64,000 nucleotides of DNA from Candidatus Brocadiia bacterium (lineage in GTDB: Bacteria > Planctomycetota > Brocadiia > CAIUPP01), in contig JBKQWE010000026.1 of assembly GCA_052139675.1 (NCBI GenBank), forward strand, positions 2,703 to 66,702. Direction: 5' to 3'. This document shows, one piece after another, positions 1-64,000 of this stretch. A program made the translations under genes and the position numbers. A model generated the notes under the pieces. The model searched no databases and was not told the origin of the DNA. It was given only the letters and a program-made list of their open reading frames with translations. How positions within the stretch are numbered: position 1 is the first letter of the stretch; every line of letters starts with the position of its first letter.

Positions 1-1224
1 GCGTATCCCTTCCCGCTCGGCCGGACGGTCCGCTCGGACGACCCGGAGGAAATCGCCGAGGCGGTCGCCGCCTTTCCGAACATCCGCAAGCTGCTCCCGA
101 TGCCCGAGCTCCCGCCCCTGCCGGACTACTGCGACCCGGAAAACCAGAAGCAGGAGTTCCAGCCCCAGCGCACCTGGGGCGGAACGCCGGAGAGTTTCTG
201 CGTGGTCCGCAAGGGCCGCGTGGAATCCACCGGCGTGCGCGTGCGCGGCAAGCCTGATGGCAGCGTCGGGATCGTCGTGACGATCCAGGTGGAGCCGATG
301 GACGCCTTCGACCGGCGCTACATCGAATCCATGATGCTCGGCGCGCTCTCCATGATCCGCGGCGTCAAAGCCAGGCTCGACGGCGATTCGTTCGCCATTG
401 ACCTGGCCGAGGGGGCCGACCTCAAGCCCGGCCAGATCGGCGATACGCTGATCGCCGCCATCCGCCGGACCTGGCCGCGGCTGGACCGGATCCAGGTGGA
501 GGTGATCCTCGATCACGCCGAACTGAAGACGGCCGCGCCGCTCGTCCGCGCCGAGAAGGCGCAGCGTTCCCGCGAGGTCGCCGCCGCCACCGATGAGAAC
601 GCGGATCAGTTCTATCAGTGCGTCGGCTGCTCGCCCTTCGCCCCGGACCACGTCTGCTGCCTCACGCCCGAGCGCGCCCCGCAATGCGCCCGGCCTTACG
701 AGATGATCAAGACCGGCGCGCTCTATGGTTACGACGACGTGACGAACATCCATCACAGCGCGCTGCACCGGGAGATCAACTCATTCCGCGTCGTCGCCAA
801 AGGGCGCTGCCTGGACCCGGTTCACGGCGAGTGGGAAGGCCTCAACGCCAGCGCCGCGCAACTCAGCCGCGGGCGCACCACGCGCATCCGCCTGCACTCC
901 CTCGAAGGATTTCCCCACACCGGCTGCGGCTGCTTCCGAATGATCATGTTCAAGACCGAGTTGCCCCGGCCGGGAATCGGCATCATGAACAGCGGCTACG
1001 GCGGCCGCGCGCCCGACGGCCGGACCTGGCGCGACCTGCACTATGCCCTGGGCGGCAAGCAGACCGCGGGCCTCGCCGGCGCTGCGCCCTCGTACCTGCA
1101 TTCTCCGAAGTTCCTCAAGGCGCACGGCGGATGGAGCAGCGTCGTGTGGGTCAGCCCGAAGATCGCCGCCGCCGCGGGTCGCGCGCTGCCCGAGGGCGTC
1201 GAGGTCGGGCCGGAAGACGGTTGA
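1..1224 (+). CDS. acetyl-CoA synthase / CODH-ACS complex subunit (AcsB/CdhC-like), C-terminal A-cluster domain; 5'-truncated by the window edge (frame is open from nt 1)
   Basis: Cys spacing C-x2-C-x8-C-x9-C (CVGCSPFAPDHVCCLTPERAPQC) followed by a Cys-Gly-Cys motif (HTGCGCFRM). This matches the ACS A-cluster [4Fe4S] plus proximal-Ni ligands. No stop codon upstream of nt 100 in this frame. Confidence 0.6.
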   Translation, partial: AYPFPLGRTVRSDDPEEIAEAVAAFPNIRKLLPMPELPPLPDYCDPENQKQEFQPQRTWGGTPESFCVVRKGRVESTGVRVRGKPDGSVGIVVTIQVEPMDAFDRRYIESMMLGALSMIRGVKARLDGDSFAIDLAEGADLKPGQIGDTLIAAIRRTWPRLDRIQVEVILDHAELKTAAPLVRAEKAQRSREVAAATDENADQFYQCVGCSPFAPDHVCCLTPERAPQCARPYEMIKTGALYGYDDVTNIHHSALHREINSFRVVAKGRCLDPVHGEWEGLNASAAQLSRGRTTRIRLHSLEGFPHTGCGCFRMIMFKTELPRPGIGIMNSGYGGRAPDGRTWRDLHYALGGKQTAGLAGAAPSYLHSPKFLKAHGGWSSVVWVSPKIAAAAGRALPEGVEVGPEDG

Positions 1225-1249
1225 GGTGCGCCCGACTCACGTCTCGTAG

Positions 1250-2767
1250 TCACCGTTGCCAGGCCATGAGTTTCGCGAAGAGGCCCTTCCAGAACGGCGT
1301 CAGCCGCGCGCGGCTGCACGCGTCGGCGGCGCGCTTGATCCCTTCGGCCTGGGTCGGATAGGGATGGATTACGCCGCCGATGGCCCGCAGGCCGAGACCG
1401 GCGGCCATCGCCACGCTGATCTCGCTGATCATCTCGCCGGCGTGCGGGGCCACGATCGTCGCGCCGAGGATCCGGTCCGTTCCCTCGCGCACCTGGATCT
1501 TCACGAACCCTTCCGTCTCCCCGTCGAGGACCGCGCGATCCACCTCTTCAAGCGGGACGCTGAAGGTGGCGACAGGGATCCCCTGCTCCTTCGCGTCGCG
1601 CTCGTACAGGCCCACGTGAGCGATTTCCGGATCGGTGTAGGTGCACCACGGGACCGTCAGCGCGCTCAGCCGCTTGCGGCCCCAGAAGAGGGCGTTCTGG
1701 ATCACGATGCGCGCGCTGGCGTCGGCGGTGTGCGTGAACTTGTGGCTGAGGCACACGTCGCCGGCCGCGTAGATGCGCGCGTTGGCCGTCTGCAGGCGGT
1801 CGTTGACGGCCACGCCGGAGCGGGTGTCGAAGCGGACGCCGACGCGCTCCAGGCCCAGGTCCTCCACGTTCGGCGCGCGGCCCGCTCCGACGAGGATTTC
1901 GTCAACCGCGATGTCCTGCGGCCGGCCTTCGGTCACGGTATGGAGCAGCTTTCCCGCCGCCGAGCGCTCGACGCGCTGCACATCGGTATTGAGGAGCATA
2001 CGGATTCCATCGCGGCGGAAGGACTCGGCCAAAATCCGGGCCGCATCGGGGTCTTCGCGCGCCAGGAATTGGCCGTGCCGCTCGATGATCGTCACCTCAG
2101 ACCCGAGCCGCTGGAACGCCTGCGCCAACTCGCAGCCGAGCGGCCCCGCGCCGAATACCGCGAGACGCGCCGGACGCTCTGTGAGCCAAAAGACGTTCTC
2201 GTTGGTGAGGAACCCGGCCTCCACCAATCCCGGCACCGGCGGATGCACCGCGCGCGCGCCGGTGGCGATGACCGCCTTGCCGAAGCGCAGAGTCCGGCCT
2301 TCCACCTCCACGGCGTCCTGCGAGACGAAGCGCCCCTGCCCGAAGAACAGGTCCACGCCGAGGCTGCGCACCCGCTCGGCGGAATCGTGAATACTGATCC
2401 GGCTTCGAAGCCGCCGCATGCGCTCCATCACCGCCGCAAAGTCCGCCTGCGGCCGGCCGTCGCGTACTCCGTAGGCCTGCGCGTCGCGGAAGCCGGCGGC
2501 GGCGCGCGAGGAACGGATCAGGCATTTGGACGGCACGCAGCCGACGTTCAGGCAGTCGCCGCCGAGGAGATGCCGTTCGACGAGCGCCACCTTCGCCCCC
2601 AGCCCGGCGGCGCCGAGCGCGGTGACCAGGCCGGCCGTGCCCGCCCCGAGGACCACGAGGTTGTAGCGCGGCGCCGGCGCAGGATTGGCCCAGGCCGGCG
2701 GATGCACGTTGGCGACGAGCGCCTCGTTATGCGCGTCTCGCGGGAGCACCGCAACGGGTTCAGCCAT
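1250..2767 (-). CDS. FAD-dependent pyridine nucleotide-disulfide oxidoreductase (class I; mercuric reductase / dihydrolipoamide dehydrogenase-like)
   Basis: GxGxxG at LVVLGAGTAG; redox-active disulfide motif GGDCLNVGCVPSK; second NAD-binding fold; C-terminal dimerisation domain. Overlaps the next gene by 8 nt. Confidence 0.8.
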   Translation of the reverse strand: MAEPVAVLPRDAHNEALVANVHPPAWANPAPAPRYNLVVLGAGTAGLVTALGAAGLGAKVALVERHLLGGDCLNVGCVPSKCLIRSSRAAAGFRDAQAYGVRDGRPQADFAAVMERMRRLRSRISIHDSAERVRSLGVDLFFGQGRFVSQDAVEVEGRTLRFGKAVIATGARAVHPPVPGLVEAGFLTNENVFWLTERPARLAVFGAGPLGCELAQAFQRLGSEVTIIERHGQFLAREDPDAARILAESFRRDGIRMLLNTDVQRVERSAAGKLLHTVTEGRPQDIAVDEILVGAGRAPNVEDLGLERVGVRFDTRSGVAVNDRLQTANARIYAAGDVCLSHKFTHTADASARIVIQNALFWGRKRLSALTVPWCTYTDPEIAHVGLYERDAKEQGIPVATFSVPLEEVDRAVLDGETEGFVKIQVREGTDRILGATIVAPHAGEMISEISVAMAAGLGLRAIGGVIHPYPTQAEGIKRAADACSRARLTPFWKGLFAKLMAWQR

Positions 2768-3524
2768 GGCTGCCTTTCTCCTCCTTGGCGGCGGCCGGTT
2801 TGCCGCCGAGCGGATCGCCGCCCGCCGCCTGCCGCAGCGCCTTGCGCGCGATGCGCACGATGAGAACGCCGACCGCCACGGCGATGACCAGTCCGCCCCA
2901 GAACAAAATCCGCTGCGCCGGGGATTGCGGTCCGCCGCCGACCGCCGCGTCGGCCAGGCTGCGCGCCGCCGAGCCGATGTACACGTACACGACCGTGCCC
3001 GGCAGCATGCCGATCCACGAGGCGAGCGCGTAGCTGCGGAACCGCACGCGCGTCAGGCCGAAGGCGTAGTTGAGCAGGTTGAACGGGAAGACCGGGCTGA
3101 GGCGCGTGAGCAGGACGATCTTGAAGCCCTCGCGCCCGACCGCTTCGTCAATCGCGGCGAACTTCGCATTGCCGCCGATCTTCTTCGCCACCCAGCCGCG
3201 CGCCACCGTGCGCCCGACCCAGAACGCCGCGCACGCGCCGAGCGTGGCGCCGACGGAGACGGTCGCGGTCCCGAGGGCGAGCTTGAAGAGGAATCCGGCG
3301 CCGATCGTCAGGATGGACCCGGGCAGGAACAGGAGGCACGCAACGATGTAGAAGAGCACGACGACCACCGGCCCCCAGAATCCCAGGCTCTGCGTCCACG
3401 CCAGCAGGTGGAGCAGATACTCCTTCAGCGGCAGGAACTTGCCCGCCGCGACCAGGCCGGCGACCACCGCGACCACGACCGCAATGCGCCACCAGGCGCC
3501 CTTGCCGCTTTTGCTCTCGGGCAT
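2760..3524 (-). CDS. DedA/TVP38/SNARE-associated family membrane protein
   Basis: Polytopic hydrophobic protein. Glycine-rich re-entrant motif GSILTIGAGFLFK and LTRLSPVFPFNLLNYAFGLT typical of DedA. Co-oriented with the oxidoreductase. Confidence 0.75.
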   Translation of the reverse strand: MPESKSGKGAWWRIAVVVAVVAGLVAAGKFLPLKEYLLHLLAWTQSLGFWGPVVVVLFYIVACLLFLPGSILTIGAGFLFKLALGTATVSVGATLGACAAFWVGRTVARGWVAKKIGGNAKFAAIDEAVGREGFKIVLLTRLSPVFPFNLLNYAFGLTRVRFRSYALASWIGMLPGTVVYVYIGSAARSLADAAVGGGPQSPAQRILFWGGLVIAVAVGVLIVRIARKALRQAAGGDPLGGKPAAAKEEKGSHG

Positions 3525-3539
3525 GTCACCCTCGCAGCA

Positions 3540-4364
3540 TCATTTCTGTTCGTTCAGGGACCAGTCATAGTCGAGGTAGGTGATCGAATAATCCCCCGAG
3601 GACACGCGCGCCGCATCCTCTTTGCCCAGGTATCCGCTGATGAAGTGGAGCACCGCGCGCTGCACGGCGGAATGGTCGCCGTAGCCCTGGTCCACTCCGT
3701 ACTTGGCCACGAAGTCGTCGCCGAACCACTTGAAGATCGAAGAGAGGTAAACCGTGCCTCCGTCCGCGGCGATGCGGAACTTCAGCGGGTTGGACAGGAA
3801 GCGCCTGGCCTGGTCGTCCAACTGGTCGCCGAGGCGGTCGCCCGCGTACGGCTCATTGCGCAGCGGCGGGCAGCCCATGGCCGCGCAGACGAGCGCCATG
3901 TGGATGCGCGGCTCGTGGAACTCCTTGCGCAGCACCCCGTGCTCGATCCCGTCCAGCGTCATCGCCTGGCCCATCACCGAGAACTGCAAGCCGTCCCAGG
4001 CGCCGCTGATCTGCCGGATGCTGTTCTTGGGGTAACGCAGGCTGGTCAGGAACGAGGACCGGATCGGGTAGTGGGTGATGATCGCCTGCAGCGTACAGGC
4101 GTTGTACGCGTTGAGCCAGAACGCGATCTTCGCCGGCTCCGCCCAGCCGTCGTAAGCCGAACGGTTCAGCCCGGCGAGCGAGCGGACGAACGAATCGAGC
4201 TTTTCGCTGTGCGACTTGAGTTCGGCATAGTTCACCATGCCGCGATCGTTCACGTACGCCTTAAGCGCGTCGGCGTAGTCGGCATAGGAGAACGACTGGG
4301 CCTGGACGGCGCCCGAGAGCGCTGCGACGACCACGAAAGCGGCGGCTGGAATTGAACCTTTCAT
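3540..4364 (-). CDS. secreted DUF547-family protein
   Basis: N-terminal signal peptide (AALSGAVQAQS). WLNAYNACTL and CAAMGCPPL motifs characteristic of DUF547, a family commonly adjacent to the DedA plus oxidoreductase pair. GAAAGGGGG ribosome-binding site upstream. Confidence 0.55.
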   Translation of the reverse strand: MKGSIPAAAFVVVAALSGAVQAQSFSYADYADALKAYVNDRGMVNYAELKSHSEKLDSFVRSLAGLNRSAYDGWAEPAKIAFWLNAYNACTLQAIITHYPIRSSFLTSLRYPKNSIRQISGAWDGLQFSVMGQAMTLDGIEHGVLRKEFHEPRIHMALVCAAMGCPPLRNEPYAGDRLGDQLDDQARRFLSNPLKFRIAADGGTVYLSSIFKWFGDDFVAKYGVDQGYGDHSAVQRAVLHFISGYLGKEDAARVSSGDYSITYLDYDWSLNEQK

Positions 4365-4426
4365 GCCCCATCCCCCTTTCCGGCGCGTGCCGTCAGCCCC
4401 ACGCTGAGCGCACGCGCGTCCCCGAG

Positions 4427-5530
4427 TTACTCTCTGCGCCCTCCAACGGATCCGGCGTACCGCCCCCAGCGCTTCGCCGTCTCGTACATGGCCAGGACAT
4501 TTTCCAGCGGAGTGTTGTCCTGGATCGCATGCGTCGGTGCATAACAGTATCCGCCGCCGGGCATCATGATGTCAAGCGTCTCGCGGCAAGTCCGCACGAC
4601 GTCGTCCACCGTCCCGAAGGCGAGCGGCCCGGCGGTGGAAATGCACCCGTGAAAGGCCAGCCGTCCGCCGAACCGCTTCTTGAGATAAGCCGGCGCCATG
4701 TCCTTCGCCTCCGGCTGCAGGGTGTCCACGGCGCGGATGCCCATGGCGATGAAGTCCTCGTAAGCCCAACTGCTCGACCCGCACGTGTGCATCATGATGG
4801 GGACGTCGTAAGCCTTGGCCAGGTCGCAGAACGGCTGGAACCGCGGGCGGATGTGCTTGCGGAACGTGGCCATGCTGATGATCGGGCCGATCTGCGTGCC
4901 CAGATCCTCGCCCAGGAAGATGAAATCCACCGCGCCGCCGGCCTTCTCCAGGATTCGCGCGGTCACCTCGATCTGCAGTTTCATCCGGCGGTCGGCCAGC
5001 AGCAATCCGGCGGGCTCATCCGTGACGAGGTCAATCAACGTCTGCTCCATGCCGCGCAGGAACCCGTTGCCGTTGATGATGTCGCCGAAGCCGCCCGCGC
5101 CGTTGAGGCCGTACTCCCGGTACGTCTTGCACTGGGCCGGGATCGTGCTGTAATCGTAGTCGTCCGCCGTCGGCAGCGGCCACGCGGCGACGGCTTCCTC
5201 GTCGGCGCTTCGCAGCGGGAAATCGCAGTAGTCCCAGTAACTGCCGCTGTCGTGCTCGATGCAGCGGGTGTGGATTCCCCAGACCGGGTCCACGTGCCGT
5301 CCGGGCAATTCCGCATGGAGCCGAGGTCCGGCATACGCGGCGCCGACGTGCCGGAAGTCCACTCCCAGGGCGCGCCGAAGCCCTTCATCGTCGTCTGGCT
5401 TCAGGCCGAAGTGGGTCTTGAGCCGGCGATCTATGCCGGGGTTGCTGGTATAGTCAATGGGCACACGGTCGGCCTCCTGGCAGGCCAGCGCCAGGCGAAC
5501 GCGCTCCTTGGACGTCAGGGACTTGCCCAT
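4427..5530 (-). CDS. uroporphyrinogen decarboxylase (URO-D) family protein (MtaA/CmuA-like fold)
   Basis: Length and motifs (RVPIDYTSNPG, LGTQIGPIISMATFRKHIRP, MMHTCGSS) fit the URO-D / methylcobamide methyltransferase superfamily. A paralog lies at 35891..37051. Confidence 0.6.
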   Translation of the reverse strand: MGKSLTSKERVRLALACQEADRVPIDYTSNPGIDRRLKTHFGLKPDDDEGLRRALGVDFRHVGAAYAGPRLHAELPGRHVDPVWGIHTRCIEHDSGSYWDYCDFPLRSADEEAVAAWPLPTADDYDYSTIPAQCKTYREYGLNGAGGFGDIINGNGFLRGMEQTLIDLVTDEPAGLLLADRRMKLQIEVTARILEKAGGAVDFIFLGEDLGTQIGPIISMATFRKHIRPRFQPFCDLAKAYDVPIMMHTCGSSSWAYEDFIAMGIRAVDTLQPEAKDMAPAYLKKRFGGRLAFHGCISTAGPLAFGTVDDVVRTCRETLDIMMPGGGYCYAPTHAIQDNTPLENVLAMYETAKRWGRYAGSVGGRRE

Positions 5531-5590
5531 GCGTTCTCTCTTGGCTCACATGTTGCGCAGCCGTCCGTGCCGCCGCGCCCGCATTTCATT

Positions 5591-7024
5591 CTACCGCAAA
5601 CCCTGCTTGCCGCCCAGCTCCGACTGGAGCATGAGATAGTACGCCACGCTGGTCAGCTCGCCCCAGCCATCCGGGTCCTGGGTGGCCTCGAAGTATTTCT
5701 GAATCTCGACGTCATAAGGCGCCAGCGAGGCCCACATGCGCAGAGTTTGGACCTTCGTGTCCTTGTCGGTGGCGAGCGTCACCTGGGCCGCCTGCGCGCC
5801 CTTGAGCTGGACGACGATCTTGCCCTGTTTCGCTTTATCGTTCCACTGCACGCTGACCACCGTGCCGTTCAAGGCGCCGGGGCCGGCGGAGATCGGCTCT
5901 GCGGTCATCGAGTTCGGGAAGCAGGCGCTGATCTCTTTCGCCGTGCCGCTGGAAGGCAGGACCGAGATCTCCATTCCGGCCGCCGGAGCGCCGGGACTGA
6001 CTCCCGCCCAGGCGGTCTTGGCGGTGGCGATCAGGCGGGCGATGTCGGCCTTGTCGAAGACCAGGCCATGCTCGTACCCGGCGACGATGCCGAGCGTGTC
6101 GAGCTGGTAATAGCCGCTGTTGGGATGGATGAACACGCCGTGCTTGGGGCTGCCGTCGGCCTTGTAATCCCACGGACCGGCCGGCTGATTGTAGTTCCAA
6201 ATCTCGTAGGTGCCATCGCTCTTCGGCGTCATCCGGCTCTTCATCACCTTGAACCACCGCTCCGCGTGCTCCTTGTATTCGGGCTTGCCGGTCACGTCCC
6301 ACATCGCGAGCATCCAGCGGGCCACCTCGTTCGCCTTGTTGTTCGGGTGCGAGGCGCCGTGCCCGGGATTGTTCCGGGTGTCGAAATCAACCCACTTCTT
6401 GTTGGTCGGGTCCAGCCCATAGGGCATGACCACGGACATCAGCCCGCCGTCCTTGGTCTCGCGCCAGCCGCCGCGCTTCGCCCATTTCTGGTAGAGCTGC
6501 TCGGCGAGCTTGAGGTAGCTCTCGCCCTTCGCGCCGTACTTTTCCTTCAACGCAGGGTTCCTGATCATCTCGCCGGCCATGAGGACGATCGGTCGGAAGA
6601 CCATGGCGTCGCTCAGCATGCTGTCGGCGTTGTAGTCGTCCATGTGATCCACCCAGGTGCCGGACGCCCCGACGCCGGGCCATCCGAGGAAGCCGTCCGG
6701 CTCCTTGATGGCGCGCTTGATGAGGGAGTCCGACCAGTCCACCATCAAGTCCACGTACTTGGTGTTATGGGTGGCCATGTAGCCGTAGTAGAAACCCTCC
6801 ATGACCGGCGTCATCGCCCAGGCGATGTCCTCGCCCATGGCCCGGTCGCACGTGCGGTAGCCCCTGGCTTCGCCGGAGATATTCTTGTCCCAGCGCGCGA
6901 GCCATTCCTTCTGCTTCGCCGAGTCCATCTTCGTGAGCGTCATGGCCGGAGGCGCAGTCTGCGCCTGGCAGACAACCGCCGCCAGCACAAGCCCGGCGGC
7001 GCACAACCCAATCATCTTCTTCAC
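5591..7024 (-). CDS. secreted protein, uncharacterised family (copy P1 of 6; possible alpha/alpha-toroid glycoside-hydrolase/lyase-like)
   Basis: GTG start with a signal peptide (MKKMIGLCAAGLVLAAVVCQAQTA). Shares about 60-80% identity with copies P2 and P3, which are tandemly downstream. Confidence 0.7.
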   Translation of the reverse strand: MKKMIGLCAAGLVLAAVVCQAQTAPPAMTLTKMDSAKQKEWLARWDKNISGEARGYRTCDRAMGEDIAWAMTPVMEGFYYGYMATHNTKYVDLMVDWSDSLIKRAIKEPDGFLGWPGVGASGTWVDHMDDYNADSMLSDAMVFRPIVLMAGEMIRNPALKEKYGAKGESYLKLAEQLYQKWAKRGGWRETKDGGLMSVVMPYGLDPTNKKWVDFDTRNNPGHGASHPNNKANEVARWMLAMWDVTGKPEYKEHAERWFKVMKSRMTPKSDGTYEIWNYNQPAGPWDYKADGSPKHGVFIHPNSGYYQLDTLGIVAGYEHGLVFDKADIARLIATAKTAWAGVSPGAPAAGMEISVLPSSGTAKEISACFPNSMTAEPISAGPGALNGTVVSVQWNDKAKQGKIVVQLKGAQAAQVTLATDKDTKVQTLRMWASLAPYDVEIQKYFEATQDPDGWGELTSVAYYLMLQSELGGKQGLR

Positions 7025-7094
7025 GTTTTCTTCTCCTGTCGTTCAATGACCGCTCGCAGGGAAACGATCCCCGCGGCGAATTCCGCGGCAAACC

Positions 7095-8519
7095 CTACTT
7101 AGCGGCCAGTTCCGCCTGGAGCATGAGATAGTGCGGCGTCTCGCTGAGGCCGCTCCAGCCATCCGGCGCCTCGGTCGCCTCATAGTTCTTCTGAATCTCG
7201 ACGTCATAGGGGACCAGCCCGTGCCACATCCGCAGGAGCTGGACCTTCGTGTCCTTGTCGGTGGCGAGCGTCACCTGGGCCGCCTGCGCGTCCTTGGGCT
7301 GGACGACGATTTTGCCCTGTTTCGCTTTATCGTCCCACTGCACGCTGACCACCGTGCCGCTCAAGGCGTCCGGGCCGGCGGAGAGCGGTTCCGAGGTCAA
7401 CGAGTTCGGGAAGCAGGCGTTGATCGCTTTCGCCGTGCCGGCCGGCTGGACCAAAACCGCCATCCCGGTCATCGCGCTGCCGGGACTGCCGTCCATCCAA
7501 CTGGTCTTGGCGGTGGCGGCCAGGCGAGCGATGTCCGCCTGGGTGAAGACCACGCCGTGCTCGTATGCGGCGACGATGGCGCGCGTGTCGCCCCAGTAAT
7601 ACCCGCCGTTGGGATGGACGCCGATCCAGTGCTTGGGGCTGCCGTCGGGCTTGTAATCCCACGGGCCGGCCGGCTGCCAATAGTTCCAGATCTCGTAAGT
7701 GCCGTCGCTCTTGGTCTTCATCCGGCTCTTCTGCACCTTGAACCACCGCTCCGCGTGGTCCTTGTATTCCGGCTTGCCGGTCACGTCCCACATCGCCAGC
7801 ATCCAGCGGGCGACCTCGTTCGCCTTGTTGTCGGGGTGCGAGGCGCCGTGGCCGGGAGCGTTCCTCGTGTCGTAACCGATCCACTTCGTGTTGGCCTGGT
7901 CCATGCCGTAGGGCATGACCACGGAGATCAATCCGCCGTTTCCGGTCTCCCGCCAGCCGCCGCGCTTCACCCACTTCTCGTAGAGCTGCTCGGAGAGCTT
8001 GATATAGCTCTCGCCTTTCGCGCCGTACTTCTCCTTCAGCGCGGGGTTCTTGATCATCTCGCCGGCCAGCAACACGATCGGGCGGAACACCATGGCCTCG
8101 CTGAGCATGCTGTCGGCGTTCCAGTCGTCCAGGTTGTCCACCCAACTGCCGGCCGCGCCTTTCGAGGGCCAGCCGACGAAGCCGTCCGGCTCCTTCACGG
8201 CGCGCTTGATGAGCGAGTCCGCCCAGTCCACCATCATGTCCACGTACTTGGTGTCATGGGTGGCCATGTAGCCATAGCAGTAGCCGTCCATGATGGGCGT
8301 CATTCCCCAGGCGATGCCTTCGCCCATTTCGCGGTCGCACGTGCGGTAGCCCTTGGATTCGCCGGAGATCTCCTTGTCCCAGAGGGTGAGCCACTCCTTT
8401 TGCTTCGCCGCGTCCATCTTCACGAGCGTCATGGCCGGGTTCAACGCCGTCTGCGCCTGGCAGAGCGCCGCCGCGAGCACAATGCCGGCGGAGCACAGCC
8501 CGATCATCGCCTTCTTCAC
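7095..8519 (-). CDS. secreted protein, same family (copy P2)
   Basis: By homology to P1 the start is GTG at 8519 (VKKAMIGLCSAG signal peptide) with a GGAGAGG ribosome-binding site. The longer track ORF reaching 8654 would overlap P3 and is taken as a shadow extension. Confidence 0.65.
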   Translation of the reverse strand: MKKAMIGLCSAGIVLAAALCQAQTALNPAMTLVKMDAAKQKEWLTLWDKEISGESKGYRTCDREMGEGIAWGMTPIMDGYCYGYMATHDTKYVDMMVDWADSLIKRAVKEPDGFVGWPSKGAAGSWVDNLDDWNADSMLSEAMVFRPIVLLAGEMIKNPALKEKYGAKGESYIKLSEQLYEKWVKRGGWRETGNGGLISVVMPYGMDQANTKWIGYDTRNAPGHGASHPDNKANEVARWMLAMWDVTGKPEYKDHAERWFKVQKSRMKTKSDGTYEIWNYWQPAGPWDYKPDGSPKHWIGVHPNGGYYWGDTRAIVAAYEHGVVFTQADIARLAATAKTSWMDGSPGSAMTGMAVLVQPAGTAKAINACFPNSLTSEPLSAGPDALSGTVVSVQWDDKAKQGKIVVQPKDAQAAQVTLATDKDTKVQLLRMWHGLVPYDVEIQKNYEATEAPDGWSGLSETPHYLMLQAELAAK

Positions 8520-8589
8520 GTTTTCCTCTCCTGTCGTTCCATGGCCGCGCGCAAGGAAACGATCCCTGCGTCGAATCCCGCGGGAAAGC

Positions 8590-9741
8590 CTACTTGCCGG
8601 CCAGCTTCGCCTGGAGCATGAGATAGTAGGACAGGCCCAGCCCGCCCCAGCCATCCGGGTTCGCGCTTGCCTCGAAGTGCTTCTGGATCTCGACGTCGTA
8701 GGGAGCCAGCGCGGACCACAGCCGGTTTGTTTTCTTGGCGGTGGCGATCAGGCGGGCGATGTCGGCCTTGTCGAAGACCAGGCCATGCTCGTAGGCGGCG
8801 ACGATGGCCGTGGTGTCAATCTGGTAATACCCGCCGTTGGGATGGACGCCCACCCAGTGCTTGGTGCTGCCGTCCGGCTTGTAATCCCACGGGCCGGCCG
8901 GCTGATGGTAGTTCCAAATCTCGTAGGTGCCATCGTCCTTGACCGGCATCCGGCTCTTCATCAGCTTGAACCATTTCTCCGCGTGTTCCTTGTATTCCGG
9001 CTTGCCCGTCACGTCCCACATGGCGAGCATCCACATGGCGACCTCGTTGGCCTTGTTGTCGGGGTGCGAGAATCCGTGACCGGGATCGTTCCTGGTGTCA
9101 TAACCGATCCACTTCGTGCGGGTCGGGTCCAAGCCATAGGGCAGGACCACGGAGATCATCCCGCCGTCCTTGGTCTCCCGCCAGCCGCCGCGCGCCGCCC
9201 ACTTGGCGTAGAGCTGCTCGGCGAACTTGAGGTAGCTCTCGCCTTTCGCGCCGTACTTCTCCTTGAGCGCCGGGTTCTTGATCATCTCGCCGGCCATCAG
9301 GACGATCGGGCGGAACACCATCGCGTCGCTGAGCATACTGTCGGCATCGAAGGTCTTATCCAGGTTGTCCACGTCGGTGCCGGCCGCCGCGAATGAGGGC
9401 CAGCCGAAGTAGCCGTCGGGCTCCTTCACGGCCCGCTTGATCAAGTGGTCCGTCCAGTCCACGAGCATGTCCACGTACTTGGTGTTTTTCGTGGCCATGT
9501 AGCCGTAGTACAAACCGTCCACGACGCCCGTCATCTTCCACGCGATGTCCTCGCCCACGGCGCTTTCGCAGACGCGATAGCCTTTGACCTCGCCGGAGAT
9601 ATTCTTGTCCCATCGGGCGAGCCAGTCTTTTTGCTTCGCCTCGTCCATCTTCGTGAGCGTCATGGCCGGAGGCGTGGTCTGCGCCTGGCAGACAGCCGCC
9701 AGCACAAGCCCGGCGACGCACAGCCCAATCGTCTTCTTCAT
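8590..9741 (-). CDS. secreted protein, same family (copy P3; lacks the ~95-aa C-proximal insertion present in P1/P2)
   Basis: ATG at 9741 (MKKTIGLCVAG) preceded by GGAGGAGGAA. Clean in-frame junction KKTNRLWSALAPYD where P1/P2 carry an extra beta-rich segment. Confidence 0.65.
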   Translation of the reverse strand: MKKTIGLCVAGLVLAAVCQAQTTPPAMTLTKMDEAKQKDWLARWDKNISGEVKGYRVCESAVGEDIAWKMTGVVDGLYYGYMATKNTKYVDMLVDWTDHLIKRAVKEPDGYFGWPSFAAAGTDVDNLDKTFDADSMLSDAMVFRPIVLMAGEMIKNPALKEKYGAKGESYLKFAEQLYAKWAARGGWRETKDGGMISVVLPYGLDPTRTKWIGYDTRNDPGHGFSHPDNKANEVAMWMLAMWDVTGKPEYKEHAEKWFKLMKSRMPVKDDGTYEIWNYHQPAGPWDYKPDGSTKHWVGVHPNGGYYQIDTTAIVAAYEHGLVFDKADIARLIATAKKTNRLWSALAPYDVEIQKHFEASANPDGWGGLGLSYYLMLQAKLAGK

Positions 9742-9784
9742 GATTCCTCCTCCTGTGATAGAATGGCCGCTCGCGCGGCGCGTA

Positions 9785-11557
9785 TCAGAGATCGTACCCT
9801 TGAGCCTGCTTCGCGCCCAGAGTATCAACCACCTCGATGCCTTCGACCTTCACGTCCTTTCGCCCGGCCAGGTCAATCCCGCTCTCGCGCACCACTGTCT
9901 CGAAGAGGTGCAGCCGCGGATCGCCGCCGGTCTTCACCGTGATCCGTTTGGCCGCAGCGTCGTACGTGAACTCGCTCCACGGCTTCCCGTCGCGGAGCAG
10001 TTTCTTCGGTTCGGCGGAGAGCGGCGCCCACCACGTCTTGTCCTCGCGCGTCCAGCCGGCGACTTCGTCCGCGCCGCTGATCGTCACCTTCTCATCCTTC
10101 ATCGCGCGGATCGTCACGCCGTCGCTCGCCGGCCGAAGCGTCTCGCGGTACACGCCGTCGCGGAGCAGGATCGTCTCGCCCTGCTGCGCTATCGCGCACG
10201 CCTTGGAGGCCGTCGCCAGCGGCACGCCCGGATAGCCCCACGCGGGCTCATCCGCCGCCGCCGGATGGCGCGGGTCCACGTACCAGACGTTGGGCCATTC
10301 CATGGCCCCGACCGTGATGCCGCCCTTGCCCGCGCCGATGGCCGGGCTGCCCTGGCGCAGGCGGAAATCGCGCTTCTGCGGATCCACGAAGAGCGGGTCC
10401 TTGCCGTTGATGTTCGTCGCGCCGTCCAGCGCCCGGGTCTCATATGTCAGGTTGTACTCGATCAGCGGCTTGGACGGCGTAATCTTCTTATCGGTATCCA
10501 CGACGGCTCGCTCGGCGTCGCAGAGGATATTGTCGCGGATCTGCCCGTTAGTGGATTCCGCGCCGCACAGGCCGATGCACGACCAGCGCACCGTGGAGAT
10601 CGTGCAGTTCTCGATCGTCACGTCGAGCGCCTGCATAATGCACGGGCCCCAGCCTCCGCTCAGGTACTTCGGCGACCCGTTGGTGCAATAGATGTTGTGC
10701 CGGAAGGTCAGGTACCGCACGCTGCCGATGTGCGGAGCGCTTTCCACCATGCAGCCCTGGTGAAAATCGAAGCAGGTGTTGTACTCGAAGAGCAGGTCCT
10801 TCGCGATCTCGCCGTTGTCCGTGAACGTCTGGATGCAATCCACGTGGGCGGGCCCGATTTCACTCTGGCTGCTGCCGTGGTAGTAGTTGTACCGCTCCAC
10901 GCAGCCCTGGCCGAAGAACCGCGTGTAGTCGCAGTCGCCGTACGGCGGATACGTCCAGAGCCGGCACACCTCGTTATTCTCCTCGACCCAGTCGTTCCCG
11001 CCCATCATGAAGCCGAAGTCACTGTGGTAGACTTTGTTATAGGCGATCCGGTTGTGCGACACCGCGGAGAAATCCCGCATGCCGTCGGCGCCGACCTTGC
11101 CTCCGGTCCCACCGACACCGATCCCCATGTCGTGGATATAGTTGTCCAGCACCTCGCAGTAACTCCCGCCCAGCTCCACCGCCACGGCGGATTTCGGGGC
11201 CGTGATCTCGAAGCCGGCCACGCGGACGTAACTGGCCGGCACGTCGAACCCGTTCACAATGGCCGACCGCCGCGGCATGGCCTGGAACGTGATCGGCTTG
11301 CCCTTCGAGCCGCTGGTCTTGAGCTCGACCCGCTCTTCATACCGGCCCGCCATAACAAAGACGGTGTCGCCGGGCTTGACCAGGTCGGCCGCGCGCTGAA
11401 CCGTCTTGAACGGGCTCTCTTCCGCGCCGGAGTTCGTGTCGGCCGCGCCGGGCGCCGCCTGGTCCACCACGTACACGGACGCGCGCGACTCGCGCCCGAG
11501 CAGCGAGATCGCCGACAGCACAACCAGGCAGAACGGGCTCCATAGCGCAACCTTCAT
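9785..11557 (-). CDS. secreted right-handed parallel beta-helix protein (pectate-lyase-fold; two DUF1565-like N-terminal modules)
   Basis: Signal peptide. Duplicated motif YVVDQAAPGAADTNSGAEESPFKTVQRAADLVKPGDTVFVMAGRY and WYVDPRHPAAADEPAWGYPGVPLATASKACAIAQQGETILLRDGVY. Cys- and Asn-rich helix coils. 4-nt overlap with the upstream gene. Confidence 0.6.
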   Translation of the reverse strand: MKVALWSPFCLVVLSAISLLGRESRASVYVVDQAAPGAADTNSGAEESPFKTVQRAADLVKPGDTVFVMAGRYEERVELKTSGSKGKPITFQAMPRRSAIVNGFDVPASYVRVAGFEITAPKSAVAVELGGSYCEVLDNYIHDMGIGVGGTGGKVGADGMRDFSAVSHNRIAYNKVYHSDFGFMMGGNDWVEENNEVCRLWTYPPYGDCDYTRFFGQGCVERYNYYHGSSQSEIGPAHVDCIQTFTDNGEIAKDLLFEYNTCFDFHQGCMVESAPHIGSVRYLTFRHNIYCTNGSPKYLSGGWGPCIMQALDVTIENCTISTVRWSCIGLCGAESTNGQIRDNILCDAERAVVDTDKKITPSKPLIEYNLTYETRALDGATNINGKDPLFVDPQKRDFRLRQGSPAIGAGKGGITVGAMEWPNVWYVDPRHPAAADEPAWGYPGVPLATASKACAIAQQGETILLRDGVYRETLRPASDGVTIRAMKDEKVTISGADEVAGWTREDKTWWAPLSAEPKKLLRDGKPWSEFTYDAAAKRITVKTGGDPRLHLFETVVRESGIDLAGRKDVKVEGIEVVDTLGAKQAQGYDL

Positions 11558-12924
11558 CGCAGTCGCTCCTTAAGGAGATTTTCGCCGGGCGCATCGAAGC
11601 TGATCAGATCGCAGATCGGCGCGGCCTTGCGGTCCAGTCCGGCGGGAGAAGCCTCGATCCACGGGCAGGAGTACAGCTTCCCGTTCGGATGAACGGCGAG
11701 CGTGTGCGCCATCGTGGGATAGCGGCCGTCGGGCAGCCGCACCACGCCATGGTCGGCGTGGCGTCCTGTGCGCAGATGGTACGTCACCAGGTGCACGGCC
11801 TCCTTCACCCGCCGGCCGTCCTCCGCCGTGAAGCCGTAAGTGCTCGTGAGGTAATAGACAGTCTGGCCGTCGAGGCCGAGCCGCAGCGAGAGATAGCCGT
11901 AGCGATATGGTTCGAACTGCCCGCTCTCCCGGAGTTCCTGCGCGCAGATCCGGTCCACCACCGTCAGCCGCGGCGCGGCCGGATCGAAGCGGAAGAGCCA
12001 GGCGGATTTGGGATGGACGCCGTAGAAGACTTTGTCCGCCTCGTGCCAGAACAAGTCGCGCCAGTTGTACCCCTGGTGGCCGGGCTTGTGCGGGTCCCAC
12101 GCGCCGAAGATGTCGCGTTTCATGTGGACGCCCGCCATCGGCGCCACAGTGTCCCGCGCGAAGCTGTATTGCAGGATTTCGCCCTCGGCATTCGTGAAGA
12201 AGACGTCGCCCGTCTCCGGCCAAAGGCCCAGGCTGCGGCACAGGCAGAAGTATTTCTGCCCCTCGCCGACCTCGCCGTCGCCGCAGACCTTGCCCAGGTT
12301 GTGCACCCGGCGCGCGGAGATGTCATAGACCAGGAAGTAACTCTTCGGCCAGGTCAGCCCGTAGATGCGCTTGCGGACGGGATCGAGCTGCATCGAAATG
12401 ATGCCTTCCTGCGCCGCGCCGATCGCCAGGTCCTCGAATCGCCCTGTGGCCAGGTCGTATGAGAGGAAATGCCCGCCGGGGTATGGCTTGTATCCCTCCG
12501 GCACTCCCGCCGGCTGTTCCTTGTCGCCGGAGGACTGGAAGAAGCCGTATTGCGTGCAGAAATACAACTTCCCGTCGCACTCGAAGAACGGGACGTGCGA
12601 CTTGCCCTGCGGAATCGTCTTCCGCCCCGCCTCGCCGGTCACCTCGCCCAGGTCGCCCAGAAGCGTCACCCGATCGGCTGAAGGCTCGTAGCGGTAGACG
12701 CGGCCGTGCGTGTTCAAGTCGTGCGAGCAGAGGGTGTAATACACGTTCCCGTCGCTCGCCGGCGACAGGGAGTAGAAGTTAGAGTCCGACTTCTCGAAGC
12801 CCGACGCATGCAGCCGGGCGGGAATCACGGCGTTCACGGCGCTCTGCATTCTCACAACTTTCTCCAAGCCCGGCGCCCTCCATTCCTTTGCCACGAACCA
12901 GGTCCGACGAAGATCGCATATCAT
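11554..12924 (-). CDS. hypothetical protein, repetitive beta-propeller-like
   Basis: Recurring blade-like segments (GNVYYTLCSH, KLYFCTQYGFF, RIYGLTWPKSYFLVYD, KVFYGVHPKS, TVYYLTSTYGF, KLYSCPW). No clear signal peptide. The start codon is uncertain (internal Met at MQSAVNAV). Confidence 0.45.
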   Translation of the reverse strand: MICDLRRTWFVAKEWRAPGLEKVVRMQSAVNAVIPARLHASGFEKSDSNFYSLSPASDGNVYYTLCSHDLNTHGRVYRYEPSADRVTLLGDLGEVTGEAGRKTIPQGKSHVPFFECDGKLYFCTQYGFFQSSGDKEQPAGVPEGYKPYPGGHFLSYDLATGRFEDLAIGAAQEGIISMQLDPVRKRIYGLTWPKSYFLVYDISARRVHNLGKVCGDGEVGEGQKYFCLCRSLGLWPETGDVFFTNAEGEILQYSFARDTVAPMAGVHMKRDIFGAWDPHKPGHQGYNWRDLFWHEADKVFYGVHPKSAWLFRFDPAAPRLTVVDRICAQELRESGQFEPYRYGYLSLRLGLDGQTVYYLTSTYGFTAEDGRRVKEAVHLVTYHLRTGRHADHGVVRLPDGRYPTMAHTLAVHPNGKLYSCPWIEASPAGLDRKAAPICDLISFDAPGENLLKERLR

Positions 12925-12942
12925 ACAGAATTGCGACGGATA

Positions 12943-14034
12943 TTACACCACGTCCTGGGATCGCAGGGCTTCGAGCATGCTGAATCCCGACCCCGCGAGG
13001 ATGACTCTGCTCATTGTGAAACCCGCTGCGGCGAGGAGGGCGCGATACTCGGCTTCGCTGCGCTCGCGTCCGCCGGTGAGCGCGAGCATTTGCAAGTCCA
13101 CCAGGATTGTGCCGGGATCGTCCGCCGCCCGCGCCGGCAGAATGCGCTCGATAAGGAGCAGGCGGGTGCGCTCTCCGAGGGCTCTGTGACAATTCCTGAG
13201 TATGGCGAGGGCATGCTCGTCGTCCCAGTCGTGGATGATGCTCTTGAGGATAAGAACATCCGCGCCGTCGGGAACGCGGTCAAAGAAATTTCCCTCGACG
13301 AGCCGGCACCGCGCGGCCACGCCCTTTGACTCCAGGCAGGCGCGCGCGCCCGCCATGAGGCACTCGCGCTCGAAAAGAATGCCGGCAGCGGAGGGATACT
13401 TCAAGAGAACGGCGGCCAGCAGCGCTCCATGGCCTCCCCCGATGTCAGCCACGGTGCGAAACGGCGAAAAATCATAGGCGTTCAAAACGCCTTGGGCGAC
13501 CTGTTCCGTGGCCGCGGCAAGGCCGTCGCTAAAAAGGACATCCAGCTCAGGATGCTGCGCGCGGTGTTCCAATTGAGTTGCGCCGAAGACATGGCGGAAC
13601 GCCGGGTCGCCGGTCATCACGCTATGGAGCAGGCCGCCCCACGCGACGGCGTACTCCTCTCCGACCAGGATCGCCAATCCCCGGATTGACCCTGCCCTGT
13701 CGGACCGCAGTCCCGCGCCGAACTCGGTGAGGCAAAAGCGCCCATCGGGCGCCTCCGAGCACACGCCGAGCGTCACCAGGCCTTTCAGCACCCGGTGAAG
13801 CGACGGGGCGTGCGCTCCGGCCATTCGGGCCAACTCGGCGCTGCTCTGGGGACCGCCGGCAAGGGCGTCGGCCAACCCGAGTCTGGCCGCGATGTACAGC
13901 AATGCGGTATTCCGGTAGCCGTTGAGGAGATCGTGGAGCGTGGGCTGGGCAGCGCGCCGTTCGCCCTGTCGCCCGCTGATCGCTGCGGCGGCGGCGCCGA
14001 TGCGTTCCGCCAGTGCGTGAATATAATCGGACAT
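12943..14034 (-). CDS. class I SAM-dependent O-methyltransferase (COMT/plant-OMT-like, with N-terminal dimerisation domain)
   Basis: VADIGGGHG (motif I), DVLILKSIIHDWDD, LLIERILP: an O-methyltransferase family 2 signature. Confidence 0.75.
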   Translation of the reverse strand: MSDYIHALAERIGAAAAAISGRQGERRAAQPTLHDLLNGYRNTALLYIAARLGLADALAGGPQSSAELARMAGAHAPSLHRVLKGLVTLGVCSEAPDGRFCLTEFGAGLRSDRAGSIRGLAILVGEEYAVAWGGLLHSVMTGDPAFRHVFGATQLEHRAQHPELDVLFSDGLAAATEQVAQGVLNAYDFSPFRTVADIGGGHGALLAAVLLKYPSAAGILFERECLMAGARACLESKGVAARCRLVEGNFFDRVPDGADVLILKSIIHDWDDEHALAILRNCHRALGERTRLLLIERILPARAADDPGTILVDLQMLALTGGRERSEAEYRALLAAAGFTMSRVILAGSGFSMLEALRSQDVV

Positions 14035-14061
14035 TGTCGCTCGTCCTGCTTCCTGCGCGAA

Positions 14062-14925
14062 CTAAGGTCTCTCCAGGAGCGACCAGATGCCGTCCGCAAG
14101 GTCGCCCACAGTGCGCGCGGTCGCCTCCGGCGTGCCGGGTCCGGCAGGGGTGACATTGGCGTCCAGAATGACCGCTTGTCCCTGATGCATCGTGTAATCT
14201 ATCTTGCCATAGTCGAGTCGCAGGCTGCGGCGCAAACCGATCACTTCGTCGGGAACCGGGAGGCCCTCGTCAACCGGCACGCATGCCGCCCGTTTCAGGA
14301 ACGGCGTGGAACCCGCCACGCGGACGCTCCGTGCGCGATCGCCCAGGAACAGGTAATGCCGCATGAAATATCGCTCTCCCTCTCGCTCCGGCAGGAATCG
14401 TTCGACGACCAGAGCGCGATTTTTGAAGACGCCCGCAGGGACCTCCGCCAGGTTCTTGTAAACAAAATATTCGCGCAAAACCTTCTGCGTCGCCCATCGT
14501 CCGCCCAGCGCCTGCTGCATGACCGGCTGCACCCTCGACCGGACCCGCGCGAGAAACGGATGCCGGTATCGGAACAGCCAGTCCTCCGGCAACCCGCCGG
14601 AGTTGGCATCGGTTTTTACGATGACCGGCCCGCGGTAGTCGTCGCCGCGCCGCAGCAGGTGCGCGCTGATCCGGCGCTTGGATATGTCCGTTATCCACCG
14701 GTTGGCCGCGTTGGGAAAGGCGCGAATGTACTTGGCATATTTCCGCGGCATGCAGGTCAGGTCTATGTGAGCGAACAGCAGGTCGGCCGCCGAGCGCTCT
14801 CTGAGTCCGTAAACACATGAAGTGCTCAGCCCCTGCCGCGCCCACGCTTCAGCCAGCGCATCTATCAGATAGGTGTGGCTTCTGGCGCGATAACACTCAT
14901 GCATCAGGATGGCAATTTGTTTCAC
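14062..14925 (-). CDS. ATP-grasp-like domain protein
   Basis: GPVIVKTDANSGG, then LVVERFLPE...YFMRHYLF and DYGKIDYTMHQGQAVILDANVTP, resembling ATP-grasp (RimK-like) B/C subdomains. Confidence 0.4.
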   Translation of the reverse strand: MKQIAILMHECYRARSHTYLIDALAEAWARQGLSTSCVYGLRERSAADLLFAHIDLTCMPRKYAKYIRAFPNAANRWITDISKRRISAHLLRRGDDYRGPVIVKTDANSGGLPEDWLFRYRHPFLARVRSRVQPVMQQALGGRWATQKVLREYFVYKNLAEVPAGVFKNRALVVERFLPEREGERYFMRHYLFLGDRARSVRVAGSTPFLKRAACVPVDEGLPVPDEVIGLRRSLRLDYGKIDYTMHQGQAVILDANVTPAGPGTPEATARTVGDLADGIWSLLERP

Positions 14926-14948
14926 GGCCTATCCCCTGGAACCGGCCG

Positions 14949-15809
14949 TCATGCTCCGCCTCGCCTGCGACAACGCTGCAACACGAGGGTGGGACACTGT
15001 TCCCCCAGTTCGTAGGATGGCGTTTTCACGCTGCGGACTTTGAATCCGCCAGGGGCGCCGCAGAACATTTCGCTCACTTGGCCGACCGAAGCGAAACAGT
15101 ACCGCGCCTTCGATCCGCGGTAGGCCTCGATCGCCCGCGCGTGCTCCGGCGTCCATCCGATTCTCGATGCCAGCGCTTCCAGGTCAGGCACAGCCTTGTG
15201 GAACCTCCGCCAGATCGCACCGAGCTCCACTCCTGCCGACGCGCTTTCCAGCAGAGACATGCCCAGCCGCAGCTTAAGGATGTTCAGGCTGGTCACTTTT
15301 CCATCCAGCAGGTCTCCAAGGACCGTCTCGGGCGACTCCCGCTGCGCCGGCGGCACGAAAAGGCGCAGTATGCACAGGCCCTCGTCGGCCAGGAGATTGC
15401 GAAGAATGCAAACCAGCCGCTGTTGATCCTCCGGGTAGGCGATCAGGTGCAGACCGCCGTCGCAAAGGGCGATGTCGCGCGACGCATTCGGCAACGACAG
15501 GGTCAGCCAGTCCGCGCACTGAACGGCTTGCCTGGGTCCAAGCCATTCGCTGTCAATCATCGCCTGCGTCCGATCCACCGCAAGAACGTCCGTCCCCTTC
15601 GGCCAGGGAAGCCGGTACAACTCGGGCGTCACGCCGAGGATCAGCACGCGCGGCGCGCCTCGATGCCGGGCCCATTCCTCCACAGCTTCCCAACAAAAGC
15701 CGAGATCCTCTGCCACAGGTCGCAACGGAGGGCCGACCTGCCGCCGGTGCGGGGCCATCGCGGACCAATTGCCCGTTCTATCGCGCTCAGATTGCATGCA
15801 AAGCCCCAC
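14949..15809 (-). CDS. putative SAM-dependent methyltransferase-like protein
   Basis: RVLILGVTPE...VLAVD and DIALCDGGLHLI resemble methyltransferase motifs I and II. Weak. The start may be the internal Met at MAPHRRQ. Confidence 0.3.
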   Translation of the reverse strand: MGLCMQSERDRTGNWSAMAPHRRQVGPPLRPVAEDLGFCWEAVEEWARHRGAPRVLILGVTPELYRLPWPKGTDVLAVDRTQAMIDSEWLGPRQAVQCADWLTLSLPNASRDIALCDGGLHLIAYPEDQQRLVCILRNLLADEGLCILRLFVPPAQRESPETVLGDLLDGKVTSLNILKLRLGMSLLESASAGVELGAIWRRFHKAVPDLEALASRIGWTPEHARAIEAYRGSKARYCFASVGQVSEMFCGAPGGFKVRSVKTPSYELGEQCPTLVLQRCRRRGGA

Positions 15810-15924
15810 GGCCCGCCATAAACCCCATTCTATGGGCGTTACGCGCCCGTATGCATATCCGGGTTGCCGGCGTCGGGCGGATACTGCAACGCGACTTCGG
15901 CCGGATGATCAACGTCCTGACGGC

Positions 15925-16980
15925 CTATCGGATCGCGACCGCTCTTCCCTTCGCCGCCGAGGCGTATATGGCGTCGGTGATCTGCTGGACGACCAGCGCC
16001 TGCTCGAGCGAGGTCTTCGGCGCGCGCCCCTCGCGGATGGCCGCCGCGAAGTCCTGGACCGGGCTATGGAGAGGATTATCCCACGTTTCCTCGCCCTGCC
16101 AGAGCGTGCGAGTGGAAACGCCCGTCTCCGGAGAAGACTCGTCGGCGAGGATTTTCTTCTCGCGCGCCGGGATCATGTGCAGGCGCAGGGACGCCTTCGA
16201 GCCGACGATGCGCCAGGAGTCCTCGGTCGCCGCCGCGCAGTACTCGCCGCGCTCGAACGAGATCATCTCTCCGCCCTCGCAGCGGATCATGGAGGCGAAA
16301 TACGTCTCCGCGTCGGAGCCGGGCGCCACGTGCGACAGAAGCTCCGGCGCAATCGTCCAGGTCTGCGCGAGGACGATGCTCGGCTTCAGCGTCCATCCGC
16401 ACAGGCCCAGCAGATAGTCCAGGTCGTAGCAGCCCCAGTTCACCAGGATGCCGCCGCCGTTGAGGCTCTTGATCAGCCGCCAGGCCGGCGGCGCGCCCTT
16501 GGGCGTCCCATGGTCCGGTCCGATGCAGCGGCACTGCACCGCGCGGATCGTCCCCAGCGCGCCGGAGGCGATGTACTGCGCGGCCGCCTGGGCCGACGGC
16601 TGGAACCGCATGCGCGACGAGCAGCACCCGGCCACGAGAGCACCCCGCGCGGCGATCAGCTTCCTCACTTCGCGCGAGTTCATCGCCACCGGCTTTTCCG
16701 TCAGCACGTGCTTGCCCCGGGCGAAGGCCTTCAGCGCGAGCTTCATCCGCGGCGCCGCGGGAACCGCCAGCACCACCGCTTCGATGCGTTTGTCCTTCAG
16801 CAGCGCCTTGGCGTTCGTGTAAACCGTCGGCACTCCGAAGGCCGCCGCCGTCTGCCTGGCCGTCTCCTCGCGCACGTCGGCCACCGCGACCACCTCGATC
16901 AGCGGCGAGGCCTTCGCCGCTTTCAGATGATGTTGCGCAATCACGCCGCAGCCGATCACTCCAAGCCGTACGGGATCCAT
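15925..16980 (-). CDS. Gfo/Idh/MocA family NAD(P)-dependent oxidoreductase
   Basis: N-terminal Rossmann fold LGVIGCGVIAQHH, EKP motif (LTEKPVAMN), and the C-terminal alpha/beta domain typical of the family. Confidence 0.85.
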   Translation of the reverse strand: MDPVRLGVIGCGVIAQHHLKAAKASPLIEVVAVADVREETARQTAAAFGVPTVYTNAKALLKDKRIEAVVLAVPAAPRMKLALKAFARGKHVLTEKPVAMNSREVRKLIAARGALVAGCCSSRMRFQPSAQAAAQYIASGALGTIRAVQCRCIGPDHGTPKGAPPAWRLIKSLNGGGILVNWGCYDLDYLLGLCGWTLKPSIVLAQTWTIAPELLSHVAPGSDAETYFASMIRCEGGEMISFERGEYCAAATEDSWRIVGSKASLRLHMIPAREKKILADESSPETGVSTRTLWQGEETWDNPLHSPVQDFAAAIREGRAPKTSLEQALVVQQITDAIYASAAKGRAVAIR

Positions 16981-17055
16981 GATCTCGCCTTTCTATGTGA
17001 ATTTTCCAGGCAGGGGCCGGCGAAGGTCACATTGTGACGATTGAAGCTACCCTCG

Positions 17056-19488
17056 TCAAGCGTCCCGCCGACGCCTCCGCGCCCGCATGTGCGATAAAAT
17101 CAGCAGCGCGACCGCGAGGCATCCGGCCGCGCTCACGGCCGCGCCAAAGCGGAAGCTCGCGGGCCTGTAAAGGAACCGGATTTCATGCGCGCCTTCGGGA
17201 ACCGCCACTGCGCGCATGACGTAATTCGCCTCCAGGATTTTCGCCGGGCGGCCGTCCACCGTCGCCTGCCAGCCCGGGTAGAAAAGGTCGCTCAGCACCA
17301 GCAGCGCCGGCGCGGCGGCCCGGACTTGGATGTCCACGCGCGCCGGCTCGTACCGCACGATCTCCGGCGCGGCCTCCGCCGCCGGCGGTTCGGCGATGGC
17401 GCAGCCGGGATCCTCCTCGAAGAGGGCCATTTTCCTGTAATCGAACCGCGAGAGCAGCGCCAGCACGTCCATGCTGTCGCGTCTCACGGCATAGTGATGG
17501 ACCAGCCAGGCGCGCGGCCAGGGATTGGGCATTTCGTCAATCCGGATCTGCGAATCCTGGTAGATTGTGCGGAGGCCCTCGATCGGCAGCTTCGGGCCGG
17601 AAGCGTACGCGACGATGTAGCGCAGGTCGAGCATCCGCAACGGCGCCTGGAAGCTGTAAATGGAATAGGGGCTGAGCAGCCCGCGCTTCATCTGATCGTA
17701 GAATTCCTTGCCCTGCAGCGACCAGAAGACGTCGTGGAACCGCGCCGGGGCATTCGGCTGAACGCCCTCGATGCAGGCGAGACGGTGCCTCATGCCCTCG
17801 CACGGCGGCAGCTCGAAGCAGCCGCCGCGCCAGAAGCGGAACGGTTCCGGCCTGGTCGCGAGGAACTCCAGGGCGCCCGGCGAGAGATCGTCCTCGCGCG
17901 GGTCGAAGGTCGCCAGGTATCGCTCTCCGAAACTCCAGGCGTCCATCGCCACCAGCAGCAGCAGCGCCGCGGCGATCCAGCCCGATTTAACCCGTGCCGA
18001 CCGCGCGATCCGGATCAGGGCCGCCAGCGCGCCGAGGAAGAGTCCTCCCAGCAGCACGCTCACCCCGGCGACCTCCATCGCCGCCAGCTTGAAGTCCGCC
18101 GTCGGCGTCCATCCGTGAAGATACACGCGCTCACTGGGCGCGACATTGAGCATGGCGTCCATGAATCCCATCCATGCCGCCCGGCCGAACCCGACTCCCG
18201 AACACAGCGCCCCGCCGGCGAGCATCAGCAGCATCGCCAGGCAAGCCAATATCCACATCCCGCGACCGTCAGCCCGCGCGATGCCTGGCTCCGGCTCCGC
18301 AGCCGATGCCGCGATGCCGTCCGCGCCGAGGCCCGCCAAGAGGCCAATGAAGAGACTGGCCGGACACAGCCATCGCGCCTGCGCCCGGAACAGGTCGAAG
18401 CCCGGGAGCAGCCCGAAAAACAACGCATCCCCGGTCATGGCCAGCAGCAGGCAGATCAGCGCGATGCAGCCGGGCAGGAACGCCCTTCCGCGCCTGCCGC
18501 GGAGAAGCGCGATGAACGCCAACCCGATCGCGACGACGCCGACATACGGCGACATCTCCCAGATGTTCCATCGTCCCCAGTACCGCACGCCGACGTCGTT
18601 CCCGAAAATGTCCGGCACGAGGAAGCTCATCAGCCCTTCCGGCACGAACGCGTACTGCCTGACCCAGCCGTAGCTGAGCTGGCCCCGGCGCGCGGAGGCG
18701 GAGAAGAGTTCCAGCGCCGGCATCAACTGCACGCCCGCCAGCGCCGACCCGAGCACGTAGATCAGCGCGAAGCTTCCGACGACCCGCGCCGCGCCGCGCA
18801 AGCCGAGTTCGGGCCGCTGCCACAGCCGACCGCCCAGGTACAGCACGGCGGCGAGCCCGCCGTAGAAGGCGTATTGCGGATTTCCGCCGAACCACTCCAT
18901 CGCCACTGCCGCCGCGCCGAGCGCGATCGCGAGCGGATGAGAGTCACCGCTGACGAGCATCTCCACGCAGAGCAGGACGCACGGAATCCACGGCATCATC
19001 GCCAGGAAGTCCCAATGCCCCGCGTAAACGTGCAGGATCTGCGGCGCGCCGAATACGTACGTTGCCGCGGCGACGACTGCGCCGACCCACCTCAGCCCGA
19101 ACCGCCGCGCCCAGAGATACGTGAAGAGGCCCGACAGAAACAGGTTGAGGATGATCCCCAGGTTGATCGCGAGGCACAGCGGCAGCACGGCGCAAAACCA
19201 GTTCGTCGGGTAGAACATCGCCGATTGCAGGCTGGCGACGAAGGGCATCCCGAGAAATTCGTATGGGTTCCAGAGCGGGAACCGCCCGGCGCGGACCTCG
19301 CCGAAGCCGTACGCGCGCGCGCCGTAGAACCAGTTCTGCGCATCCGAGCCGGCCAGCCCCAGGCATCGTTCGCCCGACTGCGCCAGCACGCCGGAAAAGA
19401 AGATCAGCAGGAAAATGAGGAAACCGGCCAGGACATAGCAGTCCCGGCGGTCCAGCTTAGAATAACCGCTCGCGGAAAGTGGAGGCAC
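17056..19488 (-). CDS. YfhO-family polytopic membrane protein (GT-C-like glycosyltransferase)
   Basis: About 13 predicted transmembrane segments, then a C-terminal periplasmic domain ending in DLFYPGWQATVDGRPAKILEANYVMRAVAVPEGAHEIRFLY, the YfhO hallmark. Confidence 0.65.
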   Translation of the reverse strand: MPPLSASGYSKLDRRDCYVLAGFLIFLLIFFSGVLAQSGERCLGLAGSDAQNWFYGARAYGFGEVRAGRFPLWNPYEFLGMPFVASLQSAMFYPTNWFCAVLPLCLAINLGIILNLFLSGLFTYLWARRFGLRWVGAVVAAATYVFGAPQILHVYAGHWDFLAMMPWIPCVLLCVEMLVSGDSHPLAIALGAAAVAMEWFGGNPQYAFYGGLAAVLYLGGRLWQRPELGLRGAARVVGSFALIYVLGSALAGVQLMPALELFSASARRGQLSYGWVRQYAFVPEGLMSFLVPDIFGNDVGVRYWGRWNIWEMSPYVGVVAIGLAFIALLRGRRGRAFLPGCIALICLLLAMTGDALFFGLLPGFDLFRAQARWLCPASLFIGLLAGLGADGIAASAAEPEPGIARADGRGMWILACLAMLLMLAGGALCSGVGFGRAAWMGFMDAMLNVAPSERVYLHGWTPTADFKLAAMEVAGVSVLLGGLFLGALAALIRIARSARVKSGWIAAALLLLVAMDAWSFGERYLATFDPREDDLSPGALEFLATRPEPFRFWRGGCFELPPCEGMRHRLACIEGVQPNAPARFHDVFWSLQGKEFYDQMKRGLLSPYSIYSFQAPLRMLDLRYIVAYASGPKLPIEGLRTIYQDSQIRIDEMPNPWPRAWLVHHYAVRRDSMDVLALLSRFDYRKMALFEEDPGCAIAEPPAAEAAPEIVRYEPARVDIQVRAAAPALLVLSDLFYPGWQATVDGRPAKILEANYVMRAVAVPEGAHEIRFLYRPASFRFGAAVSAAGCLAVALLILSHMRARRRRRDA

Positions 19489-19593
19489 GGTACCTGGTCC
19501 GGGTGGCTAGGAACGTAAAACTCGGCGACCGTTTGCAGGACTCTACCACGAGGCGCTGACAACCGCAACAGGGCCCGCCCGAGGCGGAAATTC

Positions 19594-19622
19594 TTGACAC
19601 TTCGCATGCGCGGGGTTATATA
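19594..19622 (+). promoter_or_regulatory. sigma70-type promoter: TTGACA - 17 nt - TATATA, upstream of the 19663 CDS
   Basis: Perfect -35 hexamer at 19594-19599, a 17-nt spacer, and TATATA at 19617-19622. GGAGA ribosome-binding site at 19652-19656, ATG at 19663. Confidence 0.5.
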
Positions 19623-19662
19623 GGCGCGGGAATCCGCCTGAGTGTTTCCCTTGGAGATTCGC

Positions 19663-21135
19663 ATGGCTGAGTCCTTCGCCGAGAAGCTCCGCAAGCTGGA
19701 AATCATCGTGGAAAATGCGCCCGCGATCGAGAGGCGCTACGGCATCTCGCGCGAGGAGTTCGTCGCCCGTCGCCGGACGGTCTGGCGAGCCGTCCAGGCC
19801 GAGGCCGCCGTTGACGTGGCCTTCGCCTTCTCCGACGAGCACTACAGCGGCGAGGTCCCCTATCTCGGCGGGAACACCAATTACTCCATTGAACAGGTCG
19901 CCTTCGGCCTCGGCCCCGACGCGTTCCGCTCCGGCATCATCGCCGGCTTCGAGGGCGTCTACGTCGCCGGCCAGCTTGCCCCGCGCGCGGGCGTGGCCGT
20001 CTATCCGACGGAATCGCTCCAACTCGCCGACGAGAAGTACCCGGTCGAAGGCTTCTCCCTCAAGGACATCCTGCACAAAATCGCCGGAAAAGAGCCGCGC
20101 CGCATCGGACTGCTGACGCCGCGCCAGGTCATTCCCGAAGGCGTGGTCGCCCATCTCGAAAGCCTCGTCGGGCCGCAGAACGTCGTGGACGTGCAGCGCC
20201 CCTTCCAACAGGTCAAGAACCTCAAGTCCGATGCGGAGATGAAGCTTCTGGCGGACGCCGCCTATGTCTCTTCGCTGGCATTGCGCGCGATGCTCGCGGT
20301 GGCCGAGCCGGGGATGGACGAGACGCAAGTGGCCGCCTTCGGGGACGTGCTCGCCAAGTGGATGGGTTGCGAGCGCAAAGGGTTCGAGACCATCGTCGGC
20401 TCCGACAGCGCGTGCGTCACCATGATCGGCCCGGCCTTGAACCGACCGATCCAGTCGGGCGCGCCCTTGCACCTGGGCGCCTCCTACAAGCGCGACGGCT
20501 TGACCGCCTGCGTTCGCCGGAGCGTATTTTCTTCCGCCGGCATTCCGCCCTGCCAGGTCTATTTCCGCGACCTGGTCGAGGCCGCCTTCCGCGTGGGATT
20601 CGACGCCTATGTGAAGGTGGTCCGAAATCGCCAGCCCGCCAGGCGCCAGGAGCAGGCCCTGGTGGACTTCTTCAATGAACACACTCACGAAGCTTTAGAG
20701 GTCGTCCGGCGGGAGTTCGGCGAAGACGCGGCCCGGCGAGTCCACGCCCACCTGCACGAGGCGCTCGCCGGCATCGGCCCGGGCCTGTCGAGATTGAAAC
20801 CGTACACCGGCACCCACAATGCCGGCTATACGGAATGCCAGGAGTTCTACGGGGCGATCACCCTCGAATCGGAAAGTCCCCTGGATGAGCAGGTCGTCAC
20901 CATGCTCGACGTGGCTCTCCGCGGCCGCAGCAGCCGATGGACCGGGAGCGAGTTCGAGCCGGTCCTGCCGGGATTCGACTACTGGGTGGTGGAAGACACG
21001 CTGGGCAAGTACGGGACCGCCGTCAGGAACCTGACCGGCGAGCTGCAACCGGATGGAGAACTGGTAGCCGCCGCGGGCCGGATCCCCGTCAACGTTCAGC
21101 CCTTGCTGGGCAACGTCGCGGAATTCGTCCGATAA
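19663..21135 (+). CDS. M24-family (creatinase/prolidase, pita-bread fold) peptidase-like protein
   Basis: Creatinase-N-like N-terminal domain, then SDAEMKLLADAAYVSSLALRAMLAVAEPGMDETQVAAFGD...FETIVGSDSA resembling the start of an M24 catalytic domain. Metal ligands not verified. Start taken at MAESFAEK with a ribosome-binding site rather than the track start at 19642. Confidence 0.45.
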   Translation: MAESFAEKLRKLEIIVENAPAIERRYGISREEFVARRRTVWRAVQAEAAVDVAFAFSDEHYSGEVPYLGGNTNYSIEQVAFGLGPDAFRSGIIAGFEGVYVAGQLAPRAGVAVYPTESLQLADEKYPVEGFSLKDILHKIAGKEPRRIGLLTPRQVIPEGVVAHLESLVGPQNVVDVQRPFQQVKNLKSDAEMKLLADAAYVSSLALRAMLAVAEPGMDETQVAAFGDVLAKWMGCERKGFETIVGSDSACVTMIGPALNRPIQSGAPLHLGASYKRDGLTACVRRSVFSSAGIPPCQVYFRDLVEAAFRVGFDAYVKVVRNRQPARRQEQALVDFFNEHTHEALEVVRREFGEDAARRVHAHLHEALAGIGPGLSRLKPYTGTHNAGYTECQEFYGAITLESESPLDEQVVTMLDVALRGRSSRWTGSEFEPVLPGFDYWVVEDTLGKYGTAVRNLTGELQPDGELVAAAGRIPVNVQPLLGNVAEFVR

Positions 21136-21150
21136 GCCGTCCGCGGTCGC

Positions 21151-22425
21151 TCACCGGCCGGCTTCGGAAGTTCTTCCGTAGCGCGCGACCCATTCCGGCG
21201 TGCCGGCCAGGCCGCCCCAACCGGCCGGATCATGGTTGGCTTCAAAGATCTTCCGCAGCGTCGGGTCATAAGGCGCCAGGGCGGTCCAGAGCACGCCCGG
21301 CCCATTGGCCCATCGCGGGTCGGGCTTTTCGCCGTCAATCCGCTGGAACTTTGCGCCCTTGATTTGCTGGTTCCACATGAAGTCCCGATTGGTGGCGATG
21401 AGGCGGGCGATGTCCTCTTTCGTGAAGACCAGGCCGTGCTCGTACGCCGCCACGATCCCTGCGACATCCGCCGAGTAGTATCCGCCGTTCGGGTGCACGC
21501 CCACCCAGTGCTTGAGAGAGCCATCCGCCTTGTGGTCCCACGGCCCGGCCGGATCCCAGTAGTCCCAGACGAAGTACTTGCCGTCGTCGCGGAGCTTCAT
21601 GCGGGACCTCTGCACGCGCTCCCACTTCTCGGCGCGCTCCAGGTAGATGGCCTTGTGCGTCACGTCGTGCATGGCGAGGAGCCACAGGACGATCTGGTTC
21701 TCCTTGTTATCCGGCAGGGAGATGCCGCCCTTGTTTCTCTCCTCGTATCCCTCGGTCCACTTGCCGGTCTTGGGGTCAAGCCCGACGCGCGGGGTGACGT
21801 AGAGGCCGCCTTCCTTCGTCTCGCGCCAAGCGCCGCGCGCGTCCCATTTCTCGAACGTCCGATCGGAAAGCCGAAGGTATTCCTCGGCCTTGGCGCCGTA
21901 TTTTTCCTTCAGGGCGGGCGTCTTGAGAATCTCGCCGGCCATCAGCACCAGCGGGCGAAGGAACATTTCCTCGCCCAACTGGCTGTCCGTAATGGTGTCG
22001 GCGCCTTCGATGCCGGCCTGGCTTTGCTCGCTCGCGAAGTTCTTGGGCCAGCCGATATAGCCGTCCGGCTCCTTCACGCCGCGCTTGACGACGGAGTCGC
22101 CCCAATCTATCAGCCGGTCCACCCATTCGCGGTCGCCGGTCGCCATGTAGCCGTAGTAGAAGCCGTCGAGGAACGGAGTGACAAGCCAGCCGATCTCCTC
22201 GCCCATTTCCTTGTCGCAATAGCGGTTCCGGCTGTCGCTGATGATGTTCTGCTTCCACCGCTGCATCCACTCCTTGGCGAGCGCCGGATCCATGGCGGGT
22301 CCCGCCGGAGCGGCAATTCCTGCTGCCGCGTCCTTCGTCTGGCCCTGGGCGATCGAAAAGCCGCACGGAAGAATCCACGCGAGGAGCAGCCCGCAGATCG
22401 CGCCGGAATACAGTCTACCTGACAT
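21151..22425 (-). CDS. secreted protein, same uncharacterised family (copy P4; subfamily B)
   Basis: Signal peptide MSGRLYSGAICGLLLAWILPCGFSIAQGQT. Shares WMQRWKQNI...YCD...GEEIGWLV...FYYGYMATGDREWVDRL with P5 and P6. GAAAGGG ribosome-binding site. Confidence 0.7.
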   Translation of the reverse strand: MSGRLYSGAICGLLLAWILPCGFSIAQGQTKDAAAGIAAPAGPAMDPALAKEWMQRWKQNIISDSRNRYCDKEMGEEIGWLVTPFLDGFYYGYMATGDREWVDRLIDWGDSVVKRGVKEPDGYIGWPKNFASEQSQAGIEGADTITDSQLGEEMFLRPLVLMAGEILKTPALKEKYGAKAEEYLRLSDRTFEKWDARGAWRETKEGGLYVTPRVGLDPKTGKWTEGYEERNKGGISLPDNKENQIVLWLLAMHDVTHKAIYLERAEKWERVQRSRMKLRDDGKYFVWDYWDPAGPWDHKADGSLKHWVGVHPNGGYYSADVAGIVAAYEHGLVFTKEDIARLIATNRDFMWNQQIKGAKFQRIDGEKPDPRWANGPGVLWTALAPYDPTLRKIFEANHDPAGWGGLAGTPEWVARYGRTSEAGR

Positions 22426-22495
22426 ATTGGCCCTTTCAAAAGTGCTGAAGACGGAGCAATTTACCTCGGCCTCGAATCCCGCTTAGCTCGTGACG

Positions 22496-22584
22496 CGGTG
22501 TCATTCCGAGCGGAGCGAGGAATCTCACACGCAGCGCATCGCAACGTTCTATGGTGTGAGACCTTTCGCTGCGCTCAAGGTGAC
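22496..22584 (+). repeat. ~90-nt palindromic repeat element, copy A (imperfect ~28-nt inverted arms gtcattccgagcgSagcgaggaatctca / tgagaccYttcgctgcgctcaRgg)
   Basis: Near-identical copy at 43303..43390. Inverted, expanded copy at 62519..62642. The track ORF 22498..22818 (MSFRAERGISH...) is a translation artefact of it. Confidence 0.6.
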
Positions 22585-22663
22585 TTTCATAACGTGTGTA
22601 CTGAACACTACATTACGCTCGTCTGTGAGTATCACAAGGCCGCGACCAAGTCAACCGCCGCCT

Positions 22664-23209
22664 TCACCCCGCGGCCTTTTTCTCGGCCGCCTTCGCGCGG
22701 TACTTCGCCAGCAGCACCGGCACCTGCTCGGGCGTCATGCGGCCGTGGACCTCGTTGTCCACCATCACGACGGGCGCAAGGCCGCAGGTGCCCAGGCAGC
22801 GGGCGGCTTCGAGGGTGAACATGCCGTCCTTGCTCGTCTCGCCGAAGTCCACGCCCAGTTCTGCCTTGAGGCGCGCCGCGATCTCGCTGCCGCCCTTGAC
22901 GTAGCACGCGGTGCCGAGGCATGCATTGATGATGAATTTGCCCGAGGGCCGCAGGCGGAAGAAATGATAGAAACTCGCGACACCCGTCACTTTCGCCGTC
23001 GGTATCTGCAGGAGTTGCGCGACGGCGTCCATCTGCGCGCGGCCGAGGTAGCCGAAGTGCCCCTGCACTTTGTGCAGCACGCTGATCAACTGGCTCTTCG
23101 GTTCGGGGCCGCGGAGCACCTCCTCAATGTACTTGACGATGGGCTCCGGCAGCGCAGCGCGGCTGACTTTTTCGACCTGGCGCCGGTTATCGGTCGAGCT
23201 CTTGATCAT
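22664..23209 (-). CDS. NuoE-like [2Fe-2S] thioredoxin-fold subunit of the hydrogenase (HydC/HndA-type)
   Basis: CxxxxC...CxxxC pattern (NACLGTACYVKG ... CLGTCGLAPVVMV) typical of NuoE / 24-kDa subunits. 4-nt overlap with hydA. Confidence 0.75.
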   Translation of the reverse strand: MIKSSTDNRRQVEKVSRAALPEPIVKYIEEVLRGPEPKSQLISVLHKVQGHFGYLGRAQMDAVAQLLQIPTAKVTGVASFYHFFRLRPSGKFIINACLGTACYVKGGSEIAARLKAELGVDFGETSKDGMFTLEAARCLGTCGLAPVVMVDNEVHGRMTPEQVPVLLAKYRAKAAEKKAAG

Positions 23210-24966
23210 CGGATCCCTCGTGGCAGTTTGGCCGAATAAGTGGTGTGCAGCAGTTCGCGCGCCTTCGGGGAGAAAACTTCGCCGAGGAACTCGCTGTAAA
23301 GCTGCTGGACGGCCGGGTTCTCATGGGAGCGCCGCAAGGTCTTGGCGCCGTCAATCGCGTAGAGCGCACGGGCGCGCGCGGCGAGCAGCGCCGGGTCGAG
23401 CGCCTTCACGCCGCGCGGCGGATAGGGCTGGCCGCCGCCGCCGATGCAGCCGCCGGGGCAGGCCATGAGCTCGATCATGTGGAACTGCTTCTCGCCGCGG
23501 AGGACTTCGTCGAGGATCGTCTTCGCGTTGGTCAGGCCGTTGGCCACGCCGACGCGCAGAAGCTGGTCGCCGATCGCGACGGTTTCCTCGCGAAGCCCTT
23601 CGACCGCGCGGACCTCCTTGAATTCCACCCGGTGCCCGGGCTTGCCGGTGGTGAGTTCCACGGCGGTGCGGAGCGTGGCCTCCATCACGCCGCCGGTGGT
23701 GCCGAAGATGTCCCCCGCGCCGGTGGCGATGCCCAGCGGCGCGTCGAATTCGCCGTCGGGCAAATGGACGAAATCAATGCCGTAGGACTTGATCATCCAG
23801 ATCAGTTCGCGCGTGGTCAGGACGGCGTCGGTATAGGGAACGCCCTGGGCGAAATAGTGCTCGGGCCGGCGCGACTCGTACTTCTTCGCCACGCACGGCA
23901 TGACCGCGACGACGTAGATGTTCGCCGGGTCCAGCCCGGCCTTCTGCGCGTAGTAGGTCTTGATCAGCGCCGACAGCATCATCATCGGCGAGCGGCAGCT
24001 CGAGGCGTTCGGGATCAGCTCGGGATAGAATTTCTCGAGGAAGTTGACCCAGCCGGGCGAGCAGCTCGTCAGCATCGGCAGCGGGCCTTCGCCCTTGAGC
24101 CGGCGGAGGAACTCGTGCGCCTCCTCGACGATCGTCAGGTCGGCGGCCAGGTCGGTGTCGAACACGCGGTCCACGCCGAGCCGCCGCAGCGCCGTGACCA
24201 GCTTGCCGGTGGCCGGCGTGCCCGGCGGCAGCTCGAAACCTTCGCCGACGGCCGCGCGGATCGAGGGCGCGGTCTGGACGACGACGTGCTTCTTCGGGTC
24301 CGCGATGGCCGCGAACACCTCTTCCGTGGCGCGCTTCTCCAGGAACGCCGCGGTCGGGCAGACGTTGATGCACTGCCCGCACTGGATGCAGACCGAGTCG
24401 CGCATCGTGGAGCCGTGCGCGGGCGTGACGACGGCGGAGAAACCGCGCCAGTGGCGGCTGAGGTTGTACACGCCCTGGACTTCGGCGCACACGCGCGTGC
24501 ACCGGCCGCAGAGGACGCACTTCTCGGAATCGCGCACCACCGAGTCGCTCTCGTCCTCGATCGCGAAGCGCTTGCGCTCGCCCTCGAAGAGCCGCTCGCG
24601 GACGCCGAACGCGTAGGCCAGGTTCTGCAGCTCGCAGTTGCCGTCGCGCTCGCAGGTCTGGCAGTCCTTCGGGTGGTTGTCGAGCAGCAGCTCGACGATG
24701 TCGCGCCGCGCCTGCCGGATCTCGGGCGAATTGGTCTGGACGATCATCCCTTCCCAGACCGTCGAGCTGCACGCGGCCATGTAGAAGCCCATGTCCTTCA
24801 CGTCCACGATGCAGACGCGGCATCCGCCGGCCAGGCTCAGGTCGGGATGGTAGCAGAGGCGCGGGATGTGAATCCCCAGCGTCTCGGCCGCCTCCATGAT
24901 CGTGGTGCCTTCCTTGACGGAGATCTTCTGGTCGTCCAGAGTCAGCGAGATCATTTTCTTGCTCAT
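23206..24966 (-). CDS. hydA: [FeFe]-hydrogenase catalytic subunit (M3-type: [2Fe-2S] + His-ligated [4Fe-4S] + 2x[4Fe-4S] ferredoxin + H-cluster domain)
   Basis: True start is ATG 24966 (MSKKMISLTL) with a GGGAGTGG ribosome-binding site. The 301-codon upstream extension in the track is a shadow ORF. H-cluster motifs L2 VMPCVAKKYE and L3 ELMACPGGCIGGGGQP are intact. L1 reads TSCSPGW rather than TSCCPxW. Confidence 0.8.
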   Translation of the reverse strand: MSKKMISLTLDDQKISVKEGTTIMEAAETLGIHIPRLCYHPDLSLAGGCRVCIVDVKDMGFYMAACSSTVWEGMIVQTNSPEIRQARRDIVELLLDNHPKDCQTCERDGNCELQNLAYAFGVRERLFEGERKRFAIEDESDSVVRDSEKCVLCGRCTRVCAEVQGVYNLSRHWRGFSAVVTPAHGSTMRDSVCIQCGQCINVCPTAAFLEKRATEEVFAAIADPKKHVVVQTAPSIRAAVGEGFELPPGTPATGKLVTALRRLGVDRVFDTDLAADLTIVEEAHEFLRRLKGEGPLPMLTSCSPGWVNFLEKFYPELIPNASSCRSPMMMLSALIKTYYAQKAGLDPANIYVVAVMPCVAKKYESRRPEHYFAQGVPYTDAVLTTRELIWMIKSYGIDFVHLPDGEFDAPLGIATGAGDIFGTTGGVMEATLRTAVELTTGKPGHRVEFKEVRAVEGLREETVAIGDQLLRVGVANGLTNAKTILDEVLRGEKQFHMIELMACPGGCIGGGGQPYPPRGVKALDPALLAARARALYAIDGAKTLRRSHENPAVQQLYSEFLGEVFSPKARELLHTTYSAKLPRGIR

Positions 24967-24998
24967 CGTTCCACTCCCAAAGCAGCAACGGCTCGTTG

Positions 24999-27017
24999 CT
25001 ACCCGCGGCGCAGACCCGCGCATTTCCCGGCGGGGCAGCGTTTCTCGACGACGTGCGCGACGTATTCGTCCCGGTAGTGCGTCAGCGTGCTGAGGATCGG
25101 GTTGGGCGCGTTGCGGCCAAGACCGCAGAGGCTGGCCTTGCGCATCAGCTTCGCCAGCCGCTCGAGCCGCTCGATGTCCTCCGGCCGGCCCTGGCCGGCG
25201 GTGATGCGCTGGAGGATTTCCAGCATGCGCTTGGTCCCTTCGCGGCAGGGCGTGCACTTGCCGCACGATTCGTCCTGCGAGAACGTCAGGAAGTATTTCG
25301 CGATGTCCACCATGCAGTCGTCCTCGTCCATCACGATCATGCCGCCGGAGCCCATGATGGCCCCGACCTTGGCGAGCGAATCGTAGTCCACCGGCGTATC
25401 GAGCAGTCTCTCCGGCACGCAGCCGCCGGCGGGGCCGCCGGTCTGGACGGCCTTCAGCCGCTTGCCGTTCGGCGCGCCGCCGCCGATGTCCACAACGATC
25501 TCGCGCAGCGTCGTCCCGATCGGCACCTCGACCAGCCCTGTATGCTCGACCTTCCCGGCCAGCGCGAAGGCCTTCGTCCCGCCGCTGTTCGCCGTGCCGA
25601 TGCGGCTGAACCAGTCGGCGCCGTAATAGATGATCGCGCCGATGTTCGCCAGCGTCTCGACGTTGTTGATGACCGTCGGCTTGCCCCACAGGCCGCTCTG
25701 CGTCGGATAGGGCGGGCGGATGCGCGGCTCGCCGCGCTCGCCCTCGATCGAGTGGATCAGCGAGGTCTCCTCGCCGCAGACGAACGCGCCGGCGCCCAGG
25801 CGGATTTCGAGGTCGAAGCTGAAATCCGATCCGAAGATCTTCGCCCCGAGGACGCCGTGCTTGCGGCACTGGTCAATGGCGTTCTGGACGCGCTGGATCG
25901 CCATCGGGTACTCGGCGCGGATGTAGAAAAACCCGCGCTGCGCGCCGATAGCGTAGCCGCCGATGATCATCCCCTCGATCACGCTGAACGGGTCGCCCTC
26001 GAGCATGCTGCGGTCCATGAACGCGCCCGGGTCGCCCTCGTCGGCGTTGCAGATGATGTAGCGCACCGGCTCCTTCGCCGCGGCGGCCATCTGCCACTTC
26101 TGCCCGGTGGGATAGCCCGCGCCGCCGCGCCCGCGCAATTTCGAGCGCGCGATCTCGCCGATCACCCACTTCGGGTCGCCCTTCTCCAGCACCTTCGCCA
26201 GCGAATGGAAGCCCTTGTAATGGACGTACTCGAAGATGTTGTCCGGGTCAATCACGCCGCTGTTGCGCAGCGAAATGCGGCACTGGCGGTTGAAGAACGC
26301 CACGTCGCCGTACAGGTTGAAAAACCGCTGGCTGAGCGTGTGCCCCTTCAGCCGCAGGCGCTCGACCGGCTTGTTCGCCAGCACGTGGCTGGCGACGATC
26401 TCGTCGAGGTCCTTCTCGTCGGCGATGCGGTACAGGATGCGGCTCGGCAGGACGAGCAGGTGCGTGACCTTCCCCGATTCCTGGGCCCCGCAGAGTCCGA
26501 AGCAGCCGGCGGACAGGACGGCGCAGTGGCTCTCGTCGAGCCCGGCGGCGCGGAGTTTCTTCATCAGGAGGCTGCTGAAGTTCTGCTCCAGGCTTCGCCC
26601 GCAGCGCTGGCCGGAGCAGAAGAGGAATTCCTGCAGCGGCAGCGCCTCGGCGGAGCTGTCGAGCACGTGGTCGAGCCGCGGCTTGCCGCCGAGGATGTGG
26701 TCGGTGAAAATATCGTGGACGGCGTCGCGGTCCACGCGCTGGTATTTCACCGGGATCTGGCCGGGCATCAGAACGCGGACGATCGGCTCGCAACTGCACC
26801 GGCCGGTGCAGCCGGTCTGCCGCACGACGATATCCTGTCGGCCGGACGTGGCGATGTGCTTGCGGAATTCCGCCAGAACCTCCGCCGCGCCGGAGGCGTT
26901 CTCGCACGTCGCCGAGCCGACCGAGATGCGGATTTTCGTCGCATCCTCGCGCGCCGCCAGAGAGCGCTCGGCCTCGTCGGCGAACTTCTGGTACTGCGTC
27001 GCGATTGGGCTGTCCAT
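24999..27017 (-). CDS. NuoF-like NAD(P)H-binding flavoprotein subunit of the hydrogenase (HydB/HndC-type) with N-terminal thioredoxin-like [2Fe-2S] domains
   Basis: GRGGAGYPTGQKW (FMN/NADH site), ESCGKCTPCREG ([4Fe-4S]), and N-terminal Cys clusters. Confidence 0.8.
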   Translation of the reverse strand: MDSPIATQYQKFADEAERSLAAREDATKIRISVGSATCENASGAAEVLAEFRKHIATSGRQDIVVRQTGCTGRCSCEPIVRVLMPGQIPVKYQRVDRDAVHDIFTDHILGGKPRLDHVLDSSAEALPLQEFLFCSGQRCGRSLEQNFSSLLMKKLRAAGLDESHCAVLSAGCFGLCGAQESGKVTHLLVLPSRILYRIADEKDLDEIVASHVLANKPVERLRLKGHTLSQRFFNLYGDVAFFNRQCRISLRNSGVIDPDNIFEYVHYKGFHSLAKVLEKGDPKWVIGEIARSKLRGRGGAGYPTGQKWQMAAAAKEPVRYIICNADEGDPGAFMDRSMLEGDPFSVIEGMIIGGYAIGAQRGFFYIRAEYPMAIQRVQNAIDQCRKHGVLGAKIFGSDFSFDLEIRLGAGAFVCGEETSLIHSIEGERGEPRIRPPYPTQSGLWGKPTVINNVETLANIGAIIYYGADWFSRIGTANSGGTKAFALAGKVEHTGLVEVPIGTTLREIVVDIGGGAPNGKRLKAVQTGGPAGGCVPERLLDTPVDYDSLAKVGAIMGSGGMIVMDEDDCMVDIAKYFLTFSQDESCGKCTPCREGTKRMLEILQRITAGQGRPEDIERLERLAKLMRKASLCGLGRNAPNPILSTLTHYRDEYVAHVVEKRCPAGKCAGLRRG

Positions 27018-27315
27018 GGGCGTTCCTCAAGGCAATCAGAAACGGACCGGCGGGCCTGCGCTCTGCAAGGGGCGAGTTTCCCGGCCACCATCGGGTTGCG
27101 GAATTATATACCGGAACCCGGCGGTCGCGCAACACTGGATACTCGCGCGTCGGCGCTCCGCGGCCTCCCGGATTAGCGGCTATGGCAGGGGACTGCTCTT
27201 AAATTGAAGACGGTTATTGTTCTCTCCGCAAGCGGCCTTCAGTTACCGCCGGAATTACCCTTTGAAGTAACCGCTTGCAAAATGGCATACGTGGGTCATA
27301 AATCGAGTAGTCGCA

Positions 27316-28485
27316 TCAAATCGCGGCAAAAACTCCCGCCGCTCCCAAAATCGCCATGGGCTTCGGGTTTAAGAGAAGCATAAGCTCGTGCGTATGCCTA
27401 CGAGCGTTCCGGCCCGCTTCCGCGTGCACATGATCGCCTCTGCCGCCGAGCGTACTGAACTTGCTTTTGACAGGCTGTGTTGTAACGTAGAAGTACTTCT
27501 GCGATACCTCGCGCACCTTCTTGCCGGATAACCCGTTAGAGCAGTCATGGTCAGGGAAAGTCAGGATGGCTCTGGCACCGCGTGCTGCAATGGTGAGAAG
27601 TAAATCGTCCAAAGCGTTTGAGGACTCGCTGGTCACACTATACTTCGACCGAGGCCGCCGCGCTGGTTCTGGGTAGCGGCCGGCACCAGACACTTCGCCG
27701 CATTCACCTCGCGAAATCGTCTCCAAGACATGGTAGAAACGGCTGTAGTGAACGCCAGAATACGGTGGATCAATGAACACCAAGTCGTCATGAAGAAGTT
27801 CTTTAACTGCATCGTTCGCGTCGGCCACCTGCGCCTCGCCGCGGCAAAGCGCAAACTGGTTCGCCAATGAGTCAAAGGCGACACGGGTTTTGAATACAAT
27901 ATCCTTGTTCCATGCCTCTTGGAGGAATCTCCTCGCTGTCCGGGTCGGCTGGAAGGGCTGTGCTGTATGGCCGGGTGCGGCGGCGCATTGGCTCGCGGCT
28001 TGGATCAAAGCAGCTAGCGCAACCGTTTTGCCAGGTTCACCAGTGGGCAGGCTGCTCCTCAGCGCGTCTATCCAAACGGTCTGTTTCGGACTGTAATAGT
28101 GGCCACCGTAGGCTCTCGTTACAGGGAGGTGTGATTGTCCCATACTCCAAAGACGACAATCGGCAACGACGGCCCGGGTAAGCTTTACAGGAGCGGGAGA
28201 CCGTGTGGCACTACAAACGCTCACTGCACGGCGGTGCCACTCATACCAAATGGGCTCACCTTCGAGCTTCATCTGCCGATGCAAAACCGCGCCAGCGAGA
28301 ACGGTGCTGTAGCGCTGCAAGTCATAGGCGAGAACGGGTATGGAAAACTGACGTGCCACATGAATCGCAACGACACCTGATCCAGAGAACAAGTCCACGA
28401 AGCGCCGAGCATAAGGAGCTTGTCGGCCTAGCAGTTCGCCCAGGCCATTCTGTAACATTGCTCGCTTTGATCCCATGTACTTCAT
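27316..28485 (-). CDS. D12-class N6-adenine DNA methyltransferase (Dam-like)
   Basis: Start ATG 28485 (MKYMGSKRAM). Motifs YMGSK (D12 motif), FVDLFSGSGVV (SAM-binding FxGxG), LVFIDPPY (catalytic DPPY). 4-nt ATGA overlap with the upstream gene. Confidence 0.8.
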   Translation of the reverse strand: MKYMGSKRAMLQNGLGELLGRQAPYARRFVDLFSGSGVVAIHVARQFSIPVLAYDLQRYSTVLAGAVLHRQMKLEGEPIWYEWHRRAVSVCSATRSPAPVKLTRAVVADCRLWSMGQSHLPVTRAYGGHYYSPKQTVWIDALRSSLPTGEPGKTVALAALIQAASQCAAAPGHTAQPFQPTRTARRFLQEAWNKDIVFKTRVAFDSLANQFALCRGEAQVADANDAVKELLHDDLVFIDPPYSGVHYSRFYHVLETISRGECGEVSGAGRYPEPARRPRSKYSVTSESSNALDDLLLTIAARGARAILTFPDHDCSNGLSGKKVREVSQKYFYVTTQPVKSKFSTLGGRGDHVHAEAGRNARRHTHELMLLLNPKPMAILGAAGVFAAI

Positions 28486-28487
28486 GG

Positions 28488-29345
28488 TCAGTTCTTGAGC
28501 ACTTCGAGCCCGCCGTGTTCTGTAATTTGAAAATCGACGATACCGCTCACCCAAGTTGGGTTTCTATGCACGTTCCAAAAGCGACTACTTTGCACCAGAA
28601 TTTCGTCTAGGAACTTCCGGAACCTAACGATCCGATGATAAGCAACAACTTGAACATTGTCCAAATCAGGAAACTTGTTCGGCTTCGGTATCGGTGGCAC
28701 GGTGAAATCAATCTCCGAGATGCGTTGCACCCTGATTTTCAAACTCTCCACGTCGAGTACGCGAAAAGCGGGGTAAGGGAACAGATGGTCAACGTAGTTG
28801 GCACGGTCACGGTGCCCGACGTCGGAACAATCGTCAGGCTGCTGCGCTTTCTCATTCCTTGTAAACAGCGGGTCAGTTGCGAAATGACTGTCACTCTTCA
28901 CCTCGCGCCAATACAGGCAATGTTCTCTATCGCCAGCATTCTTAGTCCCGAAAGTGCAAACATGTTTGCCGCATTGCAAGCCTAGTCGGACGATGCGCCT
29001 ACGCCGGTGGAGATGAAAGCAACCGAGCAAATGTGCAATTGCTCGTACTGCGTAATGGCTGGAATAGTAACCCACACTCGAAGCCCAGAGTGGGCTGGCT
29101 TCCGTCAACGCTGCCGAGATCAAGAAGCTATGGACAGCGCGCAGCCAAATGTCGACAGCAGCGGTTGCGTACAGTGACGCTACCTCTGGCCGAACTGTGA
29201 CCGCAGGGTTCGCCTTCGGCGGCATGACTTGTTCCAAGGCCGTTGAGAGCGAAGCCGCTGGCGGGAAAGCATATTGAGCACGGCGGTTGTTCAGCGGCTT
29301 AAACGCTACCTGCAAGCGTGTCTGAAGCCCTCGGTCGATAGTCAT
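28488..29345 (-). CDS. hypothetical protein (possible His-Me-finger / HNH-like nuclease; speculative)
   Basis: No family recognised. Contains Cys/His-rich CFHLHRRRRIVRLGLQCGKHVC and a VDHLFP...N...H stretch reminiscent of DUF1524/HNH cores. Low G+C. 4-nt overlaps with both neighbours. Confidence 0.5.
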   Translation of the reverse strand: MTIDRGLQTRLQVAFKPLNNRRAQYAFPPAASLSTALEQVMPPKANPAVTVRPEVASLYATAAVDIWLRAVHSFLISAALTEASPLWASSVGYYSSHYAVRAIAHLLGCFHLHRRRRIVRLGLQCGKHVCTFGTKNAGDREHCLYWREVKSDSHFATDPLFTRNEKAQQPDDCSDVGHRDRANYVDHLFPYPAFRVLDVESLKIRVQRISEIDFTVPPIPKPNKFPDLDNVQVVAYHRIVRFRKFLDEILVQSSRFWNVHRNPTWVSGIVDFQITEHGGLEVLKN

Positions 29346-30718
29346 ATCGATCCCAACTCGCGCCGAACGTGAATTCTGTGCTTCACGGCAAGGGTTGCCC
29401 GCGCGTCAGGATCGAGTTTAGAGACATCTTGAGTGCCTACAACAGACGCCCAGAGCGTGTCTCGAAAACGCGCTAATCCGCCGCTCCCTAAAAAGCCTTT
29501 ATCCTTAAACTTCTTTTTCGCCACAAAACGACCGCCATCGACCAAGCCAGCCCGCGCCATAACTTCGCGAAGCCACTTAATAAGAATTCCCTTAGACGCA
29601 TCAGAAACCAGCGGCTGCTTCGCACTTTTGAGTTTCCAGATGCAGGCGGGCAAGAGCGTGAGGAATGTTACCACTACACGACCTTGATAGGCCACGTTAT
29701 CCGGGTCCAATTCTTCGCTATCGGCCAAGTCTTCCTTGCGTCCCGTCGCGTCCAACCATCCGTCCAGGCATTGGGCCAGGAATTCTGCCTGCGCCTCGAG
29801 ACTCGATACCCCTTCGTCGAATAAATCGTCGAGCACGTCCTCAATTGCAGAATTTAAAGTGGCTAGAGTCACGACATCCTTCACCCCGAACTTGATGCCA
29901 GGTATCTGGATCATGCCAACAAGCGGACCAATTTCGAGCATCAGCTTGCGTCCAAGGTCCTGAGCCCGTTCTTTGTTGTCTAGTGGCCCTCTTGCACCGC
30001 GTGCCGTCGGGAACAAGTCTGCGACCAAGGACCGATCCACTTTCTTCTGATAGAAGTTAACGTCAATGAATATTTGCGCTTGCCTACGAGGCGGGTCTTT
30101 GGGTTGATCGAGGTCGCGAAATATCTCCGCAGGAATTTCCCAAATAGCAGATGGCTGCGATTCCTTAAGCATCATAATTGCAAAGTACGCTCCGTTGATG
30201 CGATGTTGGCCGTCGATCACAGAAAAATTCAGCTCTGCGTCATTCTCATCGAACGTTAATGTCGCCGCGCCGTGTTCTCTTTGGATTCGGAATTCTTCCA
30301 ACCTCGCGCCGTTCACGTGGAGTAAGACATTTGAGAATGTCGGATACTCACTTCTCTGGTACCCTATAACATTACTGATTTTCGGCGGCCATTCTCTGCC
30401 GGACTCGTTCTTTTTAGGCTCGTAGATTTCACGAAAGCATTTATCCAGTTTCTTGGGCGCGTCAACGACCTCCTGTTGCAACAGGTAAGCCGCGATCTGT
30501 GCAACCCGCTTCCAGTCCAACGATCGTTGGATGCTGCGCACCTTCACTGGATTCCGATGTGGCGAATGCGGTTTTCCAGGCCACCACGTCATGAGCTTCT
30601 CTACGTTCAAAGCGCAGAGGCAGTGTTTCGCTTCGTGCAATTCCTTTGGTGCAAATGGATTAGCTGGCACAATGACGGAAATCCTGTGAATTCCATCAGA
30701 GTTTTCCGATGATGTCAT
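29342..30718 (-). CDS. DGQHR-domain protein (DndB/DpdB-like ParB/Srx-fold)
   Basis: Exact FSVIDGQHRINGAYFA motif. Size about 458 aa, as in DndB-like proteins. First gene of the overlapping trio. Confidence 0.7.
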   Translation of the reverse strand: MTSSENSDGIHRISVIVPANPFAPKELHEAKHCLCALNVEKLMTWWPGKPHSPHRNPVKVRSIQRSLDWKRVAQIAAYLLQQEVVDAPKKLDKCFREIYEPKKNESGREWPPKISNVIGYQRSEYPTFSNVLLHVNGARLEEFRIQREHGAATLTFDENDAELNFSVIDGQHRINGAYFAIMMLKESQPSAIWEIPAEIFRDLDQPKDPPRRQAQIFIDVNFYQKKVDRSLVADLFPTARGARGPLDNKERAQDLGRKLMLEIGPLVGMIQIPGIKFGVKDVVTLATLNSAIEDVLDDLFDEGVSSLEAQAEFLAQCLDGWLDATGRKEDLADSEELDPDNVAYQGRVVVTFLTLLPACIWKLKSAKQPLVSDASKGILIKWLREVMARAGLVDGGRFVAKKKFKDKGFLGSGGLARFRDTLWASVVGTQDVSKLDPDARATLAVKHRIHVRRELGSI

Positions 30719-30939
30719 ACGGTGACTCCTAATTCCGACAATCCCCGGCGACTAAATCCGGGTCGGCATGTTCAAATCTCTTCGGCCCGAGAGACGCGAA
30801 GCGGGCGACGCCGTCCTAACGCGCTGCTCTTTGCTGTACCTCGCTTCCCGTCTTGTCGGACTACAGCCGTCTTGCCAAGGCAGAATCTATCGGCCCACAG
30901 TCGCGTTGTCAAGGAAAATAACGACATCCTTCGGCCCCA

Positions 30940-32400
30940 TCAGACCTTCCTGTCGGGTTCGCCGAAGACGAGCGGGAGCGAGAAGGTGAAGGTGGAGCCT
31001 TGGTTTTTCCCCCTGCTTTCCACGCGGACGGCGCCGCGGCAGGACTGGACCAGTTTGTTCACCAGCGCCAGGCCGAGGCCGGTGCCCTTCACGCCGGCGG
31101 TGCGGCGGATGCGGCCGAATTCCTGGAAGAGGTTCGCCTGCTCCTCCGGCGTCAGGCCCGCGCCGGTGTCGGCGACGTGTACGGAGAAGCCGGCCGCATC
31201 GCGCGTGACGGAGATTTTGACCCCGCCTGCGCTCGTGTACTTGATGGCGTTGTTCACGAGATTCAGCGCCAGCGTCCGCACGACGAACGGATCGCCTCGC
31301 ACGGGAAATTCCTTCCACGGCTCGATCCGGATCGAAAGCCCCTTGTCCTCGGCCAGGATGCGCTGATTCTCGACCACGTCTTCCAGGACGGCCTTCAAGT
31401 CCACCGGCTCCTGCGTCACAACCAGCGTCATCTGGTCGAGCTTCGAGAGCGACAGGAAGTCATCCACGAACGACTGGATGCGGTCGGTCGAGCGCGTCAG
31501 CAGGCGGACCAGCGCATCAAGGCGCGCGCGGTCCGCGAGGACTTTCGGGTCGCGCAGGAGCGGGATGGCCATCGCCAGCGGCGAGAGCGGTGCGCGGAGT
31601 TCGTGGACCATGAAGCGGAAGAACTGCTCGCGCTCGCGCTGCAAGCGGCGCAGCGCGGTGACGTCGCTCATTACGGCCACGCTGGCGGGCCGGCCTTCCC
31701 ACTCGCTGCGGCGCGCGCAGACGATCACCTCGCGGATCGAGCCGTCGGCGTGGAGCAGCCTGGTCTCGTACTCCTCGGGCGCGCCGCCGCCGGAGACGCG
31801 CGCGTGATAGACGTTCAGGTCGCGCTGCCGGACTTCTTCGTCGAGGATTTCGCCGTACTCGCAGCCGAGCAGTTCTTCCGCACGGCGGCCGAGCAGGTCG
31901 CAGAAGGCGGGGTTGACGAAGCCGATCCGGGCGTTCTCCACGACGACCAGCCCGCTGCGCATGTCGCCGACGAGCCGGCTGAAGCGCTCCTCGGAGCGGC
32001 GATGCGCCTCGACGGCCGAGAAGAGGTCCCAGAGCAGCCGCGCGGGATCGCCGGTGATCACCGAGGCGCCGGCGGGCAGAACCCGACGAATGATGCCGGA
32101 CATCGAAGGGTCGCCGGTGACGTCAATGACGAACTGCGGCCGCGATCGAGCGACGGCGTCAGCCGCGTCCTTGTAGATGGGCAGCTTGCGCTCGGCCGCC
32201 GCTTTGACGCCGGGCGCCCGGCCGCTCCGGTCGCAGACGGCGACCAGTTCGAACTCCGGGTCGGCCAGCAGGTGCGGCAGAAGCGCGCTGCCGCCTTTGC
32301 CCAGGCCGACAAGCAGTGTTCGGATTCCCATGGGTCCGGATTTCCCGTCCGATCGTCCTGCAAAGGACATGAGACTATACGGTCGAATGGCCGCCGTCAA
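30940..32400 (-). CDS. sensor histidine kinase (N-terminal Rossmann-like domain + PAS + HisKA + HATPase_c)
   Basis: H-box FMVHELRAPLS; N/G1/G2 boxes LVNNAIKYT, DTGAGL, GLGLALV. N-terminal TLLVGLGKGGSALLPHLLADPEFELVAVCDRS looks NAD(P)-binding. The start could instead be the internal Met at 32331. Confidence 0.75.
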   Translation of the reverse strand: MTAAIRPYSLMSFAGRSDGKSGPMGIRTLLVGLGKGGSALLPHLLADPEFELVAVCDRSGRAPGVKAAAERKLPIYKDAADAVARSRPQFVIDVTGDPSMSGIIRRVLPAGASVITGDPARLLWDLFSAVEAHRRSEERFSRLVGDMRSGLVVVENARIGFVNPAFCDLLGRRAEELLGCEYGEILDEEVRQRDLNVYHARVSGGGAPEEYETRLLHADGSIREVIVCARRSEWEGRPASVAVMSDVTALRRLQREREQFFRFMVHELRAPLSPLAMAIPLLRDPKVLADRARLDALVRLLTRSTDRIQSFVDDFLSLSKLDQMTLVVTQEPVDLKAVLEDVVENQRILAEDKGLSIRIEPWKEFPVRGDPFVVRTLALNLVNNAIKYTSAGGVKISVTRDAAGFSVHVADTGAGLTPEEQANLFQEFGRIRRTAGVKGTGLGLALVNKLVQSCRGAVRVESRGKNQGSTFTFSLPLVFGEPDRKV

Positions 32401-32410
32401 GGTGGCAGGG

Positions 32411-33223
32411 CTACTTCACCTCAAACTTGACGCTGACGATCGCGGTGATCTCTTTCTCGTAGGAACTCGTGTCATTGTTGCCCTCCGCCGAGGTGGTGAA
32501 AACGCCTTTCGGGTTGATCTGCATGACGCCCATGCGCGCCTCGACCAGCTTGCCGAGCCGGCCGTTGGCGTTGTTGACGATCTGCTCCGCGCGCACCGTG
32601 GCGTCCCGGGTCGCGTCGGCCAGCATGTTGATTTTCAGTTCGGAGAGTTTCGTGTAGAGATAGCACGGCGCGCCCGAATCAATCTCGACGCCGTCCTTGA
32701 TCAGGCTGGTGACGTTGCGCGAGACGTCGGCGACTTTTTTCATGTCGGTGGAACTGATGAGGACGGTCTGGGCGAGCGTGTACATCTCGACCTTGTCAGT
32801 GGTGATGATCGTCGGCGCGGCGGCGGGCGCGCCTGCGGCCGCGGGCGCCGCGGGGACGATATCCTGGTGGAACCGGCGCGAGGTGTTGATGGCCGACAGG
32901 GTGATGTCCGATTCCGGTATGCCGCCGGCGATCAGGAACGCCCGGGTCTTGTCGGACGCGCCCTTCAAATCGTCGTAGGCCTTGACCAGGTTCGGGTCCT
33001 TCGCGGTGATGGCGCCGCACCATGTGACCACGTCGGAGACGATGGCCTTGCGCGCGGAGCCGGTGACCGCCAGCGTCTTGGGCTCCAGCTTCACCGCCAG
33101 GTAGCACCAGCAGAGGATGGCGACGCATGCGACGTTCGCGACAGCGAAAAACACGCCGCCGGCGCGAAGCGTGACGACGATTTTTTCAGGCAGATTAGCC
33201 GGCTTGCTGTTGGTCTCGGACAT
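32411..33223 (-). CDS. SIMPL (DUF541) domain protein with N-terminal membrane anchor
   Basis: Single N-terminal transmembrane segment, then a domain with SIMPL-like motifs (AINTSRRF..., VEMYTLAQTVLISSTDM, ITAIVSVKFEV). Confidence 0.5.
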   Translation of the reverse strand: MSETNSKPANLPEKIVVTLRAGGVFFAVANVACVAILCWCYLAVKLEPKTLAVTGSARKAIVSDVVTWCGAITAKDPNLVKAYDDLKGASDKTRAFLIAGGIPESDITLSAINTSRRFHQDIVPAAPAAAGAPAAAPTIITTDKVEMYTLAQTVLISSTDMKKVADVSRNVTSLIKDGVEIDSGAPCYLYTKLSELKINMLADATRDATVRAEQIVNNANGRLGKLVEARMGVMQINPKGVFTTSAEGNNDTSSYEKEITAIVSVKFEVK

Positions 33224-33250
33224 GGATGAGCTCCTCTCAGGTTTTGGTTT

Positions 33251-33373
33251 CTAATACCGAGCGCCGAGTTCGCAGCCGCGGAGCGAGCGGAAGACTGCGA
33301 GCAGTCCGAGGAGGTTGATGACGGCGAGACTGAGAATGATCCAGGACCGGCGGGTGGAGATGGCTTTGCGCAT
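33251..33373 (-). CDS. small (40 aa) hydrophobic ORF MRKAISTRRSWIILSLAVINLLGLLAVFRSLRGCELGARY; not in the track (<60 aa)
   Basis: AAGGGG ribosome-binding site 7 nt upstream of the ATG. One predicted transmembrane helix. Sits immediately upstream of the SIMPL gene. Could be spurious. Confidence 0.25.
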   Translation of the reverse strand: MRKAISTRRSWIILSLAVINLLGLLAVFRSLRGCELGARY

Positions 33374-33769
33374 GGGCGCCCCTTGCGCTTCGCTTCAGTG
33401 CGCGGATTGCCGACACGGACACCGCCCGGCTTCCGGCGACTGATCGCCCCTGCGCAAGTTACGACCGGCGTGCGGCAACGTCTATATTCGAATCTCCCGC
33501 GTGGGAGTTATCAGCCGTGTTCTGCCGAACGCGAGGGATTATATCAAATTGGAACAGTTTCACCAAAAATAGCAGTTCGACGACGAGAGTTATCCACAGT
33601 TTATGCACACTCCTGTTGCATTTTAGCTCAGTGGGTCGCGTCTATGGAAGCACTCGGAGAAAGCGCGAAGCCGCTGCTTGCGCGTGAAGCAGCGACGCGC
33701 GGCGGGTTGCGCCGCGCGTCTTCGGATCGTTCAGCCGCCCGGAATCTGCTTACCGCGCCAGGAGCGAAA

Positions 33770-35002
33770 CTAACCCTTATGCCAGCCCATTCGTTCGGCC
33801 ATCTCGCTGAGTAGGCTGCAGTACGCCAGCGTGTGGGCGACGGCGCTCAGCGGAAGGATGCGCACGCTGTAGCCGGGCACGTCAATCGCCGCATCGCCCG
33901 GCCGCCACGGCAGATCGAGCCAGAGCAGCCCCTCATGATCTTTCAGCGACGCGGGCCGCCCGTAAGGAGAAGTGTAGATGAACCGGATTCCCCGGCGCAG
34001 GATGGCGCCGACCTTCTGGACATCCACCGGCGCATAGCCCAGGTGGATGTACACGTCGCCCTTGCCCAGGTCGGCCGGCGTCGCGGTCGCCAAGTCGCTG
34101 TTGGTGGTTCCCCAGCGGACCGGGTAGTTGCTCTCCTTGGGCAGCCCGAGGATGTGCGGATAGGAGTGCCCGACGGCCGTCGCCGCGACGCGCTTCCCGG
34201 CGCGGTGCGCCTGGACCATCCAATCGCCGGCCCGCGTCAGCGCGCGCGACTGCCGATCGAGCGTCTCGATCATGGAATCAACCACCTGCAGATACTCCGC
34301 CGCGACGTGCCCGGCGGGCAGCGGCGGAACGTACCAGTCCTTGCTGTGGAAGAGCGGCACGAGCCACGGCTCGCGCCGGTTGCTCTCGTGCTGGGTGAGC
34401 GAAGTGTTGCGCGCGAGGGCGCCCTCGAGCCAGACGCTCATCCAGATCGCCGGCATCTGGCCCTTGCGGGTGCACGCGGCGATCATCTCGCCGGTGGTCA
34501 GCCAGCCGCGGACGAGCTGTTCGAACGGGCGGAAAGGCGCCAGCGGCCGATGCTCGCCCATCGCGTGCAGCCCTTCGTCGGCGCGCGCTCCGCCGGTGAA
34601 GCCGGCGATGCGGCGGCGGAGTTTCGCTTCCAGTTCGTCGGGGCGGCCGATGACGAAAAGCCGCCGGCGGCTGTTCAGTTGCTTCTGAAACGCCTCGTCC
34701 TCGGCCGGCTTCCACTGCCGGGGATCGGGCAGCCCGAAGAACGCAACGTCCTTGCTCACGCCGGGCCCTTCCGCCCAGCGGATGCCCATCAGCCCGCCGG
34801 CGCGGCCGGAGAACTCCGAGCGCGAGAAACTTCCCACCGGCGGCAGGGACAGATTTCCACCGGCCAGAAGCGGCTGGGCCATCCTCTCGCCTAGCCGGGT
34901 GAAATGCGCGGTCTCGCGCCGCACGGCGGCGGTCCGCCGGCTCGCCTCGGCCAGGAATTCCTGCGCCGGGGTGCGAGCGGTCTTCCGAGCTGCTCGTGGC
35001 AT
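33770..35002 (-). CDS. hypothetical protein
   Basis: Long ORF co-oriented with and 28 nt downstream of the SIS-domain gene. No family recognised. Confidence 0.45.
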   Translation of the reverse strand: MPRAARKTARTPAQEFLAEASRRTAAVRRETAHFTRLGERMAQPLLAGGNLSLPPVGSFSRSEFSGRAGGLMGIRWAEGPGVSKDVAFFGLPDPRQWKPAEDEAFQKQLNSRRRLFVIGRPDELEAKLRRRIAGFTGGARADEGLHAMGEHRPLAPFRPFEQLVRGWLTTGEMIAACTRKGQMPAIWMSVWLEGALARNTSLTQHESNRREPWLVPLFHSKDWYVPPLPAGHVAAEYLQVVDSMIETLDRQSRALTRAGDWMVQAHRAGKRVAATAVGHSYPHILGLPKESNYPVRWGTTNSDLATATPADLGKGDVYIHLGYAPVDVQKVGAILRRGIRFIYTSPYGRPASLKDHEGLLWLDLPWRPGDAAIDVPGYSVRILPLSAVAHTLAYCSLLSEMAERMGWHKG

Positions 35003-35029
35003 GGAACGTTCTCCTGAAGAGAGTTTCGG

Positions 35030-35791
35030 CTACAGGTCTTTGACGCGTGAGCGGTAGCGCTGGATCATCTCGCTGTTGAACGCATCGCCGCCGGGCAGAT
35101 TCGCGCTGCGGAAAATCGGCGGCTGCAAGCCGCGGCGGAGCATCTCCGTCACCGCCTCGATCACCATGCGATGCGCGATGTACGCATCCACCATCGTCGA
35201 GGTCGGCGCCAGCGCCACGTTGAATCCCTCCACCTTGAACGCCGCGTCGCCGTAGGGATTCTGATCGTCAATCGCCAGGTCGGCATAATCGAAGAGGTGC
35301 TTCTTGTTGGGATGGCGGATCGGGTGGTCGAGCGGCAGCTTGCGCCGCCAGTTCGAGGAGGAGATCGCGATGATCTTCGCCCCGCGCTTCTTGGCCTCTT
35401 CCGCCGCGTCAATCGTCGTGGGATTCATGCCGATATTGTGGAAGATGATCAGCAGGTCGTCGGCCCCGACGCCGTAGTAGCGGATGAGGCAGTTGGCGTA
35501 GCCGGTGGTGCGCTCGACCTCCAGGTACTTCAGCGCCTGGCAGACGGGCGTGATGTCGTGGCCGATGATCGGGTTGATGTTGGCCAGGCCGCCGGCGCGG
35601 AAGAACATCTCGAAGATCATCAGGCAGGTGTGCCCGCCGCCGCCATAGACGTGCACCAGCCGGTCCTGCTCATAGGCGTCGGCGATCATCGCGCCGGCGC
35701 GCACGAACTTCGCGGCGTTGCGCTTCTCGACCGACGCGAGCTTTGCGCCCACGTCCTTCAGATATTCCTGCCCGTAGTCGCGCTTGCGCAT
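35030..35791 (-). CDS. SIS (sugar isomerase) domain protein
   Basis: RLVHVYGGGGHTCLMIFEMFFRAGGL (P-loop-like SIS nucleotide/sugar-phosphate site), GADDLLIIFHNIGMNPTTIDAAEEAKKRGAKIIAISS. Confidence 0.65.
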   Translation of the reverse strand: MRKRDYGQEYLKDVGAKLASVEKRNAAKFVRAGAMIADAYEQDRLVHVYGGGGHTCLMIFEMFFRAGGLANINPIIGHDITPVCQALKYLEVERTTGYANCLIRYYGVGADDLLIIFHNIGMNPTTIDAAEEAKKRGAKIIAISSSNWRRKLPLDHPIRHPNKKHLFDYADLAIDDQNPYGDAAFKVEGFNVALAPTSTMVDAYIAHRMVIEAVTEMLRRGLQPPIFRSANLPGGDAFNSEMIQRYRSRVKDL

Positions 35792-35890
35792 GGCTGCATC
35801 CTTTCCGTTCCAGGAGCCGCACGAAAGGCCACATTCTGACGACTGGGGCCGCTCCGGTCAAGCAGTTCGGCGGCGGCCTGCCGCGGTTTT

Positions 35891-37051
35891 TCAGGAGGCA
35901 TCGTAACGGCCCTTCTCCAGCGCCGCCTTATACATCGCCGCCAGGTTCTCCTCGGGCACGCGCGGCGGAAGGTTGTTGGCTTCAGTGAGGATGAATCGCC
36001 CGCCGGTCTTGATCCCGCTTTCCAGGATCTCGCAGGTGCGATCGTAGACCTGCTGCGGCGTGCCGTGGAGCAGCAGCATGATGCCCGGGCCGCCGTTGAT
36101 CTGCACGCCGGGGCCGAGTTCCCTGCGCATGCGGGCGAAATCAACCGGAAAGCCGCTGTCCCACGTCTGGACGTTCAGCTCGTCGCGCAGGGTCTTCATG
36201 TGACGCATAACGTCGCCGCACAGGTGAATCCCGCGCGGCTTATCGGGGGCGAATTCATCCAGGTAGCGCTGGTGCCGCGGCATGACCATCCGCTTGTACA
36301 TGGCCGTGCTGATGAGCTGGATGGAATCATCGGCCAGCCCGCCGCCGAGGCTTTCGTCGTTCCAGTATTTCCGCCAGGCGCGCACCCGCTTGATGGCGGC
36401 GTCGGTCAGGTAGTCGAGCAACCGTTCGGCGTACTCCGGGTCCTCGGCCATGTCCGTCATCATGTCCGTCCCGCGCAGGTTCATGCCCGTCGTCAAAGGC
36501 CCGTCGGTGCCGGCCTGGTCGTACCGGCCGACCTTCACGGGCCGACCTTGAAATATATAGTCCTTCGCGATCTTGCCCATCTCCTCATAGAACCGCAGGC
36601 CGCGCCTGGAGAGCGGATTTTCGATCGGCCGGTCAATGTCCACGGCGAAGATGCTTTCCTTATTGGCGGCGGTGAGGAACGGCTGAGTATCGGGAATCTG
36701 GCCTTCGCGGAAATGCCACGCGGCGCCGAAGAAGGCCGCCTCGTGCGTGTTCAGCCAGCTCACCGAGGCGGTCCACTGATCCGGCAGGCCCGTCGGCGAA
36801 TCGCAATAGCGGTTGATCACCGTGCGGCGAAGGTGCTCGTGGTCGAGCGCGGCTTCCATCATCACGCGCGGATCATTGAAGATTTGCTCGAAAGTCACGC
36901 CGCTGCGGTTGAGCTTCGGGTCGAGCACAACGATGCGCGCGTTGCTGGAGATGGACACCGGCACGCGGATCGGCTTGCGCTCATTGAAGGCCTTCCAGAC
37001 GGCTTCCTTCTCGGCATTGCTGATCTGCGGAATTTCCCAAGACATTGTCAT
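35891..37051 (-). CDS. URO-D family protein (second copy; uroporphyrinogen decarboxylase / MtaA-like fold)
   Basis: TIM-barrel URO-D-like motifs (RVPVSISSN, GTDGPLTTGMNLRG, IHLCGD). Immediately downstream of secreted-family copy P5, mirroring the P1 and 4427..5530 arrangement. Confidence 0.55.
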   Translation of the reverse strand: MTMSWEIPQISNAEKEAVWKAFNERKPIRVPVSISSNARIVVLDPKLNRSGVTFEQIFNDPRVMMEAALDHEHLRRTVINRYCDSPTGLPDQWTASVSWLNTHEAAFFGAAWHFREGQIPDTQPFLTAANKESIFAVDIDRPIENPLSRRGLRFYEEMGKIAKDYIFQGRPVKVGRYDQAGTDGPLTTGMNLRGTDMMTDMAEDPEYAERLLDYLTDAAIKRVRAWRKYWNDESLGGGLADDSIQLISTAMYKRMVMPRHQRYLDEFAPDKPRGIHLCGDVMRHMKTLRDELNVQTWDSGFPVDFARMRRELGPGVQINGGPGIMLLLHGTPQQVYDRTCEILESGIKTGGRFILTEANNLPPRVPEENLAAMYKAALEKGRYDAS

Positions 37052-37086
37052 CGCCTGGATTCAGGTTGGCCGACGGTGACAGCCGG

Positions 37087-38325
37087 TCACTGGCCGGCTC
37101 CGGGCTTTCCGCTGAAGCGGAGGACCCATTGAGGCGTCCACAGGCCGCCCCAACCGCCCGGATTAAAGTTGGCTATAAAAATCTCCCGCAGCGTCGGGTC
37201 AAAGGGCGCCAGGGCTTCCCAGAGTTCCCCGGGCTCGTCCGCCCAGCGCGGGTCGGGCCGGCCGCCGTCAATCATCTGGAACTTCGCGTTCTTGACCTGC
37301 TTGTTCCACATGAAGTCCCGGTTCGTCGCGATGAGGCGCGCGATGTCCTCCTTCGTGAAGACCAGGCCGTGCTCGTACGCCTCCGCGATCGCGCCGGTAT
37401 CAATCCCGTAGTACTCGCCGTGCGGGTGGACGCCCACCCAGTGCTTCAGAGTGCCATCCGGATTATGGTCCCACGGAACGCCCGGGTCCCAGTAGTCCCA
37501 GACGAAATACTTGCCGTCGTCGCGCAGCTTCATGCGAGACCGCATCACCTGGAACCACTTCTCGGCGCGTTCCTTGTAGACGGGCTTGTGCGTCACGTCG
37601 TACATGGCGAGCATCCACTCGGCGATGAGGTTCTCCTTGTTGTCCGGCAGGGAGTTGCCGTCCGTCATTCTTCGTTCATATCCGCCCGGCTCGGTCCACT
37701 TGCCGGTCTGAGGATCAAACCCGAAGGGCGGGACGACCCAGATGCCGCCTTCTTTCGTATCGCGCCAGGCGCCGCGCGAATCCCATTTCTCGAAGGTTCG
37801 CTCCGCAAGCCGGAGGTACTCTTCGGCCTTGGCGCCGTACTTTTCTTTCAGCGCCGGCGTCTTGAGAATTTCGCCGGCCATCAGCGCCAGCGGGCGAAGG
37901 AACATCGCATCGCCCACCTCGACGTCCGTGTAGCGCTCTTTCACGCCGGGCGGAAGGTACTCGACGACGCCGTCGTCCGCCGGCTTGGGCCAGCCGATGT
38001 AGCCGTCCGGCTCCTTCACGCCGCGCTTGATGACCGAGTCGCCCCAATCCACCAGCCGGTCCACCCACTCGCGGTCGCCGGTGGCCATGTAGCCGTAATA
38101 GAAACCGTTCAGGAACGGGCTGACCAGCCAGCCGATCTCCTCGCCCGTCGCCTGGTCGCAATAGCGGTCCCTGCTCTCGCGGAGGATGTTCTGCTTCCAG
38201 CGCTGCATCCATTCTTTGGCGAGCGCCGGATCCAGCGCCTGGCCCTGGGCGATGGAAAAGCCGCAAGGAAGAACCCACGCGAGGAGCAGTCCGCAGAGCG
38301 CGCCGCGATACAATCTGTGTGACAT
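37087..38325 (-). CDS. secreted protein, same uncharacterised family (copy P5; subfamily B)
   Basis: Start ATG 38325 (MSHRLYRGALCGLLLAWVLPCGFSIAQGQA) with a GAAAGGG ribosome-binding site. The track's longer N-terminus was rejected. Confidence 0.7.
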   Translation of the reverse strand: MSHRLYRGALCGLLLAWVLPCGFSIAQGQALDPALAKEWMQRWKQNILRESRDRYCDQATGEEIGWLVSPFLNGFYYGYMATGDREWVDRLVDWGDSVIKRGVKEPDGYIGWPKPADDGVVEYLPPGVKERYTDVEVGDAMFLRPLALMAGEILKTPALKEKYGAKAEEYLRLAERTFEKWDSRGAWRDTKEGGIWVVPPFGFDPQTGKWTEPGGYERRMTDGNSLPDNKENLIAEWMLAMYDVTHKPVYKERAEKWFQVMRSRMKLRDDGKYFVWDYWDPGVPWDHNPDGTLKHWVGVHPHGEYYGIDTGAIAEAYEHGLVFTKEDIARLIATNRDFMWNKQVKNAKFQMIDGGRPDPRWADEPGELWEALAPFDPTLREIFIANFNPGGWGGLWTPQWVLRFSGKPGAGQ

Positions 38326-38385
38326 ATCGGCCCTTTCAGAAGCGATGCAAGTTCGTTTTGTGATTACCACAAGGCTGCGGCCGAG

Positions 38386-39915
38386 TCAAGGTCCCGCGTC
38401 GGCGACACAATGGATAAGTGCAGCCAGCAACCCCACCAGCGCGGCCTCCGAGTCCGGGCTGAAGATGGCCGAGTTGGAGCCGTACCCGCCCAACGGGAAT
38501 TCCGCCGCGGTGGGCAGATAACCCAGGTATCCGTTGCATTCCTCCGCGACGATCACGCGCATCGGCGCGCAGCGTTTCCTGAGTTCCACGCTGTAGGCGC
38601 CGAAGGGTTCGCCGGGCAGGCCGGCCAGCGCCACGTCCCCGATCCGCACCGCGAAGAGCGGATGTCGAACCGGCCCGCCGGCGAGCGCCTCGACGGTCAA
38701 GCCGGTCCAACTCAGATGCGTGTCCTCCGCCGTATAGCTCAGGCGTTCGATTTCGTCGGAAAGCGGTTTCAACCGCTTCCACTTGTCCGGAACATTTGAA
38801 GCCCGCACTTCATGGAACTCCCGGCGAACCGTTTCCCGGGCCTTGTTCGCCTGCTCCGCCGAACGCGGATAATCGTCCCGGACCGGCAGCTCGACGGTGG
38901 TCGAATCCGCCCGCATGTTCGTCACCGGCTGCCATATCGCCGCCCGCAGCGCCTCCAGCAATTGTCGCGCGACCTGTTCGCCGGTCCGTTCCGCCAGCGC
39001 CCGCGACTTTTCGCCGACCAGCGGCGCCTGGTCGCCGCAGGGGCCGGTGAAGAAAACCGCCCCGCCGCCGAATTCGCGCCCCAGCGCCCGGCGCAGATAA
39101 AACGGATAATCGCCGCTGTGATGGACGCTCCTGCCCTGGCGCGCCACGTTGGCCGTAATCGGATGCGCGGCCCAGCGGCTGATGCTGCCCAACGGCCGGC
39201 CATCGGCTGCCCTGAAAAAGATCCCCTGGATCAGCGGGTCGTCCGGCTCGTCCAGGGTCAAATCCCGAGGCACAGGCGGCAGCGGATCGCGCAACGGAGG
39301 CCATTGCGCGGACGCGGGATAAGGATGCCTCAGCGCAATCTCCGGCCCGACCATCAACCCCTTCAAGGCGAGTTCCAGCAGCTCCGCGCAGCCGGCCTGT
39401 CCGTCCGGGCGCACGTCGAAACCGTAATAGAAAGTGAAGGTCCCGACGCCGTCGAATCTCTTCCGCCGCTTGACCACGCCGGCCGGGCGCGGCGCCGTTT
39501 CGACATAAGCCATCGAGGCCGGTTGCGCCGCGCGCAGCGCCTGATCGGCGACTTCGGCAAACCGAGCGGCCAGCCGATCGAGATCGAACTCAGCCGGGCT
39601 GTCCAATGGAACGCCGTGGTTCTGCGTGCAGAACACGCCCACCTGTTCCGGCGTCGCGCCGATGGTCCGGGCGACCTGGTCCCGGATTCTCAGGCAGGTC
39701 GCCGGCAGCATGGAAAGCATGTCGCAGTTCATGACGGCGACCGGCGGGCGCCGGCCCTTGCGCAGGACCAGCGCGTTCGCCTCGATGTCGTCTTCAAACG
39801 GCAACGCCGTCGCCCACGTGCCTCGCAGGCTCGCCCGGCCGAAGCCGACACTTACGGCGTCGGCTTTGACGGCATGAGCTTTGGAAAGCATGGTACGCTC
39901 CACAGCGCAAGTCAA
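38386..39915 (-). CDS. neutral/alkaline ceramidase-like hydrolase (N-terminal domain homology)
   Basis: ANALVLRKGRRPPVAVMNCDMLSML...VFCTQNHGVP resembles the ceramidase_alk core (ARAFVF..VVFVSADL...ISGTHTHSGP). Start uncertain. Confidence 0.4.
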   Translation of the reverse strand: MTCAVERTMLSKAHAVKADAVSVGFGRASLRGTWATALPFEDDIEANALVLRKGRRPPVAVMNCDMLSMLPATCLRIRDQVARTIGATPEQVGVFCTQNHGVPLDSPAEFDLDRLAARFAEVADQALRAAQPASMAYVETAPRPAGVVKRRKRFDGVGTFTFYYGFDVRPDGQAGCAELLELALKGLMVGPEIALRHPYPASAQWPPLRDPLPPVPRDLTLDEPDDPLIQGIFFRAADGRPLGSISRWAAHPITANVARQGRSVHHSGDYPFYLRRALGREFGGGAVFFTGPCGDQAPLVGEKSRALAERTGEQVARQLLEALRAAIWQPVTNMRADSTTVELPVRDDYPRSAEQANKARETVRREFHEVRASNVPDKWKRLKPLSDEIERLSYTAEDTHLSWTGLTVEALAGGPVRHPLFAVRIGDVALAGLPGEPFGAYSVELRKRCAPMRVIVAEECNGYLGYLPTAAEFPLGGYGSNSAIFSPDSEAALVGLLAALIHCVADAGP

Positions 39916-40820
39916 TCCTCAAGGTTCAGCCGGCGCAGTTCCTCCGGCGCGAGTTGGACCTCCAGCGCCCGCAAGGCGCCGCGGAGATGATCGGCCGAGC
40001 TTGTCCCGATGATGCCGAAAGTCGGGAACGGCTGACAGAGCACGTAGGCGAGGGCGATGTTGATCGGCTGAACGCCGCGTTTTGCGGCCAGTTCCCTGGC
40101 GCGCGTCAGCCGCTGGAAATTGTCCTCGCTGTACCAGCAGCGGGCGAACTCCGGTTCCGAGCGGTCTCCCGGCTTCGCGCGCCCGGCGAAAAAGCCGCAC
40201 GCCTGGCTCGACCAGGAGACGAGCGGCATCTGCGTGCGGCGGAACCACTCGCGCGAGGGCGCGTCGGACGAGGCGAGGCATCCGCTCACCGGCGCCTCGA
40301 CCATCCGCGCGAGGCTGAAGTGGTTGCTGATCGCCGCAAAGCCGGCCAGGCCGCGCGAGCGCGCGTACTGGTTCGCGGCTTCGACGCGCTCGAGGCTCCA
40401 GTTCGATCCGCCGATGACGCGCATCCGCCCGGCCCGCCGATGCTCATCCAGCGCATCCACGAATTCACCGACCGGGACCTCTGGGTTGTCGCGGTGGAGC
40501 ATGTAGAGGTCCACGTAATCCGTCTGCAGGCGCTCCAGGCTCTCCATGAACTGAACGGTGAGGTCCTTCGGCGTGCAGAACGGCGTGTGCGCGCCCTTGT
40601 CGAGGATGATGACCCGCCCGCGGATATCCCGGCTCTTCACCCACTGCCCGAGGGTTTTTTCGCACGCCCCGTAGCCGTAGATCCAGGCGGTGTCGAAGCA
40701 GTTCCCGCCGGAGTTGATGAACTCATCGTAGACCACTTCCGCGCGCGCCAGGTCCTGGATCGCGCCCATGACCACGCGCGAGACGGGCGCTTCGATCCCC
40801 GGTATCCGGCCGAATTTCAT
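39912..40820 (-). CDS. aldo/keto reductase
   Basis: Start at MKFGRIPG. GNCFDTAWIYG, LDKGAHTP and IIGTSSADHLRGAL motifs of AKR family. Confidence 0.8.
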   Translation of the reverse strand: MKFGRIPGIEAPVSRVVMGAIQDLARAEVVYDEFINSGGNCFDTAWIYGYGACEKTLGQWVKSRDIRGRVIILDKGAHTPFCTPKDLTVQFMESLERLQTDYVDLYMLHRDNPEVPVGEFVDALDEHRRAGRMRVIGGSNWSLERVEAANQYARSRGLAGFAAISNHFSLARMVEAPVSGCLASSDAPSREWFRRTQMPLVSWSSQACGFFAGRAKPGDRSEPEFARCWYSEDNFQRLTRARELAAKRGVQPINIALAYVLCQPFPTFGIIGTSSADHLRGALRALEVQLAPEELRRLNLED

Positions 40821-41253
40821 ATGGCGGCCCTTTCCTGTGGCAATCACCTGCCGGGACCGGATACTAACCGCAGCCCGCCGATTATTCAAGCGGGCGGCGG
40901 CGCATAGGGGTTTTCCCTACGCCAAGAATGGGCGCGCGCCCGATTGATCGCCGCCGCCGGTCTGGTAAGATGCCGAATGTGGGGCGAGAGCCGGTCGCGA
41001 GGGTGTGCGGGAAGATGTGCGGGGGCAAACCCGGACGGCTGGATCGAAGCAAGGCGGTTCGACGTGGAAACGTCGAGCCGTCTTCTTTTTAACGGTCAGT
41101 TGGGCGCCTGCGGTTTGAGCGGTTCGGCCGGCCGAGGCGGCGGGCAGCAGGACAACCGGGATCGCCCGCTCCGGCGCGAATTCGATCCGCCGATTCTTGA
41201 CAGGTATGGACAGGCGGCGTAACATGACGCGGATCAATTTTAAGGAGTCCGGC

Positions 41254-42261
41254 ATGAAGATGCGTTTCAGCGGCATAATGCCCCAAGGCATCGAGAAGCT
41301 GTTCGTCCGCGACGACCTGCGCAGCGTGATGGCCGAGTTCGGCAGCTACACCGCGCACGCGTTCGACGGGGGCGCCGATCACACGGCGGAGTTGATCCCG
41401 CTCCTGCGCGAGACGGACGTGGCGCTGACGGCGTGGAGCAGCCCGCGCCTGCCGCTCGACATCCTGCGCGATAAACCGCGGCGGCTGAAGTACGTCTGCA
41501 ACGTCTCCGGCGGTCTCAAGGGCTGGATCCCCAGGGAATACATCGAGGCGGGAATCCTGGTGACGAACTGGGGCGACGGGCCGATGTGGTACCTGGCCGA
41601 GGGGAACCTGACGCTGATCCTGGCCTGCACGCGCGAGATGCCGCGCCTGCGCCGCCACATGCTCGAGCAGCCGACGTGGCTGTACAACTACGCCTCGCCC
41701 TATCCGACGCTCCGCCGGAAGACCGTCGGCTTCATGGGGTTCGGCGCGGTCGGGCGGCTGCTGCTCGGGCTGCTGGCGCCGTTCGAGGTCAAGGCCATCG
41801 CCTACGATCCCTACGTCGCCGCGCTGCCCGAACCGGTCGCGCGCTGCGGGACGCTCGAGGAGCTTTTTGAGCAGTCCGACGTCCTCACCATCCAGGCTGG
41901 CCTGACGGAGGAGACCACCGGGCTGGTCGGGCGCGCGCTGCTCGACCGGCTCAAGCGCAACGCCATTTTCATCAACACCGCCCGCGGCAAGATCGTGCGG
42001 GAGAAGGAGCTGATCGAGTTCCTGCGGGCCCGGCCGGACGTGTTTGCGGGGCTGGACGTTTTCGAGCAGGAGCCTACGCCGAAGGATTCGCCGCTGCTGC
42101 AGATGGACAACGTCATCTGCTATCCGCACAGCATCTGCGAGGTGGGCGAGGCGATGTTCGCGGAGTCCGCCAGCTACGCCGCGGCCAACATCCGCGCGTT
42201 CTGCACCGGCAAGCCGGTCGTCGCGCAGATCACGGCGGAGAAATACGGCCGCATGACGTAG
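41254..42261 (+). CDS. D-isomer-specific 2-hydroxyacid dehydrogenase family protein (NAD-binding)
   Basis: AAGGAG ribosome-binding site before ATG 41254. GFMGFGAVGRLL (GxGxxG), catalytic-domain pattern ...RGKIVRE...LDVFEQEP...YPHS. Confidence 0.75.
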   Translation: MKMRFSGIMPQGIEKLFVRDDLRSVMAEFGSYTAHAFDGGADHTAELIPLLRETDVALTAWSSPRLPLDILRDKPRRLKYVCNVSGGLKGWIPREYIEAGILVTNWGDGPMWYLAEGNLTLILACTREMPRLRRHMLEQPTWLYNYASPYPTLRRKTVGFMGFGAVGRLLLGLLAPFEVKAIAYDPYVAALPEPVARCGTLEELFEQSDVLTIQAGLTEETTGLVGRALLDRLKRNAIFINTARGKIVREKELIEFLRARPDVFAGLDVFEQEPTPKDSPLLQMDNVICYPHSICEVGEAMFAESASYAAANIRAFCTGKPVVAQITAEKYGRMT

Positions 42262-42309
42262 GCGGCCGCACGGCGCGCGGCCGGAGGCTGAACTCTGCCG
42301 TCCTGCGCC

Positions 42310-43146
42310 TTATGCCTTTGCCTTCTTCGCCTTTCCCTTCGTCGCTTCCTTCAGCAGCTTGCGGGTGAGCTTGACGTAGACAGGGAAGGCGACTTCCGGC
42401 TCTTCCAGATCCGGTTCCCACTTCTTTTCCCACTCGAAAGACAGGTACCGGTCGTATCCGGTGCTCATGATCAGCGCGAGCAGTTTCTTCAGGTCCAACT
42501 GGCCGGTGCCGGGCAGCTTGCTCTTGATCTTCCCGTCCACCATGGCGGCGTCCTTGAAGTGGACGTGCATGAGGCAATCGCGGAGGGCGGCGCAGGTGAT
42601 CTCCGGCGCTTCCGAGAAGTAGCCGTTGGCCGCGTCCCAGCAGGCGCCGACCCGCGGCGAGCCGACGGAGGCGATGAGGGCCTTCAGTCGAGCCCCGTTC
42701 GTCCAGTCGTCGTGCGTCTCCAGCGCGATGTTGACGCCGGTCTTCTCGGCAGCCCCGGCCACGCGCTTCACGCCTTCCGCCACGCGCGCCATGTTGGCCT
42801 TCTCGTCGAGCTGCTTGGAGAACACGCCGCCGAACAGCCGCAGCGTCGGGCAGCCGATGTCCTTCGCGGTCTCCAGGAAGCATTGCGCGAGCCGGATGCT
42901 CTCCTTGAGCTTGGCCGGATCGTCCATCGTGAAGCTGCTGTAGCCCATGATGGCGGCGATCTGGATGCCTTGCGAATCGAAGAGCTTGCGGATGCGCGCG
43001 CGCTCCGCAGGCGTCTCCTCCGGGCCGATGTGCTCGCCGGCGACGCCGCGCAGCTCGACGCCGTCGAAACCCATCGCCTTCGCGTTTGCGGCAATCTGCT
43101 CGAGCGTCCACTTGGGACATCCGAGCGTGGCAAAAGAAAGTTTCAT
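42310..43146 (-). CDS. sugar phosphate isomerase/epimerase (xylose-isomerase-like TIM barrel)
   Basis: Start MKLSFATLG. GFDGVEL, NIALETHDDWTNG and YDRYLSFEWE metal-site motifs. Confidence 0.75.
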   Translation of the reverse strand: MKLSFATLGCPKWTLEQIAANAKAMGFDGVELRGVAGEHIGPEETPAERARIRKLFDSQGIQIAAIMGYSSFTMDDPAKLKESIRLAQCFLETAKDIGCPTLRLFGGVFSKQLDEKANMARVAEGVKRVAGAAEKTGVNIALETHDDWTNGARLKALIASVGSPRVGACWDAANGYFSEAPEITCAALRDCLMHVHFKDAAMVDGKIKSKLPGTGQLDLKKLLALIMSTGYDRYLSFEWEKKWEPDLEEPEVAFPVYVKLTRKLLKEATKGKAKKAKA

Positions 43147-43302
43147 GCGGTCTCCTCCAAGGAATCCCTGCCGGGGGCGGCGGTCGCGTCCCAAAAGCCG
43201 GTCAAACGGGCAGCATCCTACGCCTGCCCGAATCACCTGTCAAGGAATGGAAGGCCAATTTTCTCGGAGTTTGGCGTTTCACGCACAAGTTCCATAACAC
43301 GC

Positions 43303-43390
43303 GGTCATTCCGAGCGCAGCGAGGAATCTCATACGCAGCGTGCGGGCAACGGTTTGTGGTATGAGACCCTTCGCTGCGCTCAGGGCGACG
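43303..43390 (+). repeat. ~90-nt palindromic repeat element, copy B
   Basis: About 85% identical to copy A (22496..22584) over its full length. Intergenic. Confidence 0.6.
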
Positions 43391-43442
43391 CAGTGTGGGC
43401 TTGTGCGCGTTGCTTCCGGAACACGATATTCGATGCGGCGGC

Positions 43443-44717
43443 TCACCGGCCGGCCTCGCGCTTCGGCCCGAAGCGGGCGACCCATGCAGGCGTGGCGACG
43501 AAGCCCAGGCCCTCCCAACTGGCCGGATCGGCGGTGGCTTCGATTTCAAAAAGCTTCCGCAGCGTCGGGTCATAAGGCGCCAGGGCGGTCCAGAGCAGGC
43601 CCGGCGGCACGCGCGCGGCGGGCTTCTCGCCATCAATCCGCTGGAATTCCGGGTTCTTGAGCTGCTGGTTCCACATGAAATCCCGGTTCGTGGCGATGAG
43701 GCGGGCGATGTCTTCCTTCGTGAAGACCAGGCCATGCTCCCACGCCGCCGCGATCGCGTCCACGTCCAGCCGGTAGTAGCGGCCGTTCGGGTGCACGCCC
43801 ACCCAGTGCTTGAGCGAGCCATCCGGCTTGTAGTCCCACGGGCCGGCCGGGTCCCAGTAGTTCCAGACGAAATACTTGCCGTTCTCGCGGAGCCTCATGC
43901 GCGACTTCTGCACGCGCATCCACTTCTCGACCCGTTCCCGGTAGATCGGTTTCTGCGTCACGTCGTACATGGCGATCATCCACAGGGTGATCGAGTTTTC
44001 CTTGTTGTCCGGCATGGAGACGCCGTCGGTTTTTCTCTGCTCGTATCCCTCGGTCCACTGGCCGGTCCGGCGGTCAATCCCGAAGGGCGGGATGACCCAG
44101 ACCCCGCCGCCGTCCTTGGTCTCGCGCCAGGCGCCGCGCGATTCCCATTTCTCGAACGTGCGTTCGGCGAGCCGGATGTATTCCTCGGCCTTCGCACCGT
44201 ATTCCTTCTTCAGGGCCGGCGACTTGAGGATCTCGCCGGCCATCAGCACGATGGGGCGAAAAAACCACGCGTCGCCCACCTCCGTATCCGTATAGCGCTC
44301 CTTCATGCCGTCGGGAAGGTACTCGAGGACGTCGCCGTTCTCATCCCTGGGCCAGCCGATGTACCCGTCCGGCTCCTTCACCCCGCGCTTCACCACGGAG
44401 TCGGTCCAGTCTATGAACCGGTCCACCCACTCGCGGTCGCCCGTGGCCATGTAGCCCTGGCAGAACCCGCTCAGGAACGGGCCGCCGACCACGTCGGCGA
44501 TCGCCTCGCCCATGACCTGGTCGCACCAGCGCGTGCGGCTCTCGCGGAGGATGGTCTCCTTCCAACGCTGCATCCACTCCCTGGCGAGCGCCGGATCCAT
44601 GCGCGCTCCTGCCGTCGCCGCGTCGTTCGTCTGGCCCTGGGCGATGGAGAAACTGCACGGAAGAATCCCCGCGAGGAGCAGTCCGCAGATCGCGCCGCCG
44701 TACAATCTACGTGTCAT
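43443..44717 (-). CDS. secreted protein, same uncharacterised family (copy P6; subfamily B)
   Basis: Start ATG 44717 (MTRRLYGGAICGLLLAGILPCSFSIAQGQT) with a GGAAAGGG ribosome-binding site. Confidence 0.7.
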   Translation of the reverse strand: MTRRLYGGAICGLLLAGILPCSFSIAQGQTNDAATAGARMDPALAREWMQRWKETILRESRTRWCDQVMGEAIADVVGGPFLSGFCQGYMATGDREWVDRFIDWTDSVVKRGVKEPDGYIGWPRDENGDVLEYLPDGMKERYTDTEVGDAWFFRPIVLMAGEILKSPALKKEYGAKAEEYIRLAERTFEKWESRGAWRETKDGGGVWVIPPFGIDRRTGQWTEGYEQRKTDGVSMPDNKENSITLWMIAMYDVTQKPIYRERVEKWMRVQKSRMRLRENGKYFVWNYWDPAGPWDYKPDGSLKHWVGVHPNGRYYRLDVDAIAAAWEHGLVFTKEDIARLIATNRDFMWNQQLKNPEFQRIDGEKPAARVPPGLLWTALAPYDPTLRKLFEIEATADPASWEGLGFVATPAWVARFGPKREAGR

Positions 44718-44922
44718 AGCGACCCTTTCCGATCCGTTCAACAAGCCGCGCCTTCATGCTGCGACAGGCTGACGCCAGCGAGCGACTTTACCACAGGGAA
44801 CCGGCAACCTCAATAGTCACGGCGCCGCGCGGCCGGCGATCAGCATGCGCGCGCCGCCGGGCTCCCGACCGGCCGGGATTGAGGTTCACCCGCCCCATGA
44901 GGACAAGGGAGGCTTCCGTCCT

Positions 44923-46335
44923 TCACTGCGTGTAGCCGAGGCTCTTCAGTTGTCTGAGCAGCTCCGGATCCGGTTCATTCGCTTTCCCCGTATTGACCTT
45001 GGCAATTGAGGTCGGCCCCGTCGTCAAGGCTCGGAGTGCGGCCTCCGGACAGGCTTTCTTCAGGTCCGCGCCGGCGACGACCTTTTCGCGGTCGCCTGTC
45101 ACCTCTTCCAGTTGGGCTTCGGCAAGCGTTCCCGGCGTGCCCAAAAGCTTGTGATGGTCCCATCGAACCGCTCTCAAGTTACACTCAAACTCCGCCAGCT
45201 CGCTGTAGATCAGGCGCTCGGGGACCGGCTTGTCGCTCAGAATCATGGGCGACAGGTCAATCCCTTGAATCTTCGAGGGGCACGGCAGTTGGAGAAGCCC
45301 CAGCGCCGTCGGCATCAGGTCAACATGGCTGACGTTTCCGGCCACGCGCTTGCCGGCCGGGATGACACCCGGCAGCCGCATGATCAGCGGCGCGTGCAGT
45401 TCCTCTTCGTACAGGCTGTTGCCGTGGTAGAGCAGGCCATGTTCAAGAAATGCCTCGCCGTGATCGGACAAAACGATCACCAGCGTCTTCCCGGAAATCC
45501 CCAGGTCCTGAAGGAGTTGAAGGATCTTGCCGACATGCTCGTCCGTGAAGGCGATTCCCCCGTCGTAAAGAGCCTCCATATGCGCCAGGTCCCTGATCGA
45601 GATCCGCGACATGAGATCGTCTCGCTTCGCGCGCTGCATGATGGCGCGGCCGTTCTCCCGGCCTTTGTAATCGGGGTCGAATTTCCTGTCGAAGGGCGCG
45701 GGCGGATAATAGTCGCTATGGCAGTCCCAATAGTGCAGGAAGAGGAAGAAGTTCTCCCGGGAATGCTTCTTGAGCCATTCCGTGGCCAGATCCGTAATCA
45801 CGGGATTCCTGCGGACTGGGGGGGCGCGTAAAGCCGTCATCTTCAAGACCGTGAAGTCGTCATATGATTTGAAGCCGCGGTCGAATCCGAAGTGGTGATC
45901 CAGCGAGGGACCATTGATGAAGGCCTGCGTCAAGTATCCGATTTTGGCCAGACACTGCGCCAGCGTCGGAACGCCTTCGCCCAGTTGACTGCGAATGGTC
46001 TCCACGCCGTGGACGCTGGGATAAAGGGAGGTGAACATGCTCATGTGCGACGGCACCGTCCAGGACGACGCCGAGGTCAAGTTCTCAAAAAGGACCCCTT
46101 CCCTGGCCAGTTGGTCGAGATGGGGCGAGGTGTCCTGGTTATAGCCGTAGCATTTCAGGTGGTCGGCGCGCAGGGTATCTATCGAGATGATCAGCAGATT
46201 ATACTTGATCGGCGGCGGCGGCGCGGCGGGGCGCCGACAGTCAAGGCCGATGAAGGAAATCAACACCAGGCAGCACAGAAAGCCTCGGACGCAACGCGAG
46301 GCAAGCCCGGAAGATGCCGCTTGGGTGCGCATCAT
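44923..46335 (-). CDS. sulfatase-fold (alkaline-phosphatase superfamily, PF00884-like) membrane-anchored enzyme with Thr at the nucleophile position; probably a hydrolase/transferase, not a true sulfatase
   Basis: Start MMRTQAASSGLASRCVRGFLCCLVLISF (N-terminal anchor). ISIDTLRADHL...SASSWTVPSHMSMFTSLYP aligns to sulfatase C-x-P-x-R but reads T-V-P-S-H. Confidence 0.7.
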   Translation of the reverse strand: MMRTQAASSGLASRCVRGFLCCLVLISFIGLDCRRPAAPPPPIKYNLLIISIDTLRADHLKCYGYNQDTSPHLDQLAREGVLFENLTSASSWTVPSHMSMFTSLYPSVHGVETIRSQLGEGVPTLAQCLAKIGYLTQAFINGPSLDHHFGFDRGFKSYDDFTVLKMTALRAPPVRRNPVITDLATEWLKKHSRENFFLFLHYWDCHSDYYPPAPFDRKFDPDYKGRENGRAIMQRAKRDDLMSRISIRDLAHMEALYDGGIAFTDEHVGKILQLLQDLGISGKTLVIVLSDHGEAFLEHGLLYHGNSLYEEELHAPLIMRLPGVIPAGKRVAGNVSHVDLMPTALGLLQLPCPSKIQGIDLSPMILSDKPVPERLIYSELAEFECNLRAVRWDHHKLLGTPGTLAEAQLEEVTGDREKVVAGADLKKACPEAALRALTTGPTSIAKVNTGKANEPDPELLRQLKSLGYTQ

Positions 46336-46636
46336 CGAGAAGCACTCCGATACTTCAGATTGACGGAGGCCGCCCAGACCAGACGCTCCGAAGGCAGCCG
46401 GCGCCGCCAACGGGATGACTTTACCACAAGGAACTAACCGCCGCAATGGTTCCGGCCGCGGGCGACCGAAGTTCCCGCAGCCTTTTCGGCAAAGCTCAGG
46501 CGATTGTCCCGATGTTTTTTCGTTGCCGTTTGGTATTCCGCGAAGTAGAATGCCGCGGAGTCGGGCGACGTGGCCACCGGCCGGCCGCCGGTCCGGGAAA
46601 TCATCCGACGGGTGTTATAACAGTGAGGGAACGGCC

Positions 46637-47104
46637 ATGACGACGGAAGAGCGGCTGGAGAAAGTGGAGAAGGAATCGGCCGCAGCGAAGCGGCAGCTTC
46701 GACGGCTGATGATCGGCGGGCCGATCGGGCTGGCATGCGTCGCAGTCCTCCTGGCGCTGTGGGCGCGGCCGGCGGAGGTGCAGGCGCGAAAATTCGTCCT
46801 GCTCGACGAGAACGGCAAGACTCGCGCCCTGCTGGCCATGGAGGAGTTCGGGCCGAGGCTGAGCCTGGCCGACGCGCAAGGCAAGACCCGCGCCGCGCTG
46901 TGCGTGGCGAAGACCGGGCCGGTGTTGAACCTGTCCGACATGAACGGCACCGCCCGCGCCGGCCTCGCCGTGCTGAAGGATGGGCCGGTGCTGAACCTGG
47001 ACTATGGGAACGGCAAGACCCGCGCCCTGCTGGCCGTGGAAGAGGGCGGACCGGGCATGCGGTTGTACGACGGGAACGACAAGATCCTCTGGTCCGCGCC
47101 GTAA
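46637..47104 (+). CDS. small membrane-anchored tandem-repeat protein (4.5 x ~22-aa repeats, xNGKTRAxLAVxxxGPxLNLxD)
   Basis: GAGGGAA ribosome-binding site before ATG 46637. N-terminal hydrophobic helix, then DENGKTRALLAMEEFGPRLSLA / DAQGKTRAALCVAKTGPVLNLS / DMNGTARAGLAVLKDGPVLNLD / YGNGKTRALLAVEEGGPGMRLY / DGNDKILW. Confidence 0.5.
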   Translation: MTTEERLEKVEKESAAAKRQLRRLMIGGPIGLACVAVLLALWARPAEVQARKFVLLDENGKTRALLAMEEFGPRLSLADAQGKTRAALCVAKTGPVLNLSDMNGTARAGLAVLKDGPVLNLDYGNGKTRALLAVEEGGPGMRLYDGNDKILWSAP

Positions 47105-47141
47105 CGGTCGCGAGAACGGCGGCAGGGAACCCTTCCATCCT

Positions 47142-48580
47142 TCACTGGGTGTAGCCGAGGCTCTTCAGCCGGCCGATGAGTTCCGCATCCGATTCATCCG
47201 ATTTCCCCGCATGGGCCGTGGAGATCGAAGGCGGGCCCTCTGTGAAGGCTCGGAGCGTCGCTTCCGGACAGGCTTTCTTCAGGCCCGTCCAGTCGGCAAT
47301 GACCTTCTCGCGGCCGCCGGCCACTTCTTCCAATTGGGCGCCGGCCAGTGTTCCCATCGTGCCCAGGAGCTTGCGATTGCCCCAGCGAACCGCTCTCAAG
47401 TTAAGCCCGCTGAACGTCATCTCGCTGTAGATCAGGCGCTCGGGAACCGCCTGATCGCCCAGGATCATCGGCGACAGGTCAATCCCTTGCATCTGCGCGG
47501 GGCCCCTCAGATGAAGGAGCCCCAGCGCCGTCGGCATCAAGTCAACGTGGCTGATATTTCCGGCCACGCGCTTGCCGGCCGGGATCACGCCCGGCAGCCG
47601 CATGATCAGAGGGACGTGAAGCAGCTCTTCGTACAGGCTGTTGCCGTGGCGAAGCTTGCCGTGCTCGAGGAATGCCTCGCCGTGATCGGATAGAACGATC
47701 ACCAGCGTCCTCTCGGAAATCCCCAGGTCCTGGAGCAGTTGAAGGATCCTGCCGACGTGCTCGTCCGTGTGGGCGATTTCCCCATCGTAGAGAGCCATCA
47801 TGTGCGCCAGGTCCATGACCGAGATATACTTCAGGATGTCTCGCTCGCGCTCGAAGACACGGCGGCCATTCTCTGCACCCTGGTAGCCGGGGTCGAATTT
47901 CCTGTCGTAGGGCGCGGGCGGAACATAGTCGTAATGGCAGTCCCAATAGTGCAGGAAGAGGAAGAAATTCTCGCGGGAATGCTTCTTGAGCCATTGTGTG
48001 GCCAGATTCGTGATCACAGGATTCGTGACGACCCGGTCAAGCCTGCCGCTGTCCTGCAGCGCCGCTGCTCCCGGTTCCTCGAACGTCAGGCCGACTGTGA
48101 AATCATCATAGAAACGGAAGCCGCGGTTGAATCCGTAGCGGTGGTTCAGCGGCGGCCCCGTGACGAACGCCGCGGTCACATATCCGCTTTGGGCAAGGCA
48201 CTGCGCCAGGGTCGGAACGCCTTCGCCCAGCTTATTATCGAAGTCCTGCACGCCGTGGACGCTGGGATAAAGCGAGGTGAACATGCTCATGTGCGACGGC
48301 ACCGTCCAGGACGACGCCGCGGTCAGATTCTCAAAAAGGGTCCCTTCCCTGGCCAGTTGATCGAGATGAGGCGAGGTGTCCCGGTCGTAGCCGTAGCATG
48401 TCAGGTGATCGGCGCGGCAGGTATCTATTGAGATGAGGAGAAGGTTGTACCTGGGCGCCGGCGGCGGCTCCGCCGCGCAGACGGTCAGGGTGGACAGACA
48501 GCAGACCAGGATCAGGCCGGCCAGAACGCAGCCGGCCGCTCGCAAAAGACCGCCGACGCGCCTAAAACATCGGCTTCCCA
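47142..48580 (-). CDS. sulfatase-fold enzyme, paralog of 44923..46335 (Thr nucleophile position)
   Basis: Start MGSRCFRRVGGLLRAAGCVLAGLILV. Same TSPHLDQLAREGTLFENLTAASSWTVPSHMSMFTSLYP motif. Its 5' end overlaps the stop of the upstream gene by 19 nt. Confidence 0.7.
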
Positions 48581-50763
48581 TCCAAGCCCTCGGGCAGCGG
48601 GACATTGAACGCGCGCAGGATCGTCGGGGCGATGTCCACCAGGGACGGCGATTGGGCGGTGCAGTGCACGTTGCTGACGAACGTGCCCGGCACGCACGGG
48701 GCATCCACGAGATGATCGCCGTCCCACGATTCGTTGTTCGCCACCACGGCGGCGCCCGCCGGGCCGGCGCCCACGGCCGTCTGCCACGAGGCGCGGTAAC
48801 CGGGGTGATAGCCCATGATCAAGTCGGGCGCTTCCTCGACGCATTCACCCTTGTACACGTCTTCCTTCCGGTACACGTTGCGCACCACCGGCTTGCCCGT
48901 GTCCGGATCGTTCCACGCGCGGAGTTTCCGCACCAGCTCGTCCTGGAGCTGCCGCGCCTCTTCGCCGCGCTGCACGATGCCCTGCCCGTCGCGCCCGGCG
49001 ATGTTCAGGTACAGGCTGCAGAATCCCACGGCGTAGGCTTTGGTCCTCGACCAGTCCACGTTCTTCAGGAGCGGCGCTTCTTCGGCGTCGTCGGAATCTT
49101 TAAGGTGCATGTACCCGTTCTGGATGAGCCAGCGGTTCAGATGGACGGCGCGGAGGAAGCTCGTGAAGCCGTGGTCGGAGAGGACGAAAATCGCCGTGTC
49201 CTTGTCCACCTTCGCCAGCGCCCTGCCGAGGACGGCGTCCATCCGCTTGTAGTGCTCGATAATCGCCGGCGCGGAACTGGTCTCGGTGGGCGGCCGCGTG
49301 CGGGCGGCGTCATCGTCCTCCCAATACATGTGCTCGATCCGGTCGCTCGTGTCGAAGACGATGGCCAGCAGGCCCTTGTCGAACTTCTTCAGTTCCAGGT
49401 CGAACATCGCCTCGCGCTCGGTCGTGAGCCGATCGCACAACTGCAGGAACGCCGTCGAAGGAATGCGCCCGTGCAGGACGGCCTGCGTGTCCTCGGGCAT
49501 GCCGAGCGTGGAGAACGAGCCGATGGCCCGCGCCAGGTCGCCGGCGCCGCCGGCCGGGTGGCTGATCGGGAACGCGGGGTTCTTCGGGTCAATCTGGGGC
49601 GCGGTGGCGTAGAGCTTCAAGTCCGGCTCCAGGCTCACCAGATAAAACCGCACCATCGCCGGGCAGTCGCGCGAGATGCCGCCCGGGAAGGAGATGGAAA
49701 GGTAGTCCGACCATTGTCCCGGCGCCAGGTCCAGCGGGTCGTTCTTTCCGCAGCGCAGCGTGATTTTCTGCTGCTCGGGGACGCGCTGGATGCTCAGGGG
49801 AACGGCGCTGGTCTTCTGGCCGGTGAACCCCATGACCAGCGGGCCGGGGATTTCCGTCTGGATAGCCGACCCGTTCCACGTCACCTCCACGACGCGGTCG
49901 GGGGCCTTGTCGTCGGCGGCGAGGGGCGCCGTGGTGAAAAAGGCGTAACGGCCCAAAGAGCCGGTCACGTCGGGCGTGCCCAGGCCGCTCAGCAAGCTGC
50001 CGTTGACCGGCTGCGCGGGGAAAGTCACCGGCCAGCGCAGGACCACCGTCGGGATGCCCTGTGCGCCCAGGATGTCCCAGAACGCCTTCTGCGCGGAGGG
50101 AAGAACATACGGCTGGCCGGATCGCCGCCAGGAGCCTTTGGTGGAAGTCTTCAGGATCGAGAGGTCCGGCAGATAGTTCTCGGGGTTGCGGCGGATGTAA
50201 TCGAAAAGGCCGTGCCGGCCGGGGTTCATGCCGGTCGCGGCGGACATCCACGCCACCGGGCTCTCGGGCGGAATCGCCGTCTGCAGCGTCGAGAACGTCC
50301 CTTCGCGCGCGAGCTTGGCGAAATTGGGCATGCGGCCGTCGTCCATCATGCGCTCGACCAGCCGCGGGTCCAGCCCGTCAATGCCGATCACGATCACCCG
50401 TTTGTACGCCACCTCGCTCCCTTTCGTTGCCAGCGCAACCGACGCACGCCCACGATGCTCGACCAGCCCAAACCCCAGGACAAGCAGGCCGCAACCGACC
50501 GCGATCAGCGCGATGGTGCGGCCCTTCATTTTCCTGATTGCCGGGAACTTCCTCCAGAAGCCCGTGACGCGCAGCACCACCGCCCAGAACAGAAAGAACA
50601 CGGCGGAGACGCACCCGATAATGATCCCGATGATAGGGCCCAGGCTGCTCCAGACCTGCTGCGCGGTGCCCGGATCAATGTAGGCGAAGGCGCTCGGCGC
50701 GCCGAGAATTGCCATCAGGAGGATGGTCAGCATCAGTTTCACTCGAAGGCCGCGCGGGCGCAT
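48562..50763 (-). CDS. membrane-anchored alkaline-phosphatase-superfamily enzyme, type I phosphodiesterase / nucleotide pyrophosphatase (NPP) family
   Basis: True start ATG 50763 ([21 protein letters not shown]), sharing 1 nt with the cysN stop (TGATG). Three N-terminal transmembrane helices, then VIVIGIDGLDPRLVERMMDDGRMPNFAKLAREGTF...HGLFDY, a PF01663-like core. Confidence 0.65.
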   Translation of the reverse strand: MRPRGLRVKLMLTILLMAILGAPSAFAYIDPGTAQQVWSSLGPIIGIIIGCVSAVFFLFWAVVLRVTGFWRKFPAIRKMKGRTIALIAVGCGLLVLGFGLVEHRGRASVALATKGSEVAYKRVIVIGIDGLDPRLVERMMDDGRMPNFAKLAREGTFSTLQTAIPPESPVAWMSAATGMNPGRHGLFDYIRRNPENYLPDLSILKTSTKGSWRRSGQPYVLPSAQKAFWDILGAQGIPTVVLRWPVTFPAQPVNGSLLSGLGTPDVTGSLGRYAFFTTAPLAADDKAPDRVVEVTWNGSAIQTEIPGPLVMGFTGQKTSAVPLSIQRVPEQQKITLRCGKNDPLDLAPGQWSDYLSISFPGGISRDCPAMVRFYLVSLEPDLKLYATAPQIDPKNPAFPISHPAGGAGDLARAIGSFSTLGMPEDTQAVLHGRIPSTAFLQLCDRLTTEREAMFDLELKKFDKGLLAIVFDTSDRIEHMYWEDDDAARTRPPTETSSAPAIIEHYKRMDAVLGRALAKVDKDTAIFVLSDHGFTSFLRAVHLNRWLIQNGYMHLKDSDDAEEAPLLKNVDWSRTKAYAVGFCSLYLNIAGRDGQGIVQRGEEARQLQDELVRKLRAWNDPDTGKPVVRNVYRKEDVYKGECVEEAPDLIMGYHPGYRASWQTAVGAGPAGAAVVANNESWDGDHLVDAPCVPGTFVSNVHCTAQSPSLVDIAPTILRAFNVPLPEGLDGKPMF

Positions 50764-52001
50764 CAGAGGTTCACCTCCTGGACGAGGCCGCCGCCGGCTG
50801 TTTCCGGCCCGCGCGTCAGGATCAGGCGGCCGAGTTCCGGGACGCAGGAGGGAAGCTCCGCGACGATCGGCCGGTCGAGAGCGATGACGACCTCGCCCAG
50901 CTCCGTCTCCTCCAGGCGGTCCGCCGGCGCTTCCAGCGTTTCCAGCGAGGCCGAATCCATCCGCCGCTCGATGGACTCGACCCTGCCGGAAATCTCCTGC
51001 GTCGAAAGACGCACCTGAAGCGCTTCTCCCTTCCGGCAGGCATTGCCCGCCATCCAGAAGACGCTGGCGCGGAACCGGCTCGTCGGGCTCGGCAGCGTCC
51101 CCGCGCAGCCGATGTCTCCGCGCGAGGGCAACCGGGCGGAATCGAGCGCCAGCCCGATGCATTCGCCGCTGACCGCTTCGTTGCGCTCCTGGCCGAAAAC
51201 CTCGACGCCCGTCACCCGGGTCTTCAGGCCCGAAGGCAGGAATAGAAGCGCCTGGCCCGCCTCCAAGCGCCCCGACTCGATGCGCCCGACCAGGAGCTTG
51301 CGCCCGTTCCAGGCGTAAATATCCTGAACCGGGAACCGCAGCGGCCCCTCGACGGACCGCGAGATCGCCTGCAGCGCGTCGAGCGCTTCCAGGAGGATGG
51401 GACCGTCATACCAGCTCATGGCGTCGGAACGATGCTCGACGTTCTCGCCCAGCAGCGCCGAGCCGGGAATAGACGATGCGGACTCCAGGCCCACGGCCTT
51501 GAGATACTGCCTTGCCGCTTCGGCCACGGCCTCGAACTGCGCGCGATCATGGTTGACCTTGTCCATCTTGTTGATCCAGACGAGCACCTGGCGGATTCCC
51601 ATGAGGGAGAGGAAATGGGCATGCCGCTTCGTCTGCTCGCGCACCCCTTCGCACACGTCCACGACCAGGACCGCCGCCTCGGCCTGGGCGGCGCCGGTGA
51701 TCATGTTGCGCATCAGCTCCCGATGGCCGGGCGCGTCTATGATGACGTAGTCGCGCCGGGGCGTGTGAAAGAAGGCCTGGGCGGTGTCAATGGTCATCTC
51801 GTCCCGGCGCTCTTCCTGGAGGTGGTCCATCAGGTGGGCGTACTCCATCTCGCGCCCGCGCTCCAGGGAGACCTGGCGGATCTCCTCCAGCCTTTCCGGC
51901 GCCACGGAGCCGGTGTCGCTGAGGAGCCGGCCGATGAGCGTGGATTTCCCGTGGTCGAGATGGCCGACGATGACCAGCTTGAGGGTCTCGCGTTCCGGCA
52001 T
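50763..52001 (-). CDS. cysN: sulfate adenylyltransferase subunit 1 (GTPase CysN; no APS-kinase fusion)
   Basis: G1 [27 protein letters not shown] boxes, followed by EF-Tu-like beta-barrel domains. Confidence 0.8.
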
Positions 52002-52010
52002 GTCCGCTTC

Positions 52011-52805
52011 CTACATATAGCCCAGGGCCCGAAGCTTCTGCATGGTGTAGGCGGCCTCCTTGTCCTGGGCGCGGCCGCTGCGTTCGGAGGTTCGCGTGGT
52101 GAGAAGTTCCTCGACGATCTGATCCAGGGTCTCGGCCGTCGAAGGCACCGGCTCGCAACAGGTCGCGCAGCCGATGCTGCGATAGCGTTTTCCGCCCTTG
52201 GCGAAGTAGAGATTGACGATGGGAATCTGCTCGCGGCGGACGTACGACCAGACGTCCACCTCGCGCCAGTGCAGCAGCGGATGGACTCTTACGTGCGTGC
52301 CGCCTTCGGCCTGGGACTTGTACTGGTCCCACATTTCGAGCGGCTGGTTCTGGTAGTCCCACTGAAATTGTTCGTCGCGCGGGGAGAAATAGCGCTCCTT
52401 GGAGCGGATGCCGTGCTCGTCGCGGCGGATGCCGAGGAGCAGCGCCTGGAACTTGAACTTCTCGATGGCCTGGCGCAGGGCGTCGGTCTTGAGGGCCGTG
52501 CAGCAGGCGAATTTCTCGCCGTGCGGGCCCATGCCGGCGGCGATCGCCTCCTCGTTGCGCACGATGCGCAGGTCCAGGTCCCACTTCTTGGCGTATTCGT
52601 CCCGGAACGCGTAAATTTCCGGGAACTTATAGCCGGTGTCAATGTGCAGGATGGGGAACGGAATCTTGCCGAAGAACGCCTTGCGCACCATCCAAAGCAG
52701 CGTGGTGGAGTCCTTGCCGATGGACCAGAGCATCGCCATCTGGCGGAAGTGATAGTAGGCCTCGCGGATGATATAGATCGTCTGGTTCTCAAGCGAATCG
52801 AGCAT
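52011..52805 (-). CDS. cysD: sulfate adenylyltransferase subunit 2 (CysD, PAPS-reductase-like ATP pyrophosphatase fold)
   Basis: SIGKDSTTLLWM (PP-loop), HIDTGYKFPE and C-terminal LRALGYM typical of CysD. Confidence 0.8.
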   Translation of the reverse strand: MLDSLENQTIYIIREAYYHFRQMAMLWSIGKDSTTLLWMVRKAFFGKIPFPILHIDTGYKFPEIYAFRDEYAKKWDLDLRIVRNEEAIAAGMGPHGEKFACCTALKTDALRQAIEKFKFQALLLGIRRDEHGIRSKERYFSPRDEQFQWDYQNQPLEMWDQYKSQAEGGTHVRVHPLLHWREVDVWSYVRREQIPIVNLYFAKGGKRYRSIGCATCCEPVPSTAETLDQIVEELLTTRTSERSGRAQDKEAAYTMQKLRALGYM

Positions 52806-52998
52806 GTGGGCCGCCAGAGGCAGTGATCGGAGTTTCCCGGATGGCTTTCGTCCGCATGACGGTCAGCCATCGGACTGACTATTCCATTTTGACGCTCCGG
52901 GTCCGAATTGTCAAGCAAATTCTCGGATTGACAGCGCTTTCACTCTCCTGCGATTTGTGGTAAACACCAGATTGCGGGGCTGTTAACCGCTTAACGCT

Positions 52999-54225
52999 AT
53001 GGAAGGCCGGAAGGCTGTGAAGAAGTCCGAAAACACGTTGCGGTTCGCATTCTTGAAACTTTCAAGACGTTGGATTGACTGCCTCTGCCTCGCGGTTGGA
53101 ATCGTCGCGCTCGCCACGTGCCTGCGCATCGAGCCTTTCGTCAAGATCGCGCGCATCGCACCCCGGCTGATTCGACAGCGCATCGCCGCCGTTTCCCAGA
53201 TGATGTACGGCGAGGGGTTTATCGGCGATGTGTTTCAGGACATGATCGGGTTCCGGCGGCTCTGCGAGCATCGTGATCCTTATCCGATCCTCGAACCCGC
53301 CGCCCGAGAGCTCGGGTTTGACACGCGATGGCCTCACGCGAGCACTCATCCTCCCACGGCCTTTCTCCTGGTCGCGCCGATTGCCTATATGCCCATGCCT
53401 TTGGCCGAGCAGGATTGGATCGCTTTCAGCATGGCCCTGATCTTCGTCAGCCTGCTCTGCTATCACGTGCGCTGGATGGCGGCGCTGGGGATCTCCCTTT
53501 TCTCGGGAGTTCTCTGGGGGCCGATTTTTACCTCGTTCCAGCAGATTACGCTGATCTGGCTCGCGGGAATCGCCGTCGCGTATCGCTGCCGCTTCCACCG
53601 CACATTCTGGGCCGGCGTCGGGATCGGCGCAGCCTCTCTCACCAAGCTCGTTCCGCTGGGCATTCTGGCGTACTTCCTGTTCATGCGGAAGTACCGCGCG
53701 GCGATCGGGGCGGCGATCGTCTGGATCGGCGCTCTGGCCGTTCTGCTCGCGCTGCAGCCGGGAGTGTTCGCCCGCTACCTGGAAATGAACCGGCAGAACC
53801 TGTGGACGCAAATCATGCGGCGGGACAACGTCTCGGTCTTCGCGCGCGCCTACGATCTTCTGGGCGGTTTTGGCCTCGCGGCGCTCCTGGCTTACGCCGG
53901 CTTCCTGGTCTGGCGGAATCGAAAGGCCATTTTCGTCCCGGCGCAATCCCCCGATTATTCTTTCTTCTTCTACAGTTTCGTGGCGGTGATGGTCCTTCCT
54001 CTCTGTTGGAGTTTCTCGCTGGCGCCTCTGCTGCCGGTCCTGGGATATTTCCTTTTACGCGGCCGCAGGCCTCATAAGATCGTCTCCGCCGTTTGCCTTT
54101 CAGCTCTAGCGGCATTGCCCACCTACACACAGCCGTTGCTGACTTCCGCCGTACTCCTGCTGTCCAGCGCGTTGTTCTGCCTGGAACAGCCGGGTCCAGG
54201 CGCAGCCACGCAGCACCCGGCGTGA
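52999..54225 (+). CDS. polytopic membrane protein (possibly GT-C / DUF2029-like glycosyltransferase)
   Basis: More than 9 predicted transmembrane segments with short loops. TTGTGGTAAAC promoter-like motif 30-40 nt upstream. Family assignment tentative. Confidence 0.4.
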   Translation: MEGRKAVKKSENTLRFAFLKLSRRWIDCLCLAVGIVALATCLRIEPFVKIARIAPRLIRQRIAAVSQMMYGEGFIGDVFQDMIGFRRLCEHRDPYPILEPAARELGFDTRWPHASTHPPTAFLLVAPIAYMPMPLAEQDWIAFSMALIFVSLLCYHVRWMAALGISLFSGVLWGPIFTSFQQITLIWLAGIAVAYRCRFHRTFWAGVGIGAASLTKLVPLGILAYFLFMRKYRAAIGAAIVWIGALAVLLALQPGVFARYLEMNRQNLWTQIMRRDNVSVFARAYDLLGGFGLAALLAYAGFLVWRNRKAIFVPAQSPDYSFFFYSFVAVMVLPLCWSFSLAPLLPVLGYFLLRGRRPHKIVSAVCLSALAALPTYTQPLLTSAVLLLSSALFCLEQPGPGAATQHPA

Positions 54226-54276
54226 GCGGCCGGCGCGCAGCGCGTCGCGCGCGGTCGGTCGCTCCTGTGAACCTTT

Positions 54277-54882
54277 TCAGGCGGTTCCGGGCCTGCGGGG
54301 AAGAAGGTTGCGTCCCAGATTGACGGCGGAGAATGCGCCGAGGACAAGCGCGAACGTCAACGAACCGGCGACGTGCGAAGCCCATCGTTCCCGGCCGAGT
54401 TCGCGGGAGGTCTTGACCTCGCGATTCGCTGCGAACTGGTCACTCTCGACGATCCGCTCATTGGGCGACGAGGAGAAGAACGTATCCGGATCGCTGCGCA
54501 GCGTGGGCGCAAGGAACGCGCACGCGATGACCGCCACGAGAACGAGGGCCGCGACGTGCTTGGCCACCTGCCACGCAAACGCGCCCTTCGGATGGAATCG
54601 GTCGAGGCAGGCGGCTGCGATCAACCCCAGCAGACCGGCGCCCAAACCGGCCCCCAGCGCCCCGCCTTCGCGCAGGCGCAGCATGACCACTGCCTGGCTG
54701 ACAATGAAGGCCGAAGCCCACAGCGCCATGATCCACAAGGGGCGCCACGAGAACCGAATCCACGGACGATCCATTTGAGCCCTCGATTCCAGAATGTCAG
54801 TGTTCGGCACATTCTGACGAGAGAGGCCGCTGCCGTCAAGGATTTTTCGGCGTTCCGCCGAAGGCTCGTTTGACAGCGACAA
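54277..54882 (-). CDS. hypothetical membrane protein
   Basis: ORF with about 4 hydrophobic segments. No homology recognised. Start uncertain. Confidence 0.3.
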   Translation of the reverse strand: MSLSNEPSAERRKILDGSGLSRQNVPNTDILESRAQMDRPWIRFSWRPLWIMALWASAFIVSQAVVMLRLREGGALGAGLGAGLLGLIAAACLDRFHPKGAFAWQVAKHVAALVLVAVIACAFLAPTLRSDPDTFFSSSPNERIVESDQFAANREVKTSRELGRERWASHVAGSLTFALVLGAFSAVNLGRNLLPRRPGTA

Positions 54883-54979
54883 CGGGAGTGTCTAATCTCA
54901 TGCCTCAAAGCCGACCGTCCTTCGGAGGACGGTCAAATGGGAAATCCAGGTAATTCGTTGGGCCAGTTCGGAAGGACAT

Positions 54980-57844
54980 GTGATGAAGAAGCTCTTGCGG
55001 TCGGCGGCGCTGGTTTCGGCTGTGCTGGTCATCGCGGCCTCAGCGCGGGCCGAGGAAAAGAAGGTCACGTTCGATAACAAGGAAGCCATCGCCGGGTGGA
55101 CGGTGTCCGGCGACGTGGCGGTTGACGCGGCGAAGACGCGCCCGGACGGCGCGGGCGGGTCGCTCAAGATCGGCCCGGGCGGCAAGGCCGTCTGGAAGCT
55201 CGGCGACGCCGACCTTTCGGGCAAAGTGGAGTTCTGGGTTTACGAGGACGGCAAGGCGCCGGCGGACCCGAAGGCGCACGGCTACGGGTCGCTCTGGGGC
55301 GTCATGACGGCGGACGGCCACGCCCTGGTCAGCGGGGCGATCTATGCTCCGTACCTGGGCGGCGACACGACGTACGCCGTGGGCGAGTTCAATCCGGCGA
55401 AGGCGGGCGACCTGCCCTCGCTCAAGTGCCAATACCTCGGGCTGGACCGCGCGGTCGGCTGGCACAAGTGGACGTTCGACATGGACGCCGATACGGGCCT
55501 GACGATCCTGGTGGACGACAAGGATGTGAACGGGACGACGCCCAAGTCGCGGTTCGACTGGAACAAGACGGATCTTCCGGGAATCGCGGCCATCATTTTC
55601 ATGGGCGACGCGACCAAGGACGCCGCGCAGACTCTGTGGGTCAACGGCCTGACCGTGGCCCAGGGCCCGGCGATGACGGCCAGGCTGGCGCCGCCTCCGC
55701 CGCCGCCGCCGTTCCTGCCGGAGAAGGATCCCGCCGCGGCGGAAGGGCCGGCGGTCAAGTACGTCGCTGCCTTGGCCAACCAGCATCCGCGGCTGCTGTT
55801 CACCGCCGACCGGATTGCGCAGCTCAAGGCGTTTTACAACAGCCCGCAGGGCAAGACCTACCGGCAGGAGATGGAAGGATACATGGCCGGATGCACGGTG
55901 CCGGCGGACCGCAAGACGAGCCCGGCCTGGGGACAGGAGTACGGCCTGTTCAAGATGCCGATGGTCGCTCTGCACTATGTGCTGACCAAGGACCCCGATT
56001 CATTCCAGAAGTCGGTGGCGTACCTGAAATGGCTTGCCGGGACGGCCGATTGGACCGAGGGCGGCGAGCCGGCCGTGGAAGACACGCCGGAAGCCTACGC
56101 GAAAGTCATGGAGAAGTTGAAGGCGCTGGGACCTTACGACGAGCGGAACAGCGACACGACCGCTTCGTTCTGCATGGTCGGCGCGTCGCTCACCTGGGAC
56201 TGGCTGTACAACGACCTGGACCCGGCGTTCCGGGAGATGTTCCGGCAGGTGCTCTGGGAGCACGCCCGCGTGATGTACTACGGCGGCCACAAGGGCGGCA
56301 ATCCCGAGGGCGGCTATTGGCGCGGCGTGCCGGCGTATAATCACCGCTGGTTCCGCGACTGGGGCCTGACGCTGGCGGCGCTCGGCGCGGGCGAGGGCAA
56401 ACCGGAGCAACAGTGGCTGCTCAGCGAAGTGGAGAAGGAACTCAAGTTCATGGCGGCGTGGCTGCCGGTGGACGGCAGCCAGCACGAAGGCCCGGGTTAC
56501 GGCTCCAGCGCGGGCGCGCTGGGAATGGCCTTCGAGGTCTCGGACGATTTGAGCGGGACGCATTACCTCGACACGCCGTTCTTCAAGAGCGTCGCGGAAT
56601 ACACGATGGAGACCTCGGCGCCGGGCATGGAGGAGTCGCTCTACTTCGCCGATTGCTGGACCAAGGAACTCGGCATGAATTCGTTCTTCCTGAAAACCGC
56701 CGCGGCGCACAAACAGGCCGACGTCATGGACGGCATCCGGCATGCCCTCCAGCTCCACGCGAAGGATTGGGGCACGGAGGATTCCGCCTGGGAGCCGCTG
56801 ATCTACGATGATTCGAACATCAAAGGCGGGCGCTACGCCAACCTGCCGAAGTCGGCGTTCCTGCCGGACCTGGGGATCTCCATCAGTCGCGATTCCTGGC
56901 AGGACAAGGCCGTGGCCGCGATGTTCAAGTGCGGGCCGATGGGCGGCTACAAATCCAACTCCTGGCGCCCGACCCATATGGACGGTCAGAACCTGCCCTA
57001 CCTGAACGTGGCGCACGACCATCCCGATGCGAACTCCTTCATCGTCCTGGGCGACGGCGAGTACCTGGCCGAGACGGACCGCTATTGTGAGCAGCCGGGC
57101 AAGCTCTCCTCGAGCATCAATACGATCCTGATCAACGGCATCGGCCAGGCCGCGGACGGGCGGCCCGAAGGGGACACCTGGCAGCAACCCGGCGGCGCCG
57201 ACATGACCGAGCAGGGCAAGATCACCGCTTACAAGGACGCCGGCGACGTCGTGGTGACCGAAGGCGAGGCGGCCGGATCGTACCTGGCCTACGGCGAGCC
57301 CGGGGCCAGGAAGAGTCGCCCGGCGCTGGACCGTTTCCGCCGGACGTTCATCTGGGTCAAGGGCGGCTACATTCTGACGTTCGACGACATCCGTTCGTCC
57401 AAGCCGGTCGAGATCACCTGGCTCATCCAGGGCGCCAAGCTTCAGCCGGTGAGCGCGGCCGAGGGACGGTATAAGCTGGCCAAGGGCCAGGCCCAGTGCG
57501 AGTTCCAGCTTGTGGCGGACGTGCCGCTCCAGTCGAAGATCGGCGTCTCGACCGCCAACGATCACAGCAAACTGATGAACTGGCAGCAGCTCCAGGCCAG
57601 CGCCGAAGGGACCGCCGCGCGGTACGCCTGCGTTATTGACCCGTGGCACAAGAACGTGAAGGTGACCCTGACGCCCGACGGACCGGACAAGGCGACCCTC
57701 ACGGTCAGCGGCCCGGGCATCGCCGACACGTGGCAATGGCAGGCGGGCAAGGGCAAGTTCGAGGCGGCCACCTGGCACGGCTCGCGCCGCGGCGGGTTCG
57801 ACATTACGGTGGACGCCAAAACGGCTGTGCCGCCGTCGCCGTAA
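54980..57844 (+). CDS. secreted heparinase II/III-like (alpha/alpha-toroid + beta-sandwich) polysaccharide-lyase-family protein with N-terminal lectin/LamG-like module
   Basis: Signal peptide (MMKKLLRSAALVSAVLVIAASARA). N-terminal beta-sandwich, proline linker (PPPPPPP), large toroid-like middle domain, and C-terminal beta-sheet domain. Family call by architecture only. Confidence 0.45.
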   Translation: MMKKLLRSAALVSAVLVIAASARAEEKKVTFDNKEAIAGWTVSGDVAVDAAKTRPDGAGGSLKIGPGGKAVWKLGDADLSGKVEFWVYEDGKAPADPKAHGYGSLWGVMTADGHALVSGAIYAPYLGGDTTYAVGEFNPAKAGDLPSLKCQYLGLDRAVGWHKWTFDMDADTGLTILVDDKDVNGTTPKSRFDWNKTDLPGIAAIIFMGDATKDAAQTLWVNGLTVAQGPAMTARLAPPPPPPPFLPEKDPAAAEGPAVKYVAALANQHPRLLFTADRIAQLKAFYNSPQGKTYRQEMEGYMAGCTVPADRKTSPAWGQEYGLFKMPMVALHYVLTKDPDSFQKSVAYLKWLAGTADWTEGGEPAVEDTPEAYAKVMEKLKALGPYDERNSDTTASFCMVGASLTWDWLYNDLDPAFREMFRQVLWEHARVMYYGGHKGGNPEGGYWRGVPAYNHRWFRDWGLTLAALGAGEGKPEQQWLLSEVEKELKFMAAWLPVDGSQHEGPGYGSSAGALGMAFEVSDDLSGTHYLDTPFFKSVAEYTMETSAPGMEESLYFADCWTKELGMNSFFLKTAAAHKQADVMDGIRHALQLHAKDWGTEDSAWEPLIYDDSNIKGGRYANLPKSAFLPDLGISISRDSWQDKAVAAMFKCGPMGGYKSNSWRPTHMDGQNLPYLNVAHDHPDANSFIVLGDGEYLAETDRYCEQPGKLSSSINTILINGIGQAADGRPEGDTWQQPGGADMTEQGKITAYKDAGDVVVTEGEAAGSYLAYGEPGARKSRPALDRFRRTFIWVKGGYILTFDDIRSSKPVEITWLIQGAKLQPVSAAEGRYKLAKGQAQCEFQLVADVPLQSKIGVSTANDHSKLMNWQQLQASAEGTAARYACVIDPWHKNVKVTLTPDGPDKATLTVSGPGIADTWQWQAGKGKFEAATWHGSRRGGFDITVDAKTAVPPSP

Positions 57845-57979
57845 TGCGGGCGGCAAGGCGTACCCAGAATTCCCCGGTCGTGATCGCAAGCATCCGCGAA
57901 ATATCGGCTCAGAACATGATGCGAAGGATCCTTCTGGGGTCCGCCTGACTCGGATACAAAAACTCCAGTGAGGTAGAGT

Positions 57980-59068
57980 ATGAGCGGATTCTCCGCTACC
58001 AGACTGCAGATCTTGACCCTAGCCACACTGGTCCTCTTCGCCGTCGGCTGCGCTCGCGACAGGAAAGGCCCCGGCGAGAGCGTTTTGAGCGCGATGCCGG
58101 CCGGCCAGGCCGTCGCCTCGCAGGAGCAGGAGATCACCCCGTTGGATTTCGGCGCCGTCGGCGACGGCAAAGCCGACGACACGCAGCCGCTGCAGGCTGC
58201 CGTGGATGCGGCCATCTCGAAGAAGATCAAGCTGACCTCGCCCATGTCCGCCGTTTATGCGATCAAGGCTCCCATCCAGGTGCGTAGCACACTCAACGCC
58301 GATTTCCAAATGGCCGAGATCCGGGCGGCCGCCCCGATGGAAGCCCTCCTGCGGTATGAAACCTGGGACCGCTACACCCTGATCCAAAATCTCCGCCTCG
58401 ACGGGAACCTGATGGCCGACACCTGTCTCGACATCGTTGTCGGAAGCAAGATGCGGGTGGACAATCTGATCACAGGCCGCCATCGCAAGATCGCGTTGAA
58501 GATCGCAAAAGGAAATGAGATCTTCGTGCAGAACTCCCACATCAATGCGGCGACACCCGAGGACAACAGCGCCGAGTCCGCCGAGGACACCGTCGGGATA
58601 GATATCGCCACTTCGGACTGCCACTTCTCCGACATCGTGATCATTGACTGCAAGACGGCGATTATCAACCGCGGGCTCAACTACTACAGCCGCATCCACG
58701 CCTGGACCTTCAAGCCGGAGATCATAAAGGACTCCGTCTTCTTCGATCTCTGGCGGGACTGCATCATCTCCGAAAGCTTTGCCGACACCTTCTACATCTG
58801 CTTCCGGCTGCGCCGGCCGGGAATCGGGTGCAAGATCATCGGCTGCACCTCGTACTACAACGAGGAATTCTACCGGGCCGACCGAGGGCATGTGGCGCCC
58901 TACCTCTTCTGGGTGGACGAGGGCGACGGCCGGGGCACCGCCATGCAGTCGTCCGTAATGCTGGCCCCCAAAGCCATGGACGGGCACTACGCCAACATCG
59001 CAAACTGCGCCGTCTATACCGACGGCTCGACCAGTTTTTCCCGCTGGCAGGGCGCGCCCGAGCATTGA
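57980..59068 (+). CDS. lipoprotein, right-handed beta-helix 'pectate lyase superfamily' (PF12708 / GH28-GH55-like) protein
   Basis: Lipobox LFAVGC. Signature ITPLDFGAVGDGKADDTQPLQAAVDAA. Confidence 0.65.
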   Translation: MSGFSATRLQILTLATLVLFAVGCARDRKGPGESVLSAMPAGQAVASQEQEITPLDFGAVGDGKADDTQPLQAAVDAAISKKIKLTSPMSAVYAIKAPIQVRSTLNADFQMAEIRAAAPMEALLRYETWDRYTLIQNLRLDGNLMADTCLDIVVGSKMRVDNLITGRHRKIALKIAKGNEIFVQNSHINAATPEDNSAESAEDTVGIDIATSDCHFSDIVIIDCKTAIINRGLNYYSRIHAWTFKPEIIKDSVFFDLWRDCIISESFADTFYICFRLRRPGIGCKIIGCTSYYNEEFYRADRGHVAPYLFWVDEGDGRGTAMQSSVMLAPKAMDGHYANIANCAVYTDGSTSFSRWQGAPEH

Positions 59069-59294
59069 GGGCTGCGGCCGGCTGCGACGATAGCAGCACA
59101 AGATAAGTCGTGTGCCCCGGAACTCCCGAATGGTTCGGCCCGTTCCGTGTTCGGGGACAGGGCCTTGACAACACTCTCCCATCGGCGGAGATGTAACGGC
59201 CTTTCCTGCGGACGCGAAGGCGGACCTGGCGAAGGCGGAGGCTACTGTGGTGAGCCTAGTCACGGCCGGGAAAAAGGCGGTGTAGCTAGATTGG

Positions 59295-59324
59295 AGCGGG
59301 GCGGCAGATTATCGCCGCCCCGCT
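59295..59324 (+). terminator. perfect 11-bp GC-rich hairpin (AGCGGGGCGGC-agattatc-GCCGCCCCGCT) followed by AATATTT; candidate intrinsic terminator
   Basis: Only the + strand has a U-rich tail after the hairpin. About 225 nt downstream of the 59068 stop. Confidence 0.3.
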
Positions 59325-59474
59325 AATATTTCCGAGAGGGTTCAGCCTTTACTTGATCTCCGATGGCGACCGCAGTCATAGGTCGCGCATCCGGCATCTC
59401 ACGCCTACTTCCCGAATCTTCGTTCAGATCACTGAGAAAGAAGGCAAAGAAGCACCAGCACGAAGTCTAAATCC

Positions 59475-59888
59475 TCATTTCTCGTCCTCGATTCCTTCTT
59501 TTCGCTTCCAGCGACGATTCAGGAAGAAGGCTATTCCTATGGCTATTCCCAGTCCAGGTAAAACGCCAAGCAGGAACGCGGCCATACCAACGACGGAATG
59601 CATTTGTCCCATGATGAACTGCCCTGCGAAGCATCCGATGATTACGCCGATGCTGACACCCAACCATCTCCTCTTGAAACCATAGTCCAAGCCCCCGTTC
59701 ATTGCGAATGCAATGAACGTGTAGAACGAGCCGAGGGCGAAGATGGCTAGAATATCCCAGTATTCCCGGACGTGCTGCTTGAGAATGAACTGGCGATAAT
59801 AAAGAGAAATCATCATTGAAATGAACAAAATAAAGTAACCTCTTGCTGCAATACGGTTGATGGTGTTCTGAATGCGTTCATCCTGCAT
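59475..59888 (-). CDS. small 4-TM membrane protein partnered with an XRE regulator (DUF2975-like module?)
   Basis: 137 aa, four hydrophobic helices, low G+C. 11-nt overlap with the upstream HTH gene. Confidence 0.55.
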   Translation of the reverse strand: MQDERIQNTINRIAARGYFILFISMMISLYYRQFILKQHVREYWDILAIFALGSFYTFIAFAMNGGLDYGFKRRWLGVSIGVIIGCFAGQFIMGQMHSVVGMAAFLLGVLPGLGIAIGIAFFLNRRWKRKEGIEDEK

Positions 59889-60090
59889 GTTCGGATTCCT
59901 CCCAGAAAAGGTCGTTCAGGGTCTTGCCGAGCGCCTTGGCGATTGCGATGCAAAGATTCAAGGTGGGATTGTACCCGCCGTTTTCGATCAAGCCGATGGT
60001 TTGGCGTGTGACGCCGGCTTTTTCGGCGAGTTCGGCCTGCGTGAGGTTGTGCTCAACTCTGGCCAACTTCAATTTGATTCTTTGGTTCAC
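59878..60090 (-). CDS. XRE-family helix-turn-helix transcriptional regulator (Cro/cI-like, 70 aa)
   Basis: LTQAELAEKAGVTRQTIGLIENGGYNPTLNLCIAIAKALG is a canonical HTH_3 motif. Confidence 0.8.
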   Translation of the reverse strand: MNQRIKLKLARVEHNLTQAELAEKAGVTRQTIGLIENGGYNPTLNLCIAIAKALGKTLNDLFWEESEHAG

Positions 60091-60424
60091 TTTGACTCCT
60101 TATTAGAAGGTTATTTAGCATTATGCAAGGTATATATTGCGGAATATAATATATATCTGTCATATTGTCAAGGATATTCTTTGCTGCAAAACGCGGCTTA
60201 TTACGTAAGCACTTATCTTGAAGTGCTTTGCAATCATGCTTTTTTCAGAAATTACCGAATATTTCTCGAATTCAATCGAATGGCAGCATCGAGAGCATGG
60301 TAACTGCTGTGAAAGAGACGGGCTAGCCAGATTCGGCCTCGTTTTCACCGGCGTGGCAGTACAGTGGTCAGTAGGCCATTTTCAGATTTCGTAACTCTCG
60401 ACGCCACAGACACTAACGAATGGC

Positions 60425-60476
60425 GGCGCTCAGACTGGGGGTCTGGCGGTCGCGGGTTCAAGTCTCGCCGGCAACC
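60425..60476 (+). pseudogene. tRNA-Pro(GGG) 3' fragment (D-stem 3' half, anticodon arm TCAGA-CTGGGGG-TCTGG, variable loop, T-arm GCGGG-TTCAAGT-CTCGC, acceptor 3' strand CGGCAAC + discriminator C); no 5' acceptor strand present
   Basis: T-loop GTTCAAGTC, U33 and G37 flanking a GGG anticodon. The complementary GTTGCCG is absent within 120 nt upstream, so this is a partial tRNA copy (possible integrative-element att remnant). Confidence 0.45.
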
Positions 60477-60559
60477 TCTTACGCCGAAAGACATTACCGG
60501 CCGAATCATATCGTGGCCGGCACCGGGCGTCAACGGAAAAGTCGTGCCGCAACGGCTGC

Positions 60560-61432
60560 TTGCAAGGTCGGCAGGTGATGGATATAATCCAACGGGTTTT
60601 CGGCGGCCTTGCCCGTCGCAGGGACCTCGCTTCCATCATCGCGTCCGGATCGGAGCACGGCGTGCGCCCATCACCGATGATCTACTATCGCGACCTGGTC
60701 TGGGTCCTCGTCGCGAAGGAACTGAAGCTCCGCTACCGGAACACGGTCCTGGGGTACGCGTGGTCCGTGCTCAATCCGCTGGCGTTCGCCATGGTGTTCT
60801 TCGTCGTCTTCAAGATATTCATGCGCATTCCGGTTCCGAACTACACCCTCTACCTGATCACGGGCCTGTTCCCCTGGCAATGGTTTGCGAACTCCGTCAC
60901 GGCCTCGAACTACTTCTTTCTCGACAACAGTTCCCTCATCAAGAAGGTGAAGTTCCCGAGGTATTTCCTGGTCGTTGCGGGCGTCCTGAACGACCTGATT
61001 CACTTCGCCTTCTCGATCGCGGTGATCGTCGTCTTCATGATCTTCTATCACAAGGTCCCGGCGCTGAACTGGATCGTGCTGCTGCCTTTCCTGGTGCTGG
61101 TGCAGTTCCTGCTCACGATGGGGATCGCGCTCTTCGTGTCCAGCTGCAACTTGTTCTTCCGAGACTTGGAGAGGCTCGCGGGGGTCGTGGTCATGCTTTG
61201 GTTCTACGCGACGCCGGTGATCTATCCGGTGGACATGATTCCGCAAAGACTCAAATGGGCGACCTTCGCCAATCCGATGGCCCCGCTGATCATCTGCTGG
61301 CGAAGCCTCTTCATGGGAACCCCTTTATCGTTTTTCTACCTCGGGCAGGCTGCGGCGTGGGCCGTGCTGATTTTCATGGTCGGCCTTCAGGTCTATAAGT
61401 CCCTCGAGTGGAGGTTCGCCGAGATTGTCTAG
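60560..61432 (+). CDS. ABC-2 type polysaccharide/teichoic-acid exporter permease (Wzm/KpsM/TagG family)
   Basis: Six transmembrane helices. ABC-2 signature region LGYAWSVLNPL...LFPWQWFANS. Confidence 0.8.
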   Translation: MQGRQVMDIIQRVFGGLARRRDLASIIASGSEHGVRPSPMIYYRDLVWVLVAKELKLRYRNTVLGYAWSVLNPLAFAMVFFVVFKIFMRIPVPNYTLYLITGLFPWQWFANSVTASNYFFLDNSSLIKKVKFPRYFLVVAGVLNDLIHFAFSIAVIVVFMIFYHKVPALNWIVLLPFLVLVQFLLTMGIALFVSSCNLFFRDLERLAGVVVMLWFYATPVIYPVDMIPQRLKWATFANPMAPLIICWRSLFMGTPLSFFYLGQAAAWAVLIFMVGLQVYKSLEWRFAEIV

Positions 61433-62180
61433 CGACGCGGCTGTCCGCTTCCACGAGGTCACCAAGTATTACCCGGCGAGCAATATCGCTTCCCACGGCG
61501 TCAAGCAACTGATCCTCCATCTCCCGCGATACATCGCGACGCGCTCCCGAAGGAAGCCGTTCTGCGCGCTCGCCGACGTGTCCTTCGAAGTCCGCCGCGG
61601 CGAATCCTTCGGGATCATCGGCCGGAACGGTTCGGGCAAGAGCACCACCCTGGGCCTGATCGCGGGCGTGCTGAGGCCGAGCCAGGGCACGGTGGAGACG
61701 CAGGGCAAGATCGCGCCGCTCCTGGAACTCGGAGCGGGCTTTCACCGGCAGCTCTCCGGCCGGGATAACATCGTCCTGAACGGGATATTGCTCGGGCTGA
61801 CGCGGGAACGCGTCATGCGGCATATGGACCAGATCATCGCGTTCTCGGAGTTGGAGAGTTTCATTGACCAGCCGCTGCGCACCTATTCCACCGGAATGGT
61901 GGCGCGGCTGGGCTTCTCGGTCGCGGTGCACCTCGAGCCGGATATGCTCCTGGTGGACGAGGTGCTGGCCGTGGGAGACGAGGCGTTTCAGGCGAAGTGC
62001 CTGAAGAAGATGGCGGAGTTCAGGGCCCAAAACGTGACCATGGTCTTTGTGACTCACACCCTGACGGATGTCGAGAAGGTCTGCGACCGCGCCATGTTCC
62101 TGGTCGCCGGGCGCGTCCAGGACATCGGGAAGCCGCAGGAGGTCGTCCGCGAATACCGGAAACAGATGGCTCAGCGATAA
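61425..62180 (+). CDS. ABC transporter ATP-binding protein (Wzt/KpsT/TagH-like)
   Basis: Walker A GRNGSGKSTT, signature LSGRDN-like, Walker B LLVDEVLAVGD. 8-nt overlap with the permease. Confidence 0.85.
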   Translation: MSSDAAVRFHEVTKYYPASNIASHGVKQLILHLPRYIATRSRRKPFCALADVSFEVRRGESFGIIGRNGSGKSTTLGLIAGVLRPSQGTVETQGKIAPLLELGAGFHRQLSGRDNIVLNGILLGLTRERVMRHMDQIIAFSELESFIDQPLRTYSTGMVARLGFSVAVHLEPDMLLVDEVLAVGDEAFQAKCLKKMAEFRAQNVTMVFVTHTLTDVEKVCDRAMFLVAGRVQDIGKPQEVVREYRKQMAQR

Positions 62181-62343
62181 GAGGCGCTGAAAGAGCTGCG
62201 CCTGACCGAATGGGTTTGTCAGAACGTCGAGCCGTCAGCCGTCATGCTGGATGTCGGAGCAGGGACCGGCCAAAGCGGCAAACTGCTGCGGACCACGGAA
62301 GGAGGCAGTCCTAGTGTGGTGTTTCACCTAGAGCTGGTTTCAC

Positions 62344-62437
62344 AACCTCGTAATCGTAATCGTAATCTTACTCCTAATCGGCCTTCATTTGGCCGTAACA
62401 GCAAACGGCGATTACGATTAGGATTACGATTACGAAC
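62344..62437. repeat. A/T-rich imperfect inverted repeat containing tandem CGTAAT hexamers ((CGTAAT)3 ... (ATTACG) arms, ~27-nt arms, ~28-nt loop)
   Basis: tcgtaatcgtaatcgtaatcttactcctaatcg ... cgattacgattaggattacgattacga. Low G+C, intergenic. Confidence 0.5.
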
Positions 62438-62518
62438 ACGGATGTCGCTAAGCACCCTGCATCGGTTATGAAATAGGCTCTAGTATCGTGTTCCGGAAGT
62501 AACACGCATAAGTCCAGA

Positions 62519-62642
62519 CGGTGTCACCCTGAGCGCAGCGAAGGGTCTCATACCATAAACCGTTGCAGCGCGCCGCGTGTGAGATTCCTCGCCGTTCGGC
62601 CCTGAGCTCACGGCCGAAGGGCTACGCTCGGAATGACCGCGT
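62519..62642 (-). repeat. palindromic repeat element, copy C (inverted orientation, with an internal ~30-nt nested hairpin insertion)
   Basis: Arms caccctgagcgcagcgaagggtctcatacca and ...gagattcctcgcc[gttcggccctgagctcacggccgaagggc]tacgctcggaatgac are reverse complements of the copy A/B arms. Confidence 0.5.
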
Positions 62643-62794
62643 ATAACGGAACTTATTTCTGAAACGCCGCACTAGCGAAGGGCACATACAGGCGGACCTT
62701 GCGCGCGAGATCATGAAGAAGCGTTACCCATGTTGACGGAACTTGCCCCCACAACGCCCGTTGCGGCGCCGACCTCTTAAACGGGAATTTCCCG

Positions 62795-64000
62795 ATGGTC
62801 CTGAATACCTGGCGGCATCGGCTCGGGCATGCCCTGAGCGACAGCGCCAGGCGGGCGTTCGACAGGATCGTCAGGTTGGCTACCGCGCCCCACCGTGCTT
62901 ATCGCCTTTGGCGCTCCGCCGGTTCACAGGCCGTATATGACCGTCTGGGGCAGATCATCCGGGCCAAAATCCCCTCGCATCCGCCGACGGTTCTTAAAGC
63001 CCACGGTTCGGTTGACTACCGGCTAGCCTCCATTCCGCCGGTCCCTGACGACCGGCTGCCGGAAATAACCGCCATCGTCGTTACGTTCAATTCCCAGGAC
63101 GTCATCGCCAGTTGCCTGGATTCTTTTTTCCAATCGAAATACCTCGCCGGCCGGTTGAAGGCCGTCGTCGTTGACAATTCGTCCTCCGATGCGAGCGTTT
63201 CGGTCGTAAAGAACTATGCCGCCCGCAACGCCGCCGTGACCCTGATTTCCAACAAGGAGAACGTGGGCTTCGGCCGCGCCGTTAACCAGGCTTTCGAGCA
63301 GGTCGGCGACCGCTATGCGCTGGCGCTCAATCCGGACGCCAGGCTGCACCCGGACTGCCTGCGCACACTCGCGGCGGCGGCCCTGAACTCGGAACCGCAG
63401 GGCTTCTCTCAATGGGAAGCCCGCCAGTTCCCCTATGAGCATCCCAAAGATTACGATCTGATCACTCATGAAACCGAATGGGTTTCGGGCGCCTGTTTTC
63501 TTGTGAGGACTTCGGATTTCCGCTCGATCAACGGCTTCGATCCGGCCTTCTTCCTTTATTGCGAAGACGTGGACCTTTCCTGGCGGCTGCGCCTGGCCGG
63601 CAAGCGTCTGATGTACGTGCCCAAGGCGGTCGTCTATCACAAGGAAGCCGTCAGCCCCCTGGCGATGGGGTTCAAATCCGACATTTTCCTCAGCGTCTCG
63701 CCCTGGCTGCTCACTCACAAATACGGCAACGCGCAGGAACTGCTGATCGCGTACCTCCGATTGCTGAAGCTGGTTTTCTTATCGGTGCGAAGGGGAACAA
63801 TCTGGTTTCTGATCAGCCGCCTGGTGAAGACGCTTCCTGCGCTTCGGAAAACTCTCGTCTGGAGATGTCATAAAAGACGGGAGGCGCGGAAAGCCGGAAT
63901 CGGCTTGCACGGAAAACACCTGGAGGTCCGCCGCGTCGGCGCCGACTTCCGGAGGCGTCCGGTCCGGGAGCCCGCGCGGGTCAGCCTGCTCATCCGCACG
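62795..64000 (+). CDS. family-2 glycosyltransferase (GT-A fold), 3'-truncated by the window edge; absent from the ORF track because no stop codon is reached
   Basis: Manual translation from ATG 62795: ...PEITAIVVTFNSQDVIASCLDS...VVVDNSSSDAS...NKENVGFGRAVNQAFE...LNPDARL...WVSGACFLVRT...FFLYCEDVDLSWRLRLAGKRLMYVP. DxD/ED and GT2 motifs are intact. Frame open to nt 64000. Confidence 0.75.
   Translation, partial: MVLNTWRHRLGHALSDSARRAFDRIVRLATAPHRAYRLWRSAGSQAVYDRLGQIIRAKIPSHPPTVLKAHGSVDYRLASIPPVPDDRLPEITAIVVTFNSQDVIASCLDSFFQSKYLAGRLKAVVVDNSSSDASVSVVKNYAARNAAVTLISNKENVGFGRAVNQAFEQVGDRYALALNPDARLHPDCLRTLAAAALNSEPQGFSQWEARQFPYEHPKDYDLITHETEWVSGACFLVRTSDFRSINGFDPAFFLYCEDVDLSWRLRLAGKRLMYVPKAVVYHKEAVSPLAMGFKSDIFLSVSPWLLTHKYGNAQELLIAYLRLLKLVFLSVRRGTIWFLISRLVKTLPALRKTLVWRCHKRREARKAGIGLHGKHLEVRRVGADFRRRPVREPARVSLLIRT

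Follow-up and report, generated by a model that had tools for sequence, protein, structure and literature searches.

Two pairings of a secreted six-hairpin protein gene with a UroD-superfamily gene in a peat-bog planctomycete are probably independent juxtapositions

The window analysed here, a stretch of 64,000 nucleotides of planctomycete DNA, holds two places at which a gene for a predicted exported protein of one family (called P) lies immediately upstream of a gene for a protein of the uroporphyrinogen decarboxylase (UroD) superfamily: P1 with URO-D1, and P5 with URO-D2 (Table 1). All four open reading frames were found where the original prediction had placed them, on the minus strand and in the same order in each pair, the partners lying 60 and 35 nt apart. 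The start of P5 was set at 38325 using an NCBI homologue and the family alignment, in a reading frame that could be extended to 38370. The spacer of the first pair contains no minus-strand terminator-like site, and for that of the second neither a terminator-like nor a promoter-like site was reported. Since the spacers are short, the strand is shared and terminators are missing, co-transcription of each pair is likely, as judged from the DNA itself. The wider window carries genes for sulfatases, a beta-helix lyase-like protein, and SIS, GFO/IDH/MocA, AKR and xylose-isomerase-like proteins.

Table 1. Features of the window that bear on the two gene pairs (nt positions within the window).
Feature	Position	Strand	Description
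URO-D1	4427..5530	-	367 aa; predicted cytoplasmic UroD-superfamily protein; ~70% identity across several phyla
P1/URO-D1 spacer	5531..5590	-	60 nt, read from sequence
P1	5591..7024	-	predicted exported, P-family subfamily A; insertion of ~90 aa; signal-like N-terminus
P2	7095..8519	-	tandem P-family paralogue, subfamily A
P3	8590..9741	-	tandem P-family paralogue, subfamily A, without the insertion
DUF1565/right-handed beta-helix protein (pectate-lyase-like)	9785..11557	-	PF07602, PF13229; weak PelN/PelX matches
P4	21151..22425	-	P-family paralogue, subfamily B; no URO-D neighbour; convergent with M24-like gene
410-aa protein, family not assigned	33770..35002	-	third member of conserved URO-D2 trio
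SIS_2 sugar-isomerase-domain protein	35030..35791	-	PF13580 105.9 bits; NF002805 221.7 bits (cut-off 135)
URO-D2	35891..37051	-	386 aa; predicted cytoplasmic UroD-superfamily TIM-barrel protein
P5/URO-D2 spacer	37052..37086	-	35 nt, read from sequence
P5	37087..38325	-	412 aa from supported start; predicted exported six-hairpin (alpha/alpha)6-barrel protein; P-family subfamily B
509-aa protein	38386..39915	-	upstream of P5; 4-nt overlap with AKR gene; syntenic in L001 and L081-L083
Aldo/keto reductase (AKR)	39912..40889	-	PF00248 158 bits; first gene of same-strand run ending at 33770
P6	43443..44717	-	P-family paralogue, subfamily B; followed by xylose-isomerase-like TIM-barrel gene, not URO-D

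The window encodes six P paralogues, three of them (P1-P3) in a tandem array at 5591..9741 that has the DUF1565/beta-helix gene directly upstream, and only two of the six have a URO-D neighbour. P1 is 76-78% identical to P2 and P3 and about 50% identical to P4-P6, which bears out the assignment of P1 and P5 to different subfamilies. All six proteins begin with a basic-hydrophobic, signal-like N-terminus whose last residues are AQ(G)Q; export, originally ascribed to P1 and P5, is predicted for the whole set. By contrast, the N-termini of both URO-D proteins lack an export signal.

At the level of fold, the P proteins belong to the (alpha/alpha)6-barrel, six-hairpin glycosidase or epimerase class, and many Asp, Glu and His residues are invariant in the family alignment. 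Sequence resemblance to characterised members of that class is low. Identity to the unsaturated rhamnogalacturonyl and glucuronyl hydrolases of GH105/GH88 (PDB 4xuv, 1vd5, 1nc5) is only 10-13%, PF07470 (GH88/GH105) scores 15.9-16.2 bits against a gathering cut-off of 26.6, and neither NCBIfam nor PDB sequence searches returned a match. AGE-family epimerases/isomerases and GH76 score as well as GH105/GH88 for the fold, so that the fold does not discriminate between hydrolase and isomerase chemistry. For the AGE superfamily (cellobiose 2-epimerase, mannose isomerase and the sulfoquinovose isomerase YihS), too, the sequence match falls below the cut-off. AGE enzymes are cytoplasmic; the P proteins, unlike them, have predicted signal peptides, and distant P relatives carry CBM or Ig-like domains, with fusions to CBM_4_9, Ig-like and PEP-CTERM domains. 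The family has no Pfam or NCBIfam model, a PDB sequence search with P5 gave nothing useful, and its members form about 600 clusters at 50% identity, with up to six tandem copies. P is an undescribed, predicted secreted six-hairpin family and a candidate new CAZyme family. The enzyme roles suggested here for P and URO-D draw on fold and gene context; on that footing, P proteins would be extracytoplasmic enzymes that cleave or isomerise glycans.

Both URO-D proteins have a UroD-type (beta/alpha)8 barrel and match PF01208 above its cut-off of 23.9 bits (URO-D1, 46.8; URO-D2, 73.3), in the C-terminal half only, which upholds the family label given to them. They are as divergent as had been proposed, at 23% identity over about 250 aa, and are predicted to be cytoplasmic TIM-barrel enzymes of two deeply separated subfamilies of the superfamily. 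Neither is a true HemE uroporphyrinogen decarboxylase: the PDB HemE match has an E value of 0.11 for URO-D2 and is absent for URO-D1, no haem-biosynthesis (hem) genes were found around either copy, and the His-x-Cys motif, in contrast to HemE, is MtaA-like. This motif is invariant in the URO-D1 and URO-D2 families (in URO-D1 as H248-x-C250-G, alongside an invariant H334), aligns with the HICG of MtaA, and may form a metal site. The best PDB sequence match of URO-D1 is indeed MtaA (4ay7, E 2e-4). In the comparison of active-site residues that had originally been proposed, both copies keep the His-x-Cys pair of MtaA but not its third, distal Cys: URO-D1 (like two further subfamilies, URO-D3 and URO-D4) has an invariant His334 at that place, and URO-D2 an invariant Asn359.

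Such a motif raises the question of corrinoid chemistry. The UroD superfamily includes O-, S- and halogen-demethylating corrinoid methyltransferases, and Type I mlp gene clusters combine MtaA-like proteins with a corrinoid protein and a RACE activase (PMC10418091). As in those clusters, UroD-superfamily paralogues occur here in a non-methanogenic bacterium, often several per locus (PMC10418091); this host also sets the proteins apart from the MtaA/MtbA methylcobamide:CoM methyltransferases (PDB 4ay7). One could therefore suppose that MtaA- or O-demethylase-type URO-D proteins demethylate methylated sugars released by P and pass the methyl group, through a corrinoid protein encoded elsewhere, to the Wood-Ljungdahl pathway. 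The retained His-x-Cys would fit, as would an ACS/CODH beta-subunit gene 3 kb from URO-D1 (syntenic in relatives L159 and L160) and an anaerobic host that has an [FeFe] hydrogenase. However, the defining partner of a cobalamin methyltransferase, the corrinoid protein, was not found: the window genes scanned include no B12-binding/corrinoid protein or activase, the URO-D1 loci examined contain no corrinoid protein, and in a Pfam scan of 121 immediate neighbours of URO-D2 orthologues none of the 25 commonest families (all with two or more members) was a B12-binding one. The proteins also score far below the NCBIfam MtaA/MtbA cut-offs of 235-600 bits (43.6 and 55.7 bits against 244 for NF004889; 40.9 and 47 bits against 235.4 for TIGR01463), and the third Zn ligand is changed from Cys to His or Asn. 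We consider this route very unlikely, and the original suggestion of a cobalamin-dependent methyltransferase was not supported in the window.

The two pairs had been described as a duplicated module, with shared gene order and orientation; their spacers are also alike in being short. Had a P/URO-D unit been copied as one segment and the URO-D copy then diverged fast, this likeness would be accounted for, but the sequences tell against it. P1 and P5 are 50% identical whereas URO-D1 and URO-D2 are only 23% identical, and each URO-D protein is far closer to orthologues in other phyla than to the other copy: URO-D1 has orthologues at 70-75% identity in Armatimonadota, Poribacteria, Kiritimatiellia and Chloroflexota, and URO-D2 has orthologues at 45-57% in Anaerolineae and Phycisphaerae, reaching 57% in Anaerolineae. 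In addition, the third-ligand residues and the conserved cores of the two URO-D proteins differ in the alignment. The pairs thus show neither the comparable divergence nor the mutual closest relationship of segmental copies. Since cross-phylum orthologues at 57-75% identity contrast with 23% between the copies, the split between URO-D1 and URO-D2 must be far older than that between P1 and P5, from which it follows that the pairs were assembled independently. A segmental duplication is, in our judgement, extremely improbable. A larger recurrent module of the form AKR - X - URO-D - P, for which the window and locus L090 were compared, was likewise rejected, as homology is lacking between the X proteins and the two AKRs share only 24% identity.

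We then consider how far each pair extends among relatives. The P5/URO-D2 adjacency is present in L001 and L081-L083, at 92-93% identity. Among 80 loci with a URO-D2 orthologue, however, only one has a P gene within 8 kb, namely L001, which is syntenic and 93% identical, and the next-closest orthologues (L167, L168 and L171, at 84-86% identity) have none. The original prediction had held this pairing to be conserved, and had named its absence from relatives as the finding that would count against it; that absence is what we observe. Other neighbours persist. The SIS_2 gene stays beside URO-D2 in L001, L167 and L168, at 92-98% identity, and is followed in all three by the 410-aa protein gene; in L167 and L168 the retained downstream genes are SIS_2 at 92-93% and a 408-aa counterpart at 84-87% identity. 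The 410-aa protein itself has no Pfam family and found nothing useful in the PDB, with only a weak N-terminal match to NF002805, and the 509-aa protein upstream of P5 has no Pfam, NCBIfam or PDB match. Across the wider set of URO-D2 orthologues, the immediate neighbours include other URO-D paralogues, PhyH, AraC, GH4, GFO and PIG-L. URO-D2, SIS_2 and the 410-aa protein form the true conserved trio, which would convert an imported sugar or amino-sugar derivative, and P5, seen in this position only in relatives at 92% identity or above, was probably placed upstream of URO-D2 only recently.

The first pair has lasted somewhat longer. Two relatives, L159 and L160, have it at about 87% identity, with P genes on either side of URO-D1, and there it has been kept while the P array around it turned over. 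It is absent from orthologues of 75% identity or less; those in other phyla, at 70-75%, lie in variable contexts, with no P gene in the loci examined. URO-D1 is a stand-alone enzyme of high conservation, and in these planctomycetes, where the P family has multiplied into tandem arrays, it lies inside a P array of shifting copy number.

Among 94 sampled P genes the downstream gene is another P in 10 and a URO-D in 5, four of these five being one orthologous locus; the other neighbours are diverse. Two more, very divergent URO-D subfamilies lie directly beside P genes on other contigs, URO-D3 in L087 and L090 and URO-D4 in L104. Four deep URO-D subfamilies thus adjoin P genes, accounting for 4 of 103 adjacent and 0 of 223 non-adjacent ortholog groups (Fisher p = 0.0096), counted after de-duplication in P-centred loci within 6 kb; neighbours were clustered after a GC3 > GC1 filter had been applied against the antisense shadow ORFs that arise in high-GC DNA. 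When the two discovery cases are set aside, p rises to ~0.1. About 46 genes of the window are not P genes, and four of these occupy the slot just downstream of a P gene; the chance of both URO-D genes falling into such slots is 6/1035 = 0.006, a nominal and post hoc figure. Taken together, the enrichment, this chance figure and the survival of pair 1 suggest something more than random placement. Of the functional link hinted at by the pairing, what remains is a weak family-level enrichment that fits a loose catabolic-pathway link; a conserved unit was not found.

One form that such a link could take is pathway coupling, in which P frees a particular modified sugar outside the cell, UroD enzymes carry out a needed cytoplasmic step, and selection repeatedly brings the two families together in any order. 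Four independent URO-D subfamilies on either side of P genes, the placement of URO-D1 between P genes in L159 and L160, the short terminator-free spacers and the nominal within-window probability all point this way. Against it, URO-D genes make up only about 4% of de-duplicated P neighbours, 79 of 80 URO-D2 loci and every distant URO-D1 locus are free of P genes, the flagged pair no longer holds at 84-86% identity although URO-D2 still has its other partners there, the enrichment fades without the discovery cases, and the genes between and around the pairs are not homologous from one example to another. Repeated selection of this kind seems to us rather unlikely.

A closer partnership had also been envisaged, with the URO-D protein modifying the secreted protein; one form of it would be post-translational maturation of P before export. 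Beyond adjacency and likely co-transcription nothing speaks for it, and since the URO-D proteins lack an export signal and have a much broader distribution than the P family, modification of P is unlikely. Moreover, a URO-D neighbour is missing from four of the window's six P paralogues and from more than 90% of sampled P genes, many genomes and loci that carry the URO-D subfamilies have no P gene, and URO-D1 and URO-D2 are too different for one common protein substrate. We give this idea almost no credence.

The reading we favour, and hold to be somewhat probable, is that the pairs are independent juxtapositions within carbohydrate-catabolism clusters of an anaerobic peat-bog planctomycete, and neither copies of a module nor a dedicated two-protein system. 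The loss of the flagged pair in slightly more distant relatives argues for ordinary gene clustering without a dedicated partnership. Any link would be at most one of pathway, with an extracellular P enzyme freeing sugars that cytoplasmic enzymes, sometimes of the URO-D type, then process. A bolder and distinctly unlikely proposal is that P is a new, lineage-expanded family of extracellular six-hairpin carbohydrate-active enzymes of peatland Planctomycetota. Its repeated adjacency to four deep UroD branches, each of which has a His/Cys-type metal site, would then stem from a cytoplasmic reaction, so far undescribed, on a modified sugar derived from Sphagnum or other plants; a methylated or uronic sugar might, for example, be demethylated or decarboxylated with no corrinoid protein encoded in the cluster. 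A literature search that paired URO-D-family genes with polysaccharides or Planctomycetes found nothing relevant; the one useful paper dealt with the scope of the superfamily.

In summary, the pairs carry little weight as a module, having been assembled independently and, in the case of the flagged pair, being evolutionarily short-lived. The P family, for its part, appears to belong to the glycan-degrading repertoire of anaerobic peat Planctomycetota. In Planctomycetota, Chloroflexota, Armatimonadota and other phyla, very numerous proteins annotated as 'uroporphyrinogen decarboxylase family' occupy sugar and amino-sugar loci that lack corrinoid partners, and URO-D1, at about 70% identity across phyla, is a good target for characterisation. 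If the proposed step on Sphagnum- or plant-derived sugars were real, it would provide a first function for these orphan proteins of sugar-utilisation loci.

Each of the window's two UroD-superfamily genes, URO-D1 and URO-D2, directly follows a member of a family of six exported-protein paralogs (P1-P6), giving the pairs P1/URO-D1 and P5/URO-D2. The original prediction, which read these pairs as a duplicated and conserved two-gene module, was accurate as to the coordinates and families of all four ORFs. The P5 ORF could be extended to 38370, with the 38325 start being favoured by a 412-aa NCBI homologue and the family alignment. No terminator-like hairpin was found on the coding strand within either pair, and each is probably co-transcribed. 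The window has a GC content of 64% and carries almost all of its genes on the minus strand; its close relatives originate from Sphagnum peat (SPRUCE) metagenomes.

Coordinates of the two gene pairs and of other features in the window
Feature	Position	Strand	Remarks
ACS/CODH beta-subunit C-terminal domain gene	100..1224	+	3 kb from URO-D1
URO-D1	4427..5530	-	ORF; above Pfam PF01208 cut-off
P1	5591..7024	-	ORF; 60-nt gap to URO-D1
P1, P2, P3 tandem array	5591..9741	-	P family; three copies, ~70-nt spacers
Beta-helix pectate-lyase-like gene	9785..11557
P4	21151..22425		P family; M24-like gene faces P4
HydABC-type [FeFe] hydrogenase set	22664..27017	-	thioredoxin-like 2Fe-2S subunit, large subunit with Fe-S domains, NuoF-like flavoprotein
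DNA methyltransferase cluster	27316..30718	-	D12-class N6-adenine DNA methyltransferase, 285-aa protein (no known family), DndB-like protein
410-aa protein	33770..35002	-	conserved
SIS_2	35030..35791		sugar-isomerase-domain gene
URO-D2	35891..37051	-	ORF; above Pfam PF01208 cut-off
P5	37087..38325	-	ORF; 35-nt gap to URO-D2
509-aa protein	38386..39915	-	conserved
P6	43443..44717		P family; then xylose-isomerase-like TIM-barrel gene
Sulfatases	44923..48704	-	two paralogs, 69% identical
Sulfatases and 866-aa phosphodiesterase-domain protein	44923..51162	-	directly upstream of P6

A P gene was found within 8 kb of a URO-D2 ortholog in 1 of 80 genomic loci (L001 only), which is 93% identical and is syntenic with the window over the entire 17-kb locus examined; three peat metagenome contigs (L081-L083) also retain P5/URO-D2, at 92-93% identity. 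No P gene lies beside the next-closest URO-D2 orthologs (L167, L168 and L171; 84-86% identity), where a gap of >460 nt is followed upstream by xylose-isomerase-like and GFO/IDH/MocA genes. Absence from relatives had been named beforehand as grounds for rejecting a conserved pairing, and for P5/URO-D2 such absence is observed at 84-86% identity, which tells against that reading. Directly downstream of URO-D2, L167 and L168 carry SIS_2 (92-93% identical) and a gene for a 408-aa protein (84-87% identical). Since these are kept without a P gene, the stable unit consists of URO-D2, SIS_2 and the 410-aa protein; P5 is a recent arrival upstream of URO-D2. The surroundings of L167 and L168 have an amino-sugar flavour, as they encode a GH20b/NAGidase with CBM9, a GHMP-kinase/NTP-transferase fusion and an N-acetyltransferase. 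The gene contexts of URO-D2 orthologs at 61-66% identity have nothing in common with the window. The 410-aa and 509-aa proteins flank P5/URO-D2/SIS_2 and have no match in Pfam, NCBIfam or the PDB; the former accompanies URO-D2 and SIS_2 in relatives lacking P5.

Two relatives at ~87% identity (L159 and L160) retain both flanks of P1/URO-D1: one carries Methyltransf_2 together with a 426-aa gene, the other DUF547, VTT, Pyr_redox and ACS/CODH. URO-D1 is embedded in a P array whose make-up varies from genome to genome: P3, P2, P1, URO-D1 in the window, with no P gene downstream; P3-like, P3-like, P2-like (split into two ORFs), URO-D1, P4-like in L159; and P2-like, URO-D1, P4-like in L160. The assembly that yielded L159 is also the source of L167, with its URO-D2 lacking an adjoining P gene. 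URO-D1 orthologs from other phyla (70-75% identical) lie in unrelated contexts, none with a P gene (other URO-D paralogs with SBP_bac_5 and DeoR; GH31/GH123; FmdA/GFO/AP_endonuc_2; others).

Nor do the pairs represent a duplicated module. Only two of the six P genes have a URO-D neighbour, and URO-D1 and URO-D2 share 23% identity over ~250 residues (E 1e-6) versus 50% for P1 and P5. Close orthologs are found across phyla, those of URO-D1 at 70-75% identity in Armatimonadota, Poribacteria, Kiritimatiellia, Latescibacterota and Chloroflexota, and those of URO-D2 at 45-57% in Anaerolineae, Phycisphaerae and others. The URO-D split therefore far predates that of P1 and P5, so the two pairs were assembled independently.

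The window and 78 P-centred metagenome loci together contained 94 P genes. Directly downstream, 10 of these are followed by a further P gene and five by a URO-D gene, four of these five being one orthologous locus. Two further, highly divergent URO-D subfamilies, both confirmed as PF01208 members, immediately precede P genes: URO-D3 (L087/L090; 22% identical to URO-D1 and URO-D2) and URO-D4 (L104; 35% identical to URO-D1). With orthologs collapsed into gene groups at 85% identity, URO-D accounted for 4 of 103 P-adjacent groups versus 0 of 223 non-adjacent groups within 6 kb (Fisher p = 0.0096; p ~0.1 without the two hypothesis-generating cases). The genes surrounding such pairs show no homology between examples, so no larger module recurs. 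Of the functional link first proposed there remains a weak family-level enrichment, not a dedicated partnership. The adjacency looks like a weak tendency confined to the lineage, compatible with either a shared glycan-catabolism gene pool or a loose pathway link.

The UroD superfamily spans HemE, MetE, epoxyalkane:CoM transferase and corrinoid O-, S- and halogen-demethylases (PMC10418091). URO-D1 and URO-D2 lie outside every characterised branch, and score far under the NCBIfam MtaA/MtbA cut-offs. Both keep an MtaA-type His-x-Cys-Gly motif aligning with the HICG of MtaA (H276/C278 invariant among 29 URO-D2 relatives; H248/C250 among 23 URO-D1/3/4 sequences). Where MtaA has its distal Cys ligand, URO-D1/3/4 carry an invariant His334 and URO-D2 carries an invariant Asn359. 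Corrinoid-dependent demethylation is unlikely and would need partners encoded elsewhere: scans of the window genes detected no corrinoid protein, and B12-binding families are likewise absent from the top 25 families of 121 immediate neighbours of URO-D2 orthologs. Commonest there are URO-D paralogs (11), PhyH dioxygenases (7) and AraC regulators (7), with GH4, GFO/IDH/MocA and PIG-L deacetylases also common. URO-D1 (homologs P0244-P0360; invariant H248, C250, H334 and D209) keeps ~70% identity in six or more phyla amid wholly different neighbours, an unusually strong conservation for an orphan enzyme. Some genomes hold 3-5 URO-D-family paralogs within 13-17 kb (L161, JBFOMW010000715.1, 2516..13077; L015, L022, L030), interspersed with SBP_bac_5 binding proteins, DeoR/AraC regulators and PhyH dioxygenases; these loci are a large orphan expansion of the superfamily beyond methanogens and acetogens.

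At the N-terminus of all six P proteins, a basic segment leads into a hydrophobic one that is followed by AQ(G)Q; the URO-D proteins have no such N-terminus. That a URO-D enzyme modifies the secreted protein, as was suggested, is very unlikely. The P proteins form two subfamilies, with identities of 73-78% within A, 67-71% within B and 46-52% between them; a ~90-aa insertion in P1 and P2 is missing from P3 and subfamily B. No Pfam or NCBIfam model matched above cut-off (GH88 and GlcNAc-2-epimerase matched weakly, at ~16 bits), nor did any PDB sequence. An AlphaFold2 model is an (alpha/alpha)6 barrel (pTM 0.81, mean pLDDT 77). An exhaustive search (E < 1e-3) gave 604 clusters at 50% identity, distant members being fused to CBM_4_9, Ig-like, Listeria-Bacteroides-repeat or PEP-CTERM domains. 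We infer that these are undescribed exported carbohydrate-active enzymes, which may hydrolyse or isomerise their substrates. Their tandem arrays are dynamic (window, L086, L159), reaching six in a row in L086 (659..8518), and the broken P2-like copy in L159 (4422..5959) is probably a pseudogene.

Elsewhere in the window, the HydABC-type set suggests an electron-bifurcating hydrogenase of a fermentative anaerobe. The ACS/CODH gene, syntenic in L159 and L160 (products of 633-649 aa), hints at a Wood-Ljungdahl-type enzyme in this planctomycete. The methyltransferase cluster may form an islet for DNA modification or defence amid metabolic genes, and the sulfatases and phosphodiesterase-domain protein fit sulfated-glycan degradation.

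The order and families of the genes, the folds and export signals of their products, and the conservation of motifs and synteny were observed directly. Beyond these observations, we propose that P enzymes would attack an extracytoplasmic glycan, with the pectate-lyase-like gene and the sulfatases suggesting acidic or sulfated polysaccharides. Their products would be imported, and URO-D2 would transform a sugar or amino-sugar derivative jointly with its two partners, SIS_2 (isomerase domain) and the 410-aa protein, using a His/Cys-centred site, probably with a metal. In our assessment the pairs reflect ordinary gene clustering, in which uncharacterised members of two known superfamilies lie together in a region devoted to carbohydrate utilisation. 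By-products of the study are a secreted six-hairpin family that is probably new and, in URO-D1, a well-conserved orphan UroD-superfamily enzyme.

Follow-up and report, generated by a model that had tools for sequence, protein, structure and literature searches.

Several dedicated sulfation pathways have sulfate-activation enzymes of their own, including NodPQ-NodH, RaxPQ-RaxST and mycobacterial CysDNC-Stf0. There, an APS kinase, either fused or adjacent, supplies the PAPS, and the sulfotransferases are of the P-loop type. The window analysed here, a 64-kb stretch of DNA from an anaerobic planctomycete, encodes two alkaline-phosphatase (AlkP)-superfamily enzymes, both predicted to be exported, after a sulfate-activation pair. 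As in the described pathways, a CysDN paralogue appears to be tied to the modification of an envelope or secreted molecule and not to cysteine synthesis, but this locus has neither a kinase nor a Sulfotransfer domain and carries the two AlkP enzymes instead. Our best explanation, a tentative one held at slightly under even confidence, is that the locus represents a conserved, previously uncharacterised sulfate-activation module feeding envelope sulfation via AlkP enzymes. Judged from sequence comparisons, the activated sulfate is probably put to an undescribed, non-assimilatory use, the sulfation of a cell-envelope component.

All four open reading frames of the operon were confirmed on the minus strand in the 5' to 3' order cysD, cysN, NPP gene and sulfatase-fold gene (Table 1), as described in an earlier note on this DNA. 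A 9-nt gap separates the end of cysD from the start of cysN, and the cysN TGA (50765-50763) has one base in common with the NPP ATG (50763-50761), again as that note had read it. The overlap between the NPP and sulfatase-fold genes, previously given as 19 nt, is in fact one nucleotide longer; these gene calls are identical on the independent contig L001 and in NCBI protein P0122 (479 aa). A hairpin with a T-run behind it (48574-48552) covers the same junction. The promoter-like site is located in a 193-nt divergent intergenic region common to cysD and the GT87-like gene, and is only suggestive because shuffled sequences contain in total at least as many sites of this kind. The GT87-like gene is a possible functional neighbour of the operon; its adjacency is kept in L001 and missing in the 83%-identical relative L084. 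Downstream, the small ORF showed no Pfam match. These two genes bound the operon on both sides.

Table 1. Coordinates of the operon genes and neighbouring features in the window.
Feature	Position	Strand	Details
cysD, sulfate adenylyltransferase catalytic subunit, short form	52011..52805	-	264 aa; NF003587, PF01507
cysN-like GTPase subunit	50763..52001	-	412 aa; GTP_EFTU, domain 2, eEF1A_C
Membrane-anchored NPP-fold enzyme, AlkP superfamily	48562..50763	-	733 aa; PF01663 at 2.3e-37
Sulfatase-fold enzyme	47142..48581	-	479 aa; signal peptide, predicted exported; PF00884 at 1.9e-51
Second sulfatase-fold paralogue	44923..46335	-	72% identical; same WTVPSH motif; separate transcription unit
NPP/sulfatase-fold overlap	48562..48581	-	20 nt; NPP TAG ends at 48562, sulfatase-fold ATG at 48581
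Promoter-like site	52886..52914	-	TTGACA-17-CAAAAT; ~80 nt upstream of cysD; 10/12 consensus matches
GT87-like (GT-C) membrane glycosyltransferase gene	52999..54225	+	divergent from cysD
Small ORF	46637..47104	+	TM protein with GKTRA-type repeats; convergent, ends operon

The catalytic signatures are intact in all four operon proteins. CysD scored 347 bits on NF003587 (cutoff 195), also matched PF01507, and contains both the PP-loop SIGKDS and the C-terminal RTSERSGR motif. The locus resembles an E. coli-type cysDNC operon in the tight coupling of cysD to a following cysN and in a third gene whose product presumably consumes APS. In contrast to that operon, the third gene encodes an NPP-fold AlkP enzyme and not CysC, and AlkP and APS kinase genes are mutually exclusive in the post-cysN slot. 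The two subunits also differ: CysD has a deletion of ~32 aa relative to the P. syringae CysD structure 1ZUN_A (216 bits), whereas CysN scored 317.6 on TIGR02034, just below the cutoff of 336.1, and is as close to archaeal EF-1alpha (263 bits in the PDB) as to CysN (232 bits, 1ZUN_B). A Pfam scan of CysN found its three listed domains only and no APS-kinase domain, in agreement with the earlier note.

Searches of the whole window (Pfam on all candidate ORFs and tblastn) revealed no cysC, cysH, sulfite reductase (sir) or Sulfotransfer domain, which extends the earlier remark that cysH and cysC are not adjacent. The missing cysC alone does not prove a non-assimilatory role, because APS reductases act on APS directly. 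Recurrence of the pairing was surveyed in 80 metagenomic loci with the closest CysN relatives and in 80 species-level loci with NPP homologues, two sets that are not phylogenetically independent and include many truncated contigs. An AlkP gene was present in 32 of the 80 CysN-relative loci, usually directly after cysN. At 17 of them the NPP gene lies 3' of cysN on the same strand, mostly at a distance of 8-140 nt, and at two further loci (L148 and L133) the slot is occupied by a small AlkP gene of 238 aa. APS kinase was found in 0/32 AlkP-linked loci versus 25/48 others (p=1.6e-7), and cysH, sir or sbp in 0/32 versus 9/48 (p=0.0095), suggesting that the AlkP gene takes the place of cysC in a non-assimilatory branch.

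The NPP-homologue survey gave an ATP sulfurylase (CysDN or Sat-CysC) in 21 of 80 loci and no cysH, sir or sbp (0/21 of those with ATP sulfurylase). Eleven of the 21 carry CysDN, with APS kinase in 0/11, and ten carry a fused APS kinase-Sat, in some cases together with a Na/sulfate symporter and with PHP or IMPase candidates for a PAP phosphatase. A sulfatase-fold homologue occurs in 30/80. The pairing recurs across phyla of bacteria and archaea, including Omnitrophota and archaeal lineages; the linkage is patchy, since sulfate-activation genes are missing from the vicinity of about three quarters of NPP-family loci, and two planctomycete relatives (44-52% identity) stand alone. L084 retains the one-base cysN/NPP overlap but has its sulfatase-fold gene upstream of cysD, a rearrangement in which the linkage is preserved.

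Annotated contigs provide related arrangements, including cysD-cysN-NPP440, cysN-NPP432, a SulfT-cysD-cysN-GT2-GDSL operon, SulfT-NPP-NPP adjoining a stand-alone APS kinase and, in a Thermoplasmata archaeon, cysD-x-cysN followed by a small AlkP gene. The Sulfotransfer Pfam domain is absent from every annotated related contig. An envelope link is suggested by neighbouring genes for GT87, PMT_2-type GT-C, GT2, GT4, Wzx, UbiA-family and Wza/Wzc/Wzy proteins.

The main rival to envelope sulfation, which we consider rather unlikely, is sulfur scavenging. Here the AlkP enzymes would be esterases, possibly formylglycine-independent sulfatases, releasing sulfate from organic esters, outside the cell in the window and inside it in the relatives, and CysDN would activate this sulfate for an APS reductase encoded elsewhere, a route compatible with the missing cysC. 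That AlkP enzymes occur inside as well as outside the cytoplasm, like known arylsulfatases, is consistent with this possibility, as are the Na/sulfate symporter genes adjoining PAPS synthase in some related loci, the genes for ASST-like periplasmic proteins after cysN in Omnitrophota (cysD-cysN-ASST, convergent with NPP), and the close CysDN relatives lacking AlkP partners, which are located within cysH-cysD-cysN-sir operons. However, the 0/32 and 0/21 counts for cysH, sir and sbp in AlkP-linked loci, against 9/48, are at odds with scavenging, which also fails to account for the repeated presence of glycan-assembly neighbours and for the SulfT-cysD-cysN-GT2 operon. In addition, Omnitrophota and the archaeal lineages that carry the module have reduced biosynthetic capacity.

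The NPP enzyme begins with a signal-like helix, followed by a YIDPG loop and two TM helices; after these comes its catalytic domain, which is interrupted by a beta-rich insert of ~100 residues (about 290-400). This domain is predicted to be extracytoplasmic, with charges fitting the positive-inside rule, and has its nucleophile Ser in an E-S-P-V-A-W motif; the catalytic residues are conserved in both AlkP enzymes of the operon. Sequence similarity to solved structures is marginal (E=5.6e-6), with ~330-380 of 733 residues aligned. No characterised member was found in the NPP family, which comprises ~7,000 50%-identity clusters at E<=1e-30.

Ser/Thr bimetallo AlkP enzymes are typically catalysts of phosphoryl and not sulfuryl transfer, which counts against our best explanation. 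This and the nearest structures (ENPP6, ENPP7, PafA and PhoK) favour a phosphate-centred role, in which the AlkP proteins would be ordinary phosphodiesterases or phosphatases, serving either a phosphate-starvation response in which sulfated envelope components replace phosphate-containing anionic ones, or the clearance of a phospho by-product (PPi, AMP or PAP) that would draw the unfavourable ATP sulfurylase reaction forward. The position in the cysC slot would suit such a reaction-pulling partner, and in two Omnitrophota loci NPP directly follows phoBR-porin-pstSCAB-phoU. We regard this role as quite unlikely, since the Pst/PhoU link is confined to 2/80 loci of one lineage (88%-identical PhoU), the window has no pst or pho genes, a periplasmic enzyme has no access to cytosolic PPi, AMP or PAP, and no APS consumer is named.

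The sulfatase-fold protein has a T-V-P-S-H sequence (Thr93-x-Pro-x-His97) at the site of the sulfatase C-x-P-x-R. In the solved sulfatases 9s03 and 5g2v, formylglycine aligns with this Thr and the Arg with the His. WTxPSH was present in every homologue covering this position (120 homologues examined), and D53, T93, H97, H211, D214, H216, D299, H300 and H312 are invariant. Foldseek returned S1 sulfatases and PMH as top matches, and NCBIfam matches to EptA, MCR and YejM were weak. Alignment and Foldseek mark the Thr enzyme as a structural derivative of the S1-sulfatase/PMH group. The earlier note was therefore right that Thr replaces the formylglycine Cys, but its LtaS/EptA-type assignment was rejected, S1 sulfatases and PMH being nearer by sequence and fold. 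S1 descent would agree with sulfur scavenging, as would the abundance of paralogues of this family in carrier genomes, which is more usual for catabolic hydrolases and counts against envelope sulfation. On the other hand, scavenging is difficult to reconcile with a Thr that is not convertible to formylglycine and with His in place of the sulfate-binding Arg.

An EptA/LtaS/OpgB-like function would make the Thr enzyme, perhaps with NPP, a periplasmic transferase moving a lipid phospho-substituent, such as phosphoethanolamine or phosphoglycerol, onto a polymer sulfated by a canonical sulfotransferase encoded elsewhere; CysDN would be co-expressed for the sole reason that the two modifications end up on a shared product. 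In line with this are the enzyme's Thr nucleophile, AlkP fold and export, the large N-terminal multi-TM domains of homologues in related loci, the recurrent GT-C and Wzx/Wzy neighbours and the weak NCBIfam matches. It appears very unlikely, given that the window protein has a signal peptide only and is nearer to S1 sulfatases/PMH, that no annotated related contig encodes a sulfotransferase, and that a cytoplasmic AlkP in the place of CysC after cysN at no fewer than 17 loci is left unexplained.

In the envelope-sulfation model, the short CysD/CysN ATP sulfurylase would make APS, and an AlkP enzyme with a Ser/Thr nucleophile would replace the APS kinase CysC after cysN. The activated sulfate would then go onto an envelope glycoconjugate or lipid and not into cysteine, with the AlkP enzymes handling sulfuryl groups through a covalent Ser/Thr intermediate, like other superfamily members. 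The AlkP partner of cysN is cytoplasmic in the majority of relatives, where APS itself could serve as its direct sulfuryl donor. No cytoplasmic AlkP paralogue was found within the window, where direct attack on cytosolic APS is topologically awkward because the NPP domain is predicted to be extracytoplasmic and the sulfatase-fold protein exported. Their substrate may instead be an exported sulfated or phosphosulfated intermediate, or the finished polymer. Hence, of the APS-consuming envelope pathway proposed earlier, comparative genomics and the glycan-assembly neighbours support a dedicated non-assimilatory CysDN, whereas topology argues against APS use by the exported NPP and Thr enzymes.

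Compared to NPP/ENPP proteins (Xac NPP, ENPP4/6/7) and PafA/PhoK, the window NPP has the YIDPG membrane anchor and beta-rich insert. The sulfatase-fold protein shares with S1 sulfatases and phosphonate monoester hydrolases the full two-subdomain fold (Foldseek E ~1e-25; phmmer 1e-24) and the positions of the first Asp and the D-H pair. It differs from them in T-x-P-x-H replacing C/S-x-P-x-R, so that formylglycine cannot form, in a Thr at the second Asp of the DD pair, and in extra invariant His/Asp residues. EptA/MCR, LtaS, OpgB and BcsG likewise combine export, an AlkP-fold domain and a nucleophilic Thr, and homologues of the window protein have a similar multi-TM N-terminus, which the window protein, with its signal peptide only, does not; their similarity to it is weak (PDB E ~1e-8) and well below that of the sulfatase matches. 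ASST aryl sulfotransferases, which are periplasmic and PAPS-independent, have a beta-propeller fold unrelated to AlkP, and no ASST homologue is encoded in the window. In the Omnitrophota relatives, an exported enzyme of this kind is encoded right after cysD-cysN, and ASST provides a precedent for extracytoplasmic sulfuryl transfer via a covalent enzyme intermediate.

The window has a G+C content of ~65%, and its best protein matches are in metagenome-assembled genomes labelled Candidatus Brocadiia; the source organism is an anaerobic planctomycete. An iron-sulfur and hydrogenase cluster that looks like an electron-bifurcating HydABC set, together with an ACS/CODH gene, points to an anaerobic way of life, possibly by acetogenesis or fermentation. 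A low-G+C island on the minus strand (G+C ~0.54 at 28-30 kb) looks like an acquired restriction/defence cassette. The coordinates of these and all other features are collected in the table below.

Features of the window and of related loci (L-numbers), with positions in the respective sequence
Sequence	Feature	Position	Strand	Description
window	cysD	52011-52805	minus	codon-biased ORF, head to tail with the next three
window	cysN	50763-52001	minus	codon-biased ORF
window	NPP-family gene	48562-50763	minus	codon-biased ORF; PF01663 2e-37
window	sulfatase-family gene	47142-48581	minus	codon-biased ORF; PF00884 2e-51
window	hairpin	48552-48574	minus	8-bp G+C-rich stem and T-rich tract
window	small membrane ORF	46637-47104	plus	repeated G-K-T-R-A-x-L units; no Pfam match
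window	second Thr-type paralogue	44923-46335	minus	72% identical; same WTVPSH motif
window	glycan-related region	52999-62180	plus	divergent from cysD; GT87-like GT-C, 954-aa protein without Pfam match, pectate-lyase-like beta-helix protein, ABC-2 Wzm/Wzt-type permease/ATPase pair
window	low-G+C island	27316-30718	minus	D12-class DNA adenine methyltransferase, unassigned 285-aa ORF, DndB-like (DNA-sulfur-modification-associated) protein
window	HydABC-like set	22664-27017	minus	2Fe-2S thioredoxin-like ferredoxin, FeFe hydrogenase large subunit, NuoF-like flavoprotein
window	ACS/CODH gene	100-1224	plus	beta-subunit C-terminal domain
L094 (Thermoplasmata archaeon)	~238-aa AlkP-like protein	11248-11961		starts at or overlaps cysN stop
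L148	~238-aa AlkP-like protein	1290-2006		starts at or overlaps cysN stop
L133	~238-aa AlkP-like protein	~9263		starts at or overlaps cysN stop
L095 (Planctomycetota MAG JBFMAD010000020)	CysN-like GTPase and NPP-type gene	10001-12661		GTPase 49% identical, then cytoplasmic 432-aa NPP-type gene

The four genes cysD, cysN, NPP and the sulfatase-fold gene form the operon described in the earlier note, and both its order and its junctions were confirmed on the window sequence. The cysD stop and cysN start are separated by 9 nt, base 50763 is common to the cysN TGA and the NPP ATG, and the sulfatase-fold gene begins with an ATG at 48581, inside NPP, whose stop codon ends at 48562; the two genes overlap by 20 nt, one more than the 19 nt first claimed. 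The same gene starts are used in an independent contig and in an NCBI protein record. Upstream, the operon is bounded by a promoter-like site (TTGACA-17-CAAAAT) and a GT87-like gene in divergent orientation, and downstream by a convergent small ORF followed by the second sulfatase-fold paralogue. The small membrane ORF with its repeated units lies between operon and paralogue.

A hairpin exactly over the NPP stop and sulfatase-fold start could attenuate read-through or modulate coupling. Terminator-like hairpins were rejected as a sign of separate transcription, as their number (11 sites) was not significantly above that in shuffled sequences (6.4 ± 2.5). A search for a riboswitch or leader upstream of cysD gave no Rfam match in the whole window, nor any at E ≤ 1 across the operon, and an alignment of four loci revealed no conserved regulatory motif upstream of cysD.

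Neither a Pfam screen of all plausible ORFs nor tblastn with probes for ASST, PHP, IMPase, CysH, Sat and APS kinase detected cysC, cysH, sulfite reductase, a sulfate transporter or a sulfotransferase domain in the 64-kb window. This extends to the whole window the earlier observation that cysC and cysH are not adjacent. Because the operon is bounded at both ends, the presence of cysC, cysH or sir in the same transcript is ruled out.

CysD has the PP-loop ATP pyrophosphatase fold with a SIGKDS motif (PF01507 at 2e-45) and scores 347 bits against NF003587 (cutoff 195), falling under the stricter cutoffs of TIGR02039 (266/397) and NF009214. It matches the P. syringae CysD structure 1ZUN_A with 216 bits and a ~32-residue deletion, and by this homology would form APS from ATP and sulfate. 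CysN contains only the GTP_EFTU, D2 and eEF1A_C domains, with G1, G3 and G4 motifs including NKMD. It scores 317.6 against TIGR02034 (cutoff 336.1) and 318.8 against the EF-1alpha subfamily model, and in the PDB matches aEF1A (263 bits) above CysN (232 bits); its adjacency to CysD argues for a CysN function, and related loci keep the cysD-cysN pair. CysN is 412 aa long and has no C-terminal APS-kinase domain in a PF01583 scan, and this domain as a tblastn query gave no match in the window. In a related planctomycete locus (L095), a CysN-like GTPase gene is followed by a cytoplasmic NPP-type gene, and no cysD could be detected in the 10 kb to each side; direct partnering of the GTPase with an enzyme of the alkaline-phosphatase superfamily (AlkP, which includes the NPP and sulfatase folds) is a possibility.

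The decisive test of conservation is a survey of 80 metagenomic loci carrying the closest CysN relatives (40-50% identity), 65 of which have at least 700 nt past cysN. An APS kinase is fused to or directly downstream of cysN in 24 of the 65, and in 17 an NPP-family gene follows on the same strand, mostly 8-140 nt away and encoding 410-445 aa with no signal peptide or TM helix. Eleven loci have an AlkP gene elsewhere, and 13 have none of the three near cysN. In two further loci, one from the last group (L148) and one from the group with an AlkP gene elsewhere (L133), a small 238-aa AlkP-like gene starts at the cysN stop. This ~238-aa protein, which has no Pfam hit on record and is found also in a Thermoplasmata archaeon, is probably the smallest version of the partner in the cysC slot, the position directly after cysN. 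In several of the remaining loci without a partner, cysH lies upstream or else sir, siroheme synthase or sbp lies downstream, which marks them as assimilatory; others carry a GT4 or NusG-like gene.

Among all 80 CysN loci, an APS kinase was found in 0/32 AlkP-linked loci versus 25/48 others (Fisher p 1.6e-7) and cysH, sir or sbp in 0/32 versus 9/48 (p 0.0095), counts and p-values obtained by tblastn from loci that are not phylogenetically independent and contigs that are truncated. In CysD identity to the window protein, the loci separate along the same lines: ~62-72% for most of the AlkP-linked ones, 56-61% for the reductive ones and 48-59% for those with a kinase. Annotated examples include SulfT-cysD-cysN-GT2-GDSL with overlapping starts (SulfT being the sulfatase-fold gene), cysD-cysN-NPP440 and cysN-NPP432; cytoplasmic cysN-linked proteins of the NPP440 type are encoded, for example, in L093 and L096. 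In a distinct CysDN branch, the cysC position is held by an AlkP gene while kinase and reductive genes are excluded, and the CysDN-AlkP association is far beyond chance.

A second set, built from NPP homologues (35-47% identity) in 80 species-representative genome loci of many phyla, has a sulfatase-fold homologue in 30 loci and ATP sulfurylase within 10 kb in 21. NPP loci of the CysDN type occur in Planctomycetota, Acidobacteriota/Thermoanaerobaculaceae and Omnitrophota, and several keep the cysD-cysN-NPP order of the window. None of the 80 loci contains cysH, sir or sbp, and none of the 11 CysDN-bearing ones an APS kinase. An analogous AlkP link to Sat-CysC exists in Gemmatimonadota and Terriglobia, where the partner of NPP is a fused APS kinase-Sat PAPS synthase and the NPP paralogues lack a signal peptide; some of these loci add PHP/IMPase genes (candidate PAP phosphatases), an extra APS kinase and a Na/sulfate symporter. 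An uncharacterised ~276-aa membrane protein without Pfam match, absent from the window, is encoded beside tandem NPP paralogues in 13 loci of several phyla (L020, L028-L030, L033, L036, L054, L061, L062, L071, L076, L077 and L079).

Both surveys uphold the linkage described in the earlier note, with the AlkP gene recurring with CysDN and often directly after cysN; the four-gene order varies, the genes being shuffled among annotated contigs. A relative whose NPP is 83% identical carries SulfT...cysD-cysN-NPP, cysN and NPP again overlapping by one base, and other contigs have SulfT-x-x-NPP, NPP-SulfT, or SulfT-NPP-NPP adjoining a stand-alone APS kinase. Two planctomycete relatives (52% and 44% identity) have neither partner, and therefore the link is frequent, not universal.

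The replacement of cysC by an AlkP gene and the exclusion of kinase and reductive genes argue for a non-assimilatory role of the AlkP enzymes that involves activated sulfate. A competing explanation is sulfur scavenging, in which AlkP enzymes release sulfate. It would agree with their sulfatase ancestry, dual localisation and paralogue expansion and would itself imply formylglycine-independent sulfatases, but it fits poorly with the Thr/His active site, the total lack of reductive genes in AlkP-linked loci and the GT2-containing operon. Should sulfation prove the wrong reading, such a sulfatase, also new, is the likeliest alternative.

The sulfatase-fold protein has a signal peptide, a PF00884 match (175.6 bits) and an SGSH_C match, and its top Foldseek matches are S1 sulfatases and phosphonate monoester hydrolases (PMH; E ~1e-25). 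Its T-V-P-S-H motif aligns with S-G-P-S-R of 9s03 and 5g2v, placing Thr93 at the formylglycine position and His97 at the Arg of C-x-P-x-R. With T-V-P-S-H in place of C/S-x-P/A-x-R, the protein cannot be a formylglycine sulfatase. Thr93 is invariant in the family, WTxPSH is present in every homologue covering the site among 120 examined down to 39% identity, and D53, H211, D214, H216, D299, H300 and H312 do not vary in an alignment of 22 sequences. The likeness to LtaS/EptA-type transferases proposed earlier extends to the Thr nucleophile, but by sequence and fold the protein derives from S1 sulfatases/PMH. The Mn-dependent arylsulfatase was discarded as a Thr-type precedent, as published work shows it to have Cys/formylglycine. 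The family is rich in paralogues in Brocadiia-class genomes, and its copies on related contigs of this class are probably tandem.

The NPP protein passes the PF01663 gathering cutoff and has the NPP core fold. A signal-peptide-like helix ending SAFA|YIDPGT is followed by two hydrophobic helices around a strongly basic loop and by the catalytic domain; the soluble part spans residues ~116-733. In 16 homologues of the same layout, mean K+R counts are 2.3 in the N-tail, 0.2 in the YIDPG loop and 5.9 in the inter-helix loop, with a nearly neutral post-helix segment, which under the positive-inside rule predicts an extracytoplasmic catalytic domain. The Y-[IV]-[DG]-P-G motif (residues 27-33), directly before the first anchor helix, is conserved in membrane-bound homologues (loci L017-L064, proteins P0001-P0058). 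The family has three localisation forms, with no N-terminal extension (49/120), with a Tat/lipoprotein signal or with the YIDPG anchor. With one TM helix after the motif the catalytic domain would be cytoplasmic, with two it would lie outside; as both forms exist, the family appears to work on both membrane faces. D129, S168, D474, H478, D530, H531, D683 and H684 do not vary among 28 homologues, a pattern that would be expected of a bimetallo Ser/Thr enzyme with the Asp and His residues as putative metal ligands and S168 as the putative nucleophile. No close solved, named or characterised relative was found; the best PDB sequence match (E = 5.6e-6) covers the N-terminal region only.

All four operon proteins look catalytically competent, judging from their conserved residues. 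The most economical mechanism would be sulfuryl transfer from APS via a covalent Ser/Thr enzyme intermediate, which would make the AlkP enzymes PAPS-independent sulfotransferases. Cytoplasmic members would load a membrane carrier, and the periplasmic NPP and Thr sulfatase-fold enzymes of the window would complete a trans-membrane sulfation relay. We regard it as doubtful that the AlkP partners are a new class of such sulfotransferases, passing sulfuryl groups through Ser/Thr to a glycan or lipid, with APS as donor (PAPS for the Sat-CysC-linked forms). Ser/Thr bimetallo enzymes of the AlkP superfamily are normally catalysts of phosphoryl transfer, which counts against sulfuryl transfer. Direct use of APS is disfavoured by the predicted export of both window AlkP proteins and by the lack of a cytoplasmic paralogue in the window; an exported sulfated or phosphosulfated carrier, or action on the polymer itself, would therefore be needed. 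The AlkP fold would also suit a phosphate-centred role, as would two Omnitrophota loci with NPP after pstSCAB-phoU, but this link is confined to a single lineage and absent from the window. An ABC ATPase of the window that clustered with PstB of other loci belongs by Pfam to an ABC-2 (Wzm/Wzt-like) pair, and hence the window has no Pho link. EptA-like transfer of phospho-substituents to a co-modified polymer would fit some multi-TM homologues, but leaves the cytoplasmic cysC-slot partners unexplained.

For a sulfation role, we infer an envelope molecule as the destination of the activated sulfate, because glycan-assembly genes recur near the modules: GT87 in the window, PMT_2-type GT-C in Acidobacteria and Terriglobia, and GT2, GT4, Wzx, UbiA-family and Wza/Wzc/Wzy genes elsewhere. 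The region divergent from cysD may serve glycan assembly and export. The GT87 gene was not retained as a conserved partner, since it is absent from the relative with the 83%-identical NPP and its adjacency is weak evidence. In Omnitrophota, the gene after cysD-cysN encodes a periplasmic ASST-like protein and is convergent with NPP, a hint that such systems may in general handle sulfuryl groups outside the cytoplasm. Of the dedicated APS-using pathway put forward in the earlier note, the non-assimilatory context is supported, with no reductive genes in any AlkP-linked CysN locus; its envelope destination and mechanism are proposals.

Bacterial sulfation is thought to run via APS kinase, PAPS and P-loop sulfotransferases. 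With an uncharacterised AlkP enzyme exactly in the place of APS kinase, and never together with kinase or reductive genes, these loci offer a testable candidate for another way of turning APS into product. The group is widespread (Planctomycetota, Omnitrophota, Acidobacteriota and Thermoplasmata, with the analogous Sat-CysC versions in Gemmatimonadota and Terriglobia), is carried by closed genomes such as CP070807 (Omnitrophota) and CP070726 (Thermoplasmata), and gives context to an NPP family of 6,987 50%-identity clusters at E ≤ 1e-30. Neither a CysDN-AlkP module nor sulfotransferases of the AlkP superfamily are described in the literature searched. Sulfated glycoconjugates are abundant in anaerobic and aerobic granular-sludge matrices, with few recognisable sulfotransferases and a pathway that is 'not well known' (PMC10483923). 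The module could fill this gap; PAPS-independent sulfotransferases, if real, would explain how anaerobes in which canonical sulfotransferases are rarely detected come to have sulfated extracellular polymers.

The absence of canonical sulfotransferases from the ~170 related loci refers to their annotated contigs, in which no Sulfotransfer Pfam domain was found. Unlike the PAPS-dependent NodPQH and RaxPQ-ST systems, the window has neither an APS kinase nor a Sulfotransfer-domain enzyme. Some sulfatase-fold homologues in related loci carry an N-terminal TM domain; the window protein shares the Thr nucleophile of the LtaS/EptA lipid-headgroup transferases but has a single N-terminal signal-like helix in place of their multi-TM domain. 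Dedicated sulfate-activation modules are already known, and there is a realistic chance that a new enzyme class is hidden in this one.

Follow-up and report, generated by a model that had tools for sequence, protein, structure and literature searches.

A conserved unit with a tRNA-Pro(GGG)-derived core, probably an attR-type junction at a secondary site, beside a low-G+C islet in Planctomycetota

Introduction

How does a piece of a tRNA-Pro(GGG) gene come to lie in DNA that contains no tRNA gene, next to a segment of foreign composition? This question is raised by a locus in the right part of the window, by which is meant the whole 64-kb stretch of Candidatus Brocadiia DNA, from a peat-bog planctomycete, that was analysed. 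The initial annotation took the piece for a tRNA 3' fragment left at the remnant att site of a decayed integrative element. Our analysis points to an answer that is related to this but different in its details. The piece is the 3' part of a conserved unit of ca 130 nt (60341-60470), and this unit is probably an attR-type junction, made up of a P arm and a tRNA-like core, of an element family that targets tRNA-Pro(GGG), located at a secondary site beside an islet that has no integrase. The element family belongs to a clade of peat and wetland Planctomycetota. The features discussed are collected in Table 1; L numbers designate the loci used for comparison.

Table 1. Features of the locus, with positions counted from the first letter of the window.
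Feature	Position	Strand	Basis or remark
Variable slot compared to the closest relative, L009	57855-60527		blastn and pairwise alignment of both boundaries
Gene of 362-aa pectate-lyase-fold protein	57980-59068	+	inside the slot; GC3 0.84, host-like
Perfect 11-bp G+C-rich hairpin, left patch edge	59295-59326		probably terminator
Foreign low-G+C patch, islet body	59327-60340		GC 0.47 vs 0.64 for the window
Gene of DUF6773 small membrane protein, 137 aa, four hydrophobic segments	59475-59888	-	Pfam PF20563, E 8e-12
Gene of XRE/Cro-cI-type HTH regulator, 70 aa	59878-60090	-	Pfam HTH_3 (PF01381), E 2e-18
Predicted sigma-70-type promoter of the XRE/DUF6773 operon, near consensus, TTGACA-17-TATATT	60143-60171	-	consensus match only
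Conserved P-arm-like segment	60341-60430	+	profile match, alignments, repeat map
CAGTA(C) direct repeats	60357-60362 and 60369-60373	+	12-nt spacing
Arm block TCGTAACTCT	60389-60398	+	
Arm block CACTAACG	60411-60418	+	
tRNA-Pro(GGG)-derived core	60431-60470	+	anticodon arm (GGG), variable loop, T-arm, first 2 nt of acceptor 3' strand
Non-tRNA junction octamer GCAACCTC	60471-60478	+	7/8 common to the L030/L039 junction (GCAAACTC)
Promoter-like site of ABC-2 transporter operon	60560-60588	+	DNA shared with L009; host flank, outside the unit

Results and Discussion

A BLAST search of the whole window with the native tRNA-Pro(GGG) gives a single strong match in the 64 kb. It covers the core, which on the plus strand is identical to the tRNA-Pro(GGG) of related metagenomic Planctomycetota at 38 of 40 positions (E 2.4e-13), two positions deviating from the native tRNA. 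The core was set against 52 intact tRNA-Pro(GGG) genes, and it corresponds to linear tRNA positions 30-69, that is, standard positions 28-67. The fragment had previously been placed at 60425-60476. The GGG anticodon arm, the variable loop and the T-arm are indeed present, and the 5' half, including the 5' acceptor strand, is missing as had been noted, but the solid homology starts at 60431 and stops at 60470. The acceptor 3' strand that had been read at 60471-60476 has to be given up: positions 60470-60476 read CGGCAAC, while the native acceptor 3' strand is CGCCCCG, the native gene being of the CGGGGCG...CGCCCCGACCA type. The core is an internal fragment of the tRNA, and the last ca 9 nt of the tRNA as well as the native flank are absent.

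No tRNA is found by ARAGORN in the 64 kb, and neither a tRNA nor a tmRNA is present in the 6 kb past the right end, which is covered by L001. We have also asked whether a full tRNA might be present whose 5' half is unusual or which contains an intron, but relaxed ARAGORN settings yield only a "tRNA-SeC" with a 36-nt intron and with mismatched acceptor and D stems. The best relevant match in Rfam 15 is the tmRNA model, a member of the tRNA clan, at 12.2 bits compared to a gathering score of 47 bits. The other option considered initially, an intact tRNA further upstream, found no support either. None lies in the 60 kb upstream, the genes on that side of the islet have host-like codon usage, and in the closest relative the locus is free of tRNA genes. 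We found no further copy of the fragment or of the arms in the window. Concerning a viral origin, the core has no exact match in IMG/VR.

It is important to note that the 90 nt upstream of the core form the other part of the unit, the arm. A profile of this arm was made with nhmmer from L030, L063, L064, L080 and L046, containing neither the window nor any tRNA sequence. In the 64 kb it has one match, at 60341-60428, with an E value of 4.4e-18. The arm of the family is ca 90 nt long and carries two CAGTAC repeats, TCGTAACTC and CACTAACG, and its distance to the tRNA-like core downstream is constant. The window fits this description, with the repeats at -74 and -62 from the core as in all members. 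The native flank carries three CAGTAC repeats downstream of the core, at +199, +211 and +223. Throughout the 723 kb of fetched DNA, CAGTAC-N6-CAGTA pairs occur only at -74 (P arm) and at +199/+211 (native flank), and always on the tRNA strand, with the exception of one chance match in an A+T-rich viral contig (ca 0.3 matches are expected by chance). The sole viral match to the arm pattern, L096, is without a tRNA part and was set aside, as it looks like chance. The earlier reading had missed 60341-60430 as a conserved part of the unit.

The ca 130-nt unit is carried by six other metagenomic contexts. The copy of the window is identical in eight contigs, which come from different samples of the same population. 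The eight contigs with an identical XRE protein belong to one population, their identity being 96-100% (98.7% or more for seven), and the unit is present in every one. L003 was considered as a structural variant and rejected, being a colinear copy of lower identity. Relatives that have the fragment but lack inserted DNA nearby were not encountered.

The nature of the unit can be seen at the tRNA genes themselves. In L046, an intact tRNA-Pro(GGG) is followed by a 3.5-kb insert of lower G+C content, then by the unit, whose tRNA 3' end is complete though decayed, and then by the native flank. Past the unit, the flank shares 78% identity with the sequence that follows the intact tRNA of L054, the background being 57%, and the arrangement is a textbook attL-islet-attR. 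The cargo of this islet consists of an ArsR-like regulator, a membrane protein and a hydrolase, and no integrase was found in it. L046 is from a close relative, and its tRNA-Pro is immediately preceded by a DSE-like paralogue. In L063 and L080, the unit continues into an entire tRNA 3' end and a native terminator, and the flank of L063 shows 79% identity to the DNA that follows the intact tRNA of L048. The arm in L046, L063 and L080 sits at genuine attR junctions of islets in tRNA-Pro(GGG). The core of the earlier suggestion, a remnant att site of a decayed integrative element, is thereby supported, but what the window has retained is not the displaced 3' end of a tRNA.

tRNA-Pro(GGG) is a proven integrase target in these organisms, as in L052 a gene with a Phage_integrase domain lies directly downstream of an intact tRNA-Pro(GGG). 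The arm beside this integrase is of a type other than CAGTAC. Next to members of the CAGTAC-arm family no integrase was found. In the window, the Pfam table contains no integrase or recombinase within ca 10 kb on either side, and tblastn with the L052 integrase gives only matches with E>5, in agreement with what had been stated initially. The CAGTAC arm can be linked to a tyrosine integrase by analogy only, because no integrase of the family has been identified and the L046 islet is also without one.

The unit is found at non-tRNA sites as well, namely in the window, in L030/39 and in L064/79/85, where it truncates a Zn-ADH gene at the GxGxxG motif. The downstream flank of the window is 51-58% identical to native tRNA flanks, which is at the background level. 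In the three non-tRNA contexts, which represent only two independent junction types (window/L030 and L064), the tRNA homology ends within 2 nt of one point, ...GTC(C/T)CGCCG|. This endpoint coincides with the T/acceptor junction "J", one of three integrase crossover sublocations (PMC4383910). The 8 nt past the core are alike in the window and L030, yet the flanks beyond them differ. This likeness is not predicted by a simple secondary-site model, and the octamer could be either the start of the P' arm or a preferred secondary target. Another possibility, that CGGCAAC+C is the end of a different tRNA (crossover in the T-arm, ending ...CGGCAACC), found no support among the 60 tRNAs in the fetched loci, none of which starts with GTTGCCG or TTTGCCG.

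The segment upstream of the unit had been described as A/T-richer and as encoding a Cro/cI-like HTH protein that overlaps a small four-TM protein. Both descriptions are confirmed, the first by the G+C content and also by GC3, which is 0.59 for the DUF6773 gene and 0.69 for the XRE gene compared to 0.84-0.89 for the flanking genes, and the second by the Pfam matches and an overlap of 11 nt between the two genes. The view of the pair as typical element cargo does not hold. The XRE/DUF6773 pair is present in at least four other contexts (L021, L022/23, L024-26 and probably L020), where it stands alone among housekeeping genes and where no tRNA or integrase was found nearby. The window is the only place where the pair is next to an att-type unit, and since it occurs elsewhere without one, the two may be neighbours by accident. 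The homologues of the DUF6773 protein are at most 67% identical, and no mention of DUF6773 was found in the literature searched. Concerning membership in a defence system, PADLOC gives only generic HTH matches for the XRE protein and none for DUF6773.

Based on the biology of tyrosine integrases, the following sequence of events can be proposed. The attP of the element would hold a copy of the tRNA from ca position 28 on, flanked by the arm with the repeated CAGTAC, which are presumed to be arm-type binding sites of the integrase. Recombination with the chromosomal tRNA gene would regenerate the tRNA at attL and leave the P arm and the tRNA 3' part at attR. The crossover would take place at the J position, the junction of the T-stem and the acceptor stem, and is predicted to lie within ...TCCCGCCG.... 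The unit of the window and the adjacent foreign segment of ca 1 kb with XRE and DUF6773 would most likely have arrived together, either because an element integrated at a secondary site outside tRNA genes or because the end of an islet was transferred. The copy in the window would now be an immobile scar that is fixed in the population, with no tRNA gene, attL or integrase left. It should be pointed out that neither attL nor a P' partner or array was found in the window, which makes integration indistinguishable here from other import of DNA.

In the alternative that fares best, site-specific recombination plays no part. The end of a tRNA-Pro-associated islet, consisting of cargo and attR, could have been copied into the polysaccharide locus by illegitimate or homologous recombination as gene clusters were shuffled, in which case the break at the T/acceptor junction would be accidental. 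The comparison with the closest relative is of relevance here. Among 11 genome loci, only L009 (MAG SPRUCE 14) is syntenic, and between the matching flanking genes it has neither a tRNA nor the unit but 838 bp with a minus-strand methyltransferase-like ORF. It differs from the window by a replacement of the whole 2.7 kb, and no clean empty site could therefore be found. The 362-aa gene in the slot is, due to its host-like codon usage, probably not part of the foreign islet, and its homologues are found in unrelated contexts. The replaced slot and the scattered homologues indicate a region that is prone to recombination, and both the missing attL partner and the unexplained stretch of ca 50 nt that separates the unit from the DNA common to the window and L009 would fit such a copying event. 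Random breakpoints would, however, be expected to scatter over the unit, while the ends of the two independent junction types differ by no more than 2 nt and fall on a known crossover position of integrases. We therefore consider this scenario unlikely, if still the strongest of the competitors.

Almost the same can be said of the model of the initial annotation, a classical attR at a former native tRNA-Pro locus. Here an element would have inserted into a resident tRNA-Pro(GGG) gene, and later deletions would have taken away the regenerated tRNA as well as the integrase, the bulk of the element and the terminal 9 nt of the displaced fragment. The P arm with its tRNA part does resemble the real attR of L046, and the gene order around the DSE-like paralogue of that locus recalls the window. 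In addition, the hairpin that borders the patch on its left side is unique in the window and reproduces the acceptor strands of tRNA-Pro exactly, CGGGGCG...CGCCGCCCCG. We have examined it as an internally deleted tRNA-Pro or a relic of attL, and downgraded both, as an unbiased scan gives many equal matches of 10-11 nt and "mini-tRNA" windows with higher scores. Matches of this length to a G+C-rich stretch are common in the window, the likeness is unremarkable, and the hairpin is probably an ordinary terminator. More importantly, the native flank and terminator are present at every genuine attR or attB (L046, L063, L054, L048 and L088) but absent in the window, a sequence also present in L030, in a different genomic context, stands in place of the acceptor 3' strand, and L009 has no tRNA here. 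A former tRNA locus is thus improbable.

We have also considered a bolder interpretation, in which the ca 130-nt unit is a portable cis-acting module, by which small islets without integrase would be moved in trans by a clade-specific integrase, into tRNA-Pro(GGG) and into secondary sites. Crossover at the T/acceptor junction would in that case lead to insertion at protein-coding or intergenic secondary sites. We regard it as a speculative proposal with a rather low probability. In a more exotic variant, the unit may be transcribed as a tRNA-like regulatory RNA.

A further alternative is that the unit, instead of being a DNA site for recombination, is a functional structured RNA of the islets, a 130-nt tRNA-like ncRNA with a 5' domain of conserved loops and with anticodon-like and T-arm-like hairpins. 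The conserved blocks do alternate with variable spacers, the Rfam search gives the weak match within the tRNA clan, and for five sequences the spacers of the same locus pair better than those of different loci (2/120 permutations). This signal fades when L046 is added (50/720), however, and the stability of the single-sequence folds does not exceed that of shuffles (z +0.3 to -0.4). RNAalifold gives a covariation term of -0.8 kcal/mol, that is, little covariation, no Rfam family matches, and the putative pairings have no common register. The unit has furthermore neither a conserved promoter nor a uniform orientation with respect to the neighbouring genes, and the logic of att sites fully accounts for where it lies in relation to intact tRNAs. 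This makes an RNA function very unlikely.

Finally, a chance resemblance to tRNA, which could be argued from the fact that ARAGORN and Rfam call no tRNA, is already refuted by the E values of the tRNA part (2e-13) and of the independent arm (4e-18) and by the six other contexts, and can practically be dismissed.

Implications

An attR-type junction at a secondary site being the preferred reading, the feature in the window is a fairly ordinary relic of a known kind of integration scar, and as this copy is inert, its practical importance is modest. Its wider interest is that a tRNA-like fragment with no tRNA gene nearby can nevertheless be assigned to a particular element family through the conserved arm that is attached to it. 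Programs that search for tRNAs or islands would miss or reject such a unit, because it has no intact tRNA and no integrase and because the fragment is internal. The CAGTAC arm offers a sequence signature by which small islets can be found in uncultured peat and wetland lineages, and tRNA-Pro(GGG) emerges as a hotspot for several element families in Planctomycetota. If the units mark mobilisation by an integrase in trans or integration at secondary sites, they could help to explain the mosaic polysaccharide gene clusters. If the interpretation as a portable module were true, it would explain the spread of "nomadic" low-G+C modules (XRE/DUF6773) among high-G+C Planctomycetota.

Comparison with Known Systems

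The closest comparison is with the signature used by Islander, that of genomic islands integrated in tRNA and tmRNA genes by tyrosine integrases (Hudson, Lau and Williams 2015, PMC4383910). Islands integrated in tRNA and tmRNA genes are also the subject of Williams 2002 (NAR 30:866), as cited in PMC9897764. Here too, a tRNA fragment in tRNA orientation marks one end of acquired DNA, the full succession of tRNA, islet and fragment is seen in L046, and the end lies at "J". Islander demands an intact tRNA or tmRNA at the island end, a displaced end fragment in the same orientation (internal ones being rejected) and an integrase inside (PMC4383910). The window differs in all three respects, having no intact tRNA, an internal fragment and no integrase, and in addition its site is not a tRNA locus. 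It has also been described that tRNA gene fragments at attR are mis-called as tRNA genes (PMC9897764). The unit of the window is similarly a partial tRNA from integration of an element, but it is not called by the predictors and has a conserved non-tRNA arm. As to the cargo, the XRE/DUF6773 pairs elsewhere show the same overlap of a 70-aa HTH protein with a DUF6773 protein of ca 137 aa, and it is only the pair of the window that adjoins an att-type unit.

Integration at secondary (pseudo-att) sites is known for lambda and other temperate phages. The present case is similar in that an att junction is found at a non-canonical locus with the homology ending at the presumed crossover, and in that the L064 copy interrupts a coding gene. 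It differs in that no empty secondary site and no matching attL are seen, so that the event would be a matter of inference here. The attP of lambda has arm-type integrase binding sites, P1 and P2 on one side and P'1-P'3 on the other. The CAGTAC direct repeats, which are ca one helical turn apart and present on both sides of the core (-74/-62 and +199/+211/+223), resemble this organisation. Unexpected for lambda is that the three downstream repeats are in what behaves as the host-side flank of unoccupied tRNA loci (L048 and L088), where they may reflect an older, fixed element remnant. The repeats span ca 325 bp, which is comparable to the "~250 bp" given for attP (PMC4383910).

CIMEs are cis-mobilisable elements that lack an integrase, have att sites at their ends and are relatives of the ICEs of Streptococcus thermophilus. 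The window copy differs from these in having one att-type end, and mobilisation in trans is putative here. The likeness is closest for the 3.5-kb islet of L046, which has both attL and attR and no integrase, and it extends to the ca 1.1-kb islet of the window, which is without an integrase as well.

Origin of the fragment

The fragment at 60431-60470 agrees with the native tRNA-Pro(GGG) of related metagenomic contigs (L046, L048, L052, L054 and L088; CGGGGCG...CGCCCCGACCA) at 38 of 40 bases (E 2.4e-13; standard positions 28-67). The match runs from the anticodon arm with GGG through the variable loop and the T-arm to two bases of the acceptor strand. Judged from its sequence, it is certain that the fragment was derived from tRNA-Pro(GGG), as the initial annotation had proposed. 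The acceptor 3' strand that was also read at its end is not there, the window having CGGCAAC in place of the CGCCCCG of the tRNA. Using ARAGORN, no tRNA or tmRNA was found in the whole 64 kb, and relaxed thresholds around the fragment gave no credible tRNA. The sole call, with introns allowed, was a 'tRNA-SeC' with a 36-nt intron, which has mismatched stems and is not credible. The only Rfam match is to the tRNA clan, with 12 bits.

Scanning JGI metagenomes with the anticodon-to-T-arm core yielded 66 loci: about 52 intact tRNA-Pro(GGG) genes, 12 3' pieces and 2 that end at contig ends. About 90 nt of conserved blocks 5' of the tRNA piece, called the arm below, are common to six distinct contexts, namely the five of the first alignment (the window, L030/L039, L063, L064/L079/L085 and L080) and L046, added by a gapped motif pattern; L075 has a partial version. 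The blocks follow the order GGCATGACAGTACAGTGGTCAGTA, TCGTAACTCT, CACTAACG, with variable spacers. A profile of the arm, made from loci other than the window and including no tRNA sequence, has a single match in the window, at 60341-60428 (E 4.4e-18). The window's whole unit of arm and core is 77-81% identical to the other units over about 130 nt. All eight contigs of the window's population, from several samples, have this unit without any difference, and it is therefore fixed.

Positions of the features in the window and in locus L064
Feature	Position	Strand	Remarks
Large DSE-like gene	54980-57844		upstream of fragment
Pectate-lyase-fold gene	57980-59068		362 aa, follows DSE-like gene
Low-G+C islet	59327-60340		XRE/DUF6773 gene pair at 59475-60090
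DUF6773 gene		-	137 aa, four hydrophobic segments
HTH_3 regulator (XRE) gene		-	70 aa, 11-nt overlap with DUF6773 gene
Near-consensus promoter	60171-60143
Arm of unit	60341-60430
tRNA-Pro(GGG)-like core of unit	60431-60470
ABC-2 permease and ATPase genes			downstream of fragment
Glycosyltransferase genes			after the ABC genes
Second low-G+C patch	27316-30718	-	three co-oriented genes, next three rows
DNA methyltransferase gene		-	type II / Dam-like, 412 aa, DPPY motif
Gene without family match		-	285 aa
DGQHR-domain gene		-	458 aa, TIGR03187 E 2e-22, DndB-like
Palindromic repeat, copy 1	62489-62597	+
Palindromic repeat, copy 2	43319-43428	-
Palindromic repeat, copy 3	22515-22584	-
L064 (oriented), unit	about 1470-1605
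L064 (oriented), alcohol dehydrogenase ORF	1546-2211	-

Units at genuine tRNA-Pro sites

In L046, from a close relative and with a paralogue of the window's DSE-like gene upstream, an intact tRNA-Pro(GGG) and a new terminator are followed by a 3.5-kb insert, then by the unit with a complete but decayed tRNA 3' end, and last by the native tRNA flank. The flank after the unit is 78% identical to that of L054's intact tRNA; the sequence behind the intact tRNA of L046 itself reaches only background in this comparison (57%). The insert has a G+C of 0.59 against 0.63-0.65. By eye, its ORFs were read as a GIY-YIG protein, an ArsR-like HTH plus membrane protein, and a hydrolase, and none as an integrase. 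As read from its sequence, this is a textbook attL-island-attR signature. In L063 and L080, too, the unit continues into the full tRNA 3' end and a native terminator, and the L063 flank is 79% identical to that of L048's intact tRNA.

A Phage_integrase-domain gene lies directly downstream of the intact tRNA-Pro(GGG) in L052, which makes this tRNA a demonstrated integrase target in these organisms. The cognate integrase of the arm type considered here was not found. Other arm types and recombinases do occur at tRNA-Pro(GGG): L036 has an rve transposase there, and in L075 the enzyme is a large serine recombinase; tyrosine recombinases are the only ones known to target tDNAs (PMC4383910). In L036, from the same assembly as L052, a fragment is preceded by the matching motif of the arm, AGATTCGGTGCAAGG. 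In L075 (oriented), the serine recombinase (Resolvase and Recombinase domains; ORF within 362-2785, minus strand) ends beside a tRNA-Pro(GGG) 3' fragment with a complete 3' end (core 335-368). L077 and L068 have another arm family, in which ACCGTAGACGCCCGCTGTC directly precedes the core. L077 also has, about 200 nt before its 3' fragment, an almost complete tRNA-Pro-like sequence with the anticodon loop CTGGAAG instead of CTGGGGG, perhaps a decayed attL or else a tandem arrangement.

The junction in the window

The window's lineage consists of uncultured Planctomycetota from peat and wetland metagenomes, and the fragment lies in a polysaccharide-type gene cluster. The only syntenic relative is L009 (MAG 'Candidatus Brocadiia bacterium SPRUCE 14'), with a DSE-like protein of 93% identity. 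Its alignment with the window extends to 57854 and resumes at 60528; in between it has a methyltransferase-like gene, with neither tRNA nor unit; a clean empty site was thus not found in relatives. The sequence after the core is 51-58% identical to native tRNA flanks, which is background. The suggestion that an intact tRNA-Pro lies further upstream found no support, as there are no tRNAs in the 60 kb upstream, where the genes are host-like in codon usage. These observations, together with the endpoint of the tRNA homology described next, speak against a native tRNA locus for the window copy.

It is important to point out where the tRNA homology ends, which is after ...GTCTCGCCG (60470), at the junction between the T and acceptor stems (J). 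J is one of three crossover sublocations of tDNA integrases, the others being A and the T-loop (PMC4383910). In L030/L039 the homology ends at the same base in another genomic context, and in L064, L079 and L085 within 2 nt of this point. In these last three, the gene directly beside the unit encodes a Zn-alcohol dehydrogenase and breaks off at the nucleotide-binding motif, GIIGIG. Upstream there are a 465-aa protein without family match and a Schlafen/AlbA_2-HATPase_c_4 protein, and it seems that an island has inserted here into a protein-coding gene. The window and L030 have 8 bases in common after the core (GCAACCTC / GCAAACTC), which hints at a shared P' start or a target preference. Some 50 nt, including a hairpin at 60497-60520 (CCGGCC-gaatcatatcgt-GGCCGG), separate the unit from the DNA shared with L009. 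No attL partner was found in the window. A hairpin at 59295-59326 that holds tRNA acceptor strands was considered as an attL relic, but was not exceptional when the scan was unbiased.

Two differences within the window's own population were observed. The gene of the 362-aa protein is called as 374 aa in L002 and L003 (proteins P0080 and P0090; 99-100% identity, 64-79% query coverage); either its N-terminal part is strain-variable or the assemblies contain frameshifts. L003, only 96% identical to the window overall, has an ARAGORN tRNA-Ser(cga) at 10961-11050 (about window 52.07-52.16 kb), inside long ORFs and without a call at the colinear window position; it is probably a false positive from sequence differences.

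The low-G+C islet

The A/T-richer segment noticed initially was borne out, with sharp edges, a G+C of 0.47 against 0.64 for the window, and GC3 values of 0.59 (DUF6773) and 0.69 (XRE) against 0.84-0.89 for the DSE-like, 362-aa and ABC genes. The overlapping HTH and four-TM genes were likewise recovered. In other genomes (L020-L026), the pair with its 70-aa XRE has a G+C of 0.45-0.51 in host loci of 0.40-0.66, which suggests frequent horizontal movement or a strong compositional constraint. There it is a stand-alone module among unrelated housekeeping genes (DUF6773 is duplicated in L022/L023), with no tRNA, unit or integrase nearby, so that in the window it may stand beside the unit by coincidence.

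The window has two further features. The second low-G+C patch (0.52-0.57 against 0.64) was probably acquired as a small islet for defence or DNA modification. A palindrome of about 110 bp, repeated in three copies of about 87% identity and with arms such as GTCACCCTGAGCGCAGCGAAGGGTCTCA / TGAGATTCCTCGCTGCGCTCGGAATGAC, resembles intergenic elements of the MITE/REP type.

Proposed origin and alternatives

The feature is best read as an inert junction of attR type that was stranded at a non-tRNA site, next to a tiny foreign islet. Its source would be a conventional, previously undescribed family of tRNA-Pro(GGG)-targeting elements. In the most economical explanation, the attP of the element would have carried the tRNA-like core to the left of J, and recombination at J would have joined this core to non-tRNA DNA, a secondary site. 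The adjacent foreign 1 kb or so with XRE/DUF6773 would be the remaining cargo, and the attL side and integrase may have been lost, or absent from the start if the islet was mobilised in trans.

Import of the unit through illegitimate recombination is possible, but leaves the coincident endpoints unexplained. The initial proposal of a remnant att site of a decayed element stands as far as the attR-type junction is concerned, the unit being as in L046. A classical, decayed attR at a former tRNA locus is, however, disfavoured by the missing native flank, the junction in common with L030 and the content of L009. That the unit is a structured RNA has poor support: it folds no better than shuffles, covariation is slight, and the spacer pairing went from 2/120 with five sequences to 50/720 with six. 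Chance resemblance is excluded by the E values of core and arm profile.

Comparison with known systems

In lambda-type attP, the arm-type integrase sites are directly repeated at a spacing of one helical turn, to the left and to the right of the core. The direct CAGTAC repeats likewise flank the core on both sides at helical-turn spacing. Within 723 kb of fetched DNA, CAGTAC-N6-CAGTA pairs occur only at -74 from the core, in the arm, and at +199/+211 in the tRNA-Pro flank, always on the tRNA strand, with about 0.3 expected by chance; a lone exception in an A+T-rich viral contig is a chance match. The motif supports reading the unit as a recombination site, and by analogy the pairs would be bound by the integrase. 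L048, L088 and L063 have three CAGTAC repeats with 12-nt spacing at about +199 to +230 nt from the core, downstream of the terminator and preceded by CTACGG / CCTACAGG-type repeats. Such triplets sit at apparently unoccupied tRNA-Pro(GGG) loci of several species, with a diverged version in L054, and may represent either a P' arm that became fixed long ago or a binding array on the host side.

The arrangement in L046 matches the attL-island-attR signature described for tDNA-targeting islands (PMC4383910, PMC9897764). Finally, the tyrosine integrase ORF of L052 (oriented; 6338-7918, minus strand; tRNA core 6459-6492) has no stop before the tRNA-Pro gene on the opposite strand, so that the integrase gene might reach across attP, as it does in Mx8 and SSV (PMC4383910).
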